A stretch of 64,000 nt of DNA, from contig CABYTX010000002.1 of assembly GCA_902522015.1 (NCBI GenBank), positions 716-64,715 on the forward strand, given 5' to 3'. Position 1 is the first letter of the stretch, and each line of letters begins with the position of its first letter. This document shows positions 1 through 64,000 of this stretch, piece after piece. The translations under genes and the position numbers were made by a program. This DNA comes from an uncultured Alphaproteobacteria bacterium. GTDB taxonomy: Bacteria; Pseudomonadota; Alphaproteobacteria; HIMB59; GCA-002718135. The notes beneath the pieces were generated by a model. That model made no database searches and was not told the DNA's origin. It was given only the letters and a program-made list of their open reading frames with translations.

Positions 1-1624
1 TTTTTGAAATTAAAGATTTACTTCTTTTAACTTGTACTAAATTATTTTTCATAGATTGAAATTCTAGTACTTGACCGGCAAATATGAATGAATCACCTTG
101 AGAAAGATTTTGAATAAAAATTTCTTCTATATTCCCTAACGTTTTCGTTCCTAGTTTTATTTTTAACATCGGATTTTCAATTATTGTTCCAACATTCATG
201 CGGTATTTTCGTGTTTCTCTTTTATTTACTAGCTTATAAATATTTTTATTTTCTCTCAGTTGGAAGATTCTCTTAAATTTATCATAATTTTTTAAAACAT
301 ATCCACCATCTTGTATGAGATTAATCAATTGTTTAAAATCATTAAGTTTTAATTTTTTGTATGGATATGCTTTGATAATTTCTTTGTAGAGATCATTAAT
401 ATCAAATTGCCCCGCACAAGCCGTTGCAAAAATATGTTGAGCTACAACATCAAAACTTCCTTCTTTTAAATCTATTTTATCTAAGTTATTTTTTTTTATT
501 TCTTCAATAGCAGCTTTTGCTTCAATAAATTCAAAACGATTAGTGGGTACTAAAATTGCTTTTGAAGGTGTATTTAAATTATGATTTGATCTTCCTACAC
601 GCTGTAATAATCTATTAATTCCTTTAGGTGCTCCAACTTGAATAATTTTTTCTACATCTCCATAATCTAATCCGAGTTCTAAAGAAGAGGTCGCAACAAC
701 ACAGTCAACTAATCCTTTGCTAAGATTATTTTCTACTTTTAAACGTAAGTTTTTTTCTAATGAACCATGGTGAACAGCAATTTTTAATTTTTTCTTGTTA
801 ATTAGCCATAAGTTTTTAAACATATATTCGGCTTGAGCCCTCGTATTAACAAAAATAATAGTTAATTTTGATTTCATTATTTCTTTGTAGATTTCGTTAA
901 TAGAATACGTAGCCATATGACCAGACCAAGGGATACGTTCTTTTGATTCTAGAATTTTAATCTTAGGTAAAACTGAATTTTCATAAAAAATTATTTTTGG
1001 TTTTTTGCGGCAAAGCCATTTTTTGGCATCTTGTTTATTCTTGAGAGTTGCTGACAAACCTATTCGTTGTAAATTTGGAGAGAAAGTTTGTAGTCTTTCA
1101 ATATTTAAACTTAGAAGATCAGCTCTCTTATTATCCAAAAAAGTGTGTATCTCGTCGATAATTATATATTTTAGATTGAAAAAAAATTCTTTCGCATTCT
1201 CATATGAATTTAATAATGCAAGTGACTCTGGAGTTGTAATCAGGATATTAGGAGGTTTTTGTTTTTGTTTTTGTTTTTTATATGGTGTTGTGTCCCCTGT
1301 TCTTACTTGAAATGAAATATTTAAATCAAGCTCTTTAATAGGTTTTTCTAAATTTCTCACAATATCGTTGGCAAGAGATTTTAATGGAGAAATATAGAGA
1401 GTATGAAGACCTTTAAATTTTTTTAATTTTATTAAATCATCTATTGGATTAATAAACCCTGTTAACGTTTTTCCAGCACCAGTAGGAGCAAATACAACAA
1501 CATCAGACCCAGTTCGAACATGATGAAAGGTTTCAATTTGATGAGGAAACCAGGACCATTTTTTTTTCTTCATCCACTTATTTAAGGGGTGTAATAATAA
1601 GGGATTCGATTTATTTATATTCAT
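1..1624 (-). CDS. Ligase-associated DEXH-box (Lhr-like) DNA helicase, N-terminal ~541 codons; the gene runs off the left edge of the window
   Basis: Absent from the ORF track because it is open at the window edge. I translated the reverse strand by hand from the ATG at 1624 down to about position 540 and found no stop. The translation reads MNINKSNPLLLHPLNKWMKKKKWSWFPHQIETF..VFAPTGAGKT (motif I)..IIIDEIH (DEXH)..LSATL (III)..HHGSL..ATSSLELGLD..QVGAPKGINRLLQRVGRSNH (VI). It lies beside the MBL exonuclease and ATP-dependent ligase pair. Confidence 0.8.
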   Translation of the reverse strand, partial: MNINKSNPLLLHPLNKWMKKKKWSWFPHQIETFHHVRTGSDVVVFAPTGAGKTLTGFINPIDDLIKLKKFKGLHTLYISPLKSLANDIVRNLEKPIKELDLNISFQVRTGDTTPYKKQKQKQKPPNILITTPESLALLNSYENAKEFFFNLKYIIIDEIHTFLDNKRADLLSLNIERLQTFSPNLQRIGLSATLKNKQDAKKWLCRKKPKIIFYENSVLPKIKILESKERIPWSGHMATYSINEIYKEIMKSKLTIIFVNTRAQAEYMFKNLWLINKKKLKIAVHHGSLEKNLRLKVENNLSKGLVDCVVATSSLELGLDYGDVEKIIQVGAPKGINRLLQRVGRSNHNLNTPSKAILVPTNRFEFIEAKAAIEEIKKNNLDKIDLKEGSFDVVAQHIFATACAGQFDINDLYKEIIKAYPYKKLKLNDFKQLINLIQDGGYVLKNYDKFKRIFQLRENKNIYKLVNKRETRKYRMNVGTIIENPMLKIKLGTKTLGNIEEIFIQNLSQGDSFIFAGQVLEFQSMKNNLVQVKRSKSLISK

Positions 1625-2614
1625 ATGGATTTCATTAACCATCAGCTATTTATCAAAGATATAAATGTACATATAGATCCAATATTGCCAAAAAAAACAG
1701 CAATTATTACACATGGTCACGCAGATCACGCCCGATTTGGACATGATCATGTTATTGCTACTAGGCAAACAATAGACATAATGAAAATTCGCTACGGAGA
1801 TAAATGTGCGAAGAAATTTACTCCTCTTAGATACGGACAAAAATACTCAATTAAAAACTATGATTTTACACTTCACCCTGCCGGACATATTTTAGGGAGT
1901 GCTCAAGTTTTAATTGAAAAAAATAATCACCGTTTAGTCATCACAGGTGATTATAAAGTAGGAAAAGATGAAACATGTAAAAATTTTAAACTGGTTAAAT
2001 GTGATACTTTAATTACTGAAGCAACATTTGGCTTACCTATATTTCAACACCCAGATCCCAAAGATGAAATTCAAAAACTCATACGATCTATAAAGATAAA
2101 TAAAAATAATTGTCATATTGTTGGTGCGTATGCTCTTGGCAAAGCGCAAAGAGTAATGAATCTTTTACGCCAGCAGAAATATAATGAGACAATTTATATT
2201 CATGGCTCTCTAGAAAAGTTATGCCAATATTATTCAAAGGAAAAAATTAATATTGGAAAGTTTGAAAAAGTCTCTTCAAAGGATAAAAGCTTTTATGAGG
2301 GTAAAATAATTATTGCCCCTCCTTCAGCATTAAAGGATCGTTGGTCAAGACGATTTCCTAATCCTATTATTTGCATGGCAAGTGGATGGATGACAGTTAA
2401 GCAAAGAGCAAAACAACAAGGTATTGAATTACCGTTAGTTATTAGTGATCATAGCGATTGGAATGAATTATTAGATACTATTAAAAAATCAAAAGCAAAA
2501 AATATTCTTATTACGCATGGTCAGGAAGATGCATTAGTTTATTATTGTAAGAAACAAAATCTTGTTTCAAAGCCTCTTTCCATCCAAGGAAGAGGTGATG
2601 AGGAAATAGAATGA
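1625..2614 (+). CDS. Ligase-associated DNA damage response exonuclease (metallo-beta-lactamase / beta-CASP fold)
   Basis: 329-aa ORF with the MBL signature ITHGHADHA near the N-terminus. The C-terminal half carries ISDHSD and ITHG motifs. Its stop overlaps the ligase ATG (ATGA, 2611-2614). Confidence 0.8.
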   Translation: MDFINHQLFIKDINVHIDPILPKKTAIITHGHADHARFGHDHVIATRQTIDIMKIRYGDKCAKKFTPLRYGQKYSIKNYDFTLHPAGHILGSAQVLIEKNNHRLVITGDYKVGKDETCKNFKLVKCDTLITEATFGLPIFQHPDPKDEIQKLIRSIKINKNNCHIVGAYALGKAQRVMNLLRQQKYNETIYIHGSLEKLCQYYSKEKINIGKFEKVSSKDKSFYEGKIIIAPPSALKDRWSRRFPNPIICMASGWMTVKQRAKQQGIELPLVISDHSDWNELLDTIKKSKAKNILITHGQEDALVYYCKKQNLVSKPLSIQGRGDEEIE

Positions 2615-4179
2615 AAAAATTTTCTTCCTTACTTCACAATTTGATTTTAACACCAAGTCGAAATACTAAAATTAAATTACTTCAAGATTATTTTAAAACA
2701 CTTGATATCAACCGTGCATATGCGCTTGCAATTTTATCTGACCAACTTTCATTTCAATTTATTAAAGCATCTAAACTCAGAGAACTTGTCTATGGACAAG
2801 TAGATCAACATTTATTTGATTACTCATATGACTATGTTGGAGATTTAGCAGAAACAATATCATTAATTTGGCCAACAAATAAAGAGGGTAAATCACAAAA
2901 TTTATCTACCCTAATAGAAAATATAAAAAAAATTAAAAAGTCCGAAATTAATACAGAGTTTAGTAAAGTTTTGAGCGAACTATCTAATAACGAAAGGTGG
3001 ACTTTAATTAAAATTTGCACGGGTGGATTACGAATTGGAGTCTCAGAAAGATTAGTCAAAACGGCCTTAGCTGATCTGTATAATAAATCTGTAAATGAGA
3101 TTGAGGAAATTTGGCATGGTCTAGAATTTCCATATGAAAATTTATTTCAATGGTTAAAAAATGAAACATCAAAACCAAAAATAGATTTTAAAAAATTATT
3201 TCATCCTATGATGCTTGCTAATCCTATTGATGAAGAAAAAGATTTTAAAAGATTAGACGCGAATGAATTTCAAGCAGAATATAAATGGGATGGAATAAGA
3301 GTTCAGCTTATGGTTTCATCAAACAGTGTTTCGCTATACTCAAGAACAGGTGATAATATATCATCAGCATTTCCAGAAATAATTGAAACTACTAAAGGTG
3401 ATGCTGTTATTGACGGAGAATTACTTGTGGGTGGAAATTTTAAGCCCTCTGGTTTTAATGATCTACAACAAAGATTAAATAGAAAAAAAGCCTCAAAAGA
3501 CCTTCAAAAAAAGTTTCCTGTTTTCATACGAGCTTATGATATCCTTTTTTATAAAGGAAAAGATTTAAGAAAATTATCTCTCGTTGAAAGAAGAAAATAT
3601 TTAGAAAAATTTCAAAAAGAAAATACAACTAATCAAATTGATTTATCTACCATCATTAATTTTTCAACATGGGAAGAATTAACTAAATATAAAAATAATT
3701 TTTATGATGATTTAAATGAAGGTGTAATGATTAAACTTAAAAATAGTGAATATTTACCAGGAAGAAAAAAGGGGTATTGGTACAAATGGAAAAAAAATCC
3801 AAAACTAGTTGATGCTATTTTAATGTATGCTCAAAGAGGACATGGCAAAAGATCATCATATTATTCAGATTTTACGTTTGGTGTTTGGAAAGAAAATGAA
3901 TTAGTTCCTATAGGAAAAGCCTATTCCGGTTACACAGATAAAGAACTATTAGTTTTAGATAAATTTATTAGAAATAATACTACCAATAAATTTGGTCCTG
4001 TAAGAGAAGTAAAAAAAGAAATTATTTTAGAAGTAGCCTTTGACGATGTATTCCCCAGCACTAGACATAAATCAGGTGTCGCTATGCGTTTTCCTCGAAT
4101 TCATAGAATTAGGTGGGACAAGCCAATAAATGAAGTGCTTTCAATTAAAGAATTTAAGAAAGAATTTAAAATAGATTAA
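2611..4179 (+). CDS. ATP-dependent DNA ligase
   Basis: 522 aa. Adenylation motif I is EYKWDGIR (KxDG). Further nucleotidyltransferase motifs are DGELLV, FIRAYDIL, EGVMIKLK and WYKWKK. Translationally coupled to the upstream exonuclease. Confidence 0.9.
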   Translation: MKKFSSLLHNLILTPSRNTKIKLLQDYFKTLDINRAYALAILSDQLSFQFIKASKLRELVYGQVDQHLFDYSYDYVGDLAETISLIWPTNKEGKSQNLSTLIENIKKIKKSEINTEFSKVLSELSNNERWTLIKICTGGLRIGVSERLVKTALADLYNKSVNEIEEIWHGLEFPYENLFQWLKNETSKPKIDFKKLFHPMMLANPIDEEKDFKRLDANEFQAEYKWDGIRVQLMVSSNSVSLYSRTGDNISSAFPEIIETTKGDAVIDGELLVGGNFKPSGFNDLQQRLNRKKASKDLQKKFPVFIRAYDILFYKGKDLRKLSLVERRKYLEKFQKENTTNQIDLSTIINFSTWEELTKYKNNFYDDLNEGVMIKLKNSEYLPGRKKGYWYKWKKNPKLVDAILMYAQRGHGKRSSYYSDFTFGVWKENELVPIGKAYSGYTDKELLVLDKFIRNNTTNKFGPVREVKKEIILEVAFDDVFPSTRHKSGVAMRFPRIHRIRWDKPINEVLSIKEFKKEFKID

Positions 4180-5002
4180 CCAAATTATTTTCACTTAGAT
4201 GCGTCCATAGATTTGAAAAACTTTGTTGAAATTTTTTTTGTGCATTTATAGCATGCTCTTTTTTTTCAAATACACTGTAAATACAAGAACCACTCCCAGT
4301 TAATCTTGAAAATATAACATCATCAAAATCCTCCAAGAAATTTATGATTGATAAAAATTCAGGTTCATTTTTTTTAAGAATTTTTTCAAAATCATTTCCA
4401 GAATCTTGATCATTTATTTCTTCTAAATCAAATTCAGCATTATAATCAAAATCTGAAGGTTGAAATGAATCATACATTTTTTTTGTCGAACATTTGAAAG
4501 ACGGTCTAATTAGTAAGAAATAATATTTTGGAAAATGAACATTAGCAATTAAATCCCCCCTACCTCTAACTAGAGCATCTTTTTGATTCAAGAAAATGGG
4601 GATATCTGAACCGAGATCAACATAATCAAATATATTTTTCTTTTTTATTATCTCAAGATTTTCTAAAATTTTTATAACACTTGCAACATTAGAGGAAGCA
4701 GAACCTAAACCAGCTTCATAAGGAAAGTTTTTTGATATAGTAAAAAGAAGTTTAGGTTTATCTTCATTTATATATGTAAATAATTTATCAATAATGCAAT
4801 CCTCAAATAAATTATTTTTTGGAGCAAAATTACCTGTATAGATTACTTTAAATTTGCTGTGAGGTTGAACAGTTATCTCATCAAAAAGATCAATGAATGT
4901 TATTCCAGTACGAATATTATGAAAACCATCATCTCTTCTATTTATAATTTTTAAAAATAAATTAATTTTGGCAGGCGATTTTTCAATTATTTTATCCGGC
5001 AT
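4166..5002 (-). CDS. ispE: 4-diphosphocytidyl-2-C-methyl-D-erythritol kinase
   Basis: 278 aa with the N-terminal PAKINLFLKI and the GHMP-kinase motif PYEAGLGSASSNVA. The 3' end overlaps the convergent ligase gene by 14 nt. Confidence 0.9.
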   Translation of the reverse strand: MPDKIIEKSPAKINLFLKIINRRDDGFHNIRTGITFIDLFDEITVQPHSKFKVIYTGNFAPKNNLFEDCIIDKLFTYINEDKPKLLFTISKNFPYEAGLGSASSNVASVIKILENLEIIKKKNIFDYVDLGSDIPIFLNQKDALVRGRGDLIANVHFPKYYFLLIRPSFKCSTKKMYDSFQPSDFDYNAEFDLEEINDQDSGNDFEKILKKNEPEFLSIINFLEDFDDVIFSRLTGSGSCIYSVFEKKEHAINAQKKFQQSFSNLWTHLSENNLVNLF

Positions 5003-6302
5003 TAATATTATCTAATTTGCTTTGAACATCTTCAGTTATTTCATCTTCTGGCTCAGCCAACTCTAAAGCTTGTTGCCAAAAATGAATTGCTTCTCTTTTT
5101 CTATTCATAGCATAATAAATATCACCAAGATGGTCTAGAGATATTGCTTCACCCGGCGCAATATCTATTACCTTTTCCATTAACCTTGCTGCTTCTGAAA
5201 GATTATTTTTTTTAAAATGAGCCCACGCTAAACTATCTATAATATAAAAACTATCTGGGTTAGCTTTGTAAGCCTCCTCTAACATTTTCAAAGAACGGTC
5301 TAATTTAATATTTCTTTCAACCCAACCGTATGCAAGATAATTTAAAACATTTGGTGTTCCGGGTTTAATCTCTAAGGATCGTAAAAAATCTTTTTCAGCT
5401 AAGTCCCATTCATCTTTTTGTTCATAGCAAATACCTCTCATATAAAAAATATTCCAGAGATCATCCTGGTTTTCTTTGATCATTTCATCATAAACATCTA
5501 AAGCTAAATCATACTTTTTATTGTAACGATAAAAATCACCTAAAGTTTTTTTAAGAGAATAATTGTTATTATTATTTTCAACTAATGATTTAATTTTAGT
5601 TTCAGCTTCCTCATAGGTATTATTGAATAAGTAATGTCTAGCAAGACTATTCTGAGCATCTAAATAATAAATACTTTCTTTATCTATCTTCGCATATATA
5701 TCTGATGCAACCTTATCTTGTCCAACTTGCGAAAATAACTCTGCTTTAATAATCATTGCTCTGTCGTTTTTTGGATCAAGTATTTTTGCGAGCGAGGTAT
5801 AAAATAATAAAAAATTATAATTTAAACGACTTTGTTCATTATTTGAATATGAGGATGATACCAATTCAACTAGAGCATTACTTATAGTACTATTATTTTT
5901 AAGTCTGTTATCAGCAAAAAAAATGAAGTCTAATAATTCACTTGGTTGCAGCATATTATCCCTTAATTCGATGATGTCTTTAAATTTTTTATCTTTGTAA
6001 AGAGATGTGGTTTTTATAATTAACGCTTCTGGGTTATTTTTGTTTTCACTTAAGATTTTATCAGCAATTTTTAAAGCTAAAACTAGATCCTCTGTAATTA
6101 TTGCAGCAATAGCTTTATCTAAAAGACTGTCTTGAGATAGGGTGACTTTATCCATATTAAATTTAAATAAAGTGGAACTATAATCATAATTATTAAAGGC
6201 AGATTGTGAGATTAAAAAAGATGAACTAGTTAAAGCTAAAGCTCCAGAATTAACAACCAGAAAAATTAAGATAAATTGTAGTATTTTAATTAAATTAACC
6301 AT
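4992..6302 (-). CDS. Tetratricopeptide-repeat protein with N-terminal signal/anchor
   Basis: 436 aa with a hydrophobic N-terminus and repeated TPR-like helices (e.g. GDIYYAMNRKREAIHFWQQALEL, WDLAEKDFLRSLEIKP). Overlaps the ispE start by 11 nt, and a TPR gene is a common alphaproteobacterial neighbour of ispE. Confidence 0.75.
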   Translation of the reverse strand: MVNLIKILQFILIFLVVNSGALALTSSSFLISQSAFNNYDYSSTLFKFNMDKVTLSQDSLLDKAIAAIITEDLVLALKIADKILSENKNNPEALIIKTTSLYKDKKFKDIIELRDNMLQPSELLDFIFFADNRLKNNSTISNALVELVSSSYSNNEQSRLNYNFLLFYTSLAKILDPKNDRAMIIKAELFSQVGQDKVASDIYAKIDKESIYYLDAQNSLARHYLFNNTYEEAETKIKSLVENNNNNYSLKKTLGDFYRYNKKYDLALDVYDEMIKENQDDLWNIFYMRGICYEQKDEWDLAEKDFLRSLEIKPGTPNVLNYLAYGWVERNIKLDRSLKMLEEAYKANPDSFYIIDSLAWAHFKKNNLSEAARLMEKVIDIAPGEAISLDHLGDIYYAMNRKREAIHFWQQALELAEPEDEITEDVQSKLDNINAG

Positions 6303-6349
6303 TTCAAATATCGTATAGTTACACTATGAATAGATAATTGTAATTTTAC

Positions 6350-7054
6350 ATGAATCAATCAAATAAAAAAAATTTAGAATTTATTATTAATTCTGGGGTA
6401 AATTATTTTCTTCAGGATTCTCCTAGAAACTGGTTTGAAAATGAAAAAAAATTAGAACAGCCTAGTTTCGACAAGGATACTGGGGATAAAAAATCTAAAA
6501 TTGATGATGTTATTGAAGATCTTAAAAATCATAAATCTCCTCTTCAAAAAACAGCAAAAAATTTAGTAGTTTATGATGGTAACTTAAATGCAAAAGTAAT
6601 GTTAATAGGTGAGGCACCAGGTAGGGATGAGGATGAACAAGGAATTCCATTCGTTGGAAGAGCTGGACAGCTATTAAATAAAATGCTTTTGGCCATTAAT
6701 TTACAAAGAGAAGACGTTTATATTACTAATGTAGTTAATTGGCGTCCAGCCGAAAATAGAACGCCTAATGACGATGAAATTTTAGAATTTTTACCGTTTT
6801 TGCAAAGACAAATTGATATCATTAAACCTAGATTTATCTTCCTATTAGGTGGTGTCGCAGCAAAAGCCATTTTATCAACCCCTCTTGCACTTGGAAAACT
6901 CAGAGGCAAATGGCATGAATACAAATCACTCAATTTAGAAAAAGGTATTCCTACAATAGCTTCTTATCATCCAGCTTTTTTACTTCGATCTCCTCAATAT
7001 AAAAAACATTCTTGGGAAGATTTACAAATGTTACAAGAAAAATTAAAGAAATGA
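6350..7054 (+). CDS. Uracil-DNA glycosylase, family 4
   Basis: 234 aa with the family-4 UDG motif GEAPGRDEDEQGIPFVGRAGQLL and the C-terminal SYHPAFLLR. Confidence 0.85.
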   Translation: MNQSNKKNLEFIINSGVNYFLQDSPRNWFENEKKLEQPSFDKDTGDKKSKIDDVIEDLKNHKSPLQKTAKNLVVYDGNLNAKVMLIGEAPGRDEDEQGIPFVGRAGQLLNKMLLAINLQREDVYITNVVNWRPAENRTPNDDEILEFLPFLQRQIDIIKPRFIFLLGGVAAKAILSTPLALGKLRGKWHEYKSLNLEKGIPTIASYHPAFLLRSPQYKKHSWEDLQMLQEKLKK

Positions 7055-8796
7055 ATCATAAAAAATTTTCTATTATTTGTTTTTTTATATTCTTCGTATT
7101 TTTTTCGAAACAAATCTATGCATACCAACAAGATATAGTCATCAAATATGATAATATTTTCTCAACAAAAGTTCTTACTGAAGAAGATGTATATAATTAT
7201 CAACAAGCTTATAAATTTCAGGAAAAGTGCAAATGGAAAAGTGCAAATAATTTTATTTTAAAAATAAAAAATAAATCTTTGCTTGGTCATATTTATGCGC
7301 AGAAATTTTTACATCCTAATTGTTATCGATCAAAGTATTTAGAATTATATTATTGGCTTAAAAAATATAATGATCACCCTCAAGCAAAACAAATTTATAA
7401 ATTGGCTATTCGAAGAATGCCAGCAGGTTATAAAAGTCCAACTAAACCTAGCGCTCCAATTGGTATAGAATCAGAACAAGTAAAAAGTAAAAAAACTAGT
7501 AAATATAAAAGCTCAAAGAAACTATCCAACAATCAGAGGGCTGAAAAAAGAAAATTAATTAATGGTATCAAATCAAGAGTGAATAAAGGTTGGCCAACGG
7601 GAGCAGTACAACTATTAAGTCAAAGAGATGTAGATCTATTACTAGATCAAGTTGAGATAGATCAACAAAAAGAATTAATAGCGAAAGGATATTTCTTAGC
7701 AAATAAAAATGACTTAGCAATTCAATATGCTTCTGAAGCTCTTGTTAATTCAGCTAAATATGTTCCTTATGCAGCTTGGACTGCTGGTCTATGTTCTTGG
7801 AGATTAGAAAAATATGAAGATGCTGCAAAATATTTTTCTCTCTTTTCAATTAGTTTAAAAGATGATGCGTGGCATCAAACATCAGGTAGTTTTTGGACAG
7901 CTAGATCATATGCAAAACTTGGTCGCTATGATGATATTAATTTTTGGTTAAAAAGAGCATCAAATAATCCAAATAGTTTTTATGGAATGCTTGCACTAGA
8001 AATTTTAGGAGTTGATAAAAAAATTGAATGGGTAGAGCATACTGATCTTAATAAAAACAATAGTACTATTTTAAATATACCAGCAGGAAAAAGAATACAA
8101 ACACTGATACAAGTTGGATTTGCCGATGAATTAGAAAAGGAAATTGTTCATATCAATTCTATTTTAAATAAAGAAATAGCAAAGGAATCTATTCAAATTG
8201 CTGAAAATTTTGATCTTGCCTATACTCAATTGAAAATTGTAAATAAGCTAGAAAATTTTGGTATGGATGTCCCAACCTATCTCTACTACCCTACTAGTGT
8301 GTGGAAGCCTCGAGATGGTTTCAAATTAGAAAAAGAATTACTCCATGCGTTCATGCATCAAGAATCGATGTTTAACATAAAGGCAAAAAGTAAAGACGGT
8401 GCTATAGGTTTAATGCAAGTATTACCTTCGACGGCAAAATTTATTACAACAAGTAAAGACGTAAAAAGAAGCAACAGTAATATTCTTAAAAATCCCGAAA
8501 TAAATTTAGAGGTTGGACAAGAATACTTAACGTATCTTCTTGATCTAGAGCAAGTTTCAAGAAATCTTATATTTCTCGCAGCAGCTTATAATGGTGGTCC
8601 CGGAAATTTACAAAAATGGAAAAATGAAACAAATTATATGGAAGACTCACTCTTTTTTATGGAAAGTATTCCTTCAAGAGAAACAAGGTGGTTTATAGAA
8701 AAAATCTTAACAAAATATTGGATTTACCAAAATAAAAATAATAAAGAAATGCATTCCCTAAAAATGCTAGCAAATGGAAATGATCCACTTTATTAA
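7051..8796 (+). CDS. slt: Soluble lytic murein transglycosylase (Slt70-like)
   Basis: Transglycosylase SLT-domain motifs ESMFNIKAKSKDGAIGLMQV and AAYNGGPGN. I prefer the ATG at 7051 (MNHKKFSIICFFIFFVFFSKQIYA, signal-peptide-like), which forms an ATGA overlap with the UDG stop. The track start at 7012 lies inside the UDG gene. Confidence 0.8.
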   Translation: MNHKKFSIICFFIFFVFFSKQIYAYQQDIVIKYDNIFSTKVLTEEDVYNYQQAYKFQEKCKWKSANNFILKIKNKSLLGHIYAQKFLHPNCYRSKYLELYYWLKKYNDHPQAKQIYKLAIRRMPAGYKSPTKPSAPIGIESEQVKSKKTSKYKSSKKLSNNQRAEKRKLINGIKSRVNKGWPTGAVQLLSQRDVDLLLDQVEIDQQKELIAKGYFLANKNDLAIQYASEALVNSAKYVPYAAWTAGLCSWRLEKYEDAAKYFSLFSISLKDDAWHQTSGSFWTARSYAKLGRYDDINFWLKRASNNPNSFYGMLALEILGVDKKIEWVEHTDLNKNNSTILNIPAGKRIQTLIQVGFADELEKEIVHINSILNKEIAKESIQIAENFDLAYTQLKIVNKLENFGMDVPTYLYYPTSVWKPRDGFKLEKELLHAFMHQESMFNIKAKSKDGAIGLMQVLPSTAKFITTSKDVKRSNSNILKNPEINLEVGQEYLTYLLDLEQVSRNLIFLAAAYNGGPGNLQKWKNETNYMEDSLFFMESIPSRETRWFIEKILTKYWIYQNKNNKEMHSLKMLANGNDPLY

Positions 8797-8802
8797 TAGG
8801 TT

Positions 8803-9330
8803 ATGCCAATTGATACTTCTCTAGATTTTGTTCCTATTAATATTGCTGTAATTACCATCTCAGATTCAAGAACTAAAGAGAATGATACATCTGGTGATAC
8901 ATTGGAAAAACGTATTACTAATGCTGGTCATACAATGATTAAACGTACAATTATCGCAGATGATGTTTCTCAAATAAAAGATACCTTAGATACAATGTCA
9001 AAAGAAGAAGACATTGATTGCATTATTACAACTGGTGGGACTGGGCTAACAGGAAGAGATACAACACCAGAAGCTGTAAATGCTATTGCTAGTAAACATA
9101 TTGATGGATTTGGTGAATTATTTCGCCAAGTTAGTTTTGAAAAAATTGGTACATCAGCAATTCAATCACGTGCAGTTGCGGCCTTAATAAATAGTACATA
9201 TGTTTTTTGTTTACCTGGATCAACAGGTGCATGCAAAGATGGCTGGGATAAAATTTTACAATATCAATTAGACATTAGACATAAACCCTGTAATTTTGTT
9301 GAAATCATGCCAAGATTAAATGAAAAATAG
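8803..9330 (+). CDS. moaB: Molybdenum cofactor biosynthesis protein B (MoaB/MogA family)
   Basis: 175 aa with ITISDSR, DTSGD, TTGGTGLTGRDTTPEA, GFGELFR, QSRA, LPGSTGAC and PCNF. All are in MoaB order. Confidence 0.8.
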   Translation: MPIDTSLDFVPINIAVITISDSRTKENDTSGDTLEKRITNAGHTMIKRTIIADDVSQIKDTLDTMSKEEDIDCIITTGGTGLTGRDTTPEAVNAIASKHIDGFGELFRQVSFEKIGTSAIQSRAVAALINSTYVFCLPGSTGACKDGWDKILQYQLDIRHKPCNFVEIMPRLNEK

Positions 9331-9944
9331 TGACTGATTTTTCTATAGAGAAATCAATTAATGGACCTGTAATTGGTTTAGATGAAGTAGGTAGAGGTCC
9401 ATTGGCAGGCCCAGTGGTGAGTTGTGGATGTTATTTTCCTAATTATGATGATTTAGAATCAGAAATACCTATTACTGACTCAAAGAAACATACAGCAAAA
9501 CAAAGAGAAAAATTATTCTTATTTTTTAAAAAATTACAAAGAGAAAAAAAGCTTCAATATTACTTAGGGTATGCAAGCGTCGAAGAAATAGATGAAATTA
9601 ATATTTTGGAAGCAACAAAATTATCGATGAAAAGAGTGATAGAAAAATTTCATTTAGAAAATCCACATTTTATTATCGATGGAAACTTTTCATTAAATTA
9701 CCAAAATGAAAAATCTATAATAGGAGGAGATAAAATATCTTTATCGATTGCAAGTGCATCTATTATTGCAAAAGTTCACCGTGATCGACTGATGAGTATA
9801 CTTGATAGTAAGTTTACATTTTATGATTGGAAAAAAAATGCAGGCTATGGAACTAAAAAACATATTGATGCAATACACAAGCACGGTGTAACTCAGTTTC
9901 ACCGAAAATCATTTGAACCAATTAAATCGTTATTAAAAAAATAA
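9330..9944 (+). CDS. rnhB: Ribonuclease HII
   Basis: 204 aa with GLDEVGRGPLAGPVV (catalytic DE). GTG start overlaps the moaB stop by 1 nt. Confidence 0.9.
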   Translation: MTDFSIEKSINGPVIGLDEVGRGPLAGPVVSCGCYFPNYDDLESEIPITDSKKHTAKQREKLFLFFKKLQREKKLQYYLGYASVEEIDEINILEATKLSMKRVIEKFHLENPHFIIDGNFSLNYQNEKSIIGGDKISLSIASASIIAKVHRDRLMSILDSKFTFYDWKKNAGYGTKKHIDAIHKHGVTQFHRKSFEPIKSLLKK

Positions 9945-10029
9945 ATTACCCAAATTTATCCATGCAAAGAATGCATACCAAATATTATTTTATTATGCTT
10001 CAAAAAGATGCGACAAACACTAAATAGTA

Positions 10030-10092
10030 GTTAAGTTTCATCATTCCTCCCATTTGATGAACTATTCCAGGGGTCTACGGACCCCTTTTTTT
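10030..10092 (+). ncRNA. Candidate small RNA: hairpin with a C/U-rich anti-Shine-Dalgarno loop plus an intrinsic terminator (5' end uncertain)
   Basis: Stem 10037-10043 pairs with 10055-10061 (TTCATCA / TGATGAA) and encloses the loop TTCCTCCCATT. After a short spacer comes the terminator at 10070-10092. The element lies 125 nt past the rnhB stop in one of the very few long intergenic regions. No convincing promoter was found. Confidence 0.3.
10070..10092 (+). terminator. Rho-independent terminator
   Basis: GGGGTC-TACG-GACCCC, a 6-bp GC-rich stem with a UACG tetraloop, is followed by seven T residues (10086-10092). Confidence 0.6.
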
Positions 10093-10124
10093 ATGTTTAT
10101 AGCCGAATTTTAAGGTTATCCCTA

Positions 10125-10228
10125 CTTAAAGATTCCCCCTGTTGATAACTCAATTGACCTGATTCCATATCTGCTTAAAGATTCTTTTTATCAATTATGA
10201 AGAAAAATCAAATTATTTTGGGTGATTC
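10125..10228. promoter_or_regulatory. ccrM upstream region with clustered GANTC (CcrM target) sites and an 11-mer direct repeat
   Basis: GATTC occurs at 10131, 10161, 10180 and 10224. The exact 11-mer CTTAAAGATTC occurs at 10125-10135 and again at 10174-10184, 49 bp apart. The ccrM ATG is at 10197. Confidence 0.35.
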
Positions 10229-11267
10229 CATTAAGGAAATGAAAAAATTAAAAGATCACTCGGTTGATCTTATTTTTGCTGATCCACCATATAATCTTCA
10301 ATTAAAGGATACATTATACAGACCTGATCAAACAACGGTCGAAGCTGTTACACAAGATTGGGATAAATTTAGCACATATAAAGAATATGATCAATTTACC
10401 AATGCATGGCTTAGTGAATGTAAACGTGTTCTAAAAAAAGGAGGAGCGCTTTGGGTTATAGGGAGTTATCATAATATTTTACGTGTAGGTTCTACAATCC
10501 AAGATGAAGGCTTATGGATCTTAAATGATATTATTTGGCATAAAACAAACCCTATGCCAAACTTTCGTGGTACACGTTTTACAAATGCCCATGAAACACT
10601 TTTATGGTGCACAACATCAAGAGAAGCGAAATACACATTCAACTATCAAAACCTTAAAGAATTAAATGAAGGAAAACAAATGCGAAGTGACTGGTATATT
10701 CCTATTTGTTCAGGCAAAGAACGATTGCGTAAAGATAACAATCAACGATCACACCCAACTCAAAAACCAGAAGCTCTACTCTACCGAATTCTTTTAGCTT
10801 CGACAAACAAAGGTGATCTCGTTCTTGATCCCTTTTCTGGAAGTGGAACAACTGCTGTTGTAGCGAAAAAATTACAACGAAACTTTATTGGTATAGAAAA
10901 AGATAAAGACTACGTTAAACTTTCAAAAGAACGATTAAAGAATACCAAAGTATTGAAAGAAGAAGTTGTTACTATTGCAAAGAGCAGAAAAGAATTACCA
11001 AAAGTTCCTTTTGGTGAATTAGTCGAACAAGGAATTATTCCACCAGGTGCAGTATTAACAGATAAAAAAGAACGCTTTAAAGCAACGGTTAGTATTGACG
11101 GTACGCTTAAGATAAAAGATTTATCAGGTTCTATTCATCAAATGGGAGCAAAAATACAAGGACTCCCAAGTTGCAATGGTTGGGATTTTTGGCATGTAAA
11201 AGATAAGTCAAAATCAATCCTTCTTGACGAAATACGATCTAATTACCGTAAAGATAAACTAAATTAA
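10197..11267 (+). CDS. ccrM: Cell-cycle-type N6-adenine DNA methyltransferase (CcrM family, GANTC-specific by homology)
   Basis: 356 aa, beta-class order with IFADPPYNL (DPPY) near the N-terminus, then [10 protein letters not shown] and DPFSGSGTT (AdoMet binding). Has the extended C-terminal domain typical of CcrM. Confidence 0.9.
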
Positions 11268-11812
11268 TAATCTTTTATTCTTCCAACGACATTAAGATTT
11301 CGATCAGCTATTAATATTTCACCGGAAGTTACTGCCTGACCAAAGATAGCAGCGATTACTACGTAGTGTGTAACGAATACTATATTACCTTCATTTTCTA
11401 AATTATTTATAAAATTAATTAATTTCTCAAGTTGAGGCTCTTTATTTTTGTAAAATTTTGGATCATAAAACGAATTAAGAGCATTAAAAGTTTCAAATTT
11501 TTGGAATGCTAGATTTGCTGTTTCTTTACAACGACACCATTCACTAGATAAAACTAAATCTATAGAGATATCGTTTGTATCAAAAAATTTACCTAATTCG
11601 ATAGATTGCTCTTTACCAACACTATTAAGATTCCGTTGAGTAGAACAATCAAAAATATCAAAATTATCAGGATCTCCATTACCAGGAGCTAGAGCATGTC
11701 GAATAAATATTAATTTATTGTTTTGTTTTAATACCTTTACATAATCTGAATTAGCATTAGTTGATAAAGAATAAATAAAAGTCAGTACAATAATAATTAA
11801 TTTCTTAATCAA
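11264..11812 (-). CDS. Secreted histidine-phosphatase-superfamily protein (phosphoglycerate-mutase-like fold)
   Basis: 182 aa with signal peptide [30 protein letters not shown] (RHG-type motif) and a later VTHYVV histidine. The TTG start overlaps the upstream gene's stop (TTGATTAA). Its own stop overlaps the ccrM stop. Confidence 0.7.
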
Positions 11813-13124
11813 TTATAATTCTAGGTTCAAAAGGATGTAGTTTTTCTAGGCGTTCGACTGCCCAAAGATTATCTTCCGTAACTTGATTCAAAGAATACAT
11901 ACCCTCTACATCACCATTAATATCAAAGTCTAATGATCCTGAGACACCTTCATAATTAATTTCGACACCTCGAACAAGTAAAGCACGAGCAGCTTCCCAA
12001 CTTCCAGGTCCCATTTTAATTCCTGGTGGATTTGCAACACTAACTAAACTTTTTGATAGATCTTCCTTTGCAATATTATTATGTGCTTGATGCTGTAGAG
12101 CCAAAGCTGCTAGCATCATTGTATCAAAACTTATGGCTGAGTACGGGGAATTAGGATCAACGCCTGCATTCAACATAATATTAGCGTAAGTTTGAAATTC
12201 TTCTGAGCTTTGTGAAGTTGCTTGGGCAACAATAGTTGTATTTTCGTTTAATTGAATTGGAATATACGAATAAATTAAATCTTTGACTTCATTGGTTAAC
12301 ATACTATCAGAGCCATAATGATGTTTAAAAATTCCTGAGGTTTCTAATTCTTGTAATCTGCTTAAAACAGTATTGGTAAACTGTTCAAGTAAATTGACAG
12401 TTCTCTCATTTCCATGAAGAAACATAACTAAACCTGGTTGATCATTCTCTATGGCAATATCAACAAATGTATTGATGAAGTTCTGATTAATAACTGTTTT
12501 GTCTGTCAGTAAAGTATTAAATAAAACTATACCTTCTTGCTCAGTGTAAACTTTTAAAAAATTTTGAGCCAGTGTAGAATTATAATTATCATCACCGTAA
12601 AGAAGAATTATTTCTCTGATATTCTTGGATAGAAGATAATTGGCAATAGAGGTTGATTGCTGAATATCAGAAGGAATGGTTCTAAAAAATAGATCATTAT
12701 CTTCAATTGTTGAGAGTAAAGGGTAACTTGCAGAAGAGGAGATCGTTAAGATATTTTCTGGAATAGTTACTTTCTCTATTACTCTGACAGCACTTGTTGA
12801 GCACGTCGGTCCTAAAAGAATTTCAGGGTCATTTTTTTTTAAATAGTCATTTAAACTATCTTCTGTTTTTCTAGGATCACATCCTGAATCAATGCTATCA
12901 ATAGAGATGAGGCCTCTTCCTACAATACCAATACCATCCGCATTAATTGTTTCTACAGCAACTCTTTTTGCTTCTGCAATTGACTCAGCAATTTCACTCA
13001 CTGGGCCACTTTCTGCATAAAGGGCAGCAATTTTAACTTCTGCACTCACAAAAGTTGAGTAAAATAATATGATCTTGAGGATAATTATCGTAATAATTTT
13101 CATTATATGAGATGTTTTTATCAT
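11805..13124 (-). CDS. Periplasmic binding protein, type I (Leu/Ile/Val-binding / ANF-receptor-like fold), orphan with no transporter partners
   Basis: 439 aa with a signal peptide and VKIAALYAESGPVSEIAESIAEAKRVAVETINADGG-type N-terminal lobe. Length and alternating alpha/beta pattern resemble LivJ/K-like binding proteins. No permease or ATPase gene is adjacent. Confidence 0.6.
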   Translation of the reverse strand: MIKTSHIMKIITIIILKIILFYSTFVSAEVKIAALYAESGPVSEIAESIAEAKRVAVETINADGIGIVGRGLISIDSIDSGCDPRKTEDSLNDYLKKNDPEILLGPTCSTSAVRVIEKVTIPENILTISSSASYPLLSTIEDNDLFFRTIPSDIQQSTSIANYLLSKNIREIILLYGDDNYNSTLAQNFLKVYTEQEGIVLFNTLLTDKTVINQNFINTFVDIAIENDQPGLVMFLHGNERTVNLLEQFTNTVLSRLQELETSGIFKHHYGSDSMLTNEVKDLIYSYIPIQLNENTTIVAQATSQSSEEFQTYANIMLNAGVDPNSPYSAISFDTMMLAALALQHQAHNNIAKEDLSKSLVSVANPPGIKMGPGSWEAARALLVRGVEINYEGVSGSLDFDINGDVEGMYSLNQVTEDNLWAVERLEKLHPFEPRIIID

Positions 13125-13130
13125 AAATTT

Positions 13131-14813
13131 TTAGAATGAAAATGTGGTATTAAGTAAATACACAGGTCTAGAAGTAGTTCCCTCAATACTTTTATCAGCT
13201 TCTGCTACTTCAAAACTAATATCAAGACTATTAGAATTAAGAGGAATTTTAATTTTAACACCGTACCCTCCACTTGCTACTTCTGTTCGACTGAACTCAC
13301 CTGAGGCTGGTCGTTTATAGTAGGTAGCACCAACACCAAGATGAATATACGGTTCAATACGTATAGACTCTTCCCTTTTATCTTCGTCATCTTCTGAAAA
13401 AGGATACAAGGGTCTACTCAATTCTGTTCGCAAAAAGAAACCTTGATCACCAGACATATTACCTGATTCAAAACCAGACATTTGACCTGGTCCTGTTATA
13501 TTTATTTGTTCTGAATTAATTAAACCTCTATCACTTACAAGTTTTTGAAAAACAAAACGTGTGTTCAATAAATACTCTCTAAATATTTGCCTATTCAAAT
13601 TAATATCACTATTCCATTTAATAAAATTTAAAGTGGAGCCCACACGGGATAATGTTTTAGTATCTGATGTTTTATTAGTATAGATCGGAGTGCCAAACTT
13701 TAAAGCTGAACTACCTTTGAGAGATAACGTATCTAAGAAAGATAAGTTAGTCGTCGTATATTTTAACTCAAGAGCATTGTATTCATCATAAAAGGTATCA
13801 TTTGTGAGGAAAGATAATGTTCGATGTTCTCTTTCCTTAATCCATTGCCAATCTAATGAAAGATTATTTTTTATAAGCCGCGTATTTTTTATTTGATATT
13901 CAAGACCAAGGTTAATTTTTTTAAATTCCCCTTTTTTATTTAAACCTTTAGGTTCTGAATAAGATTCATTAACAGCACCAAAAATAGAAAAGTCTGAGGC
14001 AAGAAGTGGTACTTTACCACCAACAAGATATGCTTCTCGAAAATCTGTTCGTTTAATAATTTCTGTTTCATCAAATGGAACATTAACACCATTTTCAGGA
14101 TCTAAGACGTAGGCTGCATAAAGATTTTCACCATAACCAAAAGGACTATTAAAACTTAGGTAAGAAGTGAACTGATCTTTTCCTGCTGTTTCTGATAATC
14201 CATTTGAATAGGTAAAATAACCACTTACTAATTCGTGTTCAGCATTTAGTTGTAGTGAAGATGTTCCAGGTTCTTCTCCTGCCTTAATTGTTGTTTCTAA
14301 ATCAACACCTGGTAATTCTCGTGATTTAATGATCGATTTTTCAATAGCAGGATATTCTAACCCTTTAATACCAACGAGTTTATCGAAATATTTCTTTATT
14401 GGTTTTGAAATACGTTTATCTAATTGTGAGTAATCAATTGATTCAATTTTACCAGGAAAAACAATAGCTTTTATTTTAGTATTTTGTTCAATTGTTTGAG
14501 GTGGAACAATAAAACGCGTTAAAAAATATCCATTTAAAACATACAATTGCTCTAATGCAATCAGTAAATTATAAAAATCTTTTAATGTTATTGTTTTAAA
14601 AATTTTTGATTTAAATAAATTTTTACGAAGCTCAATCATGTCTTCGATTTCATTTTCAATTTCAATTCCAACAAAATTAAATGAAATATTTTCTGCTCCA
14701 GGTGGTACGACCAAGCCTGTTTCATAAACAATATAATTACCAGTATTTGTCAAACCAGGATATGACATGAATGAAATAGAAATAAAAAAGATAAAAGATA
14801 AAAAATATCGCAT
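13131..14813 (-). CDS. ShlB/FhaC/HecB-family two-partner-secretion outer-membrane transporter (TpsB)
   Basis: 560 aa with a signal peptide, a POTRA-like N-terminal region, amphipathic beta-strand-rich sequence and a C-terminal aromatic residue (..LLNTTFSF). Its ATG directly abuts the stop of the TPS-domain exoprotein gene. Confidence 0.8.
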   Translation of the reverse strand: MRYFLSFIFFISISFMSYPGLTNTGNYIVYETGLVVPPGAENISFNFVGIEIENEIEDMIELRKNLFKSKIFKTITLKDFYNLLIALEQLYVLNGYFLTRFIVPPQTIEQNTKIKAIVFPGKIESIDYSQLDKRISKPIKKYFDKLVGIKGLEYPAIEKSIIKSRELPGVDLETTIKAGEEPGTSSLQLNAEHELVSGYFTYSNGLSETAGKDQFTSYLSFNSPFGYGENLYAAYVLDPENGVNVPFDETEIIKRTDFREAYLVGGKVPLLASDFSIFGAVNESYSEPKGLNKKGEFKKINLGLEYQIKNTRLIKNNLSLDWQWIKEREHRTLSFLTNDTFYDEYNALELKYTTTNLSFLDTLSLKGSSALKFGTPIYTNKTSDTKTLSRVGSTLNFIKWNSDINLNRQIFREYLLNTRFVFQKLVSDRGLINSEQINITGPGQMSGFESGNMSGDQGFFLRTELSRPLYPFSEDDEDKREESIRIEPYIHLGVGATYYKRPASGEFSRTEVASGGYGVKIKIPLNSNSLDISFEVAEADKSIEGTTSRPVYLLNTTFSF

Positions 14814-17800
14814 TTATAGTCTTTGAATACTAAGCGCGTCTACCTGAGGAAAAGATGTAATAAATTCATTTTGTATTAGTGCTGCATTAGATGCACCATC
14901 AACAGATATAAAAGACACAATTCGAGATACGTCATCGAAAACATCTTTATTTATTTTTTCTTGAACAACAATTTTTTCTTTTTCTTCATCTGGTGCTACT
15001 CCTGGAAGTGGCGGAGTTTTAGAACCACTAAGAATGTTAGCAAGTGGAACCGTTTCTAAAGGTCCATTTGAATCTTCAATTGTAATACTACCTGAAGTAA
15101 ACCCTGAGAGTTGATAATTGATTGGAACCTCTTTATTATTTTCAACATCTGCTGTTAAAAAACTACCAGAGGAACTTATAGAAAGATCAGTACCTGTTAA
15201 ATTTAAACCTGATATTGTTCCTCCACTAACTGTAGCTGATGTAGTTCCATCATATGTCTTATCGTCAGCGCTAGCCCCTGATATTGAAAAATTATCTGAA
15301 ATTAGAGTACCTGTGGTAGCAGTGACAGTAGATAGATTTATATTTCCCATACTAGCATTGGTTAATGTACCGCCATCTAAAAGTTTTATAGTTAAATCAT
15401 CTGCTGTTAAGCTTGCAGAACTAGCAACAACATCTCCTACTCCAGCATCTCTATCACTATCAGAAACATTGTTAGTATTTGTGTCACTTGCAATAATTTC
15501 TAGATCTGCTGCTGTATTGATATTGCTGTTAATATTAACATCCCTTCCGGCATGAAGATTTAAATTTCCAGTTCCTGTAACAGTAATAGCAGAACTAATG
15601 GTAATATCTGTATTTGCTTGAAGGGTAACTTCAACGCCGTTATTTAAAAATTCCTCTAATTCTGTTATGTTGATAACCACATCATCACTTGCAAAATCTG
15701 TGTAAGATGTTGCCCCTTGCATGATTGTATCAGACCATAAATATACTGCTCCCGCATCTGTTCCATCACCGTCATCATTACCAAGTCCATCATCTCGAGT
15801 TGCACCTACAGCCATTAATGTTCCTGTATCATCCATAGCTATACTGTTTGGAAATTCATCAGCATCTTCTAGTCCGTGAGTCGTAGCATTAAGCGTATTA
15901 CTACCAGTTTGACCAAGTCCTATAGTAAATTGTAAACTTGCTCCATTTAAAGATGTATCCTGAAAACCAAATACATGTACATCATCCGTATCATGGTGAC
16001 CAATTGCTAGGCGGTTTCCATCACCATCAATAGCTACCTGACCTGCCTTAAAACCAGAAATACCTGATGTATCGTAATCTTTTCCACCATTACCCTCATA
16101 TTTATTTCCTATGGATGCAACATAGTCAGGAGTGCTAAAATTATCACCAAAGGTGAAAAGGTGCACTGCACCTGTATCAGTATAATTGCCATCAAAACCA
16201 TCATCTTTATGCGTTCCAACAGCTAAAATTTTACCATCCTTTGTTAATGCAATATGACTAGCAAAATTGTCATTATTATCTAAAATTGAACTTATATTTT
16301 CATTATTATTTCCTGTATAACCAGATCCTATTGTGCCGACATGATTAGGATTATCAAAATCGGTATTACTAAATCTAATTAAATGAACTGCACCTGCATT
16401 TGTTGCGGTATCATCATATCCATCATCTCTTTGAGCGCCAACAACAAGACCTGATCCATCATCAGTTAAAGCCACTGAGGTAAATAAATCACCGTCATCT
16501 AAAGTACTTATTGATAGATTGTGTTCGTTATCTGAGGGATAACTTCTTCCAATTGTACCGACATGTTCAGGAGTACTAAAATTATCACCAAATGTTACTA
16601 AATAGACAGATCCTGTTTCTACTGCTCCTGTAGTAGTTTTATATCCTGAAAAAGCTAATCTGTCACCGTCTCCATCTAAAGCTACTCGCCATGCTCTTTC
16701 ATTATTTGCTAGAGAATTTATATCTAAATTGTTGGACCCTGTATAACCTTTTCCAATTTTTCCTTTAAATTCTGGGGTAGAAAAATTTGTATCAGCAAAT
16801 GTAAATAAATATACTGCTCCAGTATTTGTTTGGAGGTCGTCACTTCCATCATCATAAGTTGATGTTACAGCCATTCTATCTCCATCACGATCGAGAGATA
16901 TACCTCTACCAAATTGGTCATTACTATCTAGTTGATCATCAATATCTAAATTACTAGCACCATATCCACTACCAACGATTCCATAAATTTCACCACTGCT
17001 GAAAGCATCATCATCAAATTTAATAAGCATCACTTCACCACTTTTAGATTGTGTATTACTATTTCCGCTTGCAAGCATACCTGAAATTACAAGACGACTG
17101 CCCGTTTCATTCAAATCTACACCATCTCCAAAAAGATCTTTAGCATCCATATACGCACTTAAATCAACATTTTTACCACCACTATACCCATCACCTATTG
17201 TTGCTACATAAGATGCTGATGCTAAATTATCAGTTAAATTATATAAATGTACACCACCAGGCTTGGTAGTACCACCCTCAGATAACTTGTCGTTAAAGCT
17301 AACAGCTAAACGATTAGCATCTTTATCAAACGCCACTGATTTACCTAAAACATCTTGTGATCCAAGTGTTTCTGTGTGTTCACTATCATCACTCGTATCT
17401 AGATAATCGTAACCATACCCAATTGTTCCAACATAAGTAGCTGTTCCCGTTTCAGCAGAAACAACACTACCGTCTTTCATAAATTTAAATAAATTAACTG
17501 CTCCCGCATTTGTTGCATTATTACCTTTACCATCATCAAATATCCTTGATGCTGCAAGTAAAGATCCTTCATGATTTAACGTTACACTCCAACCAAGACG
17601 ATCTCTTCTGTTTAACTTTAAATCGGTTTCACTTTCTGTATCAAAATCCTGTGAAAATGATGCACAAGTGCTATTTGCATAACAATCAGAACCTGTATTA
17701 TATGTATAGCCATGACCAATTCGAGATTTAACTTCACCACCTTTAAAATCTGAATTTAAGGAAATCATAAAAACTGAACCAGAGTCATCTCTTTCTGACC

Positions 17801-20054
17801 CTCCCTCCGAATAACCATGGTCACCATAACTACCGACTGCCAAAACATCAGCATCACCATCTAGAGCTACACTTACTCCAAATAAATCAGATACCTCAAT
17901 AACAGGAGCATTATTATCTCCCTGACTCAATAAATTTATATTGTTAGAACCAGTATAACCAGCACCTATTGTGCCTACGTGTTCACCACCTGCGTATGAT
18001 GTATCACTAAAAGTAATTAAATAAACTGCACCTGCATTTTTATAATCACCATCATAACCATCATCACCCGTTGCTCCAATTGCTAGTCGTTTTCCTGTGC
18101 TATCAAAAGATACAGATCGTCCAAATTTATCATCTTTACCTATAGTGCTGATATTTATATTAAGACCTCCGGTATATCCTTTTCCTATACGACCCATGAG
18201 TGTAGCATTTGTAAAATCGCCATCATCAAATTTATACAAATATACTTCTCCAGATGATGATGATTGATTTGAAGATCCTTTACCGTGCCTTGCTCCAACT
18301 ACCATTAAAGTAGCATCATCACTAATGCTAACATCTGATCCAAAATTATCATCTATTTCTAGATTTTCTTCATTTAGATTTCCATCTAGTAATGTATCTA
18401 CGTAATCGTGTCCAATCAATCCTCGATAGATCCAATTTTGTGATGTTACACCTGTTCCAACAGTTATATTTTTTGGATCAAGTAATAAATGACCACCTTC
18501 TGATATATTAACATTTGATAATCCCACATGGCGTAAGGTATCTTTCGAAGAAATCTCAACTGCACCACCTGTTGTTCCTGTTGCATCAATATTACCAAGC
18601 ATAGTTGTTTCTTGATCACTCCAAATAATTGCGGTACCGGCTTTTCCTTCAGATGATGATATATCAATCCTAGAACCGTCCGAGACTAAAACTGTTTTTG
18701 CATTTGTGAGCGATCGTCTTTCACCCCATCTATCAACAAAAACATCTTGTTGTTCTGCAGTTCTTGTTAAATTATTATTGCCTTGAAACTCTCCACCAAT
18801 ACGAACTAAACCACCTTGGGTATTACCTGCTACATCAATCTTAGAGGATAATAATCGAATATATCCCTCTGATTCTAAGTCAATATATCCACCTTGTTGA
18901 TTACCTTTTGCGGAAACTGAACCAGAAGACATAATATTAGGTGCGGATAAAAGAATATTACCACCATTGGTATTTCCTGATGAATTAATTTCACTGCTAT
19001 AACTTTGAACAATTTTATATTCAGATTTAATATTAATAGCACCACCACTATTTTGAGTAGAAGAAGCATTTAAATTCCCTCCCAATGAAATTTCTCCAGA
19101 ACTATTTAAATTTATTGAGCCTGCATTTGTTCCGGATACATCAACTTCTCCTCCAAAAGATAAAAAGTCTCCCTCTACATTAATGTTACCACCCTCTTTT
19201 GCTGTTAAGTTTCCTGCAACAACAATGTCGCTTCCACTTCCAAGAGTAATGACACCGTTTTGTTGTGAAGCCGTAGTTGCAACAAGATTGCCGGGAATAT
19301 TAACAGCACGCTGAACAACATTTTTGGCAGCACCCACATCAATGTCTATTCTATTTCCCGTTGATGTTCCTGCATGATTTATAATTGTACTTAATTCTTC
19401 TGCATTTTGATCGAGCAAGGTAATGGCTTCAGTAAAGGGGATGCTTACTTGTAAAAATTTATCACCACTTAAGTCTAATGTTATTTCTTTTCCAGCTCCT
19501 ATGCCAATTTTACCAAGATTAGCATTAATCGTGCCTTCATTATCAACAGCACCACCTAATAAGGCAGTAAACCCTCCATCCAAAGTTGTAATAGAACCTT
19601 TATGAACGATAGAAGAAAAAATATTATCTACGTCATCTAGTTTAAATAATAATTTATTATTAAGAAAATCGTCATTGGATAAAGCAAGGGTGGACGCAGC
19701 AAATGAATGAGCGTTGATTGTTGACGTAGGTGTAAAATAGACGCCGTTTTCATTCACAACAAAAACTTTACCATTGGCATTTAGTACACCAGCTAATGTT
19801 GTTGGATTGCCAGAAATGACTCTATTAAGTGCACTAGCAGCTGCAGAAGGTTGATTAAAAGTAACTGTATTATTTTCTCCAATGTTAAAACTATTCCATT
19901 CTATGATAGCTTGGTCTGATTGCTGTTGAATTGTCAGCGTCTGATCATCAGTAGTAAGTGAAACATCACCTGATATCGTTGTACTTCCACTCGGTAATTC
20001 AGCAAATAAATGAAGTGAATAAAAAAAGAATAAAATAATTACAAATACTCTCAT
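14814..20054 (-). CDS. Two-partner-secretion exoprotein (TpsA) with a filamentous-haemagglutinin-type N-terminal TPS domain and 12 FG-GAP-like repeats
   Basis: 1746 aa with signal peptide MRVFVIILFFFYSLHLFA. The TPS domain reads IIEWNSFNIGENNTVTFNQPSAAASALNRVISGNPTTLAGVLNANGKVFVVNENGVYFT (NPNL- and NPNGI-like motifs). A Gly/Asn/Ser-rich beta-helix-like segment follows, then the FG-GAP-like repeats. A KTYDGTTSA segment lies near the C-terminus. Confidence 0.85.
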   Translation of the reverse strand: MRVFVIILFFFYSLHLFAELPSGSTTISGDVSLTTDDQTLTIQQQSDQAIIEWNSFNIGENNTVTFNQPSAAASALNRVISGNPTTLAGVLNANGKVFVVNENGVYFTPTSTINAHSFAASTLALSNDDFLNNKLLFKLDDVDNIFSSIVHKGSITTLDGGFTALLGGAVDNEGTINANLGKIGIGAGKEITLDLSGDKFLQVSIPFTEAITLLDQNAEELSTIINHAGTSTGNRIDIDVGAAKNVVQRAVNIPGNLVATTASQQNGVITLGSGSDIVVAGNLTAKEGGNINVEGDFLSFGGEVDVSGTNAGSINLNSSGEISLGGNLNASSTQNSGGAINIKSEYKIVQSYSSEINSSGNTNGGNILLSAPNIMSSGSVSAKGNQQGGYIDLESEGYIRLLSSKIDVAGNTQGGLVRIGGEFQGNNNLTRTAEQQDVFVDRWGERRSLTNAKTVLVSDGSRIDISSSEGKAGTAIIWSDQETTMLGNIDATGTTGGAVEISSKDTLRHVGLSNVNISEGGHLLLDPKNITVGTGVTSQNWIYRGLIGHDYVDTLLDGNLNEENLEIDDNFGSDVSISDDATLMVVGARHGKGSSNQSSSSGEVYLYKFDDGDFTNATLMGRIGKGYTGGLNINISTIGKDDKFGRSVSFDSTGKRLAIGATGDDGYDGDYKNAGAVYLITFSDTSYAGGEHVGTIGAGYTGSNNINLLSQGDNNAPVIEVSDLFGVSVALDGDADVLAVGSYGDHGYSEGGSERDDSGSVFMISLNSDFKGGEVKSRIGHGYTYNTGSDCYANSTCASFSQDFDTESETDLKLNRRDRLGWSVTLNHEGSLLAASRIFDDGKGNNATNAGAVNLFKFMKDGSVVSAETGTATYVGTIGYGYDYLDTSDDSEHTETLGSQDVLGKSVAFDKDANRLAVSFNDKLSEGGTTKPGGVHLYNLTDNLASASYVATIGDGYSGGKNVDLSAYMDAKDLFGDGVDLNETGSRLVISGMLASGNSNTQSKSGEVMLIKFDDDAFSSGEIYGIVGSGYGASNLDIDDQLDSNDQFGRGISLDRDGDRMAVTSTYDDGSDDLQTNTGAVYLFTFADTNFSTPEFKGKIGKGYTGSNNLDINSLANNERAWRVALDGDGDRLAFSGYKTTTGAVETGSVYLVTFGDNFSTPEHVGTIGRSYPSDNEHNLSISTLDDGDLFTSVALTDDGSGLVVGAQRDDGYDDTATNAGAVHLIRFSNTDFDNPNHVGTIGSGYTGNNNENISSILDNNDNFASHIALTKDGKILAVGTHKDDGFDGNYTDTGAVHLFTFGDNFSTPDYVASIGNKYEGNGGKDYDTSGISGFKAGQVAIDGDGNRLAIGHHDTDDVHVFGFQDTSLNGASLQFTIGLGQTGSNTLNATTHGLEDADEFPNSIAMDDTGTLMAVGATRDDGLGNDDGDGTDAGAVYLWSDTIMQGATSYTDFASDDVVINITELEEFLNNGVEVTLQANTDITISSAITVTGTGNLNLHAGRDVNINSNINTAADLEIIASDTNTNNVSDSDRDAGVGDVVASSASLTADDLTIKLLDGGTLTNASMGNINLSTVTATTGTLISDNFSISGASADDKTYDGTTSATVSGGTISGLNLTGTDLSISSSGSFLTADVENNKEVPINYQLSGFTSGSITIEDSNGPLETVPLANILSGSKTPPLPGVAPDEEKEKIVVQEKINKDVFDDVSRIVSFISVDGASNAALIQNEFITSFPQVDALSIQRL
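15729..18353 (-). repeat. Degenerate in-frame tandem repeat region inside tpsA (12 units, ~65-96 aa each, FG-GAP-like)
   Basis: Protein residues ~568-1442. The recurring unit is FGxSVxxDxxGxRLAxGAxxDDG....AGAVYLFxF followed by GTIGxGYTGxNN. The FG-position spacings that I counted are 73, 81, 96, 83, 71, 73, 73, 70, 73, 72 and 65 aa. Confidence 0.6.
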
Positions 20055-20145
20055 AATAATGTTTATCGCCTTTTAAAAATTTAGACCAAATTTTTGATAT
20101 TATTTATATATGTTTTAAAAAAAATATAGGTATTTTCTCAGTTTT

Positions 20146-21459
20146 TTAGGTGATGCGTTGATAAATTTTACCTAAATAAGAAAATAAAGTCAAAGCTCTG
20201 GCAATAAAGAAGATGCAGAGTGATAACCATAAGCCTGTATTACCAAAACTTGCTATTAAGAAAAAAGAAGCGACAATATAAATCACCACAGATACTATCA
20301 TTGCGTTTCGCAGTTCTGTTGTTTGGGATGCACCTACAAAAATACCATCAAATTGAAAACAGAAAGAGGAAATAAAAGGAATAATAACAATCCAATATGC
20401 ATAGGAAAAACAGATATCTCTAATCTCGGACAAATCAGTCATGGCAATAATAAAGTAATGATTACCAAAGAAAAAAATAACACATATTAATAAAGCTGTA
20501 GAAGCACTTAAAATAAAAGAATTTTTAATAACGTCTTTTAATAAACGTAAATTTTTAGAGCCAATAGAATATCCAACAATACCCTCTGTTGAAAATGCAT
20601 AGGCATCAAGAATAAACGCAGATAGCATCGTTAGATTAAGCAATATTGTGTTTGCAGCAACCGTCTCCTCACTAATAGAATTGCCAAGATAGGTAAAATA
20701 TAAGAAAGCAAATGTAAGAAGAATAGATCGGATAAATATATTAAAATTAATATTAAAAATATTTTTAATTTTTTTAAAGTTAAAAATCTTTTGTTTATCA
20801 TATTCTAACTGAGCAAACTTATTTAAATCAAAAAAAGTATAAAATAAAAAAATAATTGTTGTCAAAGAAGAAGAGACTAAAGTACCAAGAGCAACACCCT
20901 GAACATTCAAATTTAAATATAAAACAAAAAATAAGCTAAAGAGTATATTTGTAATAGAAAAGAAACCAATAATGATACTTGATGTTTTTGTTTTCTGTAA
21001 ACCAATAAACAATCCTGTAATTACAAAAATAGTAAGCTCTCCAAATGAGGAATAAATACGAAGATTAAAATAGTCTTTAAAATATTTTTTTGTTTCTAAT
21101 GATAGTTCAAATATAGATAATGATATTTGAAATATATATCTCTGAAAAATAATAAGTAGTAAGGAAATAATAATTACAAAAGAAATATTTCGTAAAAATA
21201 TATTTATAATTTCCTGATAATCTTTTGATCCATAAGCTTGAGCTACCATGCCGACCGTACCCATACGCAGGAAGCCAAAACTCCAGAAAATCATCGAAAA
21301 AACACTTGCTGCAATACTGGTAGCAACCAAGTAACTAGCATTATCAAGATTGCCCATTAGTCCTGTGTCAACAATGGCAACTAAAGGAATAGCTAAGTTT
21401 GCAAAAAATATTGGAATAGAAAGTTTAATTATATTTTTGATAGAAGATTTAGAGGACAT
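20146..21459 (-). CDS. MATE-family efflux transporter
   Basis: 437 aa, about 12 hydrophobic segments, and a MATE-like N-terminus (IIKLSIPIFFANLAIPLVAIVDTGLMGNL). Confidence 0.8.
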   Translation of the reverse strand: MSSKSSIKNIIKLSIPIFFANLAIPLVAIVDTGLMGNLDNASYLVATSIAASVFSMIFWSFGFLRMGTVGMVAQAYGSKDYQEIINIFLRNISFVIIISLLLIIFQRYIFQISLSIFELSLETKKYFKDYFNLRIYSSFGELTIFVITGLFIGLQKTKTSSIIIGFFSITNILFSLFFVLYLNLNVQGVALGTLVSSSLTTIIFLFYTFFDLNKFAQLEYDKQKIFNFKKIKNIFNINFNIFIRSILLTFAFLYFTYLGNSISEETVAANTILLNLTMLSAFILDAYAFSTEGIVGYSIGSKNLRLLKDVIKNSFILSASTALLICVIFFFGNHYFIIAMTDLSEIRDICFSYAYWIVIIPFISSFCFQFDGIFVGASQTTELRNAMIVSVVIYIVASFFLIASFGNTGLWLSLCIFFIARALTLFSYLGKIYQRIT

Positions 21460-21578
21460 TATAAATATTTAGATTTTTATTAGTAAAATTTGATAATAAA
21501 CTATTTATCCAATCACTAAAGTAACAAATTATTCACTATCTTTATTAATCAAATCTTATAAAGCATTACATACTTTAA

Positions 21579-22058
21579 ATGAAAATTGGCAGATACAAAT
21601 ACGAGTTTGATTTCTTTAGTTGGATCAAAAAAACAGAACTTGTTGAACTAGATGGTGTTAATCCATCTGATGATCCAGTGCGCCCAGAACTTGATAATGA
21701 CTTTCGAACTTCTAAAGGAAGAAAAATTTTTGGCCTTAAATATAAGGATGATATTGAGGGTATTGCCTGCTTTGCCTTTACAAATGAAATACCAGCAACC
21801 ATTAAAGAAATGGATTTGATGAGCGTCGAAGAAGATCAAGCAACTATACCAATTGCCTATACTTTATGGTCTTTTAAAAAAGGAGCAGGGAAAAAAATTA
21901 TGAAAGAATTGCAAAAATATATTAAATCAAAAGAGCAATTTGAAAGTATCATTACTATTTCGCCATTAACTCCAGTTGCTACACACTATCATATTCGAAA
22001 TGGTGCAAGATTAATAAAGATTAACCCTACAACGCAGAACTTCGAATATAAAATTTAA
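21579..22058 (+). CDS. Hypothetical protein, weakly GNAT-acetyltransferase-like
   Basis: 159 aa. WSFKKGAGKKIMKEL resembles GNAT motif A (Q/R-x-x-G-x-G/A), and THYHIRNGARLI resembles the following helix. There is no other recognisable signature. Confidence 0.35.
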   Translation: MKIGRYKYEFDFFSWIKKTELVELDGVNPSDDPVRPELDNDFRTSKGRKIFGLKYKDDIEGIACFAFTNEIPATIKEMDLMSVEEDQATIPIAYTLWSFKKGAGKKIMKELQKYIKSKEQFESIITISPLTPVATHYHIRNGARLIKINPTTQNFEYKI

Positions 22059-22067
22059 TACGTAGGG

Positions 22068-22089
22068 GTTCAAAAAGTATTATTTGAAC
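22068..22089 (+). terminator. Weak hairpin after the hypothetical gene
   Basis: GTTCAAA (22068-22074) pairs with TTTGAAC (22083-22089) around an 8-nt loop. T-rich sequence (TATTTATTTTA) follows. Confidence 0.3.
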
Positions 22090-22130
22090 TATTTATTTTA
22101 CAAATCGAAACAAAATAAATATTGTTGGAA

Positions 22131-23237
22131 ATGGCCTACCAGATAAATACTAATTATTCCGTTACTTTTGATGATGTTTTGCTCTCACCAGCGTATTCGG
22201 AGATCAAACCAAAAAATGTAGATACATCGATTACCATTGGAAAAATCAAATTACATATTCCCATACTCTCCGCTGCTATGGATACCGTGACAGAGAATAA
22301 GATGGCGATCAATCTCGCACTAAATGGTGGTCTAGGTGTTATCCACCGTAATATGCCAATTGATAAACAAGCAAGCGAAGTAAAAAAAGTTCATAGCTTT
22401 AAAGTTAACAGTAAAAAATTTCAAAATGCTGTAATTAATTCTAACAAAAAAATTGCAGTAGGCGCTGCAATTGGTGTTGAAAATAATGCTTACTTACGAC
22501 TATTGGAATTATTAAAAGTTGGTGTTGACATAGTCTTTATTGATGTTGCTCATGCACACACAAAAACAACTTTACAGTTTATTGAAAAAGCAAAAAAAGT
22601 TTTAAAGAAAACTCCTCTTATAGTTGGAAATATTGCTACAAAAAAAGCTGCATCAGATTTAATTAGTGCTGGTGTAGATGCAATTAAAGTAGGTATTGGT
22701 CCAGGATCAATTTGTACTACAAGAGTTGTGACTGGTGTTGGTATTCCTCAACTCTCCGCTGTAATGGATACATTTCAAGTTGCCAAAAAATTTAAAATTC
22801 CTGTGATTGCAGATGGAGGAATAAAAACATCAGGTGATATTGCAAAAGCTATAGCAGGTGGTGCAAGTGCTTGCATGATAGGGTCTTTATTTGCTGGTAC
22901 TGAAGAATCACCAGGGAAATTATTAACGATTAAAGGTAAAAAATTTAAATCCTATAGAGGTATGGGTTCGGTAGGAGCAATGCAAAAAGGTTCTTTTGAT
23001 CGATACTCCCAAGAAGAAACAAAGAATGCCAAAAAATTAGTGGCAGAAGGTGTTGAAGGGATGGTTCCATATAAAGGTAAAATAGAAGATGTAGCGTATC
23101 AACTTGTTGGTGGCTTAAGATCTTCCATGGGTTACACTGGTCATAAAACGATTAAGAAAATGCAAGGCAATTGTAAATTTGTGTTTATTTCTAAAGCAGG
23201 AGCCCGCGAAAGTAATGTCCACGATGTCATTATGTAA
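22131..23237 (+). CDS. guaB: IMP dehydrogenase lacking the CBS/Bateman subdomain
   Basis: Motifs are [15 protein letters not shown], the catalytic loop [16 protein letters not shown], the flap [29 protein letters not shown] and ESNVHDV. Only about 20 residues link EVKKVH to IAVGAAIG, where a ~110-aa CBS pair normally sits. I prefer the ATG at 22131 over the TTG at 22122. Confidence 0.85.
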
Positions 23238-23279
23238 TAATGTATCGAATCATCATTGAATTGATACAATAAAACAAAA

Positions 23280-23771
23280 ATGACCTCAGCATCAACAAAA
23301 CATAAGGTAGCAATTGTGATGGGAAGTAAGTCTGATTACGCTACCATGAAAAATTGTGAAAAAATTTTAAGATTACTGAAAGTTAAATTTGAAACCAAAA
23401 TTGTTTCTGCACACCGTACGCCAGAGAGAATGTTTAAATTTGCCAAAGCAGCTGAAGATAATAATATCTCTGTCATTATTGCTGGTGCAGGAGGCTCCGC
23501 GCATTTACCAGGAATGATTGCATCATTAACAACTATACCTGTAATCGGTGTACCAGTGGAAAGTCGTAAATTAAAGGGATTGGATAGTTTGTTATCTATA
23601 GTACAAATGCCAAAAGGTATCCCTGTTGGTAGTGTGGCAATTGGTGAAGATGGAGCAATGAATGCCGGTTTATATGCAGCTTCCATTATTGCTCTTACGA
23701 ATAAAGAAATTAAGAAAAATTTAAAAAATTATCGAACTAAACAATCAAAAGCTGTTAAACAAAAACCATAA
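23280..23771 (+). CDS. purE: N5-carboxyaminoimidazole ribonucleotide mutase
   Basis: 163 aa with [16 protein letters not shown] and [10 protein letters not shown]. Confidence 0.92.
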
Positions 23772-23774
23772 GTC

Positions 23775-24818
23775 ATGAGTACACCCACACTTGGCATTAT
23801 CGGTGGTGGACAATTAGGAAGTCTTTTAGCAGATGCAGCAAAAAAAATAGATATACAAACCGTCATATTAAGTGATGATCCTGATGCGCCTGGACAACAC
23901 TTTGCGACTAAATTTATTTTTGGTCAGTATGATGATGATACAACGATAAATAATTTTATTGATGAAGTTGATCTTGTTACATATGAATTTGAAAATATTC
24001 CCTTTGCAATATTAAAAAAGATAAATGAAAAGAAACAAGTTTTACCTAAACCAGAAATTAATCGACTCATTCAACACCGGGAAACAGAAAAAAAATTTCT
24101 CAATAATAATAATATAACAACAACAAAATATGTAACTGTCAAAAATGAAAAGGATTTGAGTGAAAATGTAGACTTGCTTCCTGGTTTGTTAAAAACTACA
24201 ACTTTAGGATACGATGGCAAAGGTCAATATAAATTACATACTGTAGATGATATAACGGACGAAATTGATTTTACAAAAGAATACATATTAGAAAAACTCA
24301 TTCATCTTAAAAAAGAAATTTCAGTCGTCATTACTCGTTATGATCAAAGTAGTTATGAGATCTATGATCCTATTGAGAATGTTCATGAAGAACAAATTTT
24401 AAAATATTCAACAATACCAAGTGATATCTCAGATGACATACGAAAAAAATCGATTGAGTGGGCAAAACACGTTGTAGAAAAACTAGATTACATTGGAACG
24501 TTATGTGTAGAATTTTTTATTGATACTGATGATAATTTATATGCTAACGAAATTGCTCCTCGTGTTCATAATTCTGGACATCTGACAATGAACTCTCATA
24601 ATATTAGTCAATTTGAAAATCATGTACGAGCAGTATGCGGCTTAGAAAAGATTGAAACAAAAAAATTGTATAATGCCAAAATGATTAATTTAATTGGTGA
24701 TGAGATATCACCGTATCGAAATAAAATATTTAAGGATAACGAATTTTTTTATGATTATTTAAAAACAGAAATTAAGCAAAAAAGAAAAATGGGTCATTTA
24801 ACGATTATAGAAAAATAA
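23775..24818 (+). CDS. purK: N5-carboxyaminoimidazole ribonucleotide synthase
   Basis: 347 aa ATP-grasp protein with GIIGGGQLG, GYDGKGQ, NEIAPRVHNSGH and the C-terminal KMGHLT. Confidence 0.9.
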   Translation: MSTPTLGIIGGGQLGSLLADAAKKIDIQTVILSDDPDAPGQHFATKFIFGQYDDDTTINNFIDEVDLVTYEFENIPFAILKKINEKKQVLPKPEINRLIQHRETEKKFLNNNNITTTKYVTVKNEKDLSENVDLLPGLLKTTTLGYDGKGQYKLHTVDDITDEIDFTKEYILEKLIHLKKEISVVITRYDQSSYEIYDPIENVHEEQILKYSTIPSDISDDIRKKSIEWAKHVVEKLDYIGTLCVEFFIDTDDNLYANEIAPRVHNSGHLTMNSHNISQFENHVRAVCGLEKIETKKLYNAKMINLIGDEISPYRNKIFKDNEFFYDYLKTEIKQKRKMGHLTIIEK

Positions 24819-24828
24819 ATTATTAACT

Positions 24829-25725
24829 TTAATTAAATTGATCAGTTAACTTTGTTACCAGTTGATATTTATTGGCAACATTTACTAAATCTTCTCCTTC
24901 ACGAAAAGATTGTTTATCTAATTGTTTAGTGGGATCCCCTCCAGGCCATATTCGCCAACTATCATTATCAACGACATCAGATAAAACTAACGAATTATCC
25001 GATACTTTAAAACCAAGCTCAAACTTAATATCAACTAAATGTATAGGACCATCAATTGTCTTAATAGTTTTCCATTTGTCTTCAATAAGCTCAAAACTTG
25101 GAAGAATAATTTTATTAATAGCTATTTCTAATTCTTGATCAGACAATAATTTTTTGGTTTTCATCAAGCTTTTGCTTGTTATAGGTTGTTTGGCAGAAAA
25201 TAACTCCCATTCTTCTCCAGTTTTAACAAAAGGATCCGTAAATACACCCTCTTCCCATTTTCCATCTTTTAAAAATTGTCTTCTCGCTTCACTCTCATCC
25301 ATTTGAACAGGTTCTTCAACATGTGGAGGGATAACAACCGCTTGTTTATGAAATATTTCCCAAACTAAGTTTTCAAATTGGTGAGGATTACTTTTATCTT
25401 TTGCAAATTGAGTGTTTCTACTTAAGTAACTTCCCCATGCATAGCGCCTAACTACAAATTCTAAGGGAAGCATATTACAGTTGTAACTTAAAAGACTATT
25501 TGGCGAATCTTGTTCAATAAATGATGTTGCTATACCTGCCTTGGTTAGCATACTAAACACATTACTTGTTTGTTTTGTCTTTTGTATTCCAATATCTTTA
25601 ATTTCCTCTTTCTTCGCTGCATCCCCACCTGTTAAAAAATCTTTTGTTACAATTCGAATGATATTTTGATCATTTGTTTTCTCAATAATTTTTGTTTTTC
25701 CTTCAACTAAAAAAGAATTACTCAT
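24829..25725 (-). CDS. purC: Phosphoribosylaminoimidazole-succinocarboxamide synthase (long form)
   Basis: SAICAR-synthetase-like sequence (EGKTK.., LEFVVRRYAWGS, DIKFELG). I prefer the ATG at 25725 (MSNSFLVEGKTK), which overlaps the purD stop by 8 nt. The track start at 25767 lies inside purD. Confidence 0.85.
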   Translation of the reverse strand: MSNSFLVEGKTKIIEKTNDQNIIRIVTKDFLTGGDAAKKEEIKDIGIQKTKQTSNVFSMLTKAGIATSFIEQDSPNSLLSYNCNMLPLEFVVRRYAWGSYLSRNTQFAKDKSNPHQFENLVWEIFHKQAVVIPPHVEEPVQMDESEARRQFLKDGKWEEGVFTDPFVKTGEEWELFSAKQPITSKSLMKTKKLLSDQELEIAINKIILPSFELIEDKWKTIKTIDGPIHLVDIKFELGFKVSDNSLVLSDVVDNDSWRIWPGGDPTKQLDKQSFREGEDLVNVANKYQLVTKLTDQFN

Positions 25726-26995
25726 CAATATATCTCCAACCAATATCTTTTCGATAATATCCCTCATCCCAATTAATTTGATTGATTATATTGTGAATAT
25801 TTTCTCTAATAGTTTTTAAATCTTTACCCGTATTAGAGATATTTAAGACGCGCCCCCCATTAGAGAGCCATTTGTTTTCTTTGAGGATTGTTCCTGCATG
25901 AAATAGATAGTCATCTGATGTTAAAGTAAGATTTTCCAAATTATTAATTGGTGTTAATTTTTTATAATCCTCAGGATAACCATGAGCAGCCATTACTACT
26001 GTCATGGCATAATCATTTTTCCACTTAATTTTTTTTATTTCATTTAAGGTGCCTATCGCTGATGCATGAAGGAGTTCTAATAAATCTGTTTCTAATAGTG
26101 GAATAATTGCTTGTGTTTCCGGATCACCGAAACGAACATTAATTTCGAGTAAATTTGGACCCTTATCTGTTAGAATTAATCCTGCATAAAACATTCCTTG
26201 ATACTTGATGCCTTGTTCAGTAAGATGTTGAACAATAGGCTCAACAAATGTTTTAGATAATTCATTCATTTTATTTGATGAAATAGAAGGAACAGGTGTG
26301 TAGGCTCCCATACCACCAGTGTTTAACCCTTTTTCTCCTTCCAAGATTTTTTTATGATCTTGTGCTGTTGTAAGTGGCAACACAAATCCATTTTTATCAA
26401 CAAGTGAAAATAAACTTACCTCTTCACCAACTAAAAATTCTTCAATAACAACAACTGAACCAGCATCACCAAAAGAATTATCTTTAAAACATTTAATCAG
26501 TGCATCTTTTGCATCTTCTATTGTTTGACAAATAATAACTCCTTTTCCTGCTGCTAAACCATCAGCTTTAATAACAAGAGGATAGGATTGGTTTTGACAA
26601 AAAATGAAGGCATCATCATAGTTGTCAAATACGTCATAAGAAGCTGTTGCTATATGTAATTTTTTACAAATATCTTTTGTAAACTTTTTTGATTTTTCTA
26701 GTTCAGCTCCCATCTGATCAGGGCCAAAGACAAAAATAGAATTGTTCATTAAAAGGTTGGATAATCCTTTAGTTAAAGGTAGTTCTGGACCTATTACTAC
26801 TAGATCAATTTTATTTTCTAGACAAAATTGAAGAATAGCATCATGATCATCAACATCTATGATAATCGAAGAAGCAATCTCACTGATACTATCACTTCCA
26901 GGAATACAATATAAATTAGAACAATTAGGAGATTGTTTTATGCCATAACATAATGCGTGCTCTCTTCCACCATTACCAATGACAAGAACGTTCAT
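25718..26995 (-). CDS. purD: Phosphoribosylamine-glycine ligase
   Basis: 425 aa with MNVLVIGNGGREHAL, ADGLAAGKGV and EINVRFGDPE. Confidence 0.92.
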   Translation of the reverse strand: MNVLVIGNGGREHALCYGIKQSPNCSNLYCIPGSDSISEIASSIIIDVDDHDAILQFCLENKIDLVVIGPELPLTKGLSNLLMNNSIFVFGPDQMGAELEKSKKFTKDICKKLHIATASYDVFDNYDDAFIFCQNQSYPLVIKADGLAAGKGVIICQTIEDAKDALIKCFKDNSFGDAGSVVVIEEFLVGEEVSLFSLVDKNGFVLPLTTAQDHKKILEGEKGLNTGGMGAYTPVPSISSNKMNELSKTFVEPIVQHLTEQGIKYQGMFYAGLILTDKGPNLLEINVRFGDPETQAIIPLLETDLLELLHASAIGTLNEIKKIKWKNDYAMTVVMAAHGYPEDYKKLTPINNLENLTLTSDDYLFHAGTILKENKWLSNGGRVLNISNTGKDLKTIRENIHNIINQINWDEGYYRKDIGWRYIDE

Positions 26996-27015
26996 GAAAA
27001 AAAATAATTCATTAA

Positions 27016-28503
27016 TTAATTATTTGAAGCAAGACTTAAGAATGAAAGTTTTTTTAAGCTTTCGTCATTCAAGTAATCTAAAGGTCTGACTGGATACTCT
27101 CCTGTAAAATAATGATCAGTAAATTGAGGATTATCATTATCTCTCTCATCATAACCAAGAGCTTGATACAGACCATCTAATGATAAAAATTTTAATGATT
27201 TAGCTCCAATATATTTACACATTTCCTCTAAATTTTTGTTTGCAGCTAATAATTCTTCTTGGGTCGGAGTATCAACTCCATAAAAATCAGGATATTTAAT
27301 TGCAGGTGAAGCAATACGCATATGGACTTCTTTTGCGCCAAAATCATAAAGCATTTTTATTATCTTAGTGGATGTTGTTCCTCGAACCAATGAGTCGTCA
27401 ATTAAAACAACTTTCTTTTTTTTAATAGAACTTTGGTTAGGATTTAGTTTTAACTTTACACCTAAACTTCTAATTTGCTGAGTTGGCTCAATAAATGTCC
27501 TCCCCACATAATGATTTCGTATTAATCCTAACTCAAAAGGAATACCAGACTCTTGACTAAAACCAAGCGCAGCAGGAACACCTGAGTCTGGAACTGGTAC
27601 GACCACATCTGGTTTTATATCGGTTTCTTTTGCTAAATATGTACCTAAATTTTTTCTATATTCATAGGCGGTTTTATTTTTTAAAATACTATCTGGCCGC
27701 GAAAAATAAATATATTCAAATACACATGGTTTGATTTGTTTTTTTGGGAATGGTCTTCTACTTTCAACTTTATTATCATTAATAACTACAACTTCTCCAT
27801 TTTCAATTTCACGGATAAATTTTGCACCTATAATATCTAGCGCACAAGTTTCAGAGGCAAGGATAAATGCATTTTTAAATTTACCTAAAACAAGTGGTCG
27901 AATACCTAATGGATCTCTTGCACCAATCAATGTACCATTAGCGATAATTGATAAAGCATAACCACCTTGAATTTGCATTAAAGCATCAATAATTTTATTT
28001 AAAATATCTTTCTTTTTTGAACGAGCTACAAGTTGAACAATTGTTTCGGTATCTGATGTTGTTTGAAATATTGCACCTTCACGTACCATTTGCTCTCTTA
28101 AAAGTAGTGCATTAGTTAGATTACCATTATGAGCAATACTAATAGCTCCACCATGAAGGTCAGCATAAAAAGGTTGTATATTTCTTATTGTTTCACCGCC
28201 TGTGGTTGAATAACGATTGTGCCCTATTGCAATTTTTCCCTTTAACTTATCTAATGAGTGTTTCTTCGTAAAATTATCGCCAACCAATCCAAATTTTCTT
28301 TCTGAGTGATAGGAGTTGCCATCATAACTGACAATTCCACAACCTTCTTGACCACGATGTTGCAACGCATGCAAACCAAGAGCTGTTAAGGCTGCAGCAT
28401 CTTTGGTTCCACTTATTCCAAAAACACCACACTCCTCATTAAATCTGGGAACATATGATTGCCTTACCTCGAATTTTTTTAAGAAATTTTGTCGATTTTT
28501 CAT
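27016..28503 (-). CDS. purF: Amidophosphoribosyltransferase
   Basis: 495 aa with the Ntn nucleophile context ECGVFGI, HNRYST, HNGNL and the PRPP loop VVLIDDSLVRGTT. Confidence 0.92.
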   Translation of the reverse strand: MKNRQNFLKKFEVRQSYVPRFNEECGVFGISGTKDAAALTALGLHALQHRGQEGCGIVSYDGNSYHSERKFGLVGDNFTKKHSLDKLKGKIAIGHNRYSTTGGETIRNIQPFYADLHGGAISIAHNGNLTNALLLREQMVREGAIFQTTSDTETIVQLVARSKKKDILNKIIDALMQIQGGYALSIIANGTLIGARDPLGIRPLVLGKFKNAFILASETCALDIIGAKFIREIENGEVVVINDNKVESRRPFPKKQIKPCVFEYIYFSRPDSILKNKTAYEYRKNLGTYLAKETDIKPDVVVPVPDSGVPAALGFSQESGIPFELGLIRNHYVGRTFIEPTQQIRSLGVKLKLNPNQSSIKKKKVVLIDDSLVRGTTSTKIIKMLYDFGAKEVHMRIASPAIKYPDFYGVDTPTQEELLAANKNLEEMCKYIGAKSLKFLSLDGLYQALGYDERDNDNPQFTDHYFTGEYPVRPLDYLNDESLKKLSFLSLASNN

Positions 28504-28504
28504 C

Positions 28505-29074
28505 TTACTGTTGTCTTGTTAAAAGTGTTTTTGCAACCATCTGTAATGCTCTTGGATAAACCTTATGCTCTTCTATCAATATTTTCTTTGAGAGTGATTC
28601 GGTATTATCTTTCTTCAAAATCTTTACTTTTTTTTGCAATATAATCTTTCCAGAATCAATTTTAGTGCTTACGTAATGAACACTACAACCAGAATAGCTC
28701 GCTTTAGCCTTTATGGCCTGATCCTGAGCATTTAAACCTTTGAAAGCTGGAAGGTAAGATGGGTGAATATTGATTAATCGCGATCGCCACTGCCTGACAA
28801 ATTTTGAGTCTAAAACTTGCATAAAACCAGCCAAACAAATGATATCAATATTTTTTAGATACTTCATGACTTTGTTTTCGAAATTTTTTCTTGGGATAAA
28901 ATGTATAAATGGAATTTTGTTTTTTTTGGCAATAGTTAAGCCTTTTGCTTTGGAGTTATTAGAGACTACTAATTGAACCTCTACTAAACTTTGTTTTGTA
29001 AATGATGATTGTATTAGTGATTCTAAATTGGAACCTCTTCCCGATATGAAAATAGCAACTTGTAATTTTTTCAA
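28505..29074 (-). CDS. purN: Phosphoribosylglycinamide formyltransferase
   Basis: 189 aa with ISGRGSNL, INIHPSYLPAF and SGCSVHYV. Confidence 0.9.
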   Translation of the reverse strand: MKKLQVAIFISGRGSNLESLIQSSFTKQSLVEVQLVVSNNSKAKGLTIAKKNKIPFIHFIPRKNFENKVMKYLKNIDIICLAGFMQVLDSKFVRQWRSRLINIHPSYLPAFKGLNAQDQAIKAKASYSGCSVHYVSTKIDSGKIILQKKVKILKKDNTESLSKKILIEEHKVYPRALQMVAKTLLTRQQ

Positions 29075-30105
29075 CTAATTGTGCACCTTGATGATTTGTT
29101 AACTTCTATTTTCCCAATTTCAAAAATATCTAAATTTTCATCTTTTATTAATTGCTCAAATTCTTTGTAATTATTTTTTGAAATAGACATTATCAAACCT
29201 AATCCACAATTAAAGGTCTTTAACATTTCTTCATCTGAAATGTTAGCTAAACTTTGAAACCATTGGAAAATTTCTTCATCACAAATAAATTTTTTATCAA
29301 TCCTTGCTGATAAATTTTCAGAGAGCATTCTTGGAGCATTACCAATAATACCTCCGCCTGTTATATGCGAAATACCATTGATAAGATTTGTTGTTAAAAT
29401 TTTTTTTAAAAAAGGAAAATATAATTTTGTTGGAGCCATTAAGGCTGCTGCATTTGTTTCATAAGATGATTTAAATTCTGTTTCTTTATGTAGATCTATA
29501 TTTTTATCTTTTAAAACTTTTCGAATGAGAGAATATCCATTTGAATGAAAGCCTGAAGATCTAATCCCATATAGAAGATCATCTTCTTTCATGACATCTC
29601 TTTTAGGTAGAATTTTTTTTCTCTCTACAGCACCAACACAAAATCCAGCAAAATCAAAATCATCTTTTTTATAAAGCCCAGGCATCTCTGCTGTTTCACC
29701 ACCAATAAGAGAGCAATTATTTATCTTGCAAGCTTCAGTGATGCTTTTCATAATTTTTAAAAAAGAATTTTTATCAATCTTGGAAGAAGCATAGTAATCT
29801 AAAAAAAATAATGGCTCTGCCCCATGACAAAGAATATCATTTAGACACATACCAACAAGATCATGACCTAAACCATCTAAAATGTCAGTTTCAATCCCTA
29901 GTAATATTTTTGTCCCTATGCCATCTGTGCCAGAGACCAATAAAGGATCTTCATATCCACAATTTTTAAGATCAAAAATACCTCCAAATCCACCAATTTT
30001 ATCAAAATTTCCTTTTCTATTTGTTGATTTGCTTAGCTCAGAAATATCTTCGACAAGGGCATCTGTATTTTCTATATCAACACCTGCTTCTTTATATGTT
30101 GTCAT
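29071..30105 (-). CDS. purM: Phosphoribosylformylglycinamidine cyclo-ligase
   Basis: 344 aa with YKEAGVDI, SGTDGIGTK, DYYA, GGETAEMP and HITGGG. Overlaps purN by 4 nt. Confidence 0.92.
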   Translation of the reverse strand: MTTYKEAGVDIENTDALVEDISELSKSTNRKGNFDKIGGFGGIFDLKNCGYEDPLLVSGTDGIGTKILLGIETDILDGLGHDLVGMCLNDILCHGAEPLFFLDYYASSKIDKNSFLKIMKSITEACKINNCSLIGGETAEMPGLYKKDDFDFAGFCVGAVERKKILPKRDVMKEDDLLYGIRSSGFHSNGYSLIRKVLKDKNIDLHKETEFKSSYETNAAALMAPTKLYFPFLKKILTTNLINGISHITGGGIIGNAPRMLSENLSARIDKKFICDEEIFQWFQSLANISDEEMLKTFNCGLGLIMSISKNNYKEFEQLIKDENLDIFEIGKIEVNKSSRCTIS

Positions 30106-30178
30106 ATTTAATTAGTTTTAAACGAATCGTTAACGAGTAAACTATTAATATAGTAAATTAAGTTGATTCGTACTCATA

Positions 30179-33106
30179 ATGACAAATACAATTCAAATTC
30201 TCTCTATTGAGAAGACAGGGAAAGAAAGTTCACTACAAAAAGAACACAATAATAAATCCATCAAAATTATAGATGGATATTTCTTTTCGACAAATCTTGA
30301 TGATCAAAAGTTTACTAAAATAAGTAAACTTATTTCTAATGACGTTTCTCAAACAATATTAACAAAAAAAAATGTAAATAAGGTTTTATCTAGTTATAGT
30401 AATTTTAACTGGGTTGTAGAAATAAAATTTTTACCAGGTGTAACTGATAATATTGCTACAACTGTAAAAGAAATAATCAAAGATAATCTTAAAAGTAGTT
30501 TTAAAAGCTTTGAACTTGGTTCAACAAAAATTATTTTAATAAAAGGAAGAAAAGAAGATATTACTAAAATATCTAAAAATGAAGCAAATCCCTTAATTCA
30601 AACAATTAAGATTTATCCATTTAAAAAATATTTAAATAATTTTAAAAAAAATCAATTTAAAATAGAAAAGGTAAAATTACCGAAAAAAAAATATAGCAAA
30701 AAAGAAATTAATTTAAATATTTCTGATCATCAACTCAGTCTTATTGGTAAACTTGGTATTGAAGAAAATGATAAATCTAGAAGGGGAACACTTGGCTTAG
30801 ATCTGGAATCTCTAAAAGCCATAAGAAATTATTTTTCCACTATAAAACGTAAACCAACAGATGTAGAAATTGAAACACTAGCACAGACGTGGTCCGAGCA
30901 CTGTAAACACAAAATATTTTCAGCTAAGATTGATGATATTCACGAAGGTATATTTAAAAAATACATTAAAGGCGCTACTGAAAAAATTATTCAATTAAGA
31001 AAAGATAATTTTTGTGTTTCTCTTTTTACGGATAATGCTGGTGGAATAGAATTCAATAAAGATTGGATTATTTGTCACAAAGTTGAAACACATAATACAC
31101 CTTCAGCCTTAGATCCATTTGGTGGTGCAATTACTGGAATTGTTGGTGTTAATAGGGATTGTCTTGGATTTGGGAAAGGAGCAAAACCTATAGCGAATAC
31201 GTATTCATATTATTTAGCTGACCCGAATAAGAAATATCAATTGTATCGTCAAAAAAATAAGGATCCAATGCTTCCAGCAAATTTTATTGCGAAGGGCATT
31301 ATAAGTGGTGTTAGAGTTGGGGGAAATTGTTCGGGTATTCCTACTCCTCAAGGTAATGTATATTTTGATGACCGGTTTGCAGGAAAGCCCCTTGTATTTT
31401 GTGGAACAGTTGGGATTATTCCGAAAAAAATTAAAGGAAAATTATCGCATAAGAAGAAAGCTAATCCAGGAGATATCATACTAATGGCTGGAGGCAGAGT
31501 AGGAAAAGATGGTATTCACGGTGCAACATTTTCTTCAGAGGAATTAGATCCTAATAGTCCAGTTTCTGCAGTACAAATTGGTGATCCAATAACACAAAAG
31601 AAAATGTCTGATGTCATCATTAGAGAATTGCGTGATGAAAATCTTTACTCGAGCATAACAGATAATGGAGCTGGAGGATTATCATCATCAATTGGAGAAA
31701 TGGCAAAAGAGAGTGGTGGTTTTATAGTTAATCTTGAAAAAGTTCCTCTCAAATATAACGGATTATATCCTTGGGAGATTTGGGTTTCTGAATCGCAAGA
31801 AAGAATGACACTAGCAGTACCTCCGGCTAATGTAAAAAAAGTTATAAAGAGATTTAATGCAAGAGGTGTAGAAGCAACAATAATTGGTAAGTTTATTAAA
31901 AAAGAAAAAGCTATAGTAAAATATAATAAAACTGAAATTCTCAATTTAGATATGGAATTTCTTCATGAAGGTTATCCAAAATTAAATTTAAAAACATCTT
32001 TTCCAAAAATTAAAAAAGAAAAGAAAAAAATAATTAAGAACAGTTCTTTGATAGATAAGCTACATAAACTTCTCTCTAGTCCAAATATTGTATCAAAAGA
32101 ATTTATAGCCACGCAATATGATCACGAAGTACAAGCTACCTCTATTATAAAACCATTACAAGGCGAAGGCAGAGTTTTTGGAAATGCTACTGCTATTAAA
32201 CCTCTATTTGATGATGAAAAATCAATAGCTCTTTCTCAAGCTGCATATCCTCAGTACGCCGAAACAAATCCTTATGATATGGCCGGGTGCTCTATTGATA
32301 CAGCATATAAAAATTTAATTGTAAGTGGTGCCAACTCAAAAAAAATTGCAATTCTTGATAACTTTTGTTGGTGCAGCTCGGATGAACCTGATCGCTTATA
32401 TCAATTGAAAGAAGCAGCAAAAGCTTGTTATGATTATGCAGTTGCTTACCAAACACCTTTTATTTCAGGAAAAGATAGTATGTTTAATGATTTTAAAGGT
32501 TTTGATAAAACTGGAAAATCAGTAAAAATTTCAATACCTCCAACATTGCTGATTTCTTCTATTGGAGTGGTAGATAAAATTTCACACTTAACAAAAATGA
32601 CACCCGATGATGGTGATATACTTTTAGTTTTAGGAAATACCCGTAATGAATTACAGGATAGTGTTTATTTCAAAATTATAGGTTATGAAAAATCAAAAAA
32701 TCCAGTTGTAAATAGCAAGGATGCACTTCGCACATATAGAAATTTTGAAAAAGCTAATAAACTCAGAATTATAAATTCTGCAATTGGAATAGATTTGGGT
32801 GGAATTGGAATTGCAGTTATAAAGATGGCAATTGCTTCAAAGAAAGGTTTAACCATTGATTTAAAACTAAAAAATAAAATCTCAGTTGACCAATTTTTAT
32901 TCTCTGAAACACAAAGTAGAATTCTTGTTTCCATGAAAAAAAATAAGTTAGTCAATTTTAAAAAAATATTTAAAGGTTCTGATTATACAATTATTGGTAA
33001 ATGTACGGGCTCAGATGTAGTTGAGTTTAAAGATAACAAAAAAATTATGAGAGGTAAAATTTCAGATTTTGCTAAGTCATACAAACAAAGTATTAAAGGG
33101 TTATGA
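30179..33106 (+). CDS. purL: Phosphoribosylformylglycinamidine synthase subunit PurL with an N-terminal PurS-like extension (PurS-PurL fusion)
   Basis: 975 aa. WSEHCKHK sits at residue ~238, against roughly 40-50 in stand-alone small PurL. The core carries ETHNTPSA, PFGGAITG and DNGAGGLSS. The extra ~175 N-terminal residues contain PurS-like segments (VEIKFLPGVTDNIATTVKEII...EANPLIQTIKIY). No separate purS gene is present in the locus. Confidence 0.88.
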   Translation: MTNTIQILSIEKTGKESSLQKEHNNKSIKIIDGYFFSTNLDDQKFTKISKLISNDVSQTILTKKNVNKVLSSYSNFNWVVEIKFLPGVTDNIATTVKEIIKDNLKSSFKSFELGSTKIILIKGRKEDITKISKNEANPLIQTIKIYPFKKYLNNFKKNQFKIEKVKLPKKKYSKKEINLNISDHQLSLIGKLGIEENDKSRRGTLGLDLESLKAIRNYFSTIKRKPTDVEIETLAQTWSEHCKHKIFSAKIDDIHEGIFKKYIKGATEKIIQLRKDNFCVSLFTDNAGGIEFNKDWIICHKVETHNTPSALDPFGGAITGIVGVNRDCLGFGKGAKPIANTYSYYLADPNKKYQLYRQKNKDPMLPANFIAKGIISGVRVGGNCSGIPTPQGNVYFDDRFAGKPLVFCGTVGIIPKKIKGKLSHKKKANPGDIILMAGGRVGKDGIHGATFSSEELDPNSPVSAVQIGDPITQKKMSDVIIRELRDENLYSSITDNGAGGLSSSIGEMAKESGGFIVNLEKVPLKYNGLYPWEIWVSESQERMTLAVPPANVKKVIKRFNARGVEATIIGKFIKKEKAIVKYNKTEILNLDMEFLHEGYPKLNLKTSFPKIKKEKKKIIKNSSLIDKLHKLLSSPNIVSKEFIATQYDHEVQATSIIKPLQGEGRVFGNATAIKPLFDDEKSIALSQAAYPQYAETNPYDMAGCSIDTAYKNLIVSGANSKKIAILDNFCWCSSDEPDRLYQLKEAAKACYDYAVAYQTPFISGKDSMFNDFKGFDKTGKSVKISIPPTLLISSIGVVDKISHLTKMTPDDGDILLVLGNTRNELQDSVYFKIIGYEKSKNPVVNSKDALRTYRNFEKANKLRIINSAIGIDLGGIGIAVIKMAIASKKGLTIDLKLKNKISVDQFLFSETQSRILVSMKKNKLVNFKKIFKGSDYTIIGKCTGSDVVEFKDNKKIMRGKISDFAKSYKQSIKGL

Positions 33107-33867
33107 ACGTATTAGTCTTATCAGGTTATGGTATTAATTGTGAAAATGAAACACTACATGCATTTGAAGTAGTAGGATTTAAAGGAAAAATTGTTCATAT
33201 TAATGATCTAATACAAAATCCTAAACAACTTAATAACTATCAAGTATTCGCTATACCTGGTGGTTTTTCGTATGGTGATGATACAGGTTCAGGAAATGCA
33301 ATGGCGAAAAAAATTATGACCAATTTGTATGATCAACTAATAAATTTTTCATTAAAAGATAAATTAATCATAGGTATTTGTAATGGATGCCAAATATTAA
33401 TTAATCTTGGATTAGTTCCAAGCCTAAATAAAAAAGATCCAGAAGTAGCATTGATTGAAAATAAATCTGGTAGCTATGAGTGTCGATGGGTTGATGTAAA
33501 AGTAAGTAATAATAAATCACCATGGCTAGAAAATATTAGTACGCTGAACTTGCCTGTTGCCCATCAAGAAGGGCAATTTATGATACCTATTAATCTACTA
33601 AAAACTATCAAAGCTAATAACCTTATTGGTTTGCAATACATTAATCATCATAAAAAATTAGCAAAAGGTCAATTTCCTTTTAATCCGAATGGATCTAAAG
33701 ATGATATTGCTGCGCTAACTAATCAAAATGGTAATGTTCTTGCAATGATGCCTCATCCTGAAAGAGCATTTTATCATTATCATATTCCCAATTGGCAAAG
33801 TAAAACCTTAAAAAAATTTGGGGATGGATATAAAATTTTTATGAACGCAAAAAAATTCTTTACATAA
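33103..33867 (+). CDS. purQ: Phosphoribosylformylglycinamidine synthase glutaminase subunit
   Basis: 254 aa with PGGFSYGDD, the nucleophile context GICNGCQIL and MPHPER. Overlaps purL by 4 nt. Confidence 0.9.
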   Translation: MNVLVLSGYGINCENETLHAFEVVGFKGKIVHINDLIQNPKQLNNYQVFAIPGGFSYGDDTGSGNAMAKKIMTNLYDQLINFSLKDKLIIGICNGCQILINLGLVPSLNKKDPEVALIENKSGSYECRWVDVKVSNNKSPWLENISTLNLPVAHQEGQFMIPINLLKTIKANNLIGLQYINHHKKLAKGQFPFNPNGSKDDIAALTNQNGNVLAMMPHPERAFYHYHIPNWQSKTLKKFGDGYKIFMNAKKFFT

Positions 33868-33868
33868 A

Positions 33869-34918
33869 TTATACTGCTATATCTACTATTTTTTTCATCA
33901 CAGTTGGCATTCTAGAGCTAGAATAAGAAGATTTCTTTATCCAATTACTTTTTGATAAATTTGCTTTTTTAACATTGCCATAAAAAATTTCTGTTTCTAA
34001 ATCAAAATGACTAAATGAATATTCTAATGAGCCTTTAGATTGTAATTTTGTTTTTATTTTTTGTATATCTTGATCAGTGGTTAATAATTTCTTATTTTTA
34101 ACCCAGACATCATTTGGTACTTCAAGCATGGAGGCCAACATTCCTTTATTTGGTCTACTTCGCACAAGGATTTCATTCTTTTCATTCACAATTACATAAG
34201 CTCTTGTATACTTAGTAGGCTTAGTAGTTTTCTTTTTTAGTTTAAAAGGAATTTTTTGCTGTAAATTTTTTTTATATGATTGGCAAAATTTATTAATTCC
34301 ACAAATATTACATTTAGGGTTTCTCGGAAGACAGATCTCTGATCCGTAATCCATAAAAGACTGAATTAAATTTGAAGAGTATTTATCTGAGATGAATTTT
34401 TTTCCTAAATCTTTAAGTTTATTTTTGACTTTATTAATTGGTTTATCGATAGCATATAACCTAACCAAAATTCTTTCAATATTAGCATCAAGTGGCATAA
34501 CTGATTGATTATATCCTATTCCAAGAATTGCTTTTGCTGTGTAATCTCCAATGCCAGGAAGTTGGATGAGTTCATCATAAGTTTTTGGTATGTTATTTTT
34601 AAAATTTTTATGAATTATTTTTGCAGACTTTAATAAATTTCTTGCTCTTGAATAATAACCAAGGCCTGACCAGAACTTTAAAATATTTGGTTCTGAAGTT
34701 TGCGCTAATTTATTTAGTGAAGGCCATTTTAAAATAAAATCATTAAATTTATTTTTTACAGTATTTACTGTTGTTTGTTGGAGCATATATTCACTTACAA
34801 ACACAAAGTATGGATCAGGTAAATTTAGAGTATTTTTCTTCCGCCACGGTAAATTTCTGGCATTCACGGAATACCATTGAAGCAAAAAATTTATTACTTG
34901 TGTTTCGTGTTTAAACAT
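33869..34918 (-). CDS. mutY: A/G-specific adenine DNA glycosylase
   Basis: 349 aa with an HhH-GPD region (LPGIGDYTA), the 4Fe-4S cluster loop CLPRNPKCNICGINKFC and a NUDIX-like C-terminal domain. Confidence 0.88.
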   Translation of the reverse strand: MFKHETQVINFLLQWYSVNARNLPWRKKNTLNLPDPYFVFVSEYMLQQTTVNTVKNKFNDFILKWPSLNKLAQTSEPNILKFWSGLGYYSRARNLLKSAKIIHKNFKNNIPKTYDELIQLPGIGDYTAKAILGIGYNQSVMPLDANIERILVRLYAIDKPINKVKNKLKDLGKKFISDKYSSNLIQSFMDYGSEICLPRNPKCNICGINKFCQSYKKNLQQKIPFKLKKKTTKPTKYTRAYVIVNEKNEILVRSRPNKGMLASMLEVPNDVWVKNKKLLTTDQDIQKIKTKLQSKGSLEYSFSHFDLETEIFYGNVKKANLSKSNWIKKSSYSSSRMPTVMKKIVDIAV

Positions 34919-34951
34919 ATTGCTTTCATATTTAGGTACTATAAATTATTT

Positions 34952-35473
34952 ATGCATATGGACAAAAAAAATATAAAGCAAAAAAGAACATTTGTTCCAC
35001 AATCTATAGGCGATACTCTAAGGAAGGTTAATCGAAAATTTTCCTCTAAATATAATCGTACAGAATTTATAATTAACTCCAAATGGCCTGAAATTGCTGG
35101 TAGTTATTTTAAAGAATATTCAGAGCCTTTAAATGTTTCAAGGGTGCGTGATTTTGAAAACGATGTAGGTGAGACAGTATATAAAAATTATCTAAATGTG
35201 AGTGTTGCTCCAGCTGCAGCCATTGAATTTCAACACTTTAAGGACACTATAATTGAAAAAATTAATACTTATTTTGGCTATAAAGCTATAATAGACTTGA
35301 GAATTCATCAAAATTACATACCTAAGTATACTCATATGAAACAAAGTAAGAAAAAACAAATAGATAAAGATGACATAGAATTTGTTAAGCAAAACATTAA
35401 AGAATTTCAAAATTCTGATTTAAAAAAATCGCTATTAAATTTAGGTAATAAAATTACAACTGAGGACAAATAA
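34952..35473 (+). CDS. DUF721 (DciA-like) protein
   Basis: Shows the DUF721 pattern (WPEIAGSYFKEYSEPLNV...LNVSVAPAAAIEFQHFKDTIIEKINTYFGYKAI) and sits in the conserved alphaproteobacterial position between mutY and dsbA. I prefer the ATG at 34952, because the track start at 34877 overlaps mutY. Confidence 0.65.
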   Translation: MHMDKKNIKQKRTFVPQSIGDTLRKVNRKFSSKYNRTEFIINSKWPEIAGSYFKEYSEPLNVSRVRDFENDVGETVYKNYLNVSVAPAAAIEFQHFKDTIIEKINTYFGYKAIIDLRIHQNYIPKYTHMKQSKKKQIDKDDIEFVKQNIKEFQNSDLKKSLLNLGNKITTEDK

Positions 35474-36084
35474 TGAAAATTAAAATTTTATTTATTTCTA
35501 TTATACTATCACTACTTTTTATCACTGCCAAAGCAGCTGAAAACTCAATACTAGATGTTAAAGATAATGATTTTTATATTGGGGAAGAAAATGCCCCAAT
35601 CACAATTATAGAATATGCTTCAATGTCTTGTAGTCACTGTGCAGATTTTCATAATGATACCCTAGAAGAATTAAAAAAAGAGTTTATTGATACTGGTAAA
35701 GTTAAGTTTATTTTTCGTGATTTTCCCTTTAATTATCCGGCTCTTGCTGGAAGTATGATTTTAAGATGTGTCCCAGAAGATGTAAGATATGATTACATGA
35801 ATGGCCTTTATAAACTCCAAAATAATTGGGTTAATAGAGATCATTCAAAAACAAAGTCCGAGTTATACAAAATAATGCAAAGTGGCGGTATGCAACAAGA
35901 AGATTTTGATGCATGTTTAAGTAATGTGGATTTAGAGAATCAATTACTTGAGGGTGTAATGGAAGCGCAAAGAGAATATAAAATAGGCTCCACTCCGTCA
36001 TTCATTGTTAATGGAGTTTTATATTCCGGGAATAAAAACATAAAAGAGTTTAGACAAATCATCGATAAAATATTATCACAATAG
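35473..36084 (+). CDS. DsbA-family thiol:disulfide oxidoreductase
   Basis: 203 aa with a signal peptide, the CSHC active site and GSTPSFIVNG. Confidence 0.8.
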   Translation: MKIKILFISIILSLLFITAKAAENSILDVKDNDFYIGEENAPITIIEYASMSCSHCADFHNDTLEELKKEFIDTGKVKFIFRDFPFNYPALAGSMILRCVPEDVRYDYMNGLYKLQNNWVNRDHSKTKSELYKIMQSGGMQQEDFDACLSNVDLENQLLEGVMEAQREYKIGSTPSFIVNGVLYSGNKNIKEFRQIIDKILSQ

Positions 36085-38733
36085 TTGATGATTAATTTTA
36101 GGACCCTTAAAGTCAAAGGCTTTAAGTCTTTTGTTGAACCCACAGAAATTTTGATTGAAAATGGCTTAACAGGTATTGTTGGTCCAAACGGATGTGGTAA
36201 ATCTAATCTTGTAGAGGCTTTTAGGTTTGTTATGGGTGAACTTTCTCCAAAACAAATGAGAGGAAGTGAATTAGACGATGTTATCTTTAATGGAACAGAT
36301 GATAGACCAGCATGGGATATTGCCGAGGTTACTATAGATTTAGATAATAAAGCAAGAAAAGCACCAAGTATTTTCAATGAAAATGATACTATTGAAGTCA
36401 CTAGAAGAATTTGGCGAGGTGAAGGCTCAGAATATAGAGTTAATGGCAAGGAGGTGCGTTTAAAGGATGTGCAATTGCTATTTGCTGATGCAGCAACAGG
36501 TGCTCGTTCAACATCGATGGTTAGTCAAGGTAGAGTTGGTGCTATTATCGCTGCTAAGCCAGAGCATAGAAGAACATTACTTGAAGAAGCTGCGGGAATT
36601 ACAGGTCTGCATTCAAGGCGACATGAAGCTGAATTGCGATTAAATGCGACTGAAAATAATTTAGAGCGTGTTAAGGACGTATTAAAAGCACAAGATGAAC
36701 AATTAACAATATTAAAGAAACAATCTAAACAAGCCGAAAGATATAAGTACATCCAAAAAGATATTACTAAAGCAAGAGCAAGATTATTTTATAAGAAATG
36801 GATTGATGAAAAAGATAAATTAAAAAATGCTAATGAAAAAATTCAATCTGAAACAAATGTAGTAAATGATCAAACACAGGTTGTAGCAAAAATAAATATC
36901 GAATTTGAAAAAGTTCAAGAAAGTCTTCCAAACCTTAGACTCCAAGAAAGTAAGGTTGCAGCTGAACTACAAAAATATTCAATTAGTTTAGAAAATCAAG
37001 AAAAAGAAATTGAAAGAGCAAATATTGCAGTAGACGAAACAAAAGTCCGTATAGAGCAAATTAAAAATGATATTGATAGAGAAAAATTTTTATATGAAGA
37101 TGCAAAACAAAATCTTGAAAGAGTACAAGAAGAAAAATCAATACTTTTAAAACAACAAGGTGATCTTTTTATTCAAAATGATGATGATCAAAATAATGAA
37201 AATGTTTCTAATAAAAAAAATAATAACCCAATAATTGATTATCTAGATTTTGAAGATGGTCTTGAACAAGCAATTGCTGCAGTTTTTTCAGATGAATTAA
37301 TTGCATCTATTGATGAAGAACAAAGCATTTTTTGGAGAAAATTAGATGTGGAAGATTCTTCCTTTAACTCAGAAATTACAAAATTTTCTTCTCTAATCAA
37401 AGCACCAGATAATTTGAAAAAGAAATTAGAATTTGTTGGATTAATAGAAAATAAGGAAAATATTTTAGAAATTCAAAAAACCTTAAAGCCAGGACAAATA
37501 TTAGTCAGCAAACTAGGAGAAATTTGGAGATGGGATGGCTATGTATCCAGAGGTAAACAAAATAATTCTACTAAAGCCATATTGGAGCAATTAAAAAATA
37601 GAAGAATAAAGCAATTAAGTGCTGAAGAAAAACAATGGAATGATATTTCTTCAAAAGCAAATCAAAGAATAGAAGAGTTAAATTCAAGGCAAAATACATT
37701 AATTAGTGAATTATCTAATCTCCAATCCGTTCCTGAAGATGTATCAAGTGAAAAATTAAAAATACAAAAGTTGATTGATAAGAATAAGAGTTCTTATGAG
37801 CAAATAGCTGAGCAGCTTCGTCAAACTGAACAGAATTCTAATGAGATCAATAAGAAATTAAAACTAGAAGAGATTAAATTAAATGAACTAAGGGAAGAGA
37901 GAATTAGGACTGAGGGTCAAATTAATACAATTAATGAAGCAATTAAATTATTAGCTACTCAAGTAAAAGAACGACTTAGTGTAGAACTTGAAGAACTTTA
38001 TAATATTGGAGAAATCGATCCAAATAAAGTTTTAGGTGAGACTAGTGGTTTAGAAAAAAAATTAGAAAGACTAATTGCTGAGCAAGAACGTTTAGGTGGT
38101 GTTAATCTTCTTGCAGAACAAGAATCCAAAGATTTAGAAGAAAAAGTAAATACGATAAAGAAAGATCAAAGTGACCTTTTAAGCGCAATTGCAAAACTAA
38201 GAGAAGCAATTGATTCACTTAATACAGAAGGTAGACAACGTTTACTTGCTGCATATGGAATAGTGAATGAAAATTTTCAAAAATTATTTACTAGGTTGTT
38301 TGGTGGTGGCAAGGCTTATCTGAAGTTTACAGATGAATCAGATCCTCTTCAAGCTGGTTTAGAAATATTTGCTAGTCCTCCTGGAAAAAAATTACAAAAT
38401 CTAAACTTACTTTCTGGTGGTGAGCAAGCTCTTACAGCATTATCATTATTATTTGCTGTATTTTTATCAAACCCAGCTCCAATTTGTGTACTCGATGAGG
38501 TTGACGCTCCATTAGATGATACTAATGTTGATAGATTTTGTTCATTAGTGGAGGAAATAGCTAAAACTTCTTCAACAAAATTCTTAGTAATAACTCACCA
38601 TAGAATGACAATGGCAAGAGTAAATAGATTATTTGGTGTTACTATGCCTGAGAAAGGTGTATCACAATTAGTTTCCGTTGATCTTGAAAAAGCAATTGAG
38701 ATAAAAGAACAAGACGCTACAAATGAATTATAA
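36085..38733 (+). CDS. smc: Chromosome segregation protein SMC (compact, ~881 aa)
   Basis: N-terminal head FKSF..GIVGPNGCGKSNLVEA. Long heptad-rich arms. Hinge-like segment YLDFEDGLEQAIAAVFSDELIASID. C-terminal head LSGGEQALTALSLLFA and ICVLDEVDAPLDD. The likely start is the ATG at 36088. Confidence 0.85.
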   Translation: MMINFRTLKVKGFKSFVEPTEILIENGLTGIVGPNGCGKSNLVEAFRFVMGELSPKQMRGSELDDVIFNGTDDRPAWDIAEVTIDLDNKARKAPSIFNENDTIEVTRRIWRGEGSEYRVNGKEVRLKDVQLLFADAATGARSTSMVSQGRVGAIIAAKPEHRRTLLEEAAGITGLHSRRHEAELRLNATENNLERVKDVLKAQDEQLTILKKQSKQAERYKYIQKDITKARARLFYKKWIDEKDKLKNANEKIQSETNVVNDQTQVVAKINIEFEKVQESLPNLRLQESKVAAELQKYSISLENQEKEIERANIAVDETKVRIEQIKNDIDREKFLYEDAKQNLERVQEEKSILLKQQGDLFIQNDDDQNNENVSNKKNNNPIIDYLDFEDGLEQAIAAVFSDELIASIDEEQSIFWRKLDVEDSSFNSEITKFSSLIKAPDNLKKKLEFVGLIENKENILEIQKTLKPGQILVSKLGEIWRWDGYVSRGKQNNSTKAILEQLKNRRIKQLSAEEKQWNDISSKANQRIEELNSRQNTLISELSNLQSVPEDVSSEKLKIQKLIDKNKSSYEQIAEQLRQTEQNSNEINKKLKLEEIKLNELREERIRTEGQINTINEAIKLLATQVKERLSVELEELYNIGEIDPNKVLGETSGLEKKLERLIAEQERLGGVNLLAEQESKDLEEKVNTIKKDQSDLLSAIAKLREAIDSLNTEGRQRLLAAYGIVNENFQKLFTRLFGGGKAYLKFTDESDPLQAGLEIFASPPGKKLQNLNLLSGGEQALTALSLLFAVFLSNPAPICVLDEVDAPLDDTNVDRFCSLVEEIAKTSSTKFLVITHHRMTMARVNRLFGVTMPEKGVSQLVSVDLEKAIEIKEQDATNEL

Positions 38734-39010
38734 AAATAAAAATTTAGAAGAATTAGGTAAAAAAATTGATGATTTAGATAATCAAAACAAAGAACCTAAT
38801 ATTAAAAAAAAAGAAAGTGGTGCAGGATTTGGTTTTAAAATTAGTACAGAAATTATAGCTGCACTAGTTGTTGGAGTTGGAATTGGGCTTATTGTGGATA
38901 ATTACTTTAATACTAAACCATTAGGCTTAATTATTTTCTTCATATTTGGCGCATTAGCTGGATTTTTGAACGTTTATCGTGTAATGCGTCGCATTGTAAA
39001 GCAAAGATAA
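38723..39010 (+). CDS. atpI: ATP synthase protein I (AtpI/AtpZ-like small membrane protein)
   Basis: 95 aa with two hydrophobic helices, placed immediately upstream of atpB. Its start lies 11 nt inside smc. Confidence 0.65.
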   Translation: MNYKNKNLEELGKKIDDLDNQNKEPNIKKKESGAGFGFKISTEIIAALVVGVGIGLIVDNYFNTKPLGLIIFFIFGALAGFLNVYRVMRRIVKQR

Positions 39011-39031
39011 TTTTAATATTCAATATCAATT

Positions 39032-39766
39032 ATGGCCGCAAAAGATAGTCCTCTTAAACAGTTCGAGATAGATCCAATATCTAATATTGAATTTGGTGGT
39101 TATAACATTTCTTTCACAAACTCATCTTTTGCAATGCTAATTACTGTTTTAGTGATTACTCTATTTTTAACTTTAACAGTAAACACCAGATCAATTATCC
39201 CTTCTAGGATGCAGCTTATCTCAGAGCTGATGTATAATTTTATTGCTCAGTTACTCTCAGATACAGTTGGTGATAATGGTAAAAGATATTTCCCATTTGT
39301 TTTCTCTTTATTCATGTTTGTACTAATTGGAAATATGGTTGGAATGGTACCATATCAATTTACTTTCACGAGTCATATTATTGTTACATTTGCATTAGCA
39401 GCAGTTGTATTTATTGGCGTAACTATTCTTGGATTTATTAACCATGGCATTAAATTTTTTACTTTCTTCTATATACCAGGTGTGCCGTTTTACATGCATC
39501 CACTGCTTATTCCCATTGAGGTAATTTCTTATTTATCAAGACCTATAAGTTTATCAGTTAGATTATTTGCAAACATGCTGGCCGGTCACACACTACTAAA
39601 AGTATTTGCTGGCTTTGTAGTTTCCATGCCTTTTTTTACAGGAGTTTTTCCTTTAGCTTTCATTGTAGCTTTAACAGGATTAGAAATTTTAATTGCTTTT
39701 TTGCAAGCATATGTGTTTGCAATACTGACGTGTTTATATATTAACGATGCTTATCATTTACATTAA
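39032..39766 (+). CDS. atpB: F0F1 ATP synthase subunit a
   Basis: 244 aa, polytopic, with the conserved LSVRLFANMLAGH motif. Confidence 0.92.
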   Translation: MAAKDSPLKQFEIDPISNIEFGGYNISFTNSSFAMLITVLVITLFLTLTVNTRSIIPSRMQLISELMYNFIAQLLSDTVGDNGKRYFPFVFSLFMFVLIGNMVGMVPYQFTFTSHIIVTFALAAVVFIGVTILGFINHGIKFFTFFYIPGVPFYMHPLLIPIEVISYLSRPISLSVRLFANMLAGHTLLKVFAGFVVSMPFFTGVFPLAFIVALTGLEILIAFLQAYVFAILTCLYINDAYHLH

Positions 39767-39784
39767 TTTAAAATAGGAGGACTT

Positions 39785-40009
39785 ATGGAAATTGAAGCAG
39801 CAAAAGTAATCGGAGCGGGTTTAGCCGTTATCGGTGTTATTGGATCAGGTATTGGAATTGGGAATATTTTCTCATCTTTTATTCAAGCAGTTGGAAGAAA
39901 TCCGGCAGCAAGAGGTGAAGTTTTTACAATGACAATGTTAGGTTTCGCACTAGTTGAAGCGATTGCACTTTTCGCGCTAGTTATTGCGTTAGTTATTTTG
40001 TTTGGATAG
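39785..40009 (+). CDS. atpE: F0F1 ATP synthase subunit c
   Basis: 74 aa helical hairpin with the GRNP loop and the carboxylate in FALVEAIALF. A strong RBS (AGGAGGA) lies upstream. Confidence 0.92.
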   Translation: MEIEAAKVIGAGLAVIGVIGSGIGIGNIFSSFIQAVGRNPAARGEVFTMTMLGFALVEAIALFALVIALVILFG

Positions 40010-40026
40010 AACTCAATAATTAATTA

Positions 40027-40518
40027 ATGCCTCAATTAAATCCAGAGTTTTTTGTTTCACAGCTCTTTTGGTTAGCTGTATTTTTTACTTTTCTATTTGT
40101 ATTTTTATGGAGGGTATCACTTCCAAGAATAGCTACAGTTTTAGAGAAAAGACAAAATAAAATAGATGAAAATTTATCTTCAGCAAAAGAGCTCCAAGAA
40201 CAGGCAATGGAAATTGAAAAAAAAATTAATGATCAAATCAATAAGGCTAAACTAGAAACAGATGAGAAAATTAAAGAAACAATCAATGCTTTACAAGAAG
40301 ATGTTTCTTCTCAACTTTCTTCACTTGATAAAGATTTAGAAAAAAAAGTGTCTGATGCAGAAAAAGAAATTTTAAAAAGTAAAGATGATCAAATGAAAAA
40401 TATTAACAATGAAATAGTTAATATTACAAAACTGACTGTTGGAAAAATTACAGATATTGAATTATCTGACAATGAACTTAATAAAGTTATTGAAACACAA
40501 AAAGGTAGTTTTAACTAA
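40027..40518 (+). CDS. atpF2: F0F1 ATP synthase subunit b'
   Basis: 163 aa with one N-terminal TM helix and a long charged coiled coil. It is the first of two tandem b-type genes, as in alphaproteobacteria. Confidence 0.8.
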   Translation: MPQLNPEFFVSQLFWLAVFFTFLFVFLWRVSLPRIATVLEKRQNKIDENLSSAKELQEQAMEIEKKINDQINKAKLETDEKIKETINALQEDVSSQLSSLDKDLEKKVSDAEKEILKSKDDQMKNINNEIVNITKLTVGKITDIELSDNELNKVIETQKGSFN

Positions 40519-41003
40519 TGTTTTCTGATCCTCAATTTTGGGTAGCGATATCTTTTATATTATTTATTGCAGCTATTTTTAATCCAGTACGAAAAATTCT
40601 TACATCTAGTTTAGATGCACAAATAAAAGATATAAAAAATAAAATAGATGAAGTTGAGAATTTAAAAAACGAGGCTCAAAAAGCTTTGGATGAACTTAGG
40701 GAGAGAGAATCTAAAGTAGAGAAAGAAATACAAAATCTAAAGTTAGAATCTGAGAAAAGAATTGCTGAATTGAAAGATATATCCTCCACTAAATTAACTG
40801 ATCAAATTGAAAAAAGAAAAATATTGGCAGAAAACAAAATTGAACAATTAGTTCGAGATACTAATAACTCTATCAAAAGTTATATTTCAAGTGTTGCAAT
40901 AGAGGCTACTAGAAATATTCTTCTTCAAAATCTAAGTAAGGATAAAAAATCTGCTTTAATTGAAGAGTCAATTACCGAATTTAACTCTGTTCTAAAGAAC
41001 TAG
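40518..41003 (+). CDS. atpF: F0F1 ATP synthase subunit b
   Basis: 161 aa with an N-terminal TM helix and a charged coiled coil. Overlaps the previous gene by 1 nt. Confidence 0.8.
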   Translation: MFSDPQFWVAISFILFIAAIFNPVRKILTSSLDAQIKDIKNKIDEVENLKNEAQKALDELRERESKVEKEIQNLKLESEKRIAELKDISSTKLTDQIEKRKILAENKIEQLVRDTNNSIKSYISSVAIEATRNILLQNLSKDKKSALIEESITEFNSVLKN

Positions 41004-41004
41004 T

Positions 41005-41032
41005 AGTAGATTTAATTATTCCAAAATCTACT
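41005..41032 (+). terminator. Hairpin at the end of the F0 operon
   Basis: A perfect 9-bp inverted repeat, AGTAGATTT (41005-41013) with AAATCTACT (41024-41032), around a 10-nt loop. It starts 2 nt after the atpF stop. The downstream tract is only weakly T-rich. Confidence 0.4.
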
Positions 41033-41115
41033 TACAATATTAATAATTTAATATTAAAAGATTTTCAAAATCTATAGTATTATTAAGTAATCAAAATTAA
41101 TGGTAACAAATTTGG

Positions 41116-42057
41116 ATGACAAAAAAACTTAATATATTTCTTGCAGGACCTCGAGGATTTTGTGCAGGTGTAGATAGGGCTATAGAAATGGTAAAGGGTG
41201 CTCTAAAAAAATATGGAGCGCCTGTATATGTTCGTCATGAAATAGTGCATAATAAATTTGTTGTAGAAAATCTTAAGTCAGAAGGAGCTATTTTTGTTGA
41301 AGAACTAAATGAAATTCAAGATAAAAGCAGGCCAGTTATCTTTTCTGCACATGGTGTACCTAAAGCAGTGCCAAAGGAAGCATTAAGTTTAAATTTAGTA
41401 TATTATGATGCAACGTGTCCACTTGTTAGCAAAATCCATAAAGAAGTTGAAAATTTTGATAAAAAAAATCTTCCCGTCATTTTAATTGGTCATAGAAATC
41501 ATCCTGAAGTTATTGGGACTATGGGCCAAACTGATAAAAAAATTTATTTAGTAGAAAAAGTTGAAGATGTTAAAAAATTACCTTTTAACCAAAATGATGA
41601 GATTGCATATGTTACTCAGACAACGCTATCAGTAGATGATACTAAAGATATAATAAAAGAGATAAAATTACATTTTAGTAATGTCATAGAACCAAAAAAA
41701 AATGATATTTGTTATGCAACAACAAATAGACAAGAAGCTGTTAAAAAAATAGCGAATCAATGTGATTATTTTTTAGTAATTGGTGCAAGTAACTCATCAA
41801 ATTCCCTAAGATTAGTTGAAGTAGCAAAAAATTATGGATCAAAAAAAGCTATTTTAGTAGAAGATGTAGATTCCTTAAATTTAAATATATTTCAAGAATC
41901 TGAAAATATAGGGATAACAGCAAGTGCATCATCACCAGAAGTACTTGTTAAAAAACTTCTTGATAATTTGAAAAGAAATTTTGAAATACATATAAATGAA
42001 GGATCTTACCAAAAAGAAGATGTATTTTTTAAAGTGCCACAAAAACTAAACGTATAG
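41116..42057 (+). CDS. ispH: 4-hydroxy-3-methylbut-2-enyl diphosphate reductase
   Basis: 313 aa with PRGFCAGVDRAI, HEIVHN, ATCPLV and SSNS. Confidence 0.92.
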   Translation: MTKKLNIFLAGPRGFCAGVDRAIEMVKGALKKYGAPVYVRHEIVHNKFVVENLKSEGAIFVEELNEIQDKSRPVIFSAHGVPKAVPKEALSLNLVYYDATCPLVSKIHKEVENFDKKNLPVILIGHRNHPEVIGTMGQTDKKIYLVEKVEDVKKLPFNQNDEIAYVTQTTLSVDDTKDIIKEIKLHFSNVIEPKKNDICYATTNRQEAVKKIANQCDYFLVIGASNSSNSLRLVEVAKNYGSKKAILVEDVDSLNLNIFQESENIGITASASSPEVLVKKLLDNLKRNFEIHINEGSYQKEDVFFKVPQKLNV

Positions 42058-42060
42058 AAG

Positions 42061-43011
42061 ATGGCAGTCTTTACTAAATTACTTAAAGAGGATATTGAAA
42101 ACTTTATTTCTGAGTACTCAATTGGAAATTTAGATAGTTTTGAAGAAATTGTAGATGGGATAGAGAACTCAAATTTTAAAATTTTTTGTAATAATCAACC
42201 ATATATCTTAACAATTTTTGAAAAAAGAGTAACTGAGCAAGAATTACCCTTTTTTATAAATTTAAAAAACTTTTTAAATAAAAATAATTTTAAATGTCCA
42301 AAAGCTATCTCAGATAAAAATGGAAAAATTTTAAAAAGAATAAAAAATAAAACAGCTGTTATAATATCTTTTCTGGAAGGTAAAAGTATTGAAAAACCTA
42401 ACTCTGAAATGTGTAGAGAAGTTGGAAAAATGGTTGCTGATTTACACAATCTTACCATAAATTTTGATGAAAAAAGAACTAACAGTTTAGATCTACAAGA
42501 TTGGAAAGAAATTTACAAAAAGTGCCTTAATAACAAATCCGAAAAGTTTAATGAAACAATGTATTTGTTAAAAAATGAAATAGACTATTTAGAAAATTAT
42601 TGGCCAGCAAATATTCCTAGTGGTGTCATACATGCTGATTTGTTTAGAGATAATATTTTTTTTAAAGATGAAAAGATTTCTGGAGTAATAGATTTCTATT
42701 TTGCATGTTATTATTTTTATATTTACGATTTAGCCATAATTATTAATGATTGGTGCTTTAGTGAAAATGGACAATACTTTAACAAAGAGAACTGCATGAT
42801 AATTCTTGGGGAATATCAAAAATTCAGAGAATTAAATGATATTGAGAAGAAATCGTTAAATATTTTATTAAGAGCTGCTGCTGTTAGAATATTATGTACG
42901 AGAGTGCACGATTATATTTTTCATCCGCCTGATGCAGTAGTTGTAAAAAAAGATCCATTTGAATATTTGAATATTTTAAAATGGCATCAAAAAAATGATA
43001 TTTTTGAATAA
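42061..43011 (+). CDS. thrB: Homoserine kinase (APH-fold, alphaproteobacterial ThrB type)
   Basis: 316 aa with MAVFTKL, GIENSNF, ILTIFEKR and the catalytic region VIHADLFRDNIFF. Confidence 0.85.
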   Translation: MAVFTKLLKEDIENFISEYSIGNLDSFEEIVDGIENSNFKIFCNNQPYILTIFEKRVTEQELPFFINLKNFLNKNNFKCPKAISDKNGKILKRIKNKTAVIISFLEGKSIEKPNSEMCREVGKMVADLHNLTINFDEKRTNSLDLQDWKEIYKKCLNNKSEKFNETMYLLKNEIDYLENYWPANIPSGVIHADLFRDNIFFKDEKISGVIDFYFACYYFYIYDLAIIINDWCFSENGQYFNKENCMIILGEYQKFRELNDIEKKSLNILLRAAAVRILCTRVHDYIFHPPDAVVVKKDPFEYLNILKWHQKNDIFE

Positions 43012-43439
43012 TGATTAATATTTATACAGATGGTGCATGTTCTGGGAATCCTGGTGTAGGTGGATGGGGTGTTGTTATAATAGATAATAATAAAGAAATT
43101 TTATTAAATGGTGGTGATCAACACACAACTAATAATAAAATGGAACTTACAGCTGCGATAAAAGCACTGGAATATTTTGAGATAAAAAAAGAATTAATCA
43201 TTTATACCGATAGCAAATATGTAAAGGATGGTATTGAATCATGGATTACAAATTGGAAAAAAAATGGATGGAAAACTTCAACAAAAAAAATAGTGAAAAA
43301 TAAAGAATTATGGATGCAATTAGATAATCTAATAGACAAACATAGTATAACATGGAAGTGGGTTAAGGGTCATGCAGGTTTTGAATTTAATGAAAAAGCT
43401 GATGAACTAGCAAGGAAATATATTGAAGGTAATATTTAG
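43011..43439 (+). CDS. rnhA: Ribonuclease HI
   Basis: 142 aa with IYTDGACSGNPGVGGWG, TNNKMEL, TDSKYV, KGHAG and NEKADELA. Confidence 0.92.
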   Translation: MINIYTDGACSGNPGVGGWGVVIIDNNKEILLNGGDQHTTNNKMELTAAIKALEYFEIKKELIIYTDSKYVKDGIESWITNWKKNGWKTSTKKIVKNKELWMQLDNLIDKHSITWKWVKGHAGFEFNEKADELARKYIEGNI

Positions 43440-43986
43440 TTTATTTTTTATTTTTCTTTATTGTAAACAGACTGTTGCAAATGATTTATGGACTATAGAT
43501 AAAGATATTTCTAGCATAGAATTTGAAGTTCCAGTTTTGTTTACAAAAAATGTTACTGGTAAATTTAATACATTTGATGGTTTTGTTTCCTTGGATTTGT
43601 CTAATGAAAATAATAACAAAGCATTAATAAATGTTAGTATTGATAGTTTAGATTTAAATTATAAACGATATAAAGATTTAGTACTGAGTGAGATTTTCTT
43701 TGATTCTAAAAAATTTCCATTCGGTGTTATTGATACCAATAATTTTAAATTTAACTATGAAGATAATAATATTATTTTAACAGGTGAATTAACAATAAAA
43801 GGTAAAAGTCAAAAAATCCCTATTGATATTGAGATTATAAAACTAGCTAATGAGTTGGTTCAGGTAAAAAGTGAAATATCTTTTTCCAGAAATGACTTTG
43901 AAATTGGGACTGGTAATTGGAAAAACACAACAATTCTTAAAGACAAAATAAATATAAGGGCAAATATTTTTCTTTTTAAAGAATAA
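43423..43986 (+). CDS. YceI-family periplasmic protein
   Basis: 187 aa with a TTG start, a signal peptide and the YceI pattern (SSIEFEVPVLFTKNVTGKFNTFDGFVSLD ... LTIKGKSQKI). Confidence 0.7.
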   Translation: MKVIFSLFFIFLYCKQTVANDLWTIDKDISSIEFEVPVLFTKNVTGKFNTFDGFVSLDLSNENNNKALINVSIDSLDLNYKRYKDLVLSEIFFDSKKFPFGVIDTNNFKFNYEDNNIILTGELTIKGKSQKIPIDIEIIKLANELVQVKSEISFSRNDFEIGTGNWKNTTILKDKINIRANIFLFKE

Positions 43987-43991
43987 TTATC

Positions 43992-44756
43992 TTATCTAAG
44001 AGTATATCCTCCATCTATAACTAATACTTCACCTGTAATGTAACTTGAAGCAGGGCTGCATAAAAAAAGTGCTGCAGATGCAATTTCACTTGGTTTACCC
44101 ATTCTTTTGAGTGGTGTCATACTTTTCCAAGTTTCATACCAATGTTCGTTTTCTTTAGTTAGCTTTGTCATTTCTGTATCAATGTAACCTGGGGCAATAG
44201 CATTCACACGAATATTATTTTCTGCAAAATCACTTGCTAAACTTTTTGTTAACATATGTACAGCTGCTTTTGATGCATTATAAGCCACTTGAGGTTGAGG
44301 AATATTTGATACTAATCCAGATATCGAACCTATATTTAAAATCACTCCTTCACCTTGTTTTTTCATTTGTGGTAAAACTGAACGACACATTCTAAAAACA
44401 GAATCAACATTTGTATTCATTATTTTATCTAATAATTCATCATCAAATTCTTCCATAGTTCCGTGTTGAGCAACACCAGCATTATTAACTAAGATATCAA
44501 TTGAATTATATTTTTCTAATACAAAATTTATAATTTTTTGAGGTTCATTTGGTTTAGTAATATCACCCTGTAAAAAGGAAACATCATAATTTGCTTCTTT
44601 TAAACTTTTTAAACCATCATATTTATCGGTTCTACTAGTGACAATTATTTTTGCTCCAGCTTCTCCAAGAGCATGAGCTATAGATAGACCAATTCCTCTT
44701 GTTCCACCTGTTACAATAGCAACTTTATTAGTTAACTTAAATTGATCAATAATCAT
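43992..44756 (-). CDS. SDR-family oxidoreductase (sorbose/L-xylulose-reductase-like)
   Basis: 254 aa with TGGTRGIG, NNAG and the catalytic YNASKAA. Confidence 0.85.
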   Translation of the reverse strand: MIIDQFKLTNKVAIVTGGTRGIGLSIAHALGEAGAKIIVTSRTDKYDGLKSLKEANYDVSFLQGDITKPNEPQKIINFVLEKYNSIDILVNNAGVAQHGTMEEFDDELLDKIMNTNVDSVFRMCRSVLPQMKKQGEGVILNIGSISGLVSNIPQPQVAYNASKAAVHMLTKSLASDFAENNIRVNAIAPGYIDTEMTKLTKENEHWYETWKSMTPLKRMGKPSEIASAALFLCSPASSYITGEVLVIDGGYTLR

Positions 44757-44842
44757 TAATACTTACAATATGTTAACAAAATAGAAATTTCATCAAAAAT
44801 TATAATAATTTATATTTAAAAATATGTTATTTATTAACAGTC

Positions 44843-45880
44843 ATGAAAGCATTAGTTTTAGAAAAAAAACTTGAATTAAATTTAAGAGATATTGAACTAC
44901 CAAATAAGGTTGACTTGAATGACGTAAAAATCAAAATGCATACTGTTGGAATATGTGGATCAGATATTCACTATTATGAACATGGAAAGATTGGGCAATG
45001 GAATGTCAATGCTCCAATGGTTTTGGGTCACGAAGGCTCAGGTACAATTATTGAAGTAGGTGCTGATGAAAAAAATTTGAAGGTTGGTGACAGAGTTTGT
45101 ATTGAACCACAGATAGTTAGTAAAACTACAAAAGAATATAAACTTGGTATCTACAATTATGATCAAGAAGTAAAATTTTGGGCTACACCACCTATTCATG
45201 GTTGTTTAACACCTGAAGTTATTTTTCCAAGTGATATGGTTTTTAAATTACCAGATAATCTGTCGTATGCCGAAGGAGCAATGGTTGAGCCTTTGGCAGT
45301 AGGTATGCAAGGTGTGACGAAAGCCAAAATAAAACCTGGTCAAATTGGTTTAGTGATGGGATGTGGACCAATTGGTTTGGTTACAGCTCTTGCAGCGTTG
45401 GCTGGTGGATGTGCAAAAGTTTATATAGCAGATATTTTAAGTGAAAAATTAAAAATGTGTGATTATTACCCAGATCTTATTCCTATAGATTTATCAAAAG
45501 AAAATTTAGAAACAAGAATTATGAATGAAACTAAAGGATGGGGAGTTGATAGGTTTTTTGAATGCAGTGGAGCAGTAAAAGCATATGAGGCTATTTTTAC
45601 CTGCTGCTCACCTGGGGCGCATGTTGTTTTAATTGGAAATAATGCTGAGCCAGTTCCTATGAACTGGGCAGTACTATTTGCAAAAGGTCTTGAATTTCAA
45701 ACTGTGCATAGATATTCACATCAATATGAACCATCAATAAGGTTACTAGAGCGTGGAAAAATTGATGTCAAACCAATGATTACACATACCTTTAAATTTG
45801 AAGAAAGTGTTGAAGCATTTATAAGAGCCGCAGAACATAGGCCTACTGATGTAAAACTTCAAATTAAAATTGATGAATAA
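44843..45880 (+). CDS. Zn-dependent polyol dehydrogenase (sorbitol / L-idonate dehydrogenase-like MDR)
   Basis: 345 aa with GICGSDIHYY, GHEGSG and GCGPIGL. Confidence 0.8.
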   Translation: MKALVLEKKLELNLRDIELPNKVDLNDVKIKMHTVGICGSDIHYYEHGKIGQWNVNAPMVLGHEGSGTIIEVGADEKNLKVGDRVCIEPQIVSKTTKEYKLGIYNYDQEVKFWATPPIHGCLTPEVIFPSDMVFKLPDNLSYAEGAMVEPLAVGMQGVTKAKIKPGQIGLVMGCGPIGLVTALAALAGGCAKVYIADILSEKLKMCDYYPDLIPIDLSKENLETRIMNETKGWGVDRFFECSGAVKAYEAIFTCCSPGAHVVLIGNNAEPVPMNWAVLFAKGLEFQTVHRYSHQYEPSIRLLERGKIDVKPMITHTFKFEESVEAFIRAAEHRPTDVKLQIKIDE

Positions 45881-47276
45881 AAATGAATTAGCTATTTCAG
45901 CTTTTAATAGAGAGAATTGCAAAACTGGTATTGTTCATCTTGGTGTTGGGAACTTTCATAGAGCTCATCAGGCAGATTATATAAATGAATATCTCAATAC
46001 GTTTAATGATCTTAATTGGGGAATTTGTGGAATTAATTTAAGAAAAGAAGATTGCAAAAAATTTGATAATCTTAAATTAAAAAAAGGAAAATATATTCTT
46101 AAAACAATTTCTACATCAGGAGAAGAAGAATATAAAGAAATTAATTCGATAATTGAATTAATAGACTGGAGTAGAAATAAAGAAGAAGCTGAAGATGCGC
46201 TTGCAAATCCAGATGTAAAATTAGTTACTATGACTGTTACTGAAAGTGGTTACTATATAAATGAAAAAAATAAATTAAATTTAAATCTAGAAATTATTAA
46301 AAATAATATTGAAGGAAAAGAAAACAGTATCATTTATTCCTATCTCATGGCAGCTTTAAAAAAAAGGATGGTGTCTATAAATAAAAAAATAACATTATTG
46401 TGTTGTGACAATATTAGGGAAAATGGAGTAATGTTACAAGACTGTTTAAAGCAATACTTATCAGCATCTAAAGAATATGAACTTTTAGAATGGATAGAAA
46501 ATAATGTAAGTTTTCCCTCTTGTGTTGTTGATCGAATTACTCCTAGAACCCCTGAATTTTTAAAATCTGAAATAATGGAAAAATTTAGTTTAGATGATAA
46601 TTGTGGTGTTATGGCTGAGCCATTTATTCAATGGATAATAGAGGATGACTTCATCAATGAAAGACCAAGACTGGAAGATGTTGGTGTCAAGTTTGTGGAT
46701 GATGTTTTTCCTTATGAAGAAGCAAAAATTAGAATTCTTAATGGAGCTCACGTAGCATTAAGTTATTTTGGTGCACTTAAGGGTTACACAACGTATGATG
46801 AAGCAATATCTGATAAAAATTTGGAACAATATTTCTTTGAAATTCAACAAAAAGAAATATTACCAGCTCTTGTACACAAACCCTTTAATTTAGAGGAATA
46901 TATGATCACGATTTATGAAAGGTTTAAAAACAAAAATATTGCTGATAAATTAGAGAGGATTGCAATGGATGGAGTAGGTAAATTTCCAATATTTATATTA
47001 CCGACCATACATAATTGCTTTGAAAAAAAAATAATTCCGGAAAACTGTATTGATGCAATCGCGAGTTGGTATGTTTTTATGTTGAAAATAAAAGATAAAA
47101 AATTAAATTTTGAATATTATGAACCCAGTTGGGAATGGATAAAATATTATTTAGAAAAAGAAAAAGTTATTGAATTTATAAATTGTGTAGAACTTTGGGG
47201 TGATACACCAAAACAGTTTCCTTTATTTTCTCAAATTTTAGAGGAAAAAATTAATTTTTTAAAAAATATTTACTAA
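45870..47276 (+). CDS. Mannitol-2-dehydrogenase-family (long-chain polyol/mannonate) oxidoreductase
   Basis: 468 aa with IVHLGVGNFHRAHQA, CDN..NG, VDRITP and LNGAH. Confidence 0.8.
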   Translation: MMNKNELAISAFNRENCKTGIVHLGVGNFHRAHQADYINEYLNTFNDLNWGICGINLRKEDCKKFDNLKLKKGKYILKTISTSGEEEYKEINSIIELIDWSRNKEEAEDALANPDVKLVTMTVTESGYYINEKNKLNLNLEIIKNNIEGKENSIIYSYLMAALKKRMVSINKKITLLCCDNIRENGVMLQDCLKQYLSASKEYELLEWIENNVSFPSCVVDRITPRTPEFLKSEIMEKFSLDDNCGVMAEPFIQWIIEDDFINERPRLEDVGVKFVDDVFPYEEAKIRILNGAHVALSYFGALKGYTTYDEAISDKNLEQYFFEIQQKEILPALVHKPFNLEEYMITIYERFKNKNIADKLERIAMDGVGKFPIFILPTIHNCFEKKIIPENCIDAIASWYVFMLKIKDKKLNFEYYEPSWEWIKYYLEKEKVIEFINCVELWGDTPKQFPLFSQILEEKINFLKNIY

Positions 47277-48757
47277 AAAATCAGATTTTGAGCGATCTTA
47301 TTATTACTGTTATATAAATCTTTCCAAATTGAATATCTTTTTAATAAAAGATCAATATTATCTTCATTAGGCTCATAAGTTTTACTTATTTTTATTTCAC
47401 TAATAATATTTTCTTTATTATCATTAGTAGCATCTTGATACATAGCTAATCTTGCAACGCCAAGTGCGGCACCAAATTCGCTCTGATCACAAACACTTAA
47501 TTGCCTATTTAAAAGTGATGCAAGCAATTCAATCCAAAATGAACTTTTTGATCCTCCTCCAACCATAAATATTTTATCAAAGTTATTATTAACTTTCAAA
47601 ATAGAATTTACTCCATCTAATATCCCAAAACTGACACCTTCAATTACTGCATACTGTAGATCTGTTGCATTTGTTGTTGTTTTTATAGAATGAAGCGAAC
47701 CTCTAATATGCGGATCATTATGTGGGGTTCTTTCTCCAGACAAATAAGGTAAAAAATATGAAGAATTTTTTACAGAATTTTGATCATTATAAAAGTGCTC
47801 TACATTATTGAGTGTATCCGTAATTGCAGTATTGGTTATGGTGCAAATCCAATCTAAACAATTACTTGCACTTAACATAACAGACATTAAGTGCCATTTA
47901 TTTGGTAAACAATGACAAAAAGAATGCACTGCATCACCAGTATTACTCAAAAAATTTTCAGTGGGAGTAAAAAAAACCCCTGAAGTGCCAAGAGATATAA
48001 ATGATTGATTTTTATTTGTTATACCCATACCAGTTGCTGCAGCAGCATTATCACCTGCCCCACCCACAACTTTAACATTATTGTTAAAATTAAATTTCTC
48101 TTTTAATTCATTTTTTAAAAATCCTGTTTGCTCATTTCCTTCCACTAAATCTGGCATATGTTTTTCTTCTAAAAATGAGCAAGATAAAAGTTGATTAGAC
48201 CATTTTCTTTTTTGAATATCTAGCCATAATGTTCCTGATGCATCTGACATTTCAGAAAAAAACTCACCAGTAAGAACAAATCGTAAATAATCTTTCGGAA
48301 GTAAAACTTTGAAAATTTTTTTAAAATTATCTATTTCATTATTTTTTATCCAATTTATTTTTGGTGCAGTAAAACCAGGCATAGTAATATTTCCTGAAAT
48401 TGATCGTACATCAAAATTTTGTTTTTCAAATTCTTCACATTCTTTATATGATCTTGAATCATTCCAAAGAATACATGGTCTAATAACTTTTCCATCCTTA
48501 TCTATTAACGTAGCTCCATGCATATGACCGGATATTCCTATTGAAATAGTTTGTGAAAATTCTTTTGGTTTTTTTGACTTTAAAGCCTCCAAGCATTTCA
48601 TTGTTGAGTCAATCCATTCTTGTGGATTTTGTTCACTAAAACCATCTTTTGGGGATTGTACAGTAAGACTTGAATTAGCAGATGCAAGGATGCTTTGATT
48701 TTGATCTATTAAAATCATTTTGATTGATGAAGTTCCAAGATCAATTCCAATAAACAT
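47273..48757 (-). CDS. xylB: Xylulokinase (FGGY carbohydrate kinase)
   Basis: 494 aa with FIGIDLGTSSIK, WNDSR, GAGDNAAAA and GGGSKS. Confidence 0.85.
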   Translation of the reverse strand: MFIGIDLGTSSIKMILIDQNQSILASANSSLTVQSPKDGFSEQNPQEWIDSTMKCLEALKSKKPKEFSQTISIGISGHMHGATLIDKDGKVIRPCILWNDSRSYKECEEFEKQNFDVRSISGNITMPGFTAPKINWIKNNEIDNFKKIFKVLLPKDYLRFVLTGEFFSEMSDASGTLWLDIQKRKWSNQLLSCSFLEEKHMPDLVEGNEQTGFLKNELKEKFNFNNNVKVVGGAGDNAAAATGMGITNKNQSFISLGTSGVFFTPTENFLSNTGDAVHSFCHCLPNKWHLMSVMLSASNCLDWICTITNTAITDTLNNVEHFYNDQNSVKNSSYFLPYLSGERTPHNDPHIRGSLHSIKTTTNATDLQYAVIEGVSFGILDGVNSILKVNNNFDKIFMVGGGSKSSFWIELLASLLNRQLSVCDQSEFGAALGVARLAMYQDATNDNKENIISEIKISKTYEPNEDNIDLLLKRYSIWKDLYNSNNKIAQNLIF

Positions 48758-48806
48758 AGGGTAAATTTATAACATTAATTTTTTAATTGATACAAACAAA
48801 TTAAAA

Positions 48807-49667
48807 CTACTTGTAAGAATATCTAAATATAAATATTCCCGATGAAACGATGATGATTGCTCCTATTATTGTAAATATATCTGGGATTTCTTCATACACT
48901 AACAAGCCAAAAATTATTCCCCAAACAATTATAGTATAATTATAAGGCGCTAAAATACTTGCTGGTGTTATACTCAATGCTTTGATTTGTAAAAATAACC
49001 CAGTACAAAAAAAGATACCCAAGAAAATAAAAAAGATAAAAGAAAATGAATGTAAGGGTTGCCAAAAAAAAAGTGATAATACAAATGTAATGATAGCACC
49101 TATAAGACCATTGTAGAATAACATAGTTTCATTATCATCATACTTAGCATTTAATCTTGTTGCTATTTGAAATAGTGAATAGAAAAAAGCAGCACATAAT
49201 GGGATAATTAGATATGGATTAAATATAGTTAGTCCAGGTCGCATAATTAGAATAACTCCACAAAAACTTACACCAATCGCTAACCAAGTGGCTACATTTA
49301 TTTTTTCTTTTAAAATAAAATAAGAAAAAATTAAAACTAGAACAGGGGCTAAAGATCCTATTGTGTGAGCATCTGCCAGAGCCAAGTACCTAAAAGACAA
49401 TACAAAAAAACAAGATTCACATACAGATAAAATACATCTAGTTATTTGTATCTTGTAATTATTTGAAAGATAAAATTTTTTAACTTTATTTTTTTTTGCA
49501 ATAAAAAAAGAAAAAATAAAACAGAAAGTAAATTTTACAAATAATAATACAAAAACAGAGTGATATTGAACTGCTGTTTTTTGAATTGTATCTAAAATAC
49601 CAAAAGATAAATACGTTAAAAGAGTTAAAATAATTCCATAGGTATAGGGATTTGATTTCATGTTCAT
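48807..49667 (-). CDS. EamA/DMT-family transporter
   Basis: 286 aa, about 10 TM segments, with a duplicated EamA-like architecture. Confidence 0.75.
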   Translation of the reverse strand: MNMKSNPYTYGIILTLLTYLSFGILDTIQKTAVQYHSVFVLLFVKFTFCFIFSFFIAKKNKVKKFYLSNNYKIQITRCILSVCESCFFVLSFRYLALADAHTIGSLAPVLVLIFSYFILKEKINVATWLAIGVSFCGVILIMRPGLTIFNPYLIIPLCAAFFYSLFQIATRLNAKYDDNETMLFYNGLIGAIITFVLSLFFWQPLHSFSFIFFIFLGIFFCTGLFLQIKALSITPASILAPYNYTIIVWGIIFGLLVYEEIPDIFTIIGAIIIVSSGIFIFRYSYK

Positions 49668-50857
49668 TAAAGATTTTTAAAGATATTATTGTAAAAATCT
49701 TTTTTAATATTCTTATCTGCATCTAATATTTGCATCATTAAAACAGCTGACAAATTATTTTTTGGATCCGATAAAAAGTAAGTAGCGGCATAGCCTGACC
49801 ATCCAAATTCACCAACTGGACCAAACTTATTTTGAGTGGTATTATTCATTAAAACTCTAAATCCTAAACCCCAACCATACCCATCTAAATCATTTTCATA
49901 ATCTTCATCTTTATTTGTATTAATTGAAGTAATTTCAATTGGAAGTAACTCTTTATTTAAAGAATTATTTCTCATCAATTCTAGACTTTGAACATTAATG
50001 AGCTCTTTTCCATTTTTATTCTTACCATTAATAAGCATAGTAGCAAATTTTTCATAATCTTCAGCTGTAGAAAACAAACCATGGCCTCCTCTGGAATAAT
50101 TTTTATTATTTGTTGGATACCCATATAAAATTAATTTTCTTTTATCGTAGTTTATATTTGTTAGTTTTAATTTATCACTATTGTATTCAAATGTATCAAG
50201 TAACTTTTTAATACTATTTTCATCAATATAAAAATTTGTATCATTCATTTCTAAAGGTAAAAAAATATTTTCATTTAAAATATTTGAAATTTTATCTTTT
50301 GTTACAACTTCTATAATTCTGGCTAAAACATCTATAGATATAGAATAATGCCATTTTGAACCAGGTTCATATAATAGAGGTAATTCAGAAATTTTACTAA
50401 TCTCTTCCTCCAAACTAGAAGATGGAGAATGAAATAGACTCCTGTCTTCATATTCTTTAGCTAAAAAATTATCACAACTATTATACGTAAAGCCTGCTGT
50501 ATGTTGTAAAAGTTGTCTAATAGTAGGTTTATTTTCTAGAGAAGTTGTATTGTTTAAGTTACTCTCAATACTGCTAAGTTTTTTTAAATTTTTAAAATCA
50601 GATATATGTTTATCTATAGTATCATCAAGAGATAAGAAATTTTTTTCAATTAGCTGCATTGCTGCAAAACCAATAATTGGCTTTGTCATTGACCAAATTC
50701 TGTAATATGAATTTTTATTAAGTTTATTTTTTAACTCCAAATCTCTGTAACCAATTGCTTCATGATAAATATTATTTTTATAATTTATTATCCATTCAGC
50801 TCCATTACATCTACCAGCATCAATGTGTTTTTGAAAATCTAATTTAATATTATCCAT
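49667..50857 (-). CDS. Serine hydrolase of the beta-lactamase / class-C (AmpC-like esterase) family
   Basis: 396 aa with the SxxK motif in RIWSMTKPIIG, a later Y-x-N-like segment (YSIS) and a C-terminal GWSG. Confidence 0.75.
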   Translation of the reverse strand: MDNIKLDFQKHIDAGRCNGAEWIINYKNNIYHEAIGYRDLELKNKLNKNSYYRIWSMTKPIIGFAAMQLIEKNFLSLDDTIDKHISDFKNLKKLSSIESNLNNTTSLENKPTIRQLLQHTAGFTYNSCDNFLAKEYEDRSLFHSPSSSLEEEISKISELPLLYEPGSKWHYSISIDVLARIIEVVTKDKISNILNENIFLPLEMNDTNFYIDENSIKKLLDTFEYNSDKLKLTNINYDKRKLILYGYPTNNKNYSRGGHGLFSTAEDYEKFATMLINGKNKNGKELINVQSLELMRNNSLNKELLPIEITSINTNKDEDYENDLDGYGWGLGFRVLMNNTTQNKFGPVGEFGWSGYAATYFLSDPKNNLSAVLMMQILDADKNIKKDFYNNIFKNL

Positions 50858-50864
50858 AACTGGA

Positions 50865-51863
50865 TTAGATTAGACTCTTTATTTTTTCTATTAGCTCTGA
50901 ATTAATTTGTCTTGGGCCTTTATCTTTCCTATTTGTATGTCTTCGTTGTCCTGGTAAACGCACACCCTCTAAGGATGTCATTTGTTCAAAAAATTTCTCA
51001 GCATGTTCATTCCAATTTTTTCCTGCAATGAGCTCTGGAGATAAGGCCATAATAAATTCACCACCCCTTGCAGGACCTCCATCATTATTGTCTTCTTCTT
51101 TAGCTTCAAAACTAAATAAATCTCCTACTAGACCTGCAGCTAATAACTCAATCATCATTGCTATTGCAGAACCTTTGTAGTCACCAAATGTTAAAAGGAC
51201 TCCTCCATTTGCAATGTCAGATGGATTATCAGTTTTTTCTCCATCTTTATTTAAGCCTGTTCCAAATGGAACTTTATGGCCATCACGTGCTGCAACCTGA
51301 ACTTCCCCCATCGCCATTGTTGAAGTTGCCATATCGTAGACTACTGGTGTATTATTTTTTCTAGGCCAAGCAAATGATATGGGATTTGTTCCAAATAGTG
51401 GTTTTTTTGCACCAGCTGGAGCTACGCTTGGTTTATAAGCTGTACAAGCAATCCCAACTAAGTTGTTTTCAGCCAATGCTTCAGTTTCGTGCCATAAGGC
51501 TGCAAAGTGATGAGTATTTGATATAGTTAAAACACCAACTCCATTTTTATTTGTCGTTTTTATCAATTCAGGCAAACCAACTTTTATACCTACAGGAGCA
51601 AACCCATAATCACCTTCAACACGAATCGCATTTTGTGTAAGATAGGTATTTGAAGGTCGTGAAGCTCCATTTACTTTTTTACTTTTTAGCGAAGCTACAT
51701 AACCAGGAATTCGAAATAAACCATGAGAAACACTTCCATCTCTTTCAGCATGTGAAACTGTTGTCGCTACAGAATCAGCATTGAAATGATCGCATCCATT
51801 AGTTGATAAAGCTTTATATGCTAGATCATATATATTTTCTAATTCTAATGGCGTGGTATTCAT
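50865..51863 (-). CDS. Ldh2-family (malate/L-lactate/sulfolactate-type) NAD(P)H oxidoreductase
   Basis: 332 aa with HAERDGSVSHGLFR, TNPISFAWP and GDYKGSAIAMMIELLAG, which are typical of Ldh_2. Confidence 0.75.
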   Translation of the reverse strand: MNTTPLELENIYDLAYKALSTNGCDHFNADSVATTVSHAERDGSVSHGLFRIPGYVASLKSKKVNGASRPSNTYLTQNAIRVEGDYGFAPVGIKVGLPELIKTTNKNGVGVLTISNTHHFAALWHETEALAENNLVGIACTAYKPSVAPAGAKKPLFGTNPISFAWPRKNNTPVVYDMATSTMAMGEVQVAARDGHKVPFGTGLNKDGEKTDNPSDIANGGVLLTFGDYKGSAIAMMIELLAAGLVGDLFSFEAKEEDNNDGGPARGGEFIMALSPELIAGKNWNEHAEKFFEQMTSLEGVRLPGQRRHTNRKDKGPRQINSELIEKIKSLI

Positions 51864-51896
51864 TTACTTTTATTGAATAATTAATATTATTAATTC

Positions 51897-53267
51897 ATGG
51901 ATAGAGGATTATTGGACAATTTAAAAGATATTTTACAAGAAAGAATATCATTTTCAGAAAGTGTAAGAAATAATCATGCAAAAGGTGAAGATGCTTATGA
52001 TCCTGTTCTACCTAGAGCAGTTTTATTTCCAAACAATAATGAAGAACTTTCAAAGATACTTAAAATTTGTAATGAATTTAAAGTACCAGTAACTGCCTAT
52101 GGCACAGGCACATCATTAGAGGGTCATGTCGTTGGAAATGATGAAGGTTTCACAATTTCTATGGAAAATTTTAACAAAATTATATCTATTAATGAGTCAG
52201 ACTTTGATTGTCGAGTTCAAGCAAATGTGTCTAGAGAACAACTCAATGAAACTTTAAAAGATAAAGGAGTTTTCTTTCCAATTGATCCTGGTGCTAATGC
52301 TTCTCTGGGGGGTATGGCTGCTTGTTCTGCTTCAGGAACAATGGCAGTGAGATATGGTACAATGAGAACTACAGTCCTTGGTTTAACGGTTGTAATGGCC
52401 AATGGTGAAATTATAAATACAGGAACAAGATCTAAAAAAACATCTGCAGGATATAATCTAACCAATCTTTTTGTTGGATCAGAGGGAACATTAGGAATAA
52501 TAACTGAAGTGCATCTAAGATTGTCTCCAATTCCAGAGAGTATAATGAGTGCTGTTTGTCAATTCCCTGATCTAGACTCTGCAGTTTTAACAGCACAAGA
52601 AATAATTCAATATGGCGTCCCTATTGCAAGAGTAGAGTTATTAAATAAAGATCAAATGGATATAAGTATACGATACTCACAACTAGACAATTTAGACCGT
52701 CTACCCACACTTTTCTACGAGTTTCATGGTAGCGAGATTTCAAATAAAGAATCGATTGATGTAGTGGAAGAAATTTCTAAAAATAATAATGGCAGTGAAT
52801 TTAAATGGGCAACAAATACAGAAGAAAGAAACAAAATCTGGAAAGCAAGACATAATGTTTATTATTCTGTAAAAGCACAAGGTGATAATATTAGAGTGTA
52901 TGTTACTGATGTTTGTGTGCCTATTTCAAATATTGTAGAATGTATTAAATTTGCAGAAACAGAACTTCGTGTTACTGGATTAAAAGCACCAATGGTTGGT
53001 CATGTGGGTGATGGAAATTTTCATGTATCTATTATCTATGATCCTAGTAAAGAAAATGAATACAAATATATTAGAGAATTTAGTAATAAATTAATTGATA
53101 AAGCTTTAGAGATGGAAGGAACAATTACTGGTGAGCATGGTATTGGTCTTCAAAAAAAAGAGTATTTACTGAAACAACACCCCGATAATATTCCGTTAAT
53201 GAAATTAATTAAAAAAAGTTTCGATCCAAATAATATTTTAAATCCAGGTAAGGTTTTTGATTTATAA
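51897..53267 (+). CDS. FAD-linked oxidase (D-lactate dehydrogenase / GlcD-like)
   Basis: 456 aa with an FAD_binding_4-like N-terminus (VTAYGTGTSLEGH, GANASLGGM) and the C-terminal GTITGEHGIG...LNPGKV. Confidence 0.8.
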   Translation: MDRGLLDNLKDILQERISFSESVRNNHAKGEDAYDPVLPRAVLFPNNNEELSKILKICNEFKVPVTAYGTGTSLEGHVVGNDEGFTISMENFNKIISINESDFDCRVQANVSREQLNETLKDKGVFFPIDPGANASLGGMAACSASGTMAVRYGTMRTTVLGLTVVMANGEIINTGTRSKKTSAGYNLTNLFVGSEGTLGIITEVHLRLSPIPESIMSAVCQFPDLDSAVLTAQEIIQYGVPIARVELLNKDQMDISIRYSQLDNLDRLPTLFYEFHGSEISNKESIDVVEEISKNNNGSEFKWATNTEERNKIWKARHNVYYSVKAQGDNIRVYVTDVCVPISNIVECIKFAETELRVTGLKAPMVGHVGDGNFHVSIIYDPSKENEYKYIREFSNKLIDKALEMEGTITGEHGIGLQKKEYLLKQHPDNIPLMKLIKKSFDPNNILNPGKVFDL

Positions 53268-53274
53268 AAATTAA

Positions 53275-55008
53275 TTAATGACTATGCCTTTTTACTTCAG
53301 CACCTCTTTTACCAATAAGAAAATCTAAGTCTGCACCTTTGTCAGCTTGCATGACATGTTCTATATACATTTTTTGGTAACCGCCTGTGATTTCTGGAAC
53401 GACAGGTGAATAATTTTCTAGACGATTTTTTATTGTTTCGTCATCAACTTTTAAATTCATTGTACCACTAGTAACATCTACTTCTATTTCATCTCCATTT
53501 TGTACTGCTGCTAAAGGACCTTTAACTGCGGCTTCTGGAGCTGTATGCAGTATTACTGTGCCATATGCTGTTCCACTCATTCTAGCGTCAGATATTCTAA
53601 TCATATCTCTCACACCTTTCTTAAGAACTTTTTGTGGAAGTCTCATATTGCCAACTTCTGCCATACCAGGATAACCTTTTGGCCCACAGTTTTTTAAAAC
53701 TAATATTGAATTTTCATCAACTTCTAAATTAGGATCATCAATCTTTTCATGAAACTCTTCTACACTTTCAAAGACTACGGCTTTTCCCGTATGTTTCATT
53801 AATTCAGGCGATGCAGCTGATGGTTTAATAATTGCACCATTTGGAGCAATATTACCCCTAAGAATTTTAATTCCTCCATTTTTTGTTAATGGATTTTCAA
53901 ATTCTTTGATAACATCATTATTCCAACATTTAGCATTTATATTATTCTCAGCTATAGTTTTTCCATTAACAGTCATTTCATTTTCTTCTAATAGATTTTT
54001 TTCCATTAATCTTTTTATAACTACAGGAACACCACCAGCATAATAAAAATCTTCCATTAAGTATTTTCCAGAAGGTTGTAGATTTACTAATGTTGGAATA
54101 CCGTCTCCACATTTATTCCAATCTTCTAAATCTAGATCTATTTCCATTCGACCTGCGATTGCAGCTAGATGGATAACTGCATTTGTAGATCCCCCTATTG
54201 CTCCATTGACCTTGATTGCATTTTCAAACGATTTTTTTGTAACAATTTTTGACATAGTTATATCTTCCTTAACCATTTCAACAATTCTTTTTCCAGACAT
54301 ATGAGCTAAGGCATATCTTCTTGAGTCAACTGCAGGTATCGCAGCATTTCCAGGTAGTGACATCCCTAGTGCTTCTACCATTGATCCCATTGTTGATGCA
54401 GTACCCATTGTCATACAATTACCTTTTGATCTACTCATTGAAATTTCTGCATTAATAAAGTCTTCTTCTGTAATTACACCAGCGTTTAAATCTGCATCAA
54501 GTTTCCAAACACCAGTGCCAGAACCTATTGTTTCACCTTGATGATGTCCATTAAGCATTGGACCACCTGAAACACCTATTGTAGGAAGATCTACACTTGC
54601 AGCCCCCATCATTAATGAAGGTGTTGTTTTATCACACCCCATTAATAGTACGACTCCGTCTATAGGATTACCCCTTATTGCTTCTTCAACATCCATACTT
54701 GCTAAATTTCTAAACAACATAGCTGTAGGTCTTAAATTGGATTCACTTGCTGAAAAAACAGGAAATTCAAGAGGAAAACCGCCAGCTTCATAAACACCTT
54801 TTTTGACAGACTCTGCTATCTCTCTAAAATGACCATTACAAGGAGTTAATTCTGACCATGTATTACAAATACCAATTACAGGACGGCCATCAAACAAATG
54901 ATTTGGATGACCTTGATTTCTCATCCAACCTCTATGAATAAATGTATCTCTTCGATGTGATTTAGAATTATACCAATTAGAAGATCTAAATTTATTTTTT
55001 TTATTCAT
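53275..55008 (-). CDS. IlvD/Edd-family sugar-acid dehydratase (xylonate/arabinonate-dehydratase-like)
   Basis: 577 aa with GRPVIGICNTWSELTPCN, GCDKTTP, SGGPMLNGH and GNCMTMGTAS. The N-terminal region resembles pentonate dehydratases more than IlvD. Confidence 0.88.
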   Translation of the reverse strand: MNKKNKFRSSNWYNSKSHRRDTFIHRGWMRNQGHPNHLFDGRPVIGICNTWSELTPCNGHFREIAESVKKGVYEAGGFPLEFPVFSASESNLRPTAMLFRNLASMDVEEAIRGNPIDGVVLLMGCDKTTPSLMMGAASVDLPTIGVSGGPMLNGHHQGETIGSGTGVWKLDADLNAGVITEEDFINAEISMSRSKGNCMTMGTASTMGSMVEALGMSLPGNAAIPAVDSRRYALAHMSGKRIVEMVKEDITMSKIVTKKSFENAIKVNGAIGGSTNAVIHLAAIAGRMEIDLDLEDWNKCGDGIPTLVNLQPSGKYLMEDFYYAGGVPVVIKRLMEKNLLEENEMTVNGKTIAENNINAKCWNNDVIKEFENPLTKNGGIKILRGNIAPNGAIIKPSAASPELMKHTGKAVVFESVEEFHEKIDDPNLEVDENSILVLKNCGPKGYPGMAEVGNMRLPQKVLKKGVRDMIRISDARMSGTAYGTVILHTAPEAAVKGPLAAVQNGDEIEVDVTSGTMNLKVDDETIKNRLENYSPVVPEITGGYQKMYIEHVMQADKGADLDFLIGKRGAEVKRHSH

Positions 55009-55040
55009 GTGTAAAAGTTTTAGCTAATTAAAGTAAAAAA

Positions 55041-55916
55041 TCAAATTTTAAATTTATTATCTTCAAGACCAGGTACATTAACATTTAATGCAAATAAACT
55101 ACCATCATGTTGATTTTTACCCGAATTTGTAGCACTTGTGATAAATAAAGTTTTTAGATCACTTCCACCAAATACACAATTTGTTACATTTTCAACAGGT
55201 AGCTCATAAATTTTATCTATTCTTCCTCTAGGATCAATTCTCACTACACATGATCCACCCCAACGACAATTCCAAATAAAACCATCACTATCAATAGTTG
55301 ATCCATCTGGAGCACCTCTATCAAAATCAAAGAAGTTTTTTTTGTCTGACAAACTACCATCATCTAGGTTAAAATTGTATTCTAGTAATGATCCCTCAGT
55401 TGTATCAGCAAAATAAAATTTTGTGTTATCTGGACTCCAAACAAATGTATTAGGTATACCAAGATTTGTTTCAACAATATTTACTTTATTATCAGATAGA
55501 CAATATAAACTCCCAGATTTAGCATTTAAAGATTTTGCACTTCCATCTAGATTAAAATTATTTTGCATCGTCCCAAACCAAAGCCTACCTTTAGCATCTG
55601 ATGCACCATCATTAGATCTATTTGTTAAAATATCATCTTCAACATTAATTATTCTTTCATATTTTTTAGATTGAAAGTTAAATTTATTTACTCCATTATT
55701 AGAGACTAAAGCAATTTCATTCTTTGAGATTATTGACGTTGCTGTTACAAAATCAGGTAAATCAAAAATTTCTAATCTTTCGTTATCTAAATTAATTCTG
55801 AATAAAACTGATTTTGGTTTAATATCTACCCAAAGTAAACTTTGATCAATTGAAGACCACGTTATACCTTCTCCTAAACTATTTTTTACATCTTTAAATA
55901 ACTCAACCTTACTCAT
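55041..55916 (-). CDS. SMP-30/gluconolactonase/LRE-family lactonase
   Basis: 291 aa with LGEGITWSSIDQSLLWVDI, SNDGASDAKGRLWFGTM, PDGSTIDSDGFIWN and LFITSA. Confidence 0.8.
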   Translation of the reverse strand: MSKVELFKDVKNSLGEGITWSSIDQSLLWVDIKPKSVLFRINLDNERLEIFDLPDFVTATSIISKNEIALVSNNGVNKFNFQSKKYERIINVEDDILTNRSNDGASDAKGRLWFGTMQNNFNLDGSAKSLNAKSGSLYCLSDNKVNIVETNLGIPNTFVWSPDNTKFYFADTTEGSLLEYNFNLDDGSLSDKKNFFDFDRGAPDGSTIDSDGFIWNCRWGGSCVVRIDPRGRIDKIYELPVENVTNCVFGGSDLKTLFITSATNSGKNQHDGSLFALNVNVPGLEDNKFKI

Positions 55917-55960
55917 ATTTTAGATCATTATAATAAAATTTAAAATTTATGAAGATAAGT

Positions 55961-56968
55961 TTAGAGGTAATGGGCTTTATCTTTGATACGAGCCATTACT
56001 TCTTTGGTTGCTTCTTCAGACCCATCATGGAACGTACCCATTAATTTATCTAAGAAACTAGTATTTCCACCTGAATAATTACATTCAAAATATCTATGAT
56101 GTATGTAATGCATATAATCACCTGTTGGAATTGAAACACCATTTTTGAAAGTCATTTTCTCATATCCTGTATGTCCAGGTGTAGGGGCTAAACCAGCATG
56201 AAATACATGATACATCGCAACAAGAGGATGTGAAGGGATTATCCAATGAACTAAAATTCCTGAAAAATAGAGTATATGCTCTATTGGATGCATAGACATA
56301 CCTGACCAAGCACCTGTGTTCGTATTACGGTGATGAACTTTATGAGCAATTTTATAAAGTGGTGCCCAGTGTAATAATCTATGAGTTAAATAAAAATGTG
56401 CGTCTCTTATAAATGGAACAAGAAAGAACATAAAACAACAATATATCGGATAAACCTCCCAGCTTACATATGGGATTATTTGATTTGCAAATGCCCAAAA
56501 TGTAATTACTTCATAAGCTGTCCATAATGGAATAGCACTACAAAAAGTATAGAATAGGTTGTCTTTAGTCTGATCATTAAATAAAAAAGTTGAGTTATTT
56601 TTTTCTAGAGGTCGTGGGTTATATTTAAATGAAGTTCCTTGAGTCTTCAGTCTTAAATGAAAGAAGCCTGTCCAAAGCAAAATAATAACTGCGTTTCTGA
56701 AAAATATGTAGGATATCCATCCTATTTCAAAAGTCTTCATTGTCTCTAAGGAAGGAGTCAAAAAAAGATATGTAGCAACTGTTATTGCTGCGAAAACAAA
56801 AGTCCATGGAAAAAAAATTCCAGGAAATTTAAAAAAATACTTTAAAAATTTTACCGGGTTAAAAAATATATCTTTAGGTGGGTTAATACTTATTGTACCA
56901 AATGGTTTCCAATGACCTCTTTTGTCTCTAGTACCAAAATCGCTATCATTTAGTTGATTCCTCATCAT
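55961..56968 (-). CDS. Fatty-acid-hydroxylase / sterol-desaturase-superfamily membrane di-iron protein
   Basis: 335 aa, multi-TM. His boxes are HFYLTHRLLH, HKVHH, HPIEH and HYIHH. Confidence 0.7.
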   Translation of the reverse strand: MMRNQLNDSDFGTRDKRGHWKPFGTISINPPKDIFFNPVKFLKYFFKFPGIFFPWTFVFAAITVATYLFLTPSLETMKTFEIGWISYIFFRNAVIILLWTGFFHLRLKTQGTSFKYNPRPLEKNNSTFLFNDQTKDNLFYTFCSAIPLWTAYEVITFWAFANQIIPYVSWEVYPIYCCFMFFLVPFIRDAHFYLTHRLLHWAPLYKIAHKVHHRNTNTGAWSGMSMHPIEHILYFSGILVHWIIPSHPLVAMYHVFHAGLAPTPGHTGYEKMTFKNGVSIPTGDYMHYIHHRYFECNYSGGNTSFLDKLMGTFHDGSEEATKEVMARIKDKAHYL

Positions 56969-57003
56969 GTATTTATAGTATATTTTGAATAAAAAAAAAG
57001 AGA

Positions 57004-58020
57004 CTAAATTGTCGTATCTGGAACCTTCACATCAATAAAATAATTTTTATCTTTAGATTGCTTAAATATTGCTGGAATTATTGATCTATAAGCAGAAATT
57101 ATTCCTTTATGAGGTTCTGGCATTTGATTTTTAACTATTTTGTGAAATTTTTTTAAATTATGGCATGGGATTTTTGGGAAAATGTGGTGCTCAATATGAT
57201 ATTCCATGTTTGAATATAAAAAACTAAAAAACGGATTCATGATTACTGTTCTTGTACTTTTTCTATGATCTTTAATATTATCAGCTAGTCCAGCATGTTG
57301 GGTCATGCCGCATATCATTAATATAGTATTACCGTAAAATGGAGGTAAAATTATCATTATTATTGGTAGCCATGATTGTAACAAAACTGAACATAAAATT
57401 ACGAGCAACCAAAAACTTAAATATAATCTTGAACTATTAATAATTTTTTTTATCTCCTTTTCAGGTACTGTAACTTTTACAACAGGAGTAATTATCCCAA
57501 ATGAATGTTTAATAATTTCAAAATGTGTAAAATGTCTTATTTTTTGAATATTAATTATTGGACCAAGAGGTAAAAAATTTAAAAGAAATCTTACAGGTTC
57601 TGTTGGTTTTGGACTATTATTTTCATAATCGTACACCTCTTCATGTGTAAATATAGTGTAAATATGGTGATGAAAATGACTCCACTTCCATCTAACTGCT
57701 TCAAAACCACCGAGTAAAGAAGTTATATGATAAAAAAATTTATTTAACGCTCTTGTTTTAAAATATGTTTCGTGATTTGTTTCATGTTGAATGCTTATGA
57801 TCTTACAATAGAAAATATTTCCATAAAGCAAAAGAGCAGGTATTGACCATAAAGTACCCCAACTTAGAATACATAGATATCCACTTAATATTAGAGCAAC
57901 AATAAATATGGATATATCTAATAAACCTTTTATATCCGATCTCTTAGAAAGTTCCTTTAAAGTTTTCTTATCTATTTTTGGTTTATACCAAGTTTTTAAA
58001 TCAACTTCGCCCGCAAACAT
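57004..58020 (-). CDS. Fatty-acid-desaturase-family membrane di-iron protein (paralogue B)
   Basis: 338 aa, four TM-like segments. His boxes are HETNH, HFHHH and HIEHH. A clear paralogue of the ORF at 60476-61462. Confidence 0.7.
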   Translation of the reverse strand: MFAGEVDLKTWYKPKIDKKTLKELSKRSDIKGLLDISIFIVALILSGYLCILSWGTLWSIPALLLYGNIFYCKIISIQHETNHETYFKTRALNKFFYHITSLLGGFEAVRWKWSHFHHHIYTIFTHEEVYDYENNSPKPTEPVRFLLNFLPLGPIINIQKIRHFTHFEIIKHSFGIITPVVKVTVPEKEIKKIINSSRLYLSFWLLVILCSVLLQSWLPIIMIILPPFYGNTILMICGMTQHAGLADNIKDHRKSTRTVIMNPFFSFLYSNMEYHIEHHIFPKIPCHNLKKFHKIVKNQMPEPHKGIISAYRSIIPAIFKQSKDKNYFIDVKVPDTTI

Positions 58021-58023
58021 TAA

Positions 58024-58851
58024 TCAAAATTTTTCTGAAAGCTTTAAAAATTTTTCAAATTCACCTTCATCAATGTTAACTGTGATTTTAGGATCATTAA
58101 ATTTTTTGTTTACCGTATCATCGTGAAACTCTTTGAATGCACTTACTCTTTCAGCTTGTAGTTTTGAAAATTCTTTTTTAAAATCTCTATAAATTCGAGC
58201 ATGTCTTGGAATTTTTCCTTGGGTATATCCGAGTACATCATTAGCAAATAAATATTGCCCATCACATCCAGAACCACTTCCCATTGAGAGAGTCATGATA
58301 TCAACTTTTTTTGTAATAACTTCTGCAACTTTTGGTGGAACTACTTCGAGTTCAACTCCAATAGCACCCGCTTCTTGTAACTCAAGAGTATGTTCTAATA
58401 TTCTTATGGCTTTATCTGCTGTTTTACCTTGTGCAACAAATCCTCCAATCCAAGTAGCATTTCCTGGAACTAATCCAACATGACTATTAATTGGAACATA
58501 CTCATCTCTTAATGCTCTAATCCATTTGTAACTCCAATTACCACCATAAATAACATCTGCACCAATGTCTAAATACTTGTATGATAGTTTCATTGCTTCG
58601 TATTCAGAAGCTACTCTTACTGCTCCTCCGGATTGCATAAAGCAGGTTGGTGCAGCCTCGCGAATTCGTTTGAGTTCATCAAAAGAATTGAAAATACCAA
58701 ATTGTGGAGCATCATGAGAGGTACAAATCATGTCAATGCCTGCCTCTTCAGCTGCTGCAGCTTCATCAGCATTATGCACAAACATAACACTTAGTTGTCT
58801 TTTACCTTTGCATTGCAAATAATCATAAACTGTAAGTTTTTTTCTGCTCAT
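58024..58851 (-). CDS. PanB-family (3-methyl-2-oxobutanoate hydroxymethyltransferase-like) enzyme, divergent
   Basis: 275 aa. Collinear with PanB motifs: GIDMICTSHD (compare VGDSLG), INSHVGLVPGNATWIGGFVAQGK (compare GHxGLTPQ..GG..QG), LQEAGAIGVELEVVP and SMGSGSGCDGQYLFANDVLG (compare IGIGAG..DGQVLV..DMLG). Confidence 0.75.
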   Translation of the reverse strand: MSRKKLTVYDYLQCKGKRQLSVMFVHNADEAAAAEEAGIDMICTSHDAPQFGIFNSFDELKRIREAAPTCFMQSGGAVRVASEYEAMKLSYKYLDIGADVIYGGNWSYKWIRALRDEYVPINSHVGLVPGNATWIGGFVAQGKTADKAIRILEHTLELQEAGAIGVELEVVPPKVAEVITKKVDIMTLSMGSGSGCDGQYLFANDVLGYTQGKIPRHARIYRDFKKEFSKLQAERVSAFKEFHDDTVNKKFNDPKITVNIDEGEFEKFLKLSEKF

Positions 58852-58870
58852 AAAATCTCCAAAAAAATAG

Positions 58871-59188
58871 TTAATCTATCTTAATGAAAATTTTGTCATT
58901 ATCAACTTTAACTGGATATGTTTGTAAATCCTCACACGCTGGTGGGCTTAAAGCTTCTCCGGATTTAATATTAAAAATTCCCTGGTGCATTGGACATTCA
59001 ATTTCATCATCCATAACCAAACCATCTTCAAGATGTACCGCCTCGTGTGTACAAATTCCATCAGTAGCATAAAAACCATCTGTTAGCTTATACACACAAA
59101 AAGTTTTATCTTGATGATCAAATCTGATGAGATCCTCTTCTTCAATACTATCTGTCGACCCTACTTCAATCCAATTTTCTTCAGACAT
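58871..59188 (-). CDS. Rieske-type [2Fe-2S] ferredoxin
   Basis: 105 aa with the CTH...CPMH ligand pattern (C-x-H-x17-C-x2-H). The size is typical of BphF/TodB-like soluble ferredoxins. Confidence 0.85.
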   Translation of the reverse strand: MSEENWIEVGSTDSIEEEDLIRFDHQDKTFCVYKLTDGFYATDGICTHEAVHLEDGLVMDDEIECPMHQGIFNIKSGEALSPPACEDLQTYPVKVDNDKIFIKID

Positions 59189-59240
59189 AGATTGTATATA
59201 ATAGCTATTTTATGAAAATAAATACAAAATAATTAAATTG

Positions 59241-60470
59241 TTATTTTTGTATAAGTTTATTTAATTTAAGATTTTGATCTGTGAGAATTTGTTTATCTAC
59301 AATGTTATCTTTCTCAGTTAATTTAGAAGTTATTCTAATGTCACGGCCTACTTTTCCTATGATTCCAACACCGCATGCTCCTCTTATTTTATTATTTTTT
59401 AGGAAAAAATAAATAACACCATTATTAATATCATTACCTCTTTCGATGATTTCATCATACTCATCACAAATACCAGTCAGTTGAAGATTCAAATTAAATT
59501 GATCAGACCACATCCAAGGAATTGAAGTGTATTCTGTTTTTACTCCAGCAATGTTTTTTCCAGCACATATTCCATGATTTTGTGCATGTTGATAAGACTC
59601 GAGTCGCATATTTCTTTCATAGAATGGATGATAAAAATTAGATACGTCACCTGCTGCATAAACATCTTTAATAGAAGTTTCACAAAATTGATTAGTTACA
59701 ATACCATTATCAAGCCTTAAATTTGTATTTTCAAATAACTTTACAGTCGGGGTTGAGCCTATACCTGCAATTATAAAATCTGTTTCTATTAAAGAATTAT
59801 CATTTAATAAAATTTCATAATGGCCATTTATTTTAGTTATTTTTTCTATCTGTTTATTTAATATTATTTCATTTCCATGTTCTATATGAGTGTTTTGAAC
59901 TAAATCAGCAATTTGTTTGGGTATAATTCTTCCCATAAGTTGATTACCAATTTCAATAACAATTACTTTCTTTTGAAGCTGAGATAAAGATGAGGCAATT
60001 TCTAAGCCAATGAAACCACCACCAATAATTGTTATTTTATTTTTATTTGAAACTATTTCTTTAATTTTTTTGGCTTCTTCTAAATTTCTTAGATAATAAA
60101 TATCATTCTTTAAATTATTATCTAAAGTAAGTTTTTTATTTTCAGAACCTGTTGAAATAAGCAAACTATCATAAGAGTAAACATTGTCATTTTTTGCAAA
60201 AAGTTTTTTATTTTCAAAATCAACTTTATTGATTGATATATTTTCAAATTCTATATTTTCATTTTTTAGTACGTCGCTAGAATAAAAATAAAGATCTTCT
60301 TCTTTTTTTTTATCTAGCAAAAAATCTTTAGATAAAGGAGGTCTTTCGTATGGTAATAAATTTTCTTCACCTAAAATTTTAATATTTGATTTTGAATCAT
60401 TTTGTCTGATCTCTCTAGCAGCATAGACTCCAGCTTGACCACCACCTAAAATTATAATGTTATTTTTCAC
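59241..60470 (-). CDS. FAD-dependent NAD(P)H:ferredoxin reductase (pyridine nucleotide-disulfide oxidoreductase family)
   Basis: 409 aa with IIILGGGQAG (FAD), ITIIGGGFIGLE (NAD), YAAGDV and a reductase C-terminal domain. Resembles BphG/TodA/putidaredoxin-reductase types. Confidence 0.85.
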   Translation of the reverse strand: MKNNIIILGGGQAGVYAAREIRQNDSKSNIKILGEENLLPYERPPLSKDFLLDKKKEEDLYFYSSDVLKNENIEFENISINKVDFENKKLFAKNDNVYSYDSLLISTGSENKKLTLDNNLKNDIYYLRNLEEAKKIKEIVSNKNKITIIGGGFIGLEIASSLSQLQKKVIVIEIGNQLMGRIIPKQIADLVQNTHIEHGNEIILNKQIEKITKINGHYEILLNDNSLIETDFIIAGIGSTPTVKLFENTNLRLDNGIVTNQFCETSIKDVYAAGDVSNFYHPFYERNMRLESYQHAQNHGICAGKNIAGVKTEYTSIPWMWSDQFNLNLQLTGICDEYDEIIERGNDINNGVIYFFLKNNKIRGACGVGIIGKVGRDIRITSKLTEKDNIVDKQILTDQNLKLNKLIQK

Positions 60471-60475
60471 TCAGT

Positions 60476-61462
60476 CTAAGCGTTGCTTGGAACAGATAAT
60501 GGAATTTGATAGTCAGGATTTTTTGCTTGTTTTATGAGTGCTGGGATAATTTCTTTATAAGCTCCAAGAAGACCCTTTCTAGCAGGTGGTAATTGATCTT
60601 TAATCATAGCATGGAGCTTAGGTAAATTATGTGAGGGAACTTGAGGGAACATATGGTGCTCAACATGATATTCCATATGCCAATATAAAAAACTTAAAAC
60701 TGGATTTAAATATACTGTTCTAGTTGTATACCTATGGTCTCTTTTATCTTCTCTAAGTCCTGCGTGTTGAGTAAGACCCATAAGCATAACAAGGGTCTTT
60801 CCATAAAAATTAGGCAATAAAACATAAAGAACTGGAAGCCAACTTTGAAAGTAAACTGAAGAAGCTATACTAATTATCCAAATAGAAAGATGACTCCACG
60901 CAGATAATCTACATTTCCATCTTTCATTATTTGGAATACAAACTTTCATTACATCAGTAGTTACACCAAAAGCATGTTTTATAGTTTCCCATTGAAGAGA
61001 ATTTTTAAAGAAAATAAAACCAGAGAATGGAATGTAATGAGAGAAAAACACAATCAAGTCAGTTGGTTTTTTTACATGTATTTCAAAATCTACAGGATCA
61101 TTAAATTGAGTATAAGTATGATGATGATAGTGCGAATATCTCCATCTGATAGGTTCAAAATTATCCATGAAACTAGCAATATAATAAAAGAAATCATTCC
61201 AGAATTTAGATTTAAAAGCAGTTCTGTGACCAGTTTCATGCCATATAGCATCGCTGCATCCCCAAATATTTCCGTATATTATAAAAAATAATAATGACCA
61301 CCAAGTGCCCCAAGTGACATACGCAAGATATCCAAAGAGAAACAGAGATGAAAAATAAATAATCATATGCTTAAAACCCTGCCAATCAGATTTCTTGCAT
61401 AACTGCTTGAATTCTTTTTTATCTATATTTGCTCGATACCATTTACCTAAATCAACATCCAT
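60476..61462 (-). CDS. Fatty-acid-desaturase-family membrane di-iron protein (paralogue A)
   Basis: 328 aa. His boxes are HETGH, HYHHH and HVEHH. Shared blocks with paralogue B include WY..IDKK, GLTQHAGL, DHR..TRTV and MEYH.EHH.FP. Confidence 0.7.
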   Translation of the reverse strand: MDVDLGKWYRANIDKKEFKQLCKKSDWQGFKHMIIYFSSLFLFGYLAYVTWGTWWSLLFFIIYGNIWGCSDAIWHETGHRTAFKSKFWNDFFYYIASFMDNFEPIRWRYSHYHHHTYTQFNDPVDFEIHVKKPTDLIVFFSHYIPFSGFIFFKNSLQWETIKHAFGVTTDVMKVCIPNNERWKCRLSAWSHLSIWIISIASSVYFQSWLPVLYVLLPNFYGKTLVMLMGLTQHAGLREDKRDHRYTTRTVYLNPVLSFLYWHMEYHVEHHMFPQVPSHNLPKLHAMIKDQLPPARKGLLGAYKEIIPALIKQAKNPDYQIPLSVPSNA

Positions 61463-61652
61463 AATGAAAAAATAGCACTTTTTGATAATCTTATAAATAT
61501 AAAAATTGCTTTAAATTGGTAAATAAGTGCGACTATTTTATCTATCAAAAGAAAGAGGAATTTAATTTGTAATAAGATCTTTAATACTTTAATTTAATTG
61601 TATTATTGATTTATTTACTTATAAATTAATGCATAAATTATTTGGAGGAATT

Positions 61653-62633
61653 ATGAAAAAAATCTTTGCTGTCATTGCTTTATTTTTTGCTTTTGCATCT
61701 ACTTCAGCAGTAGCAAAAAATGATTACAGCTGTGATAAGAAATTTATATTTTTCCCAGGTGGTCCTGAAGGTGGCCCATTTGGAACTATCGTTTACAATG
61801 GTGCAGTAGCTGCTGCTGAACACACTGGTTGTGAAGTAGATTACTACTGGTCACAGTGGAACTCAGAAATCATGATTAAACAATTTAAAGAAGCTGTTGC
61901 TTTACAGCCTGATGGAATTGCAATCTATGGTTTTCCAGGAGACGCTGCTATGAGACCTATCATTCAAGAAGCTAGAGAAATGGGTATAGTAATTACTACT
62001 ATGAATACACCTCTTCCTGATCTTGAAGCAGAATATAAAACTGAAGGATTTGGTTATGCAGGTGCAGATCTATTCGATGCTGGATTTAATCTAGGTAAAA
62101 AAGCTGTTGAAGTTTGTGGTCTACAAGCTGGAGATAAAGCTTTTATCTGGGGTCTTGCAAGTATGCCAAACAGAGGAGAAAGAACTAAAGGTGCAATTGC
62201 TGGTGTTGAAGCAGCAGGTGTTGAAGTGGTTTATCAAGAAATTCCTGATAATGTAAACTCAGATGCATCTCAAGGAACTCCTATGTACGTTGCTACTTAT
62301 AGTGCAAATCCTGATATCAAAATGGCTATTACAGATCATGGTGGATTAACTGCAAGTTTACCAACATATATGAAGGCTGCAGGTCATGGTACTGAAGAAG
62401 TATGTGGTGCTGGATTTGATTTATCAGCTCCAATTGTTGACGGAATTAATTCTGGATACATTGACGTTGTAATTGATCAACAACCATTTATCCAAGGATA
62501 TATGCCAATTGTTCAGTTATTCCTAAGTACAAAATATGGAATGGCTGGATTAGCAATGGATACTGGTGCTGCGTTTGTTACAGCTGATAACGTTGATGCT
62601 GTTGCTCCATTAGCAGCAGTACAAATCAGATAA
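61653..62633 (+). CDS. Sugar ABC transporter substrate-binding protein (CUT2 / RbsB-like fold)
   Basis: Signal peptide MKKIFAVIALFFAFASTSAVA with a type-I sugar-binding fold pattern. GGAGGAA RBS at 61644-61650. Visibly higher GC and biased codons suggest high expression. I prefer the ATG at 61653 over the track start at 61629. Confidence 0.85.
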   Translation: MKKIFAVIALFFAFASTSAVAKNDYSCDKKFIFFPGGPEGGPFGTIVYNGAVAAAEHTGCEVDYYWSQWNSEIMIKQFKEAVALQPDGIAIYGFPGDAAMRPIIQEAREMGIVITTMNTPLPDLEAEYKTEGFGYAGADLFDAGFNLGKKAVEVCGLQAGDKAFIWGLASMPNRGERTKGAIAGVEAAGVEVVYQEIPDNVNSDASQGTPMYVATYSANPDIKMAITDHGGLTASLPTYMKAAGHGTEEVCGAGFDLSAPIVDGINSGYIDVVIDQQPFIQGYMPIVQLFLSTKYGMAGLAMDTGAAFVTADNVDAVAPLAAVQIR

Positions 62634-62647
62634 ATTAAATATTATAG

Positions 62648-62679
62648 CCTGCCTTATTTTATAAGGCAGGTTTATTTTT
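62648..62679 (+). terminator. Intra-operon hairpin / partial terminator between the binding-protein and ATPase genes
   Basis: CCTGCCTTA (62648-62656) pairs with TAAGGCAGG (62662-62670) around a 5-nt loop. TTTATTTTTA follows, and then the ATPase ATG at 62680. Confidence 0.6.
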
Positions 62680-63447
62680 ATGGTTGAAGAACTCTTAAAA
62701 TTACAAAATATTTACAAAAACTTTGGAAACGTAAAAGTTTTAAAAGATGTGAATATCAAAATAAACAAAGGTGAAGTAGTAGCTTTAATCGGTGATAACG
62801 GAGCTGGAAAATCTACACTTATTAAAGTTATAACTGGAGTTCATAGTCCAAACTCGGGAAAAGTTTTTTTTAAAGAAAAAGAAGTACAAATAAAATCAGT
62901 TGCTCAATCAAGAAAAATGGGGATTGAAGCAGTGTATCAAGAAAGAGCATTATGTGATCAGCAAGAATTATACAGAAATATCTTTGCAGGAAGAGAAATT
63001 ACAAATTCATTTGGTTTTTTGGATATAAAAAAACAAAGAAAAGAAGCAGAAAAAATTTTACGCGACTATATAGGCTTTACTTCAAAAGCTATAACGGTTG
63101 ACTCTCAAGTAATGGGACTGTCTGGTGGTGAAAAACAAGGCGTAGCTTTCGGTAGATCATTGTATTTTAATTCTGATTTAATCGTATTAGATGAACCAAC
63201 AATGGGATTATCGATACAAGAAACAGAAAAAGTTCTTAATTTTGTAAAAGGTTTAAAGAATGAAAACAAATCTGCAATATTTATCGATCATAATATTATA
63301 CACGTATATGGAGCTGCAGATAGATTTATTATTTTAGATAGAGGTGAGGTTGTTGGGGAATTTAATAAAGAAGATATTTCAAGAGAAGAACTTGTTCAAA
63401 AAATGATTCAACTTCATGAATCAGGAAAAATAAAAGTGGAAGATTAA
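62680..63447 (+). CDS. Sugar ABC transporter ATP-binding protein (single-domain, FrcA-like CUT2)
   Basis: 255 aa with Walker A GDNGAGKST, signature LSGGEKQG and Walker B LIVLDEPT. Confidence 0.88.
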   Translation: MVEELLKLQNIYKNFGNVKVLKDVNIKINKGEVVALIGDNGAGKSTLIKVITGVHSPNSGKVFFKEKEVQIKSVAQSRKMGIEAVYQERALCDQQELYRNIFAGREITNSFGFLDIKKQRKEAEKILRDYIGFTSKAITVDSQVMGLSGGEKQGVAFGRSLYFNSDLIVLDEPTMGLSIQETEKVLNFVKGLKNENKSAIFIDHNIIHVYGAADRFIILDRGEVVGEFNKEDISREELVQKMIQLHESGKIKVED

Positions 63448-64000
63448 ATGAATAATTTATTAAATAGTTATTTTGTAAAAACTCACAAACTTGAAATTAG
63501 TATTACTATTATTGCTGTAGTACTATTCCTAATTTATTTTCTTGGCGCACCACATGTATTTACAAGATTTCCTATTTATAGAGCTTTTATGCAATCAATG
63601 CCTTTTTTTGGAATTATTGCTATATCAGCAACATTTGTTGTTACACTTGGTGAAATTGATTTATCATTTCCATCTATAGTTGGAATTACATCTCTCATAT
63701 TTGGAATTATAATGACATCGACTGATGGCAACTTTTTTATAGCATTTATTTTGGCAACTTCACTTGGAATGTTTGCTGGATTAGTAAATGGATTACTTGT
63801 TACTAAAATTGGTATACCTTCAATAGTTGCCACTATAGGTACATTATTTTTCTGGCGTGGATTAGTTAATGTAATTTCTCAAGGTAGCGGTATTGCAATC
63901 GTCGATGTAGCAGATGGAACATGGCATCATATGATATTTGTTGAAAAATTATTTGGAAAAATTCCAATGCAATTTATTTGGTTCATTGTATTAACTGGAT
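63448..64000 (+). CDS. Sugar ABC transporter permease (RbsC/AraH family), 5' part; runs off the right edge
   Basis: Not in the ORF track because it is open at the window edge. My translation from the ATG at 63448, which abuts the ATPase stop, has no stop to 64000. It reads MNNLLNSYFVKTHKLEISITIIAVV...TLGEIDLSFPSIVGI...GLVNGLLVTKIGIPSIVATIGTLFFWRG, typical of CUT2 permeases. Confidence 0.8.
   Translation, partial: MNNLLNSYFVKTHKLEISITIIAVVLFLIYFLGAPHVFTRFPIYRAFMQSMPFFGIIAISATFVVTLGEIDLSFPSIVGITSLIFGIIMTSTDGNFFIAFILATSLGMFAGLVNGLLVTKIGIPSIVATIGTLFFWRGLVNVISQGSGIAIVDVADGTWHHMIFVEKLFGKIPMQFIWFIVLTG

Follow-up and report, generated by a model that had tools for sequence, protein, structure and literature searches.

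A two-partner secretion cassette of SAR11-type bacteria that always includes a gene for a periplasmic binding-fold protein

The locus and its gene products

The DNA analysed here (the window, 64,000 nt) belongs to AG-893-E11, a single-cell genome of SAR11 type. Four genes are adjacent on the minus strand. The first, tpsA (positions 14814–20054), is a 1746-aa ORF for a secreted exoprotein that has orthologues in all related loci. It is followed by tpsB (13131–14813), a 560-aa ORF for an outer-membrane transporter of the Omp85/ShlB type made up of two POTRA domains and a barrel, and by pbp (11805–13124), which encodes a protein of 439 aa (or 432 aa) with a periplasmic type-I binding fold of the LivJ/ANF_receptor type. 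The fourth gene (11264–11812) has a TTG start and encodes a predicted periplasmic histidine phosphatase of 182 aa. It lies between pbp and a ccrM-type DNA methyltransferase gene on the plus strand (10197–11267), a conserved core gene with the Pfam domains N6_N4_Mtase and RAMA. Upstream of tpsA is a MATE efflux gene on the minus strand (20146–21459; Pfam MatE), which is part of a variable island content. All Pfam domains reported are above the Pfam cut-offs.

The tpsB ATG directly follows the tpsA stop TAA (gap 0 nt) and the pbp ATG is 6 nt past the tpsB stop. Within ATTGATTAA the pbp stop overlaps the TTG start of the phosphatase gene, and one TTAA (11264–11267) is common to the phosphatase and ccrM stops. 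A hydrophobic Sec-type leader is present at the start of all four products when the translations are read by eye. Re-reading of the ORFs and junctions thus agrees with a preliminary description of this DNA as to the four genes, their coordinates and junctions, and the signal peptides of the binding protein (PBP) and the phosphatase. It also agrees on the isolation of pbp from permease and ATPase genes: the ORFs of the window include no ABC ATPase-like ORF within ~20 kb of pbp, and a Pfam scan of flanking ORFs identified housekeeping genes with no permease gene among them. An intergenic scan found no terminator-like site between the genes, and a promoter scan, which returned fewer sites than shuffled sequences (51 vs 62.5), has no discriminating power in this AT-rich DNA. 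It is from the gaps of 0 and 6 nt that we infer co-transcription of tpsA, tpsB and pbp as an operon.

After its leader, TpsA has a TPS domain and a conserved stalk that resembles a beta-helix, then 12 FG-GAP-like repeats and, towards the C-terminus, a further conserved region; the Pfam matches are TPS (90.8 bits), FG-GAP_2 (110.5 bits) and YDG. The TPS secretion domain (19212–19994, minus strand, aa 21–281) matches PF05860 with E=1.7e-25 over model positions 5–248 of 252, and TpsA scores 70.6 bits against TIGR01901 (cut-off 29.1). Both matches are above the cut-offs. The domain is not degenerate, a possibility that the preliminary description had raised, and TpsA carries an intact export domain. 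It is 80–100% identical across the clades with at least 85% PBP identity and has NENG at the place of the usual NPNG motif. The repeats (15657–18350, minus strand, aa 569–1466) have a period of about 73 aa, and a self-built repeat HMM detects the 12 units with E values of 1e-17 to 1e-31. They are hypervariable, with only 44–67% identity between alleles compared with 56–98% in the flanking TpsA regions, and in four loci (L009, L010, L012 and L016) the repeats are replaced although the TPS domain, TpsB and PBP are 95–100% identical. Downstream are a YDG/MBG-type domain (15099–15287, minus strand, aa 1590–1652; PF18657, E=4.4e-07, 30.5 bits vs a cut-off of 25) and a conserved C-terminal tail (14817–14972, minus strand, aa 1695–1746) that ends in SIQRL. 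Orthologues of all clades have an almost unchanged tail, and it can still be recognised in the additional tpsA paralogues, all of which terminate in Q-x-L. Pfam detects no hydrolase domain and no PT-VENN or toxin domain in TpsA.

TpsB is a CdiB/FhaC-like outer-membrane transporter. It matches ShlB (64.4 bits) and POTRA_2 (24.5 bits, cut-off 24), and the best solved-structure matches of its AlphaFold model (pLDDT 70) are CdiB (6wim, TM 0.66/0.69) and FhaC. Ahead of POTRA1 there are 44 residues, ~28 fewer than the median for 133 relatives (72), and the AlphaFold model predicts no helix between the leader and POTRA1; TpsB appears to lack the N-terminal H1 plug helix. The L6 tip reads (L/M)SGF rather than VRG(Y/F), a trait common to the nearest relatives. 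The public annotation starts TpsB at Met16 (545 aa), but the 560-aa start of the preliminary description is preferable because a Met16 start would delete the leader.

PBP matches ANF_receptor (93.7 bits) and Peripla_BP_6 (61.3 bits). Most database entries begin the protein at Met8 (432 aa), and the tpsB-pbp gap is then 27 nt. Against PDB profiles the best solved-structure matches are LivK and LivJ (E=3e-15). The predicted-structure model is poor (pLDDT 58), so the pocket argument rests on a sequence alignment to LivJ and its ligand-binding residues. In this alignment S109, S131-A132-S133, Y181, H/Y237 and D273 correspond to LivJ S79, A100-T102, Y150, Y202 and E226, and C82-C108 correspond to the LivJ disulfide C53-C78. 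Within the clade the mapped pocket and disulfide residues hardly vary, if at all; Ile is present where LivJ has the stacking Tyr18. Identity of PBP to proteins outside the SAR11 clade is only 24–29%, and a 26%-identical relative in Onishia adjoins livHMGF-type genes. PBP has a leader and a LivJ-type Venus-flytrap fold, retains the residues by which LivJ anchors an alpha-amino acid, and descends from LivJ-type transporter binding proteins.

Conservation of the cassette and distribution of the phosphatase gene

tpsA, tpsB and pbp are together with the same spacing in all 30 GTDB species-level genomes that hold a pbp orthologue. Of the 19 orthologous metagenome contigs that include upstream DNA, 18 carry all three genes side by side, and the sole exception is a deletion scar. 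The only pbp copy without tpsB (L105) is a truncated remnant. The linkage spans 52–100% PBP identity and about 55 loci, with tpsB-pbp gaps of only 6 to about 30 nt, and the identities of PBP and TpsB change in step (100/100, 95/92, 86/84, 90/81 and 54/56%). Each cassette has a single pbp and one to three tpsA genes, with three in tandem in some genomes.

The trio is kept in three identified chromosomal neighbourhoods. The neighbour is ccrM in most loci, MFS-lpd-sucBA in two (L081 and L152) and ThuA/GFO in one (L007); a fourth locus (L084) has an intact trio with flanking genes that have no family assignment. ccrM, which is 93–100% identical across loci of the clade with at least 85% identity, bounds the island on one side. 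The island content around the cassette is mixed and includes MATE, rhodanese, phosphatase and small secreted protein genes. The MATE gene is absent from L030, and further tpsA genes take the MATE position directly upstream of tpsA in L018-L028 and L151.

As the adjacency of the three genes recurs in every orthologous locus examined, it is not due to chance. The cassette is a movable unit. The coupling of a TpsA/TpsB pair to an orphan binding-fold protein, as first described, therefore stands, with every PBP orthologue directly after tpsB. The extension of this linkage to a fourth gene does not.

The phosphatase has a His_Phos_1 domain (30.6 bits) and PRK06193-like matches, with an NCBIfam score of 76.9, below the cut-off of 178. 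The catalytic residues R38, H39, R60, E91 and H149 are invariant among relatives, and a leader is present in all relatives compared. Among the 30 trio genomes, of which 29 were scored, the gene is intact in 17, absent in 11 and internally deleted in one. Two genomes that lack it carry a PBP 99% identical to that of the window. It is also absent from all loci of the 52–59% clade and from the sucAB-side loci, and one genome without tpsA, tpsB and pbp (L075) carries it in the same MATE-ccrM slot. Relatives with 57% identity are placed after unrelated genes, and the family is very large (at least 7934 matches) and occurs in unrelated contexts. The phosphatase is an independent presence/absence gene outside the conserved unit, which by the preliminary description's own test counts against its membership, and consequently both the four-gene unit and the hydrolysis step proposed for it fall away. 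The three-gene core may still serve capture and binding, or sensing. Genomes with the phosphatase gene have its start overlapping the pbp stop; it is probably co-expressed with the trio there and may influence how the system works.

What holds together is a three-gene accessory cassette, confined to SAR11-type bacteria, of one to three tpsA genes followed by tpsB and then pbp. That this architecture and the exclusion of the phosphatase both hold is, in our judgement, highly probable.

Possible roles of the binding-fold protein

The best overall explanation, which we hold with an even balance of confidence and doubt, is a three-gene cassette in which PBP serves the secretion system as its own partner in the periplasm. 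TpsB would export TpsA to the cell surface. The variable repeats would be exposed there and under selection, and the conserved ends of TpsA would remain near the cell. PBP would stay in the periplasm, dedicated to the TpsA/TpsB system, bind a small amino-acid-like ligand and couple it to TpsA handling, retention or release, perhaps by way of the POTRA domains or of the tail that is conserved in TpsA. Taken by itself, the role of PBP as partner or regulator of secretion is a tentative proposal. We know of no TPS system with a binding-fold partner, so the role is without precedent, and the conserved small-ligand pocket would fit ordinary transport at least as well as regulation. The partner role is the most likely one, with a nutrient relay nearly as likely.

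A relay of this type is possible though doubtful. Surface TpsA would capture or concentrate a substrate, and a small amino-acid-like product would cross the outer membrane, perhaps through a plug-less TpsB, to reach PBP and then a Liv-type (HAAT) ABC permease encoded elsewhere. Nutrient capture by two-partner secretion has a precedent in HxuCBA. The relay is consistent with the retained LivJ ligand-anchoring residues, with the apparent lack of H1 and with the distant PBP relatives that are true transporter binding proteins adjoining livHMGF-type genes. HTCC1062 has two binding proteins, SAR11_1346 (of the branched-chain amino-acid type) and SAR11_1361, that share one 14.6-kb genomic context (PMC11485210). 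By inference, a Liv-type permease may be available for docking. However, the presumed capture part of TpsA is its most variable part and is swapped between near-identical genomes, an uncommon pattern in receptors that recognise a defined chemical. The missing match to a hydrolase domain also argues against a relay, and a dedicated surface protein should be needless for small amino-acid-like solutes. Scavenging binding proteins are normally produced in large excess, whereas pbp is the last gene, behind the pore gene.

PBP is unlikely to be just another orphan binding protein of a transporter, carried in the same mobile block with no functional tie to secretion. Orphan binding proteins that share a permease are common, and the conserved pocket and the mixed content of the rest of the island would fit such an origin. 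Yet all other neighbours vary while pbp never parts from tpsB over 52–100% identity, the three identified sites and about 55 loci; the short intergenic gap and the truncated state of the one tpsB-less copy also argue for a tie.

The full module first proposed, in which four genes perform surface capture, phosphate-ester hydrolysis and binding, e.g., of organophosphate, is very improbable. It could draw on the overlap of pbp with the phosphatase start in 17 genomes, the leaders on both products and the intact catalytic residues. It is largely refuted by the presence/absence data, i.e., the 11 genomes without the phosphatase and the one with a deleted copy, its absence from all deeper clades and the sucAB side, its occurrence without the trio in L075, and the unrelated contexts of its large family. 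The PBP pocket also seems to be amino-acid-site-like and not phosphate-site-like. A CDI-like system, with TpsA delivering a toxin and PBP as immunity protein, would suit a polymorphic, multi-copy tpsA and a TpsB that, among solved structures, is closest to CdiB, but is hardly credible given that no PT-VENN or toxin domain is detected, that the variable part of TpsA is central and its C-terminus best conserved, that PBP is 99–100% identical where TpsA is 77% and so does not co-vary with tpsA alleles, and that PBP is exported and, at 439 aa, far above the usual size of immunity proteins.

Relation to known systems

The trio is a variant of two-partner secretion in which a periplasmic binding-fold protein is encoded by a third constant gene. 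The preliminary description recognised no TPS locus coupled to a solute-binding-fold protein plus a secreted phosphatase, and the papers that we searched contain no description of one with a binding-fold protein. The likeness to FhaB/FhaC of Bordetella and CdiA/CdiB is in the adjacent gene pair, the large repetitive exoprotein with its N-terminal TPS domain above family cut-offs, and a transporter that combines two POTRA domains with a barrel and matches CdiB and FhaC best in structure. The trio differs from these in its third gene, in a passenger made of FG-GAP-like repeats whose variable part is central and not C-terminal, in having no toxin/immunity pair, and in a TpsB with no predicted H1 plug helix and a different L6 tip.

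The phosphatase resembles PRK06193/SixA-like periplasmic histidine phosphatases in its His_Phos_1 domain, RH(A) motif, invariant second Arg, Glu and His, and leader, but it is below the NCBIfam cut-off and its occurrence beside pbp is not fixed but varies as a presence/absence polymorphism. PBP has the same fold as LivJ/LivK of the HAAT-family ABC transporters and keeps the disulfide and most ligand-anchoring residues. It differs from these in an extra internal insertion, a C-terminal extension of about 45 residues and a gene that is always downstream of tpsB, with no permease or ATPase gene nearby. Three-gene TPS loci with an accessory are represented by HxuCBA (haem-hemopexin capture) and HMW1ABC (glycosyltransferase), and what the trio shares with both is the constant link between a TpsA/TpsB pair and one further gene dedicated to it. 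The third component is, however, neither a TonB-dependent outer-membrane receptor as in HxuCBA nor a cytoplasmic glycosyltransferase as in HMW1ABC, but a soluble periplasmic Venus-flytrap protein.

Gene order and linkage of tpsA, tpsB and pbp

The window has a GC content of approximately 30% and its close relatives are labelled Pelagibacteraceae; on this basis it is classed as SAR11-type DNA. Four ORFs are on the minus strand: tpsA (14814–20054), encoding an exoprotein, tpsB (13131–14813), encoding an outer-membrane pore, pbp (11805–13124), encoding a 439-aa LivJ-type binding-fold protein (PBP), and a phosphatase gene (11264–11812). These coordinates are exactly those of the preliminary description, and its junctions were also found when read on the sequence. 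The tpsB ATG abuts the tpsA stop codon TAA with a gap of 0 nt, the pbp ATG follows the tpsB stop after six bases, the stop of pbp overlaps the phosphatase TTG start as ATTGATTAA, and one TTAA is common to the stops of the phosphatase gene and of ccrM (10197–11267, plus strand). All domains named at that stage were recovered by Pfam and NCBIfam, every one above the curated cut-offs. The reported absence of permease and ATPase genes near pbp is upheld, as no ABC ATPase-like ORF was found within ~20 kb and the flanks consist of housekeeping genes. On the ccrM side these are a DNA ligase, an ispE-like kinase, UDG, SLT, RNase HII and ccrM; on the opposite side there are an IMPDH-family gene and the purine synthesis genes for a purK-type carboxylase, SAICAR synthetase and GAR synthetase.

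Most database entries start PBP at Met8 (432 aa), which is a caveat on the 439-aa start. Public annotation starts TpsB at Met16. The longer TpsB start is considered better because the Met16 start would cut off the leader. A promoter scan gave 51 sites compared with 62.5 in shuffled sequences and is uninformative at 30% GC, and an Rfam search of positions 9000–23500 gave no match. Positions 1625–4179 contain a 329-aa ORF, weakly matching a metallo-hydrolase RNA-specificity domain, and, overlapping its end, the gene for an ATP-dependent DNA ligase. This ligase is 522 aa long, has all three ligase domains and also occurs in related loci.

PBP relatives were collected and one genome per GTDB species was scanned. 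A PBP orthologue with at least 85% identity is present in 30 species-level genomes, all marine single-cell assemblies, and tpsA, tpsB and pbp are adjacent with unchanged spacing in all 30. The same gene order is kept in metagenome orthologues at 52–59% PBP identity. Among orthologous metagenome contigs that have DNA upstream of pbp, tpsB is found there in 18 of 19. The exception is contig L105, in which the 3' half of pbp directly adjoins a MATE gene end. This resembles the scar of a deletion in which tpsA, tpsB and half of pbp were lost, a chimeric assembly being the alternative. In L105 (positions 1–1165, metagenome contig Ga0181580_10270934), only pbp residues 246–439 follow directly after the MATE end, with 78% identity, and the 5' part of the fragment is degenerate.

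The three genes are found in different neighborhoods: beside ccrM in most loci, beside MFS-lpd-sucB-sucA in L081 and L152, and beside ThuA/GFO genes in L007. In a fourth locus, L084, they are intact and the flanking genes have no family assignment. The three genes are one heritable unit. In two contigs of the 52% clade, L101 and L110 (LUME01003521.1 and LUMD01004130.1), tpsA is in two frames; tpsB is split in L101 and pbp is split in L110. Such copies of the cassette are either misassembled or in decay.

The phosphatase gene and the pbp-ccrM slot

The phosphatase had been proposed as part of the same unit, but it does not occur wherever the three genes occur. It is intact in 17 of the 30 genomes, absent from 11, reduced to 71 codons by an in-frame internal deletion in one (L017), and of unknown state in one where the contig ends. 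Genomes L014 and L015 are without it although their PBP is 99% identical to that of the window, and no copy was found in the 52–59% clade or in the sucAB-side loci. In L075 (Pelagibacteraceae) a phosphatase with 70% identity is present without tpsA, tpsB or pbp. The order there is a 159-aa gene, MATE, phosphatase, FAD oxidoreductase and ccrM, which is the slot seen in the window. Relatives at 57% identity are located downstream of an ABC permease or TPR gene elsewhere; the search returned at least 7934 members of this family.

Other genes can occupy the position between pbp and ccrM, namely genes on the other strand for a rhodanese or for a secreted protein of 138 aa. Junctions without the phosphatase have one haplotype, ATTATTATAGATTAATTTAG, across clades, with the pbp stop abutting the ccrM stop. 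This single haplotype suggests that the presence/absence polymorphism is old. A small hot spot (L016:11325–11693, L031:8039–8455, L013 and L021) is located between ccrM and pbp (or the phosphatase): some genomes have a 122-aa rhodanese-domain gene there, some the 138-aa leader-bearing protein, some both and some neither, and these genes are in every case on the opposite strand. A family search with the 138-aa protein gave no match.

The phosphatase matches PF00300 with 30.6 bits (cut-off 21.7) and belongs to histidine phosphatase branch 1. Residues R38, H39, R60, E91 and H149 do not vary among 17 family members, all of which also have a leader. The enzyme looks functional, and these properties argue for a real periplasmic phosphatase, one that is best regarded as an adjacent gene separable from the unit. 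Tight gene overlap is therefore not equivalent to functional coupling: the phosphatase gene overlaps pbp yet is separable.

Properties of TpsA, TpsB and PBP

By its defining domains and fold, the locus is classed as a two-partner secretion (TPS) system. From the N- to the C-terminus TpsA has a leader, the TPS domain (residues 21–281), a beta-helix-like stalk, 12 repeats, a conserved region with a YDG domain, and a C-terminal tail. The TPS domain scores 90.8 bits with PF05860 (cut-off 33.5; model positions 5–248 of 252) and 70.6 bits with TIGR01901 (cut-off 29.1). An NPNG-type motif was not found in this domain, which reads VVNENGVYF in the window; a paralogue in L151 also has NENG. Since the domain passes both model cut-offs, NENG is regarded as a variant and the domain as not degenerate. 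The cognate tpsB adjoins tpsA, an adjacency that is kept in all loci.

A self-built repeat model shows 12 FG-GAP-like units at residues 569–1466 with a period of ~73 residues. Comparison with locus L009, whose TpsB and PBP are 99–100% identical to those of the window, gives TpsA identities of 98% in the TPS domain, 92% in the stalk and 85% in the C-terminal region, but only 66% in the repeat block. In all clades the repeats are 44–67% identical, compared with 56–98% for other parts of TpsA. This fits an exposed middle of a surface protein that is diversifying under selection or is often replaced. The hypervariable repeats suggest selection by phages, grazers or cell-cell contact; to our knowledge, little is known of such selection on surface proteins in SAR11. 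Across orthologues the last ~50 residues of TpsA hardly vary; paralogues have a recognizable version, and all end in Q-x-L. The tail (positions 14817–14972; residues 1695–1746) ends in (S/G)(I/L/F)-Q-(R/S/N)-L, and the TpsA of a distant alphaproteobacterial locus, L082, ends in SSL. L082, a distant hit from the comparison with non-SAR11 TpsB relatives (22% identity), has tpsB-tpsA but lacks pbp.

Many genomes have extra copies of tpsA. In L151, three copies with a TPS domain each are arranged in tandem upstream of a single tpsB and a single pbp. The tpsA products in L151:1–10000 (AG-892-I02, CACMYX010000001.1) are >1365 aa, 1240 aa and 1771 aa; the island is therefore >17 kb, and the extra copies are located where the MATE gene (20146–21459, minus strand) is found in the window.

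TpsB matches ShlB with 64.4 bits (cut-off 22.7) and POTRA_2 with 24.5 bits (cut-off 24). The predicted structure (mean pLDDT 70) displays two POTRA-like units and a barrel, and its best solved matches are CdiB 6wim (TM 0.66/0.69) and FhaC. The model and the family HMMs are consistent with two POTRA domains and a 16-strand barrel. The VRG(Y/F) tip of L6 was not found in TpsB, which has MSGF in the window, aligned to SVRGF of CdiB. The partner Asp of the (F/G)xDxG motif is also not found at its position, which reads PYIHLGVG. Motif 4 was not alignable to solved structures by HMMER and was read from the family alignment. The Arg-to-Ser change in L6 was dropped as a locus-specific feature, as 123 of the 133 nearest relatives in an exhaustive search also have Ser. 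The nearest relatives outside SAR11 are only 25–30% identical, and 111 of the 133 have Ala at the presumed position of the partner Asp. Ser in L6 together with the partner Ala is thus judged to be a trait of a wider TpsB subfamily. In this subfamily (window positions 13131–14813 and the 133 relatives, P0263–P0410) the usual salt bridge has lost both of its partners at once. TpsB of the SAR11 clade is set apart by a short N-terminus, with 44 residues before POTRA1 compared with a median of 72 in the 133 relatives. The stretch from the leader to POTRA1 has no predicted helix, and residues 16–33 are of low confidence. The modeled SAR11-clade pore seems to lack both the plug helix H1 and its linker.

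PBP has hits to ANF_receptor and Peripla_BP_6, a leader, and a type-I periplasmic binding fold. When the family profile was compared with solved structures, LivK and LivJ were best (E=3e-15, N-terminal lobe). An AlphaFold model from an 18-sequence family alignment has a pLDDT of 58 and a pocket geometry that is unreadable; Foldseek matches of this low-confidence model to LivJ, GABA-B and mGlu receptors confirm the fold class only. For pocket mapping, an E. coli LivJ sequence was aligned to the PBP family, with binding residues that we take to be those of structures 1Z15–1Z18. In this alignment LivJ S79 corresponds to PBP S109, A100-A101-T102 to S131-A132-S133, Y150 to Y181, Y202 to H237 (Tyr in three members), E226 to D273, F276 to Y328 and Y18 to I45, and the C53-C78 disulfide to C82-C108. 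In LivJ, residues S79, A100–T102, Y150, Y202 and E226 hold the alpha-amino and alpha-carboxylate groups of the ligand. Almost all mapped positions are invariant in the clade, so PBP has probably retained the ability to bind a small molecule bearing amino-acid-like groups.

No livH/livM permease or livG/livF ATPase genes are present within ~20 kb in the window, and none were found at the other PBP loci whose genes were listed or scanned. Homologues of PBP with <30% identity are found in Dehalococcoidia, Halomonas/Onishia, Rhodovibrio and cyanobacteria, with no TpsB found nearby. A crude motif scan detected an ABC ATPase-like ORF within 8 kb of 11 of 38 such homologues, and the Onishia homologue neighbors a livH-livM-livG-livF-type set. 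Going by these neighbors, PBP descends from transporter binding proteins, with TpsB having replaced the permease neighbors in SAR11. Distant PBP relatives (L055 and L062–L071; Dehalococcoidia, Chloroflexi, Gaiellaceae and Actinomycetes MAGs) form arrays of two to four PBP-like ORFs. Some of these ORFs are 800–1200 codons, which places the binding fold inside much larger proteins.

Possible roles of PBP and comparison with known systems

As read from sequence, TpsA has an intact TPS domain and a hypervariable middle, the pore is likewise intact, and PBP has a leader and a putative LivJ-like site. The genetic pattern is solid, and the function of PBP is what we infer. TpsB would export one to three TpsA proteins to the surface. 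PBP would remain in the periplasm and act with the TpsA/TpsB system, and would make the way TpsA is handled, retained or released responsive to a small-ligand signal, with the POTRA domains of TpsB or the conserved TpsA tail as the possible point of coupling. That PBP is a dedicated partner of the secretion system is proposed tentatively, at well below even confidence. The proposal is based on the strict linkage to tpsB and the pore-like gene position, on PBP changing in step with TpsB, on several tpsA genes being served by one pbp, and on a variable TpsA middle that resembles a target of biotic selection and not a receptor for a fixed nutrient. A related reading, somewhat doubtful, is that PBP may be an obligate periplasmic part of a plug-less pore, either for ligand-dependent secretion or release of TpsA or for outer-membrane capture that feeds a periplasmic receptor.

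In a nutrient relay, PBP would hand its ligand to a Liv-type permease whose genes are located elsewhere; this role is almost as likely as that of a partner, which is to say possible without being probable. A plug-less pore would suit a relay, and LivJ-type binding proteins exist in strain HTCC1062 (PMC11485210). It is improbable, and much less likely than a partner or a relay, that PBP is a pure hitch-hiker beside a pore to which it is so strictly linked. The full four-gene module for capture, hydrolysis and binding, which includes the separable phosphatase, is very unlikely by the same comparison. A CDI-like system is the least likely of all and was rejected: a Pfam scan of TpsA detected no toxin or pretoxin family, including the PT-VENN type, the C-terminus is a conserved part of TpsA, and the invariant downstream gene, pbp, does not co-vary with tpsA alleles, unlike an immunity gene.

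SAR11 is the most abundant bacterial lineage in the ocean, and its envelopes are thought to be minimal and nutrient-focused. For such cells, a surface-protein cassette of 9 kb to >17 kb, carried in a flexible island, is a considerable outlay. A literature search on two-partner secretion in SAR11/Pelagibacter and on TPS with a periplasmic binding protein found no account of the SAR11 locus. Were PBP an obligate part of the pore, in either of the two forms given above, this would be the first TPS system known to contain a subunit of solute-binding fold. Acting with the pore, PBP would represent a new kind of accessory factor for a well-studied secretion pathway, and also the recruitment of a transporter binding protein to a new function. 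In known three-gene TPS loci the third gene encodes a TonB-dependent receptor (HxuCBA), a glycosyltransferase (HMW1ABC) or an immunity protein (CdiBAI), and we know of no described system in which a binding-fold protein is locked to the TpsB pore. The SAR11 locus differs from every described TPS type in its constant third gene for a periplasmic binding-fold protein, in its FG-GAP passenger with a variable center, and in a pore that, from the predicted structure, is apparently plug-less.

Follow-up and report, generated by a model that had tools for sequence, protein, structure and literature searches.

We analysed a 64-kb stretch of DNA (the window) from a SAR11-like bacterium, a marine and abundant host. 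Six open reading frames on the minus strand, described in an earlier note on this DNA, were all confirmed at their coordinates by ORF listing, and the intergenic gaps (5, 52, 19, 3 and 35 nt, from ORF coordinates), the Pfam domains and the His-box and Rieske motifs were likewise borne out. The genes are co-directional and tightly spaced, as had been claimed, but the cluster does not end at 55961. The array instead runs through eight genes: two more lie beyond that point on the same strand, after spacers of 44 and 32 nt, and encode an SMP-30 lactonase and then an IlvD/EDD-family dehydratase. No terminator-like site was found on this strand, and a promoter scan of the locus gave hits at chance level. 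From the spacing of the genes, we infer that all eight form one operon. The same array, with proteins 78–100% identical, recurs in a large number of independent single-cell genomes and metagenomic contigs, and the arrangement is thus beyond chance.

Two of the genes encode MocD-like membrane di-iron (His-box) oxygenases that are 45% identical to one another, paralogue A (60476..61462, minus strand, 328 aa; Pfam FA_desaturase, 112 bits) and paralogue B (57004..58020, minus strand, 338 aa; FA_desaturase, 118 bits). A motif search found every His box, HETGH/HYHHH/HVEHH in paralogue A and HETNH/HFHHH/HIEHH in paralogue B. When paralogue A was aligned with MocD and marine homologues, H75-E-x2-H79, H111-x2-H114-H115 and H266-x2-H269-H270 were invariant. 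Over the full length, identity to the MocD encoded by a bona fide moc locus, R. leguminosarum pRLa11 (L009, our reference), was 39% for paralogue A and 35% for paralogue B (E 2e-74), and paralogue A was 42–44% identical to the Sinorhizobium pSymB copies. Paralogue B forms a separate clade, and in the loci of relatives its gene always lies directly after a PanB-like gene. The third oxygenase is a membrane di-iron enzyme of the FA_hydroxylase family (55961..56968, minus strand, 335 aa; Pfam FA_hydroxylase, 72 bits, residues 182–312) with the His motifs HFYLTH, HKVHH, HPIEH and HYIHH. Its gene travels with the module in relatives, is preceded in several of them by a second PanB-like gene of its own (L012, L016, L017, L097 and others), and has MocD-like neighbours both in Bauldia (L072) and on a contig of non-marine origin (L159).

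Could these three proteins be ordinary membrane-lipid desaturases or hydroxylases, clustered with sugar genes only incidentally? Their Pfam families, FA_desaturase and FA_hydroxylase, would agree with this, as would weak NCBIfam matches to DesA and DesB. However, the DesA and DesB scores were 21–38 bits against cutoffs of 500, and no model among GntB, DesB, DesA and CrtR exceeded 43 bits (cutoffs 380–500), these His-box families being far more distant from the locus oxygenases than MocD, to which full-length identity is 35–44%. Adjacency to sugar-transporter, LacI, inositol, sugar-acid and PanB-like genes also persists across phyla. We regard a role in membrane lipids as highly improbable, and the case that the earlier note made against simple lipid desaturation gains support from these neighbours: sugar transporters, LacI regulators, and inositol and sugar-acid genes.

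The AF2 model of paralogue A is all-helical (pLDDT 88.7), and the solved enzyme nearest to it in a Foldseek search was AlkB (AlkB-AlkG, TM 0.41). This match, and the likening of MocDEF to XylMA in the literature (PMC13434037), are what an AlkB/XylM-type hydrocarbon or aromatic-methyl monooxygenase would predict, 'hydrocarbon oxygenase' having been the original annotation idea for MocD. Such an activity is nevertheless very hard to reconcile with the locus, which encodes neither rubredoxin nor an alk- or xyl-type alcohol or aldehyde dehydrogenase pair, and is set among a hydrophilic sugar-type ABC importer and sugar-acid enzymes. Sequence similarity of the oxygenase to solved structures, AlkB included, was undetectable.

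Between the oxygenase genes lie those of two electron carriers. One is a MocF-like FAD/NAD(P)H ferredoxin reductase with a glutathione-reductase fold and a Reductase_C domain (59241..60470, minus strand, 409 aa, GTG start; Pfam Pyr_redox_2, 203 bits), 32% identical to the reference MocF. The other is a MocE-like Rieske [2Fe-2S] ferredoxin (58871..59188, minus strand, 105 aa; Pfam Rieske, 60 bits) that carries CTH...CPMH in the motif search and is 58% identical to the reference MocE; it scored 134.7 bits on NCBIfam TIGR02377, 'MocE family', 1.5 bits short of the cutoff of 136.15. The earlier note saw no Rieske oxygenase in the cluster. This was correct, and a search of all ORFs of at least 60 aa found no second CxH...CxxH Rieske motif anywhere in the 64-kb window, the 105-aa ferredoxin being the only one; the window thus holds no competing client for the Rieske carriers. 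The pair might still supply electrons to a Rieske ring-hydroxylating oxygenase whose genes lie elsewhere in the genome, as the window covers one contig of a single-cell genome and the best equivalog-level matches besides MocE were HcaD (300 bits, cutoff 450) and AndAa (278 bits, cutoff 650) for the reductase, and AndAb/HcaC for the ferredoxin. All of these scores were below cutoff, however, the remaining one being 85 against 150. Adjacency of the FADS-like, Rieske and reductase genes in at least five phyla, the single Rieske motif in 64 kb, and the different ferredoxin and reductase found in the same position beside the Pelagibacter oxygenase (below) also count against a distant partner, to which we attach very little probability.

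The earlier note could not assign this pairing to a described system. One does exist, and has its own NCBI model (TIGR02377): in rhizopine catabolism a FADS-like membrane protein (MocD), a Rieske ferredoxin (MocE) and a ferredoxin reductase (MocF) make up a 'ferredoxin oxygenase complex' (Bahar et al. 1998, as cited by PMC10107442, PMC13434037 and PMC5789663). MocDEF is reported there to O-demethylate 3-O-methyl-scyllo-inosamine, an assignment made from genetics (PMC10107442, PMC13434037). A root exudate consisting mainly of pinitol, an O-methyl inositol, induced mocDEF homologues (PMC5789663), and mocDEF-like clusters outside rhizopine loci had already been noted in rhizobia and Pseudomonas syringae (PMC13434037). 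Our reference locus has the published gene order of mocC, mocBA, mocR and mocDEF units; among NCBIfam models, its regulator exceeded the cutoff for 'rhizopine MocR' (751 bits against 650), and its ferredoxin reached 178 bits for 'MocE family'. We know of no MocD family member that has been reconstituted in vitro.

Conserved synteny, which the earlier note had proposed as a check for all six genes, holds for the FADS-like, Rieske and reductase genes across at least five phyla: the module, with or without a PanB-like gene, was found in Rhizobiales, Streptomyces, Verrucomicrobiia, Chloroflexia, Ca. Angelobacter and many metagenome contigs. On homology, the operon is a relative of MocDEF and does not represent a novel type of enzyme system. 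No homologues of MocR, MocA, MocC, LacI or the TIM-barrel protein were found in the window, which is therefore neither a rhizopine nor an inositol locus. Compared with rhizobial MocDEF, the locus here has grown to three membrane iron oxygenases and is linked to genes for sugar uptake and sugar acids.

In canonical Pelagibacter the oxygenase is retained, with carriers that differ from the Rieske and MocF-like proteins of the window. In 18 Pelagibacteraceae loci an oxygenase of 51–53% identity is followed by a non-orthologous Fer2-type ferredoxin, and then by a TrxR-like reductase in all 17 loci that extend far enough. This copy adjoins proteorhodopsin, with neither sugar genes nor a PanB-like gene beside it. 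Non-orthologous replacement of the carriers beside the same oxygenase family is evidence that the neighbouring carriers work for the oxygenase, and makes a small 2Fe-2S carrier and a flavin reductase a constant requirement of the family. Together with the MocD/E/F homology, the cross-phylum synteny and the lack of a Rieske oxygenase in the window, it supports the earlier suggestion that the Rieske pair feeds the His-box enzymes.

The remaining gene of the six encodes a PanB-like (beta/alpha)8 protein (58024..58851, minus strand, 275 aa; Pfam Pantoate_transf, 130 bits), which is not a canonical ketopantoate hydroxymethyltransferase. Its Pfam match covers profile positions 91–256 only, and it scored 102–117 bits on NCBIfam PanB models (cutoffs 207–272). 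H136 and E181 of E. coli PanB are kept, and D45, S46, D84, K112 and E114 are not. We take the lost positions to be Mg2+ and substrate (2-oxo-acid) ligands of PanB; with these metal-site residues gone, the chemistry of the protein is not readable from PanB. The gene had been treated as an unrelated insert, a view that did not hold up. The protein is 40–44% identical to that encoded after MocF in rhizobial clusters, the bona fide moc locus included, and a His-box oxygenase gene (MocD-like or FA_hydroxylase) lay within 2.6 kb of the PanB-like gene in 23 of 28 well-flanked metagenome loci, the pairing holding even where no ferredoxin was nearby. The PanB-like protein is thus a conserved fourth partner, and of all partners the one linked most consistently to these oxygenases. 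Its link to tetrahydrofolate is thin: in the reference moc locus MocF and the PanB-like gene are followed by PurU (331 bits, cutoff 286), but PurU was adjacent in only 2 of ~170 loci and FolD in none of them, and purU is absent from the 64-kb window.

The sugar setting noted previously was confirmed on both sides of the oxygenases. Downstream on the minus strand are the SMP-30/gluconolactonase-family lactonase (55041..55916; Pfam SGL, 238 bits), which follows the module at 45–59% identity in diverged relatives (L018, L069, L097, L113, L130, L150), and the IlvD/EDD-family sugar-acid dehydratase (53275..55008; NCBIfam PRK06131, 916 bits, cutoff 539), also kept downstream in relatives. The latter scored 837 bits on the L-arabinonate dehydratase model (cutoff 882) and 441 on the ilvD equivalog TIGR00110, below its cutoff of 618, and is therefore not the housekeeping IlvD. 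Divergently, on the plus strand, lies a CUT2-type ABC transporter. Its periplasmic sugar-binding protein (61629..62633; Pfam Peripla_BP_4, 107 bits) probably starts at 61653, where GGAGGA precedes an ATG; it matched the NCBIfam rhizopine-binding model weakly (83 bits, cutoff 420), and its PDB relatives are monosaccharide-binding proteins. The binding-protein gene is kept beside the module in relatives, with the ATPase ORF (62680..63447, plus strand) in all close ones. The permease (63449..64000, plus strand; Pfam BPD_transp_2) runs off the window end and was mapped from L010:7037-8014, on a contig 100% identical to the window; an SDR dehydrogenase lies just past the transporter. Genes for polyol and sugar dehydrogenases lie at 44–49 kb of the window, together with one for an FGGY kinase.

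Elsewhere, most members of the oxygenase family have sugar ABC transporters or LacI regulators as neighbours, and the Marivivens module directly adjoins iolG, iolC and iolD. In a 96%-identical relative (L014), the genes that follow the module encode a lactonase, a glucose-1-dehydrogenase-subfamily SDR (229 bits against a cutoff of 215), a galactonate dehydratase (332 against 311), a DHDPS-family enzyme and the IlvD-like dehydratase. GFO/IDH/MocA dehydrogenases recur near the module in marine relatives.

At 35–44% identity to MocD, the substrate and even the reaction type (hydroxylation or demethylation) need not be conserved. An unlikely alternative is C–H hydroxylation of a soluble substrate without demethylation, for example at the methyl of a 6-deoxy sugar or at a C-methyl branch on a cyclitol or branched sugar, with the PanB-like protein removing the new hydroxymethyl by a PanB-type retro-aldol or acting on the carbon skeleton. 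PanB chemistry is a reversible hydroxymethyl transfer onto the carbon beside a keto group, which fits a retro-aldol role, and the GFO/IDH/MocA dehydrogenases could make the keto group needed. His-box enzymes are generic C–H hydroxylases, with AlkB the nearest solved fold here, and PanB-like genes pair one-to-one with oxygenases (PanBl-FADS_B, PanBl2-FAH). On the other hand, a PanB-like gene is also present in the moc locus, yet rhizopine has only an O-methyl group, and the loss of the Mg2+/2-oxo-acid positions speaks against PanB-type enolate chemistry. O-demethylation is also the only reaction assigned within the MocD family (PMC13434037).

The reading we favour, with somewhat better than even confidence in the mechanism as a whole, is a MocDEF-type three-component monooxygenase system with three terminal oxygenases. 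Electrons would pass from NAD(P)H to the FAD reductase, then to the soluble Rieske [2Fe-2S] ferredoxin, and singly to the di-iron centres of the three integral-membrane enzymes, the two MocD-like paralogues and the FA_hydroxylase-type protein. Their substrates would be small soluble carbohydrates, probably O-methylated and entering by the divergent CUT2 importer, rather than membrane lipids. If they act as MocD does, the oxygenases would each hydroxylate an O-methyl group, and collapse of the hemiacetal would yield a free sugar hydroxyl and a C1 unit. The three may divide the work by methyl position or by methyl sugar, and the demethylated aldose could proceed by lactone to aldonate through the SMP-30 lactonase and IlvD-family dehydratase of the operon. 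Given its kinship with MocDEF and its sugar-uptake and sugar-acid genes, the operon probably serves to demethylate sugars that the cell has imported. In this scheme the PanB-like protein is a dedicated oxygenase partner that, as our best guess and the weakest step of the proposal, possibly traps the hydroxymethyl or formaldehyde unit on tetrahydrofolate, where the C1 unit would be oxidised for energy and not freed as formaldehyde.

The six minus-strand open reading frames (ORFs) that an earlier note had read from the sequence as one gene group were recovered at the same positions, and Pfam confirmed the domains it had named. They encode the FADS-like paralogue A (60476-61462; FA_desaturase), a ferredoxin reductase (59241-60470; Pyr_redox_2 and Reductase_C), a Rieske ferredoxin (58871-59188; Rieske), a PanB-like protein (58024-58851; Pantoate_transf), the FADS-like paralogue B (57004-58020; FA_desaturase) and a third oxygenase (55961-56968; FA_hydroxylase), with recomputed gaps of 5, 52, 19, 3 and 35 nt. 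The quoted His boxes and the CTH...CPMH motif were all found in the operon proteins. Paralogues A and B are 45% identical, and repeated HxxHH boxes occur in the window only in the three His-box oxygenases. The six genes stand as described, but the unit is longer by two minus-strand genes: one for an SMP-30 lactonase at 55041-55916, after a gap of 44 nt, and one for an IlvD/EDD-family dehydratase at 53275-55008, after a further 32 nt. Against NCBIfam models, the dehydratase failed the ilvD equivalog cutoff (441 bits, cutoff 618) and fell just short of that for L-arabinonate dehydratase (837 bits, cutoff 882). A scan of 52.5-62 kb, weak in DNA of 30% GC, found no terminator-like site inside the unit, and promoter-like sites there were at chance level (53 seen, 53.5 expected); the scan is compatible, as weak evidence, with a single transcript across the unit. 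The stretch between the polyol genes and the operon (47273-53267) encodes an FGGY kinase, an EamA transporter, a protein of beta-lactamase fold, a dehydrogenase of the Ldh_2 family and, convergently, a GlcD-like FAD oxidase, whose gene ends 7 nt from the dehydratase gene. Elsewhere in the window, a 1746-aa ORF (14814-20054, minus strand) occupies the most GC-rich stretch (0.36), which also has the most negative GC skew.

A CUT2-type sugar ABC transporter runs divergently from the operon, with an SDR gene just past it. Its sugar-binding protein (SBP) probably starts at ATG 61653, which has GGAGGA in front of it, rather than at 61629, and matched only generic monosaccharide-binding proteins in the PDB (33-55 bits). 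The divergent intergenic region (61463-61628) held AT-rich imperfect palindromes only and no convincing operator. Rfam gave no matches in the whole window, so there is no riboswitch hint of the ligand.

Conservation of gene order, which the earlier note had proposed as a check, was borne out in other single-cell genomes (SAGs) and in metagenome contigs. The window itself matches, at 100% identity, a contig of the SAG AG-899-L06, which is labelled 'uncultured Alphaproteobacteria'. The full array, from the transporter through paralogue A, reductase, Rieske ferredoxin, PanB-like gene, paralogue B, FA_hydroxylase gene and lactonase to the dehydratase, recurs at 95-100% identity in at least 8 other SAG loci. 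More distant SAGs have it at 78-84% identity, as do many contigs from marine metagenomes; one of these is labelled Ca. Pelagibacter. Among the relatives, the 82%-identical cluster carries the label Ca. Pelagibacter and more distant clusters the label HIMB59. Because of this recurrence, and because 2184 sequences fall into the 90%-identity cluster of paralogue A, we regard the arrangement as real, conserved and environmentally common.

The decisive lead to a described system was an NCBIfam match of the ferredoxin. It scored 134.7 bits on TIGR02377, 'MocE family 2Fe-2S type ferredoxin', 1.5 below the cutoff of 136.15, and the next-best model, AndAb, reached 85 bits. MocE belongs to MocDEF, the FADS-like oxygenase (MocD), Rieske ferredoxin (MocE) and ferredoxin reductase (MocF) of rhizopine catabolism. 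A tblastn search of paralogue A against plasmids returned 293 records, most of them from Rhizobium and Sinorhizobium, with identities of 40-44% across 98% of the length. As reference we used L009, a bona fide moc locus on pRLa11 of R. leguminosarum, whose regulator scored 751 bits on the 'rhizopine catabolism regulator MocR' model (cutoff 650) and whose MocE scored 178 bits on the MocE family model. Its gene order (iolE-like, MocA-type dehydrogenase, SBP, MocR, FADS, Rieske, reductase) corresponds to the published mocC, mocBA, mocR and mocDEF units. Both SBPs of L009 (7219-8148 and 17427-18440) score below the NCBIfam 'rhizopine SBP' cutoff, at best 138 against 420 bits. Paralogues A and B both qualify as MocD homologues, aligning over their full length with L009 MocD at 39% and 35% identity (E 2e-74 for B); the ferredoxin is 58% identical to MocE and the reductase 32% identical to MocF. 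The three His boxes are invariant across the aligned rhizobial and marine sequences. The reductase matches MocF further in combining Pyr_redox_2 with Reductase_C in the same operon, between gaps of 5 and 52 nt.

Most of the comparisons that could be run agree, those of oxygenase and reductase clearly, while the ferredoxin is a borderline case, and on sequence grounds the window system would work like MocDEF. The pairing that the earlier note could not assign thus belongs to a described system. Since the combination of a His-box enzyme with a Rieske ferredoxin and a reductase has been known genetically as MocDEF since 1998 (as cited in passages of PMC10107442 and PMC13434037), categorical novelty falls away. 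What is new is that two MocD paralogues and an FA_hydroxylase-type oxygenase share one ferredoxin/reductase pair, that the module is fused to an aldose/aldonate catabolic operon, and that it is present in abundant streamlined marine bacteria. By comparison with MocDEF and its relatives, O-demethylation is a candidate function of the window oxygenases. Our literature search found no published characterisation of these marine genes or of the PanB-like partner, including in moc clusters, and no bacterial pinitol or methyl-inositol demethylase beyond MocDEF.

The window and the moc locus have in common an FADS-like His-box oxygenase, a Rieske ferredoxin of about 105 aa and a GR-type reductase of about 410 aa in one operon, a PanB-like gene right beside this module and a sugar-type ABC transporter nearby. 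They differ in gene order (D-F-E in the window, D-E-F in the moc locus), in the second MocD paralogue and the third, FA_hydroxylase-type oxygenase of the window, and in their hosts, that of the window being a streamlined marine alphaproteobacterium of about 30% GC. MocR, MocA, MocC and inositol genes are missing from the window, which has the lactonase and the sugar-acid dehydratase instead. With L009 MocR, MocA, MocC and MocB as queries, tblastn gave no match in the window at E<=1e-6, which rules out a rhizopine catabolic locus; the window SBP scored 83 bits on the rhizopine SBP model (cutoff 420). Closer in this respect are the 'mocDEF-like' clusters linked to LacI/FixV on rhizobial chromids and the cluster of woody-host Pseudomonas syringae, which like the window carry a mocDEF module outside a rhizopine locus. 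The rhizobial clusters share the PanB-like gene with the window. Unlike the window, these clusters have a LacI regulator (LacI/FixV-type in rhizobia), an Msi119-type TIM barrel and a MocB-like SBP 59-81% identical to that of the moc locus, which point to inositol derivatives.

The proposal of the earlier note that the Rieske pair feeds the His-box enzymes gained support from three comparative lines, which suggest that electrons would pass this way. The first is adjacency: FADS, Rieske and reductase genes lie side by side in Rhizobiales, Streptomyces ureilyticus, Ca. Angelobacter, one verrucomicrobial and one Chloroflexia MAG, as well as on many contigs from soil and the sea. The second concerns Rieske ring-hydroxylating dioxygenases, whose carriers (HcaCD, AndAaAb, BphFG type) belong to the same broad families as the window ferredoxin and reductase. 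The window lacks alpha and beta oxygenase subunits, and its carriers score under every equivalog cutoff. As the earlier note had held, no Rieske oxygenase was found: among window ORFs of at least 60 aa there is a single CxH...CxxH motif, that of the 105-aa ferredoxin, and we rejected a ring-hydroxylating system for the window. The third line, carrier replacement, is the most telling. In 18 Pelagibacteraceae loci an FADS-like protein 51-53% identical to paralogue A is followed by a Fer2-type [2Fe-2S] ferredoxin, a TrxR-like flavoprotein reductase and a GST, with proteorhodopsin in front (Ca. Pelagibacter ubique HTCC8051, L043:9155-13027, and 17 others, including L024, L027-L033, L036-L040, L046, L048 and L057); one of the 18 contigs stops before the reductase. 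Here the oxygenase is kept and both carriers are swapped for non-orthologous ones, as one would expect if this oxygenase family cannot do without a ferredoxin and a reductase. The Pelagibacteraceae set lies directly downstream of proteorhodopsin and has neither PanB-like gene nor sugar transporter. Given this position, one may ask whether that oxygenase acts on a membrane substrate, be it related to retinal or carotenoids or of another kind.

Alkane and xylene monooxygenases (AlkB-AlkG-AlkT and XylMA) resemble the window system in combining a membrane His-box di-iron hydroxylase, a small iron-sulfur carrier and an NADH-flavoprotein reductase. They differ in carrier, which is rubredoxin (AlkG) or a fused ferredoxin-reductase (XylA), and in their hydrophobic substrates. 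An AlkB/rubredoxin alkane hydroxylase was rejected, as the cluster has no rubredoxin gene, there was no PDB sequence match and the TM score to the AlkB-AlkG complex was 0.41. The AF2 model of paralogue A, built on a 34-sequence alignment, is an all-helical membrane protein (pLDDT 88.7, pTM 0.88). Its closest Foldseek match was the FADS-like chain of the Chlamydomonas Orf2971/Ycf2-FtsHi complex (8xks_K / 8xqw_M; TM 0.63, 12-13% identity), followed by AlkB-AlkG (8F6T), the nearest solved enzyme. Orf2971/Ycf2-FtsHi is a chloroplast import motor, and its chain is closer to the MocD-like fold than AlkB is. The predicted fold thus confirms the fold class and gives no clue to the substrate. Sequence searches of the PDB with paralogue A and the FA_hydroxylase protein gave no matches, and the MocD family is therefore without an experimental structure. 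Membership in DesA, DesB, CrtR or GntB was rejected, best scores being 21-43 bits against NCBIfam cutoffs of 380-500, and no other characterised family of His-box enzymes that has an NCBIfam model exceeded 43 bits; for DesA and DesB this upholds the doubt of the earlier note about an acyl-lipid desaturase.

The PanB-like gene might be taken for an unrelated insert, but it is a recurrent partner of the oxygenases. In the LacI-linked clusters of rhizobia and in the bona fide moc locus it comes after MocF, and in the latter it is followed by the formyl-THF deformylase gene purU. It also pairs with MocD-like genes at loci that have no ferredoxin nearby. In 28 metagenome loci the PanB-like gene is flanked by at least 1.5 kb on either side; a His-box oxygenase lies within 2.6 kb in 23 of them, and 19 include a Rieske ferredoxin. 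Of the five that lack the oxygenase, one (L156) has a PhyH dioxygenase directly upstream. Relatives have a further PanB-like paralogue, with 41-46% identity to the first, between paralogue B and the FA_hydroxylase gene, directly before the latter (L012, L016, L017, L095, L097-L102, L109-L114, L117 and L120). With this second copy PanB-like/oxygenase pairs result; the window has lost it or never had it. A 'membrane protein' encoded after the PanB-like gene in R. johnstonii was considered as an FA_hydroxylase homologue and is not homologous.

Several results exclude ketopantoate hydroxymethyltransferase (PanB) itself. The window protein failed both NCBIfam cutoffs (TIGR00222, 102.5 bits against 207.55; PRK00311, 117.4 against 272), and Pfam Pantoate_transf matched it at profile positions 91-256 only, leaving the N-terminal third unmatched. 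Aligned with E. coli PanB, all six PanB-like proteins have D45 replaced by H or P, D84 by G, K112 by Y and E114 by G or A; S46 is substituted as well and a deletion follows the D45 region, while H136 and E181 are kept, as is the C-terminal GxGxxxDxQ region. We take D45, D84, K112 and E114 to be the Mg2+ and 2-oxo-acid ligands of the E. coli enzyme and E181 to be catalytic. PanB and the PanB-like proteins share a fold family, and the genomic partners of the latter are oxygenases rather than pantothenate genes.

PanB uses 5,10-methylene-THF as cosubstrate. Because of this, and because purU follows the PanB-like gene in the moc locus, we propose that the PanB-like protein may take the C1 unit of a hydroxylated methyl group onto tetrahydrofolate (THF). 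PurU was adjacent in only two of about 170 fetched loci (L009 and L082) and FolD in none, and so we put the C1 trap forward as a conjecture. The window has neither PurU nor FolD; the single match in that search was a PurN-like ORF (28505-29074). According to excerpts of PMC3160333, SAR11 oxidises methyl groups by a THF-linked route, and strain HTCC1062 is slow on free formaldehyde, which is attributed to a missing formaldehyde-activating enzyme. Capture of the C1 unit on THF would fit such a route.

In a neighbour-joining tree the terrestrial MocD sequences form one clade and the marine oxygenases a large radiation, within which paralogues A and B form separate clades among many others, most of them beside sugar transporters. 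A very distant FADS-like type, 27-29% identical to A, fills the first operon slot in some relatives (L069:6465-7427, L105, L123, L138, L144 and L019:15756-16760), which keep the reductase, Rieske ferredoxin, PanB-like gene and paralogue B. This looks like a cassette-like exchange of the first oxygenase, and such modular swapping fits diversified substrate or position specificity. In other marine relatives the FADS/PanB-like pair occurs with a glyoxalase-family (VOC) protein, an XylA2_C-domain protein, GFO/IDH/MocA dehydrogenases and PhyH dioxygenases (L003:10596-13245, L121, L122, L140, L142, L066 and L060-L064). A xylA2 gene also adjoins mocDEF in woody-host Pseudomonas syringae, as described in part of PMC5132102.

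Gene context points to carbohydrates as the substrate class, since nearly all MocD-like family members have sugar-type ABC transporters, LacI regulators or sugar/cyclitol enzymes as neighbours. The rhizobial LacI/FixV context has previously been read as catabolism of inositol derivatives, and in Marivivens the module abuts iolG, iolC and iolD. The mocDEF homologues of R. mesoamericanum are induced by a root exudate with pinitol as major component, according to passages of PMC5789663. The window lineage has no inositol-type partners and carries the lactonase and sugar-acid dehydratase in the operon instead. In L014, a 96%-identical relative, the genes after the module encode a lactonase, an SDR that passes the cutoff of the glucose-1-dehydrogenase subfamily, an enolase-superfamily enzyme that passes the one for galactonate dehydratase, a member of the DHDPS family and the IlvD-like dehydratase, a set that amounts to a non-phosphorylative route of aldose oxidation. 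Given the missing inositol partners, the lactonase and dehydratase, and the L014 gene set, we infer that an O-methylated aldose, with methyl-galactose as one candidate, is favoured over a cyclitol for the window lineage. L014 ties the module to galactose-type oxidative catabolism. A functional analogue of the system proposed here is the 6-O-methyl-D-galactose demethylase of marine Bacteroidetes, a P450 with ferredoxin and ferredoxin reductase. With these three components it removes the O-methyl group of a marine methoxy sugar oxidatively and releases formaldehyde (excerpts of PMC6292453, PMC9400963 and PMC10033563). Its catalyst is unrelated, a haem P450 as opposed to a membrane di-iron enzyme, and the formaldehyde is dealt with by separate detoxification pathways.

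For these genes, the annotations 'fatty acid desaturase' and '3-methyl-2-oxobutanoate hydroxymethyltransferase / pantothenate biosynthesis' are probably wrong. A wider and speculative reading, to which we give only a modest chance, is that MocD-like and FA_hydroxylase-type di-iron enzymes, each with a PanB-derived partner, form an unrecognised family of carbohydrate O-demethylases that radiated in SAR11-type and AEGEAN-169-type bacterioplankton, the PanB-like protein having lost ketopantoate chemistry and acting as a THF-dependent hydroxymethyl or formaldehyde acceptor. [quoted passage not shown] 2013, cited in a passage of PMC6292453). If the wider reading is true, their methyl groups would enter THF-linked energy metabolism in cells that are poor at using free formaldehyde. 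The oxygenase family itself is large and has diversified strongly among the most abundant marine heterotrophs. To our knowledge, the Bacteroidetes P450 is the sole marine sugar demethylase characterised so far; given a di-iron alternative in SAR11-like cells, the question of who strips methyl groups from DOM sugars would become directly testable. Even the classical moc locus has the PanB-like protein as a regular, so far unremarked, fourth component, and if this protein couples demethylation to tetrahydrofolate, the PanB fold would gain a new activity. The locus offers a concrete and testable route to a question of marine carbon cycling and to a possible new function of that fold.
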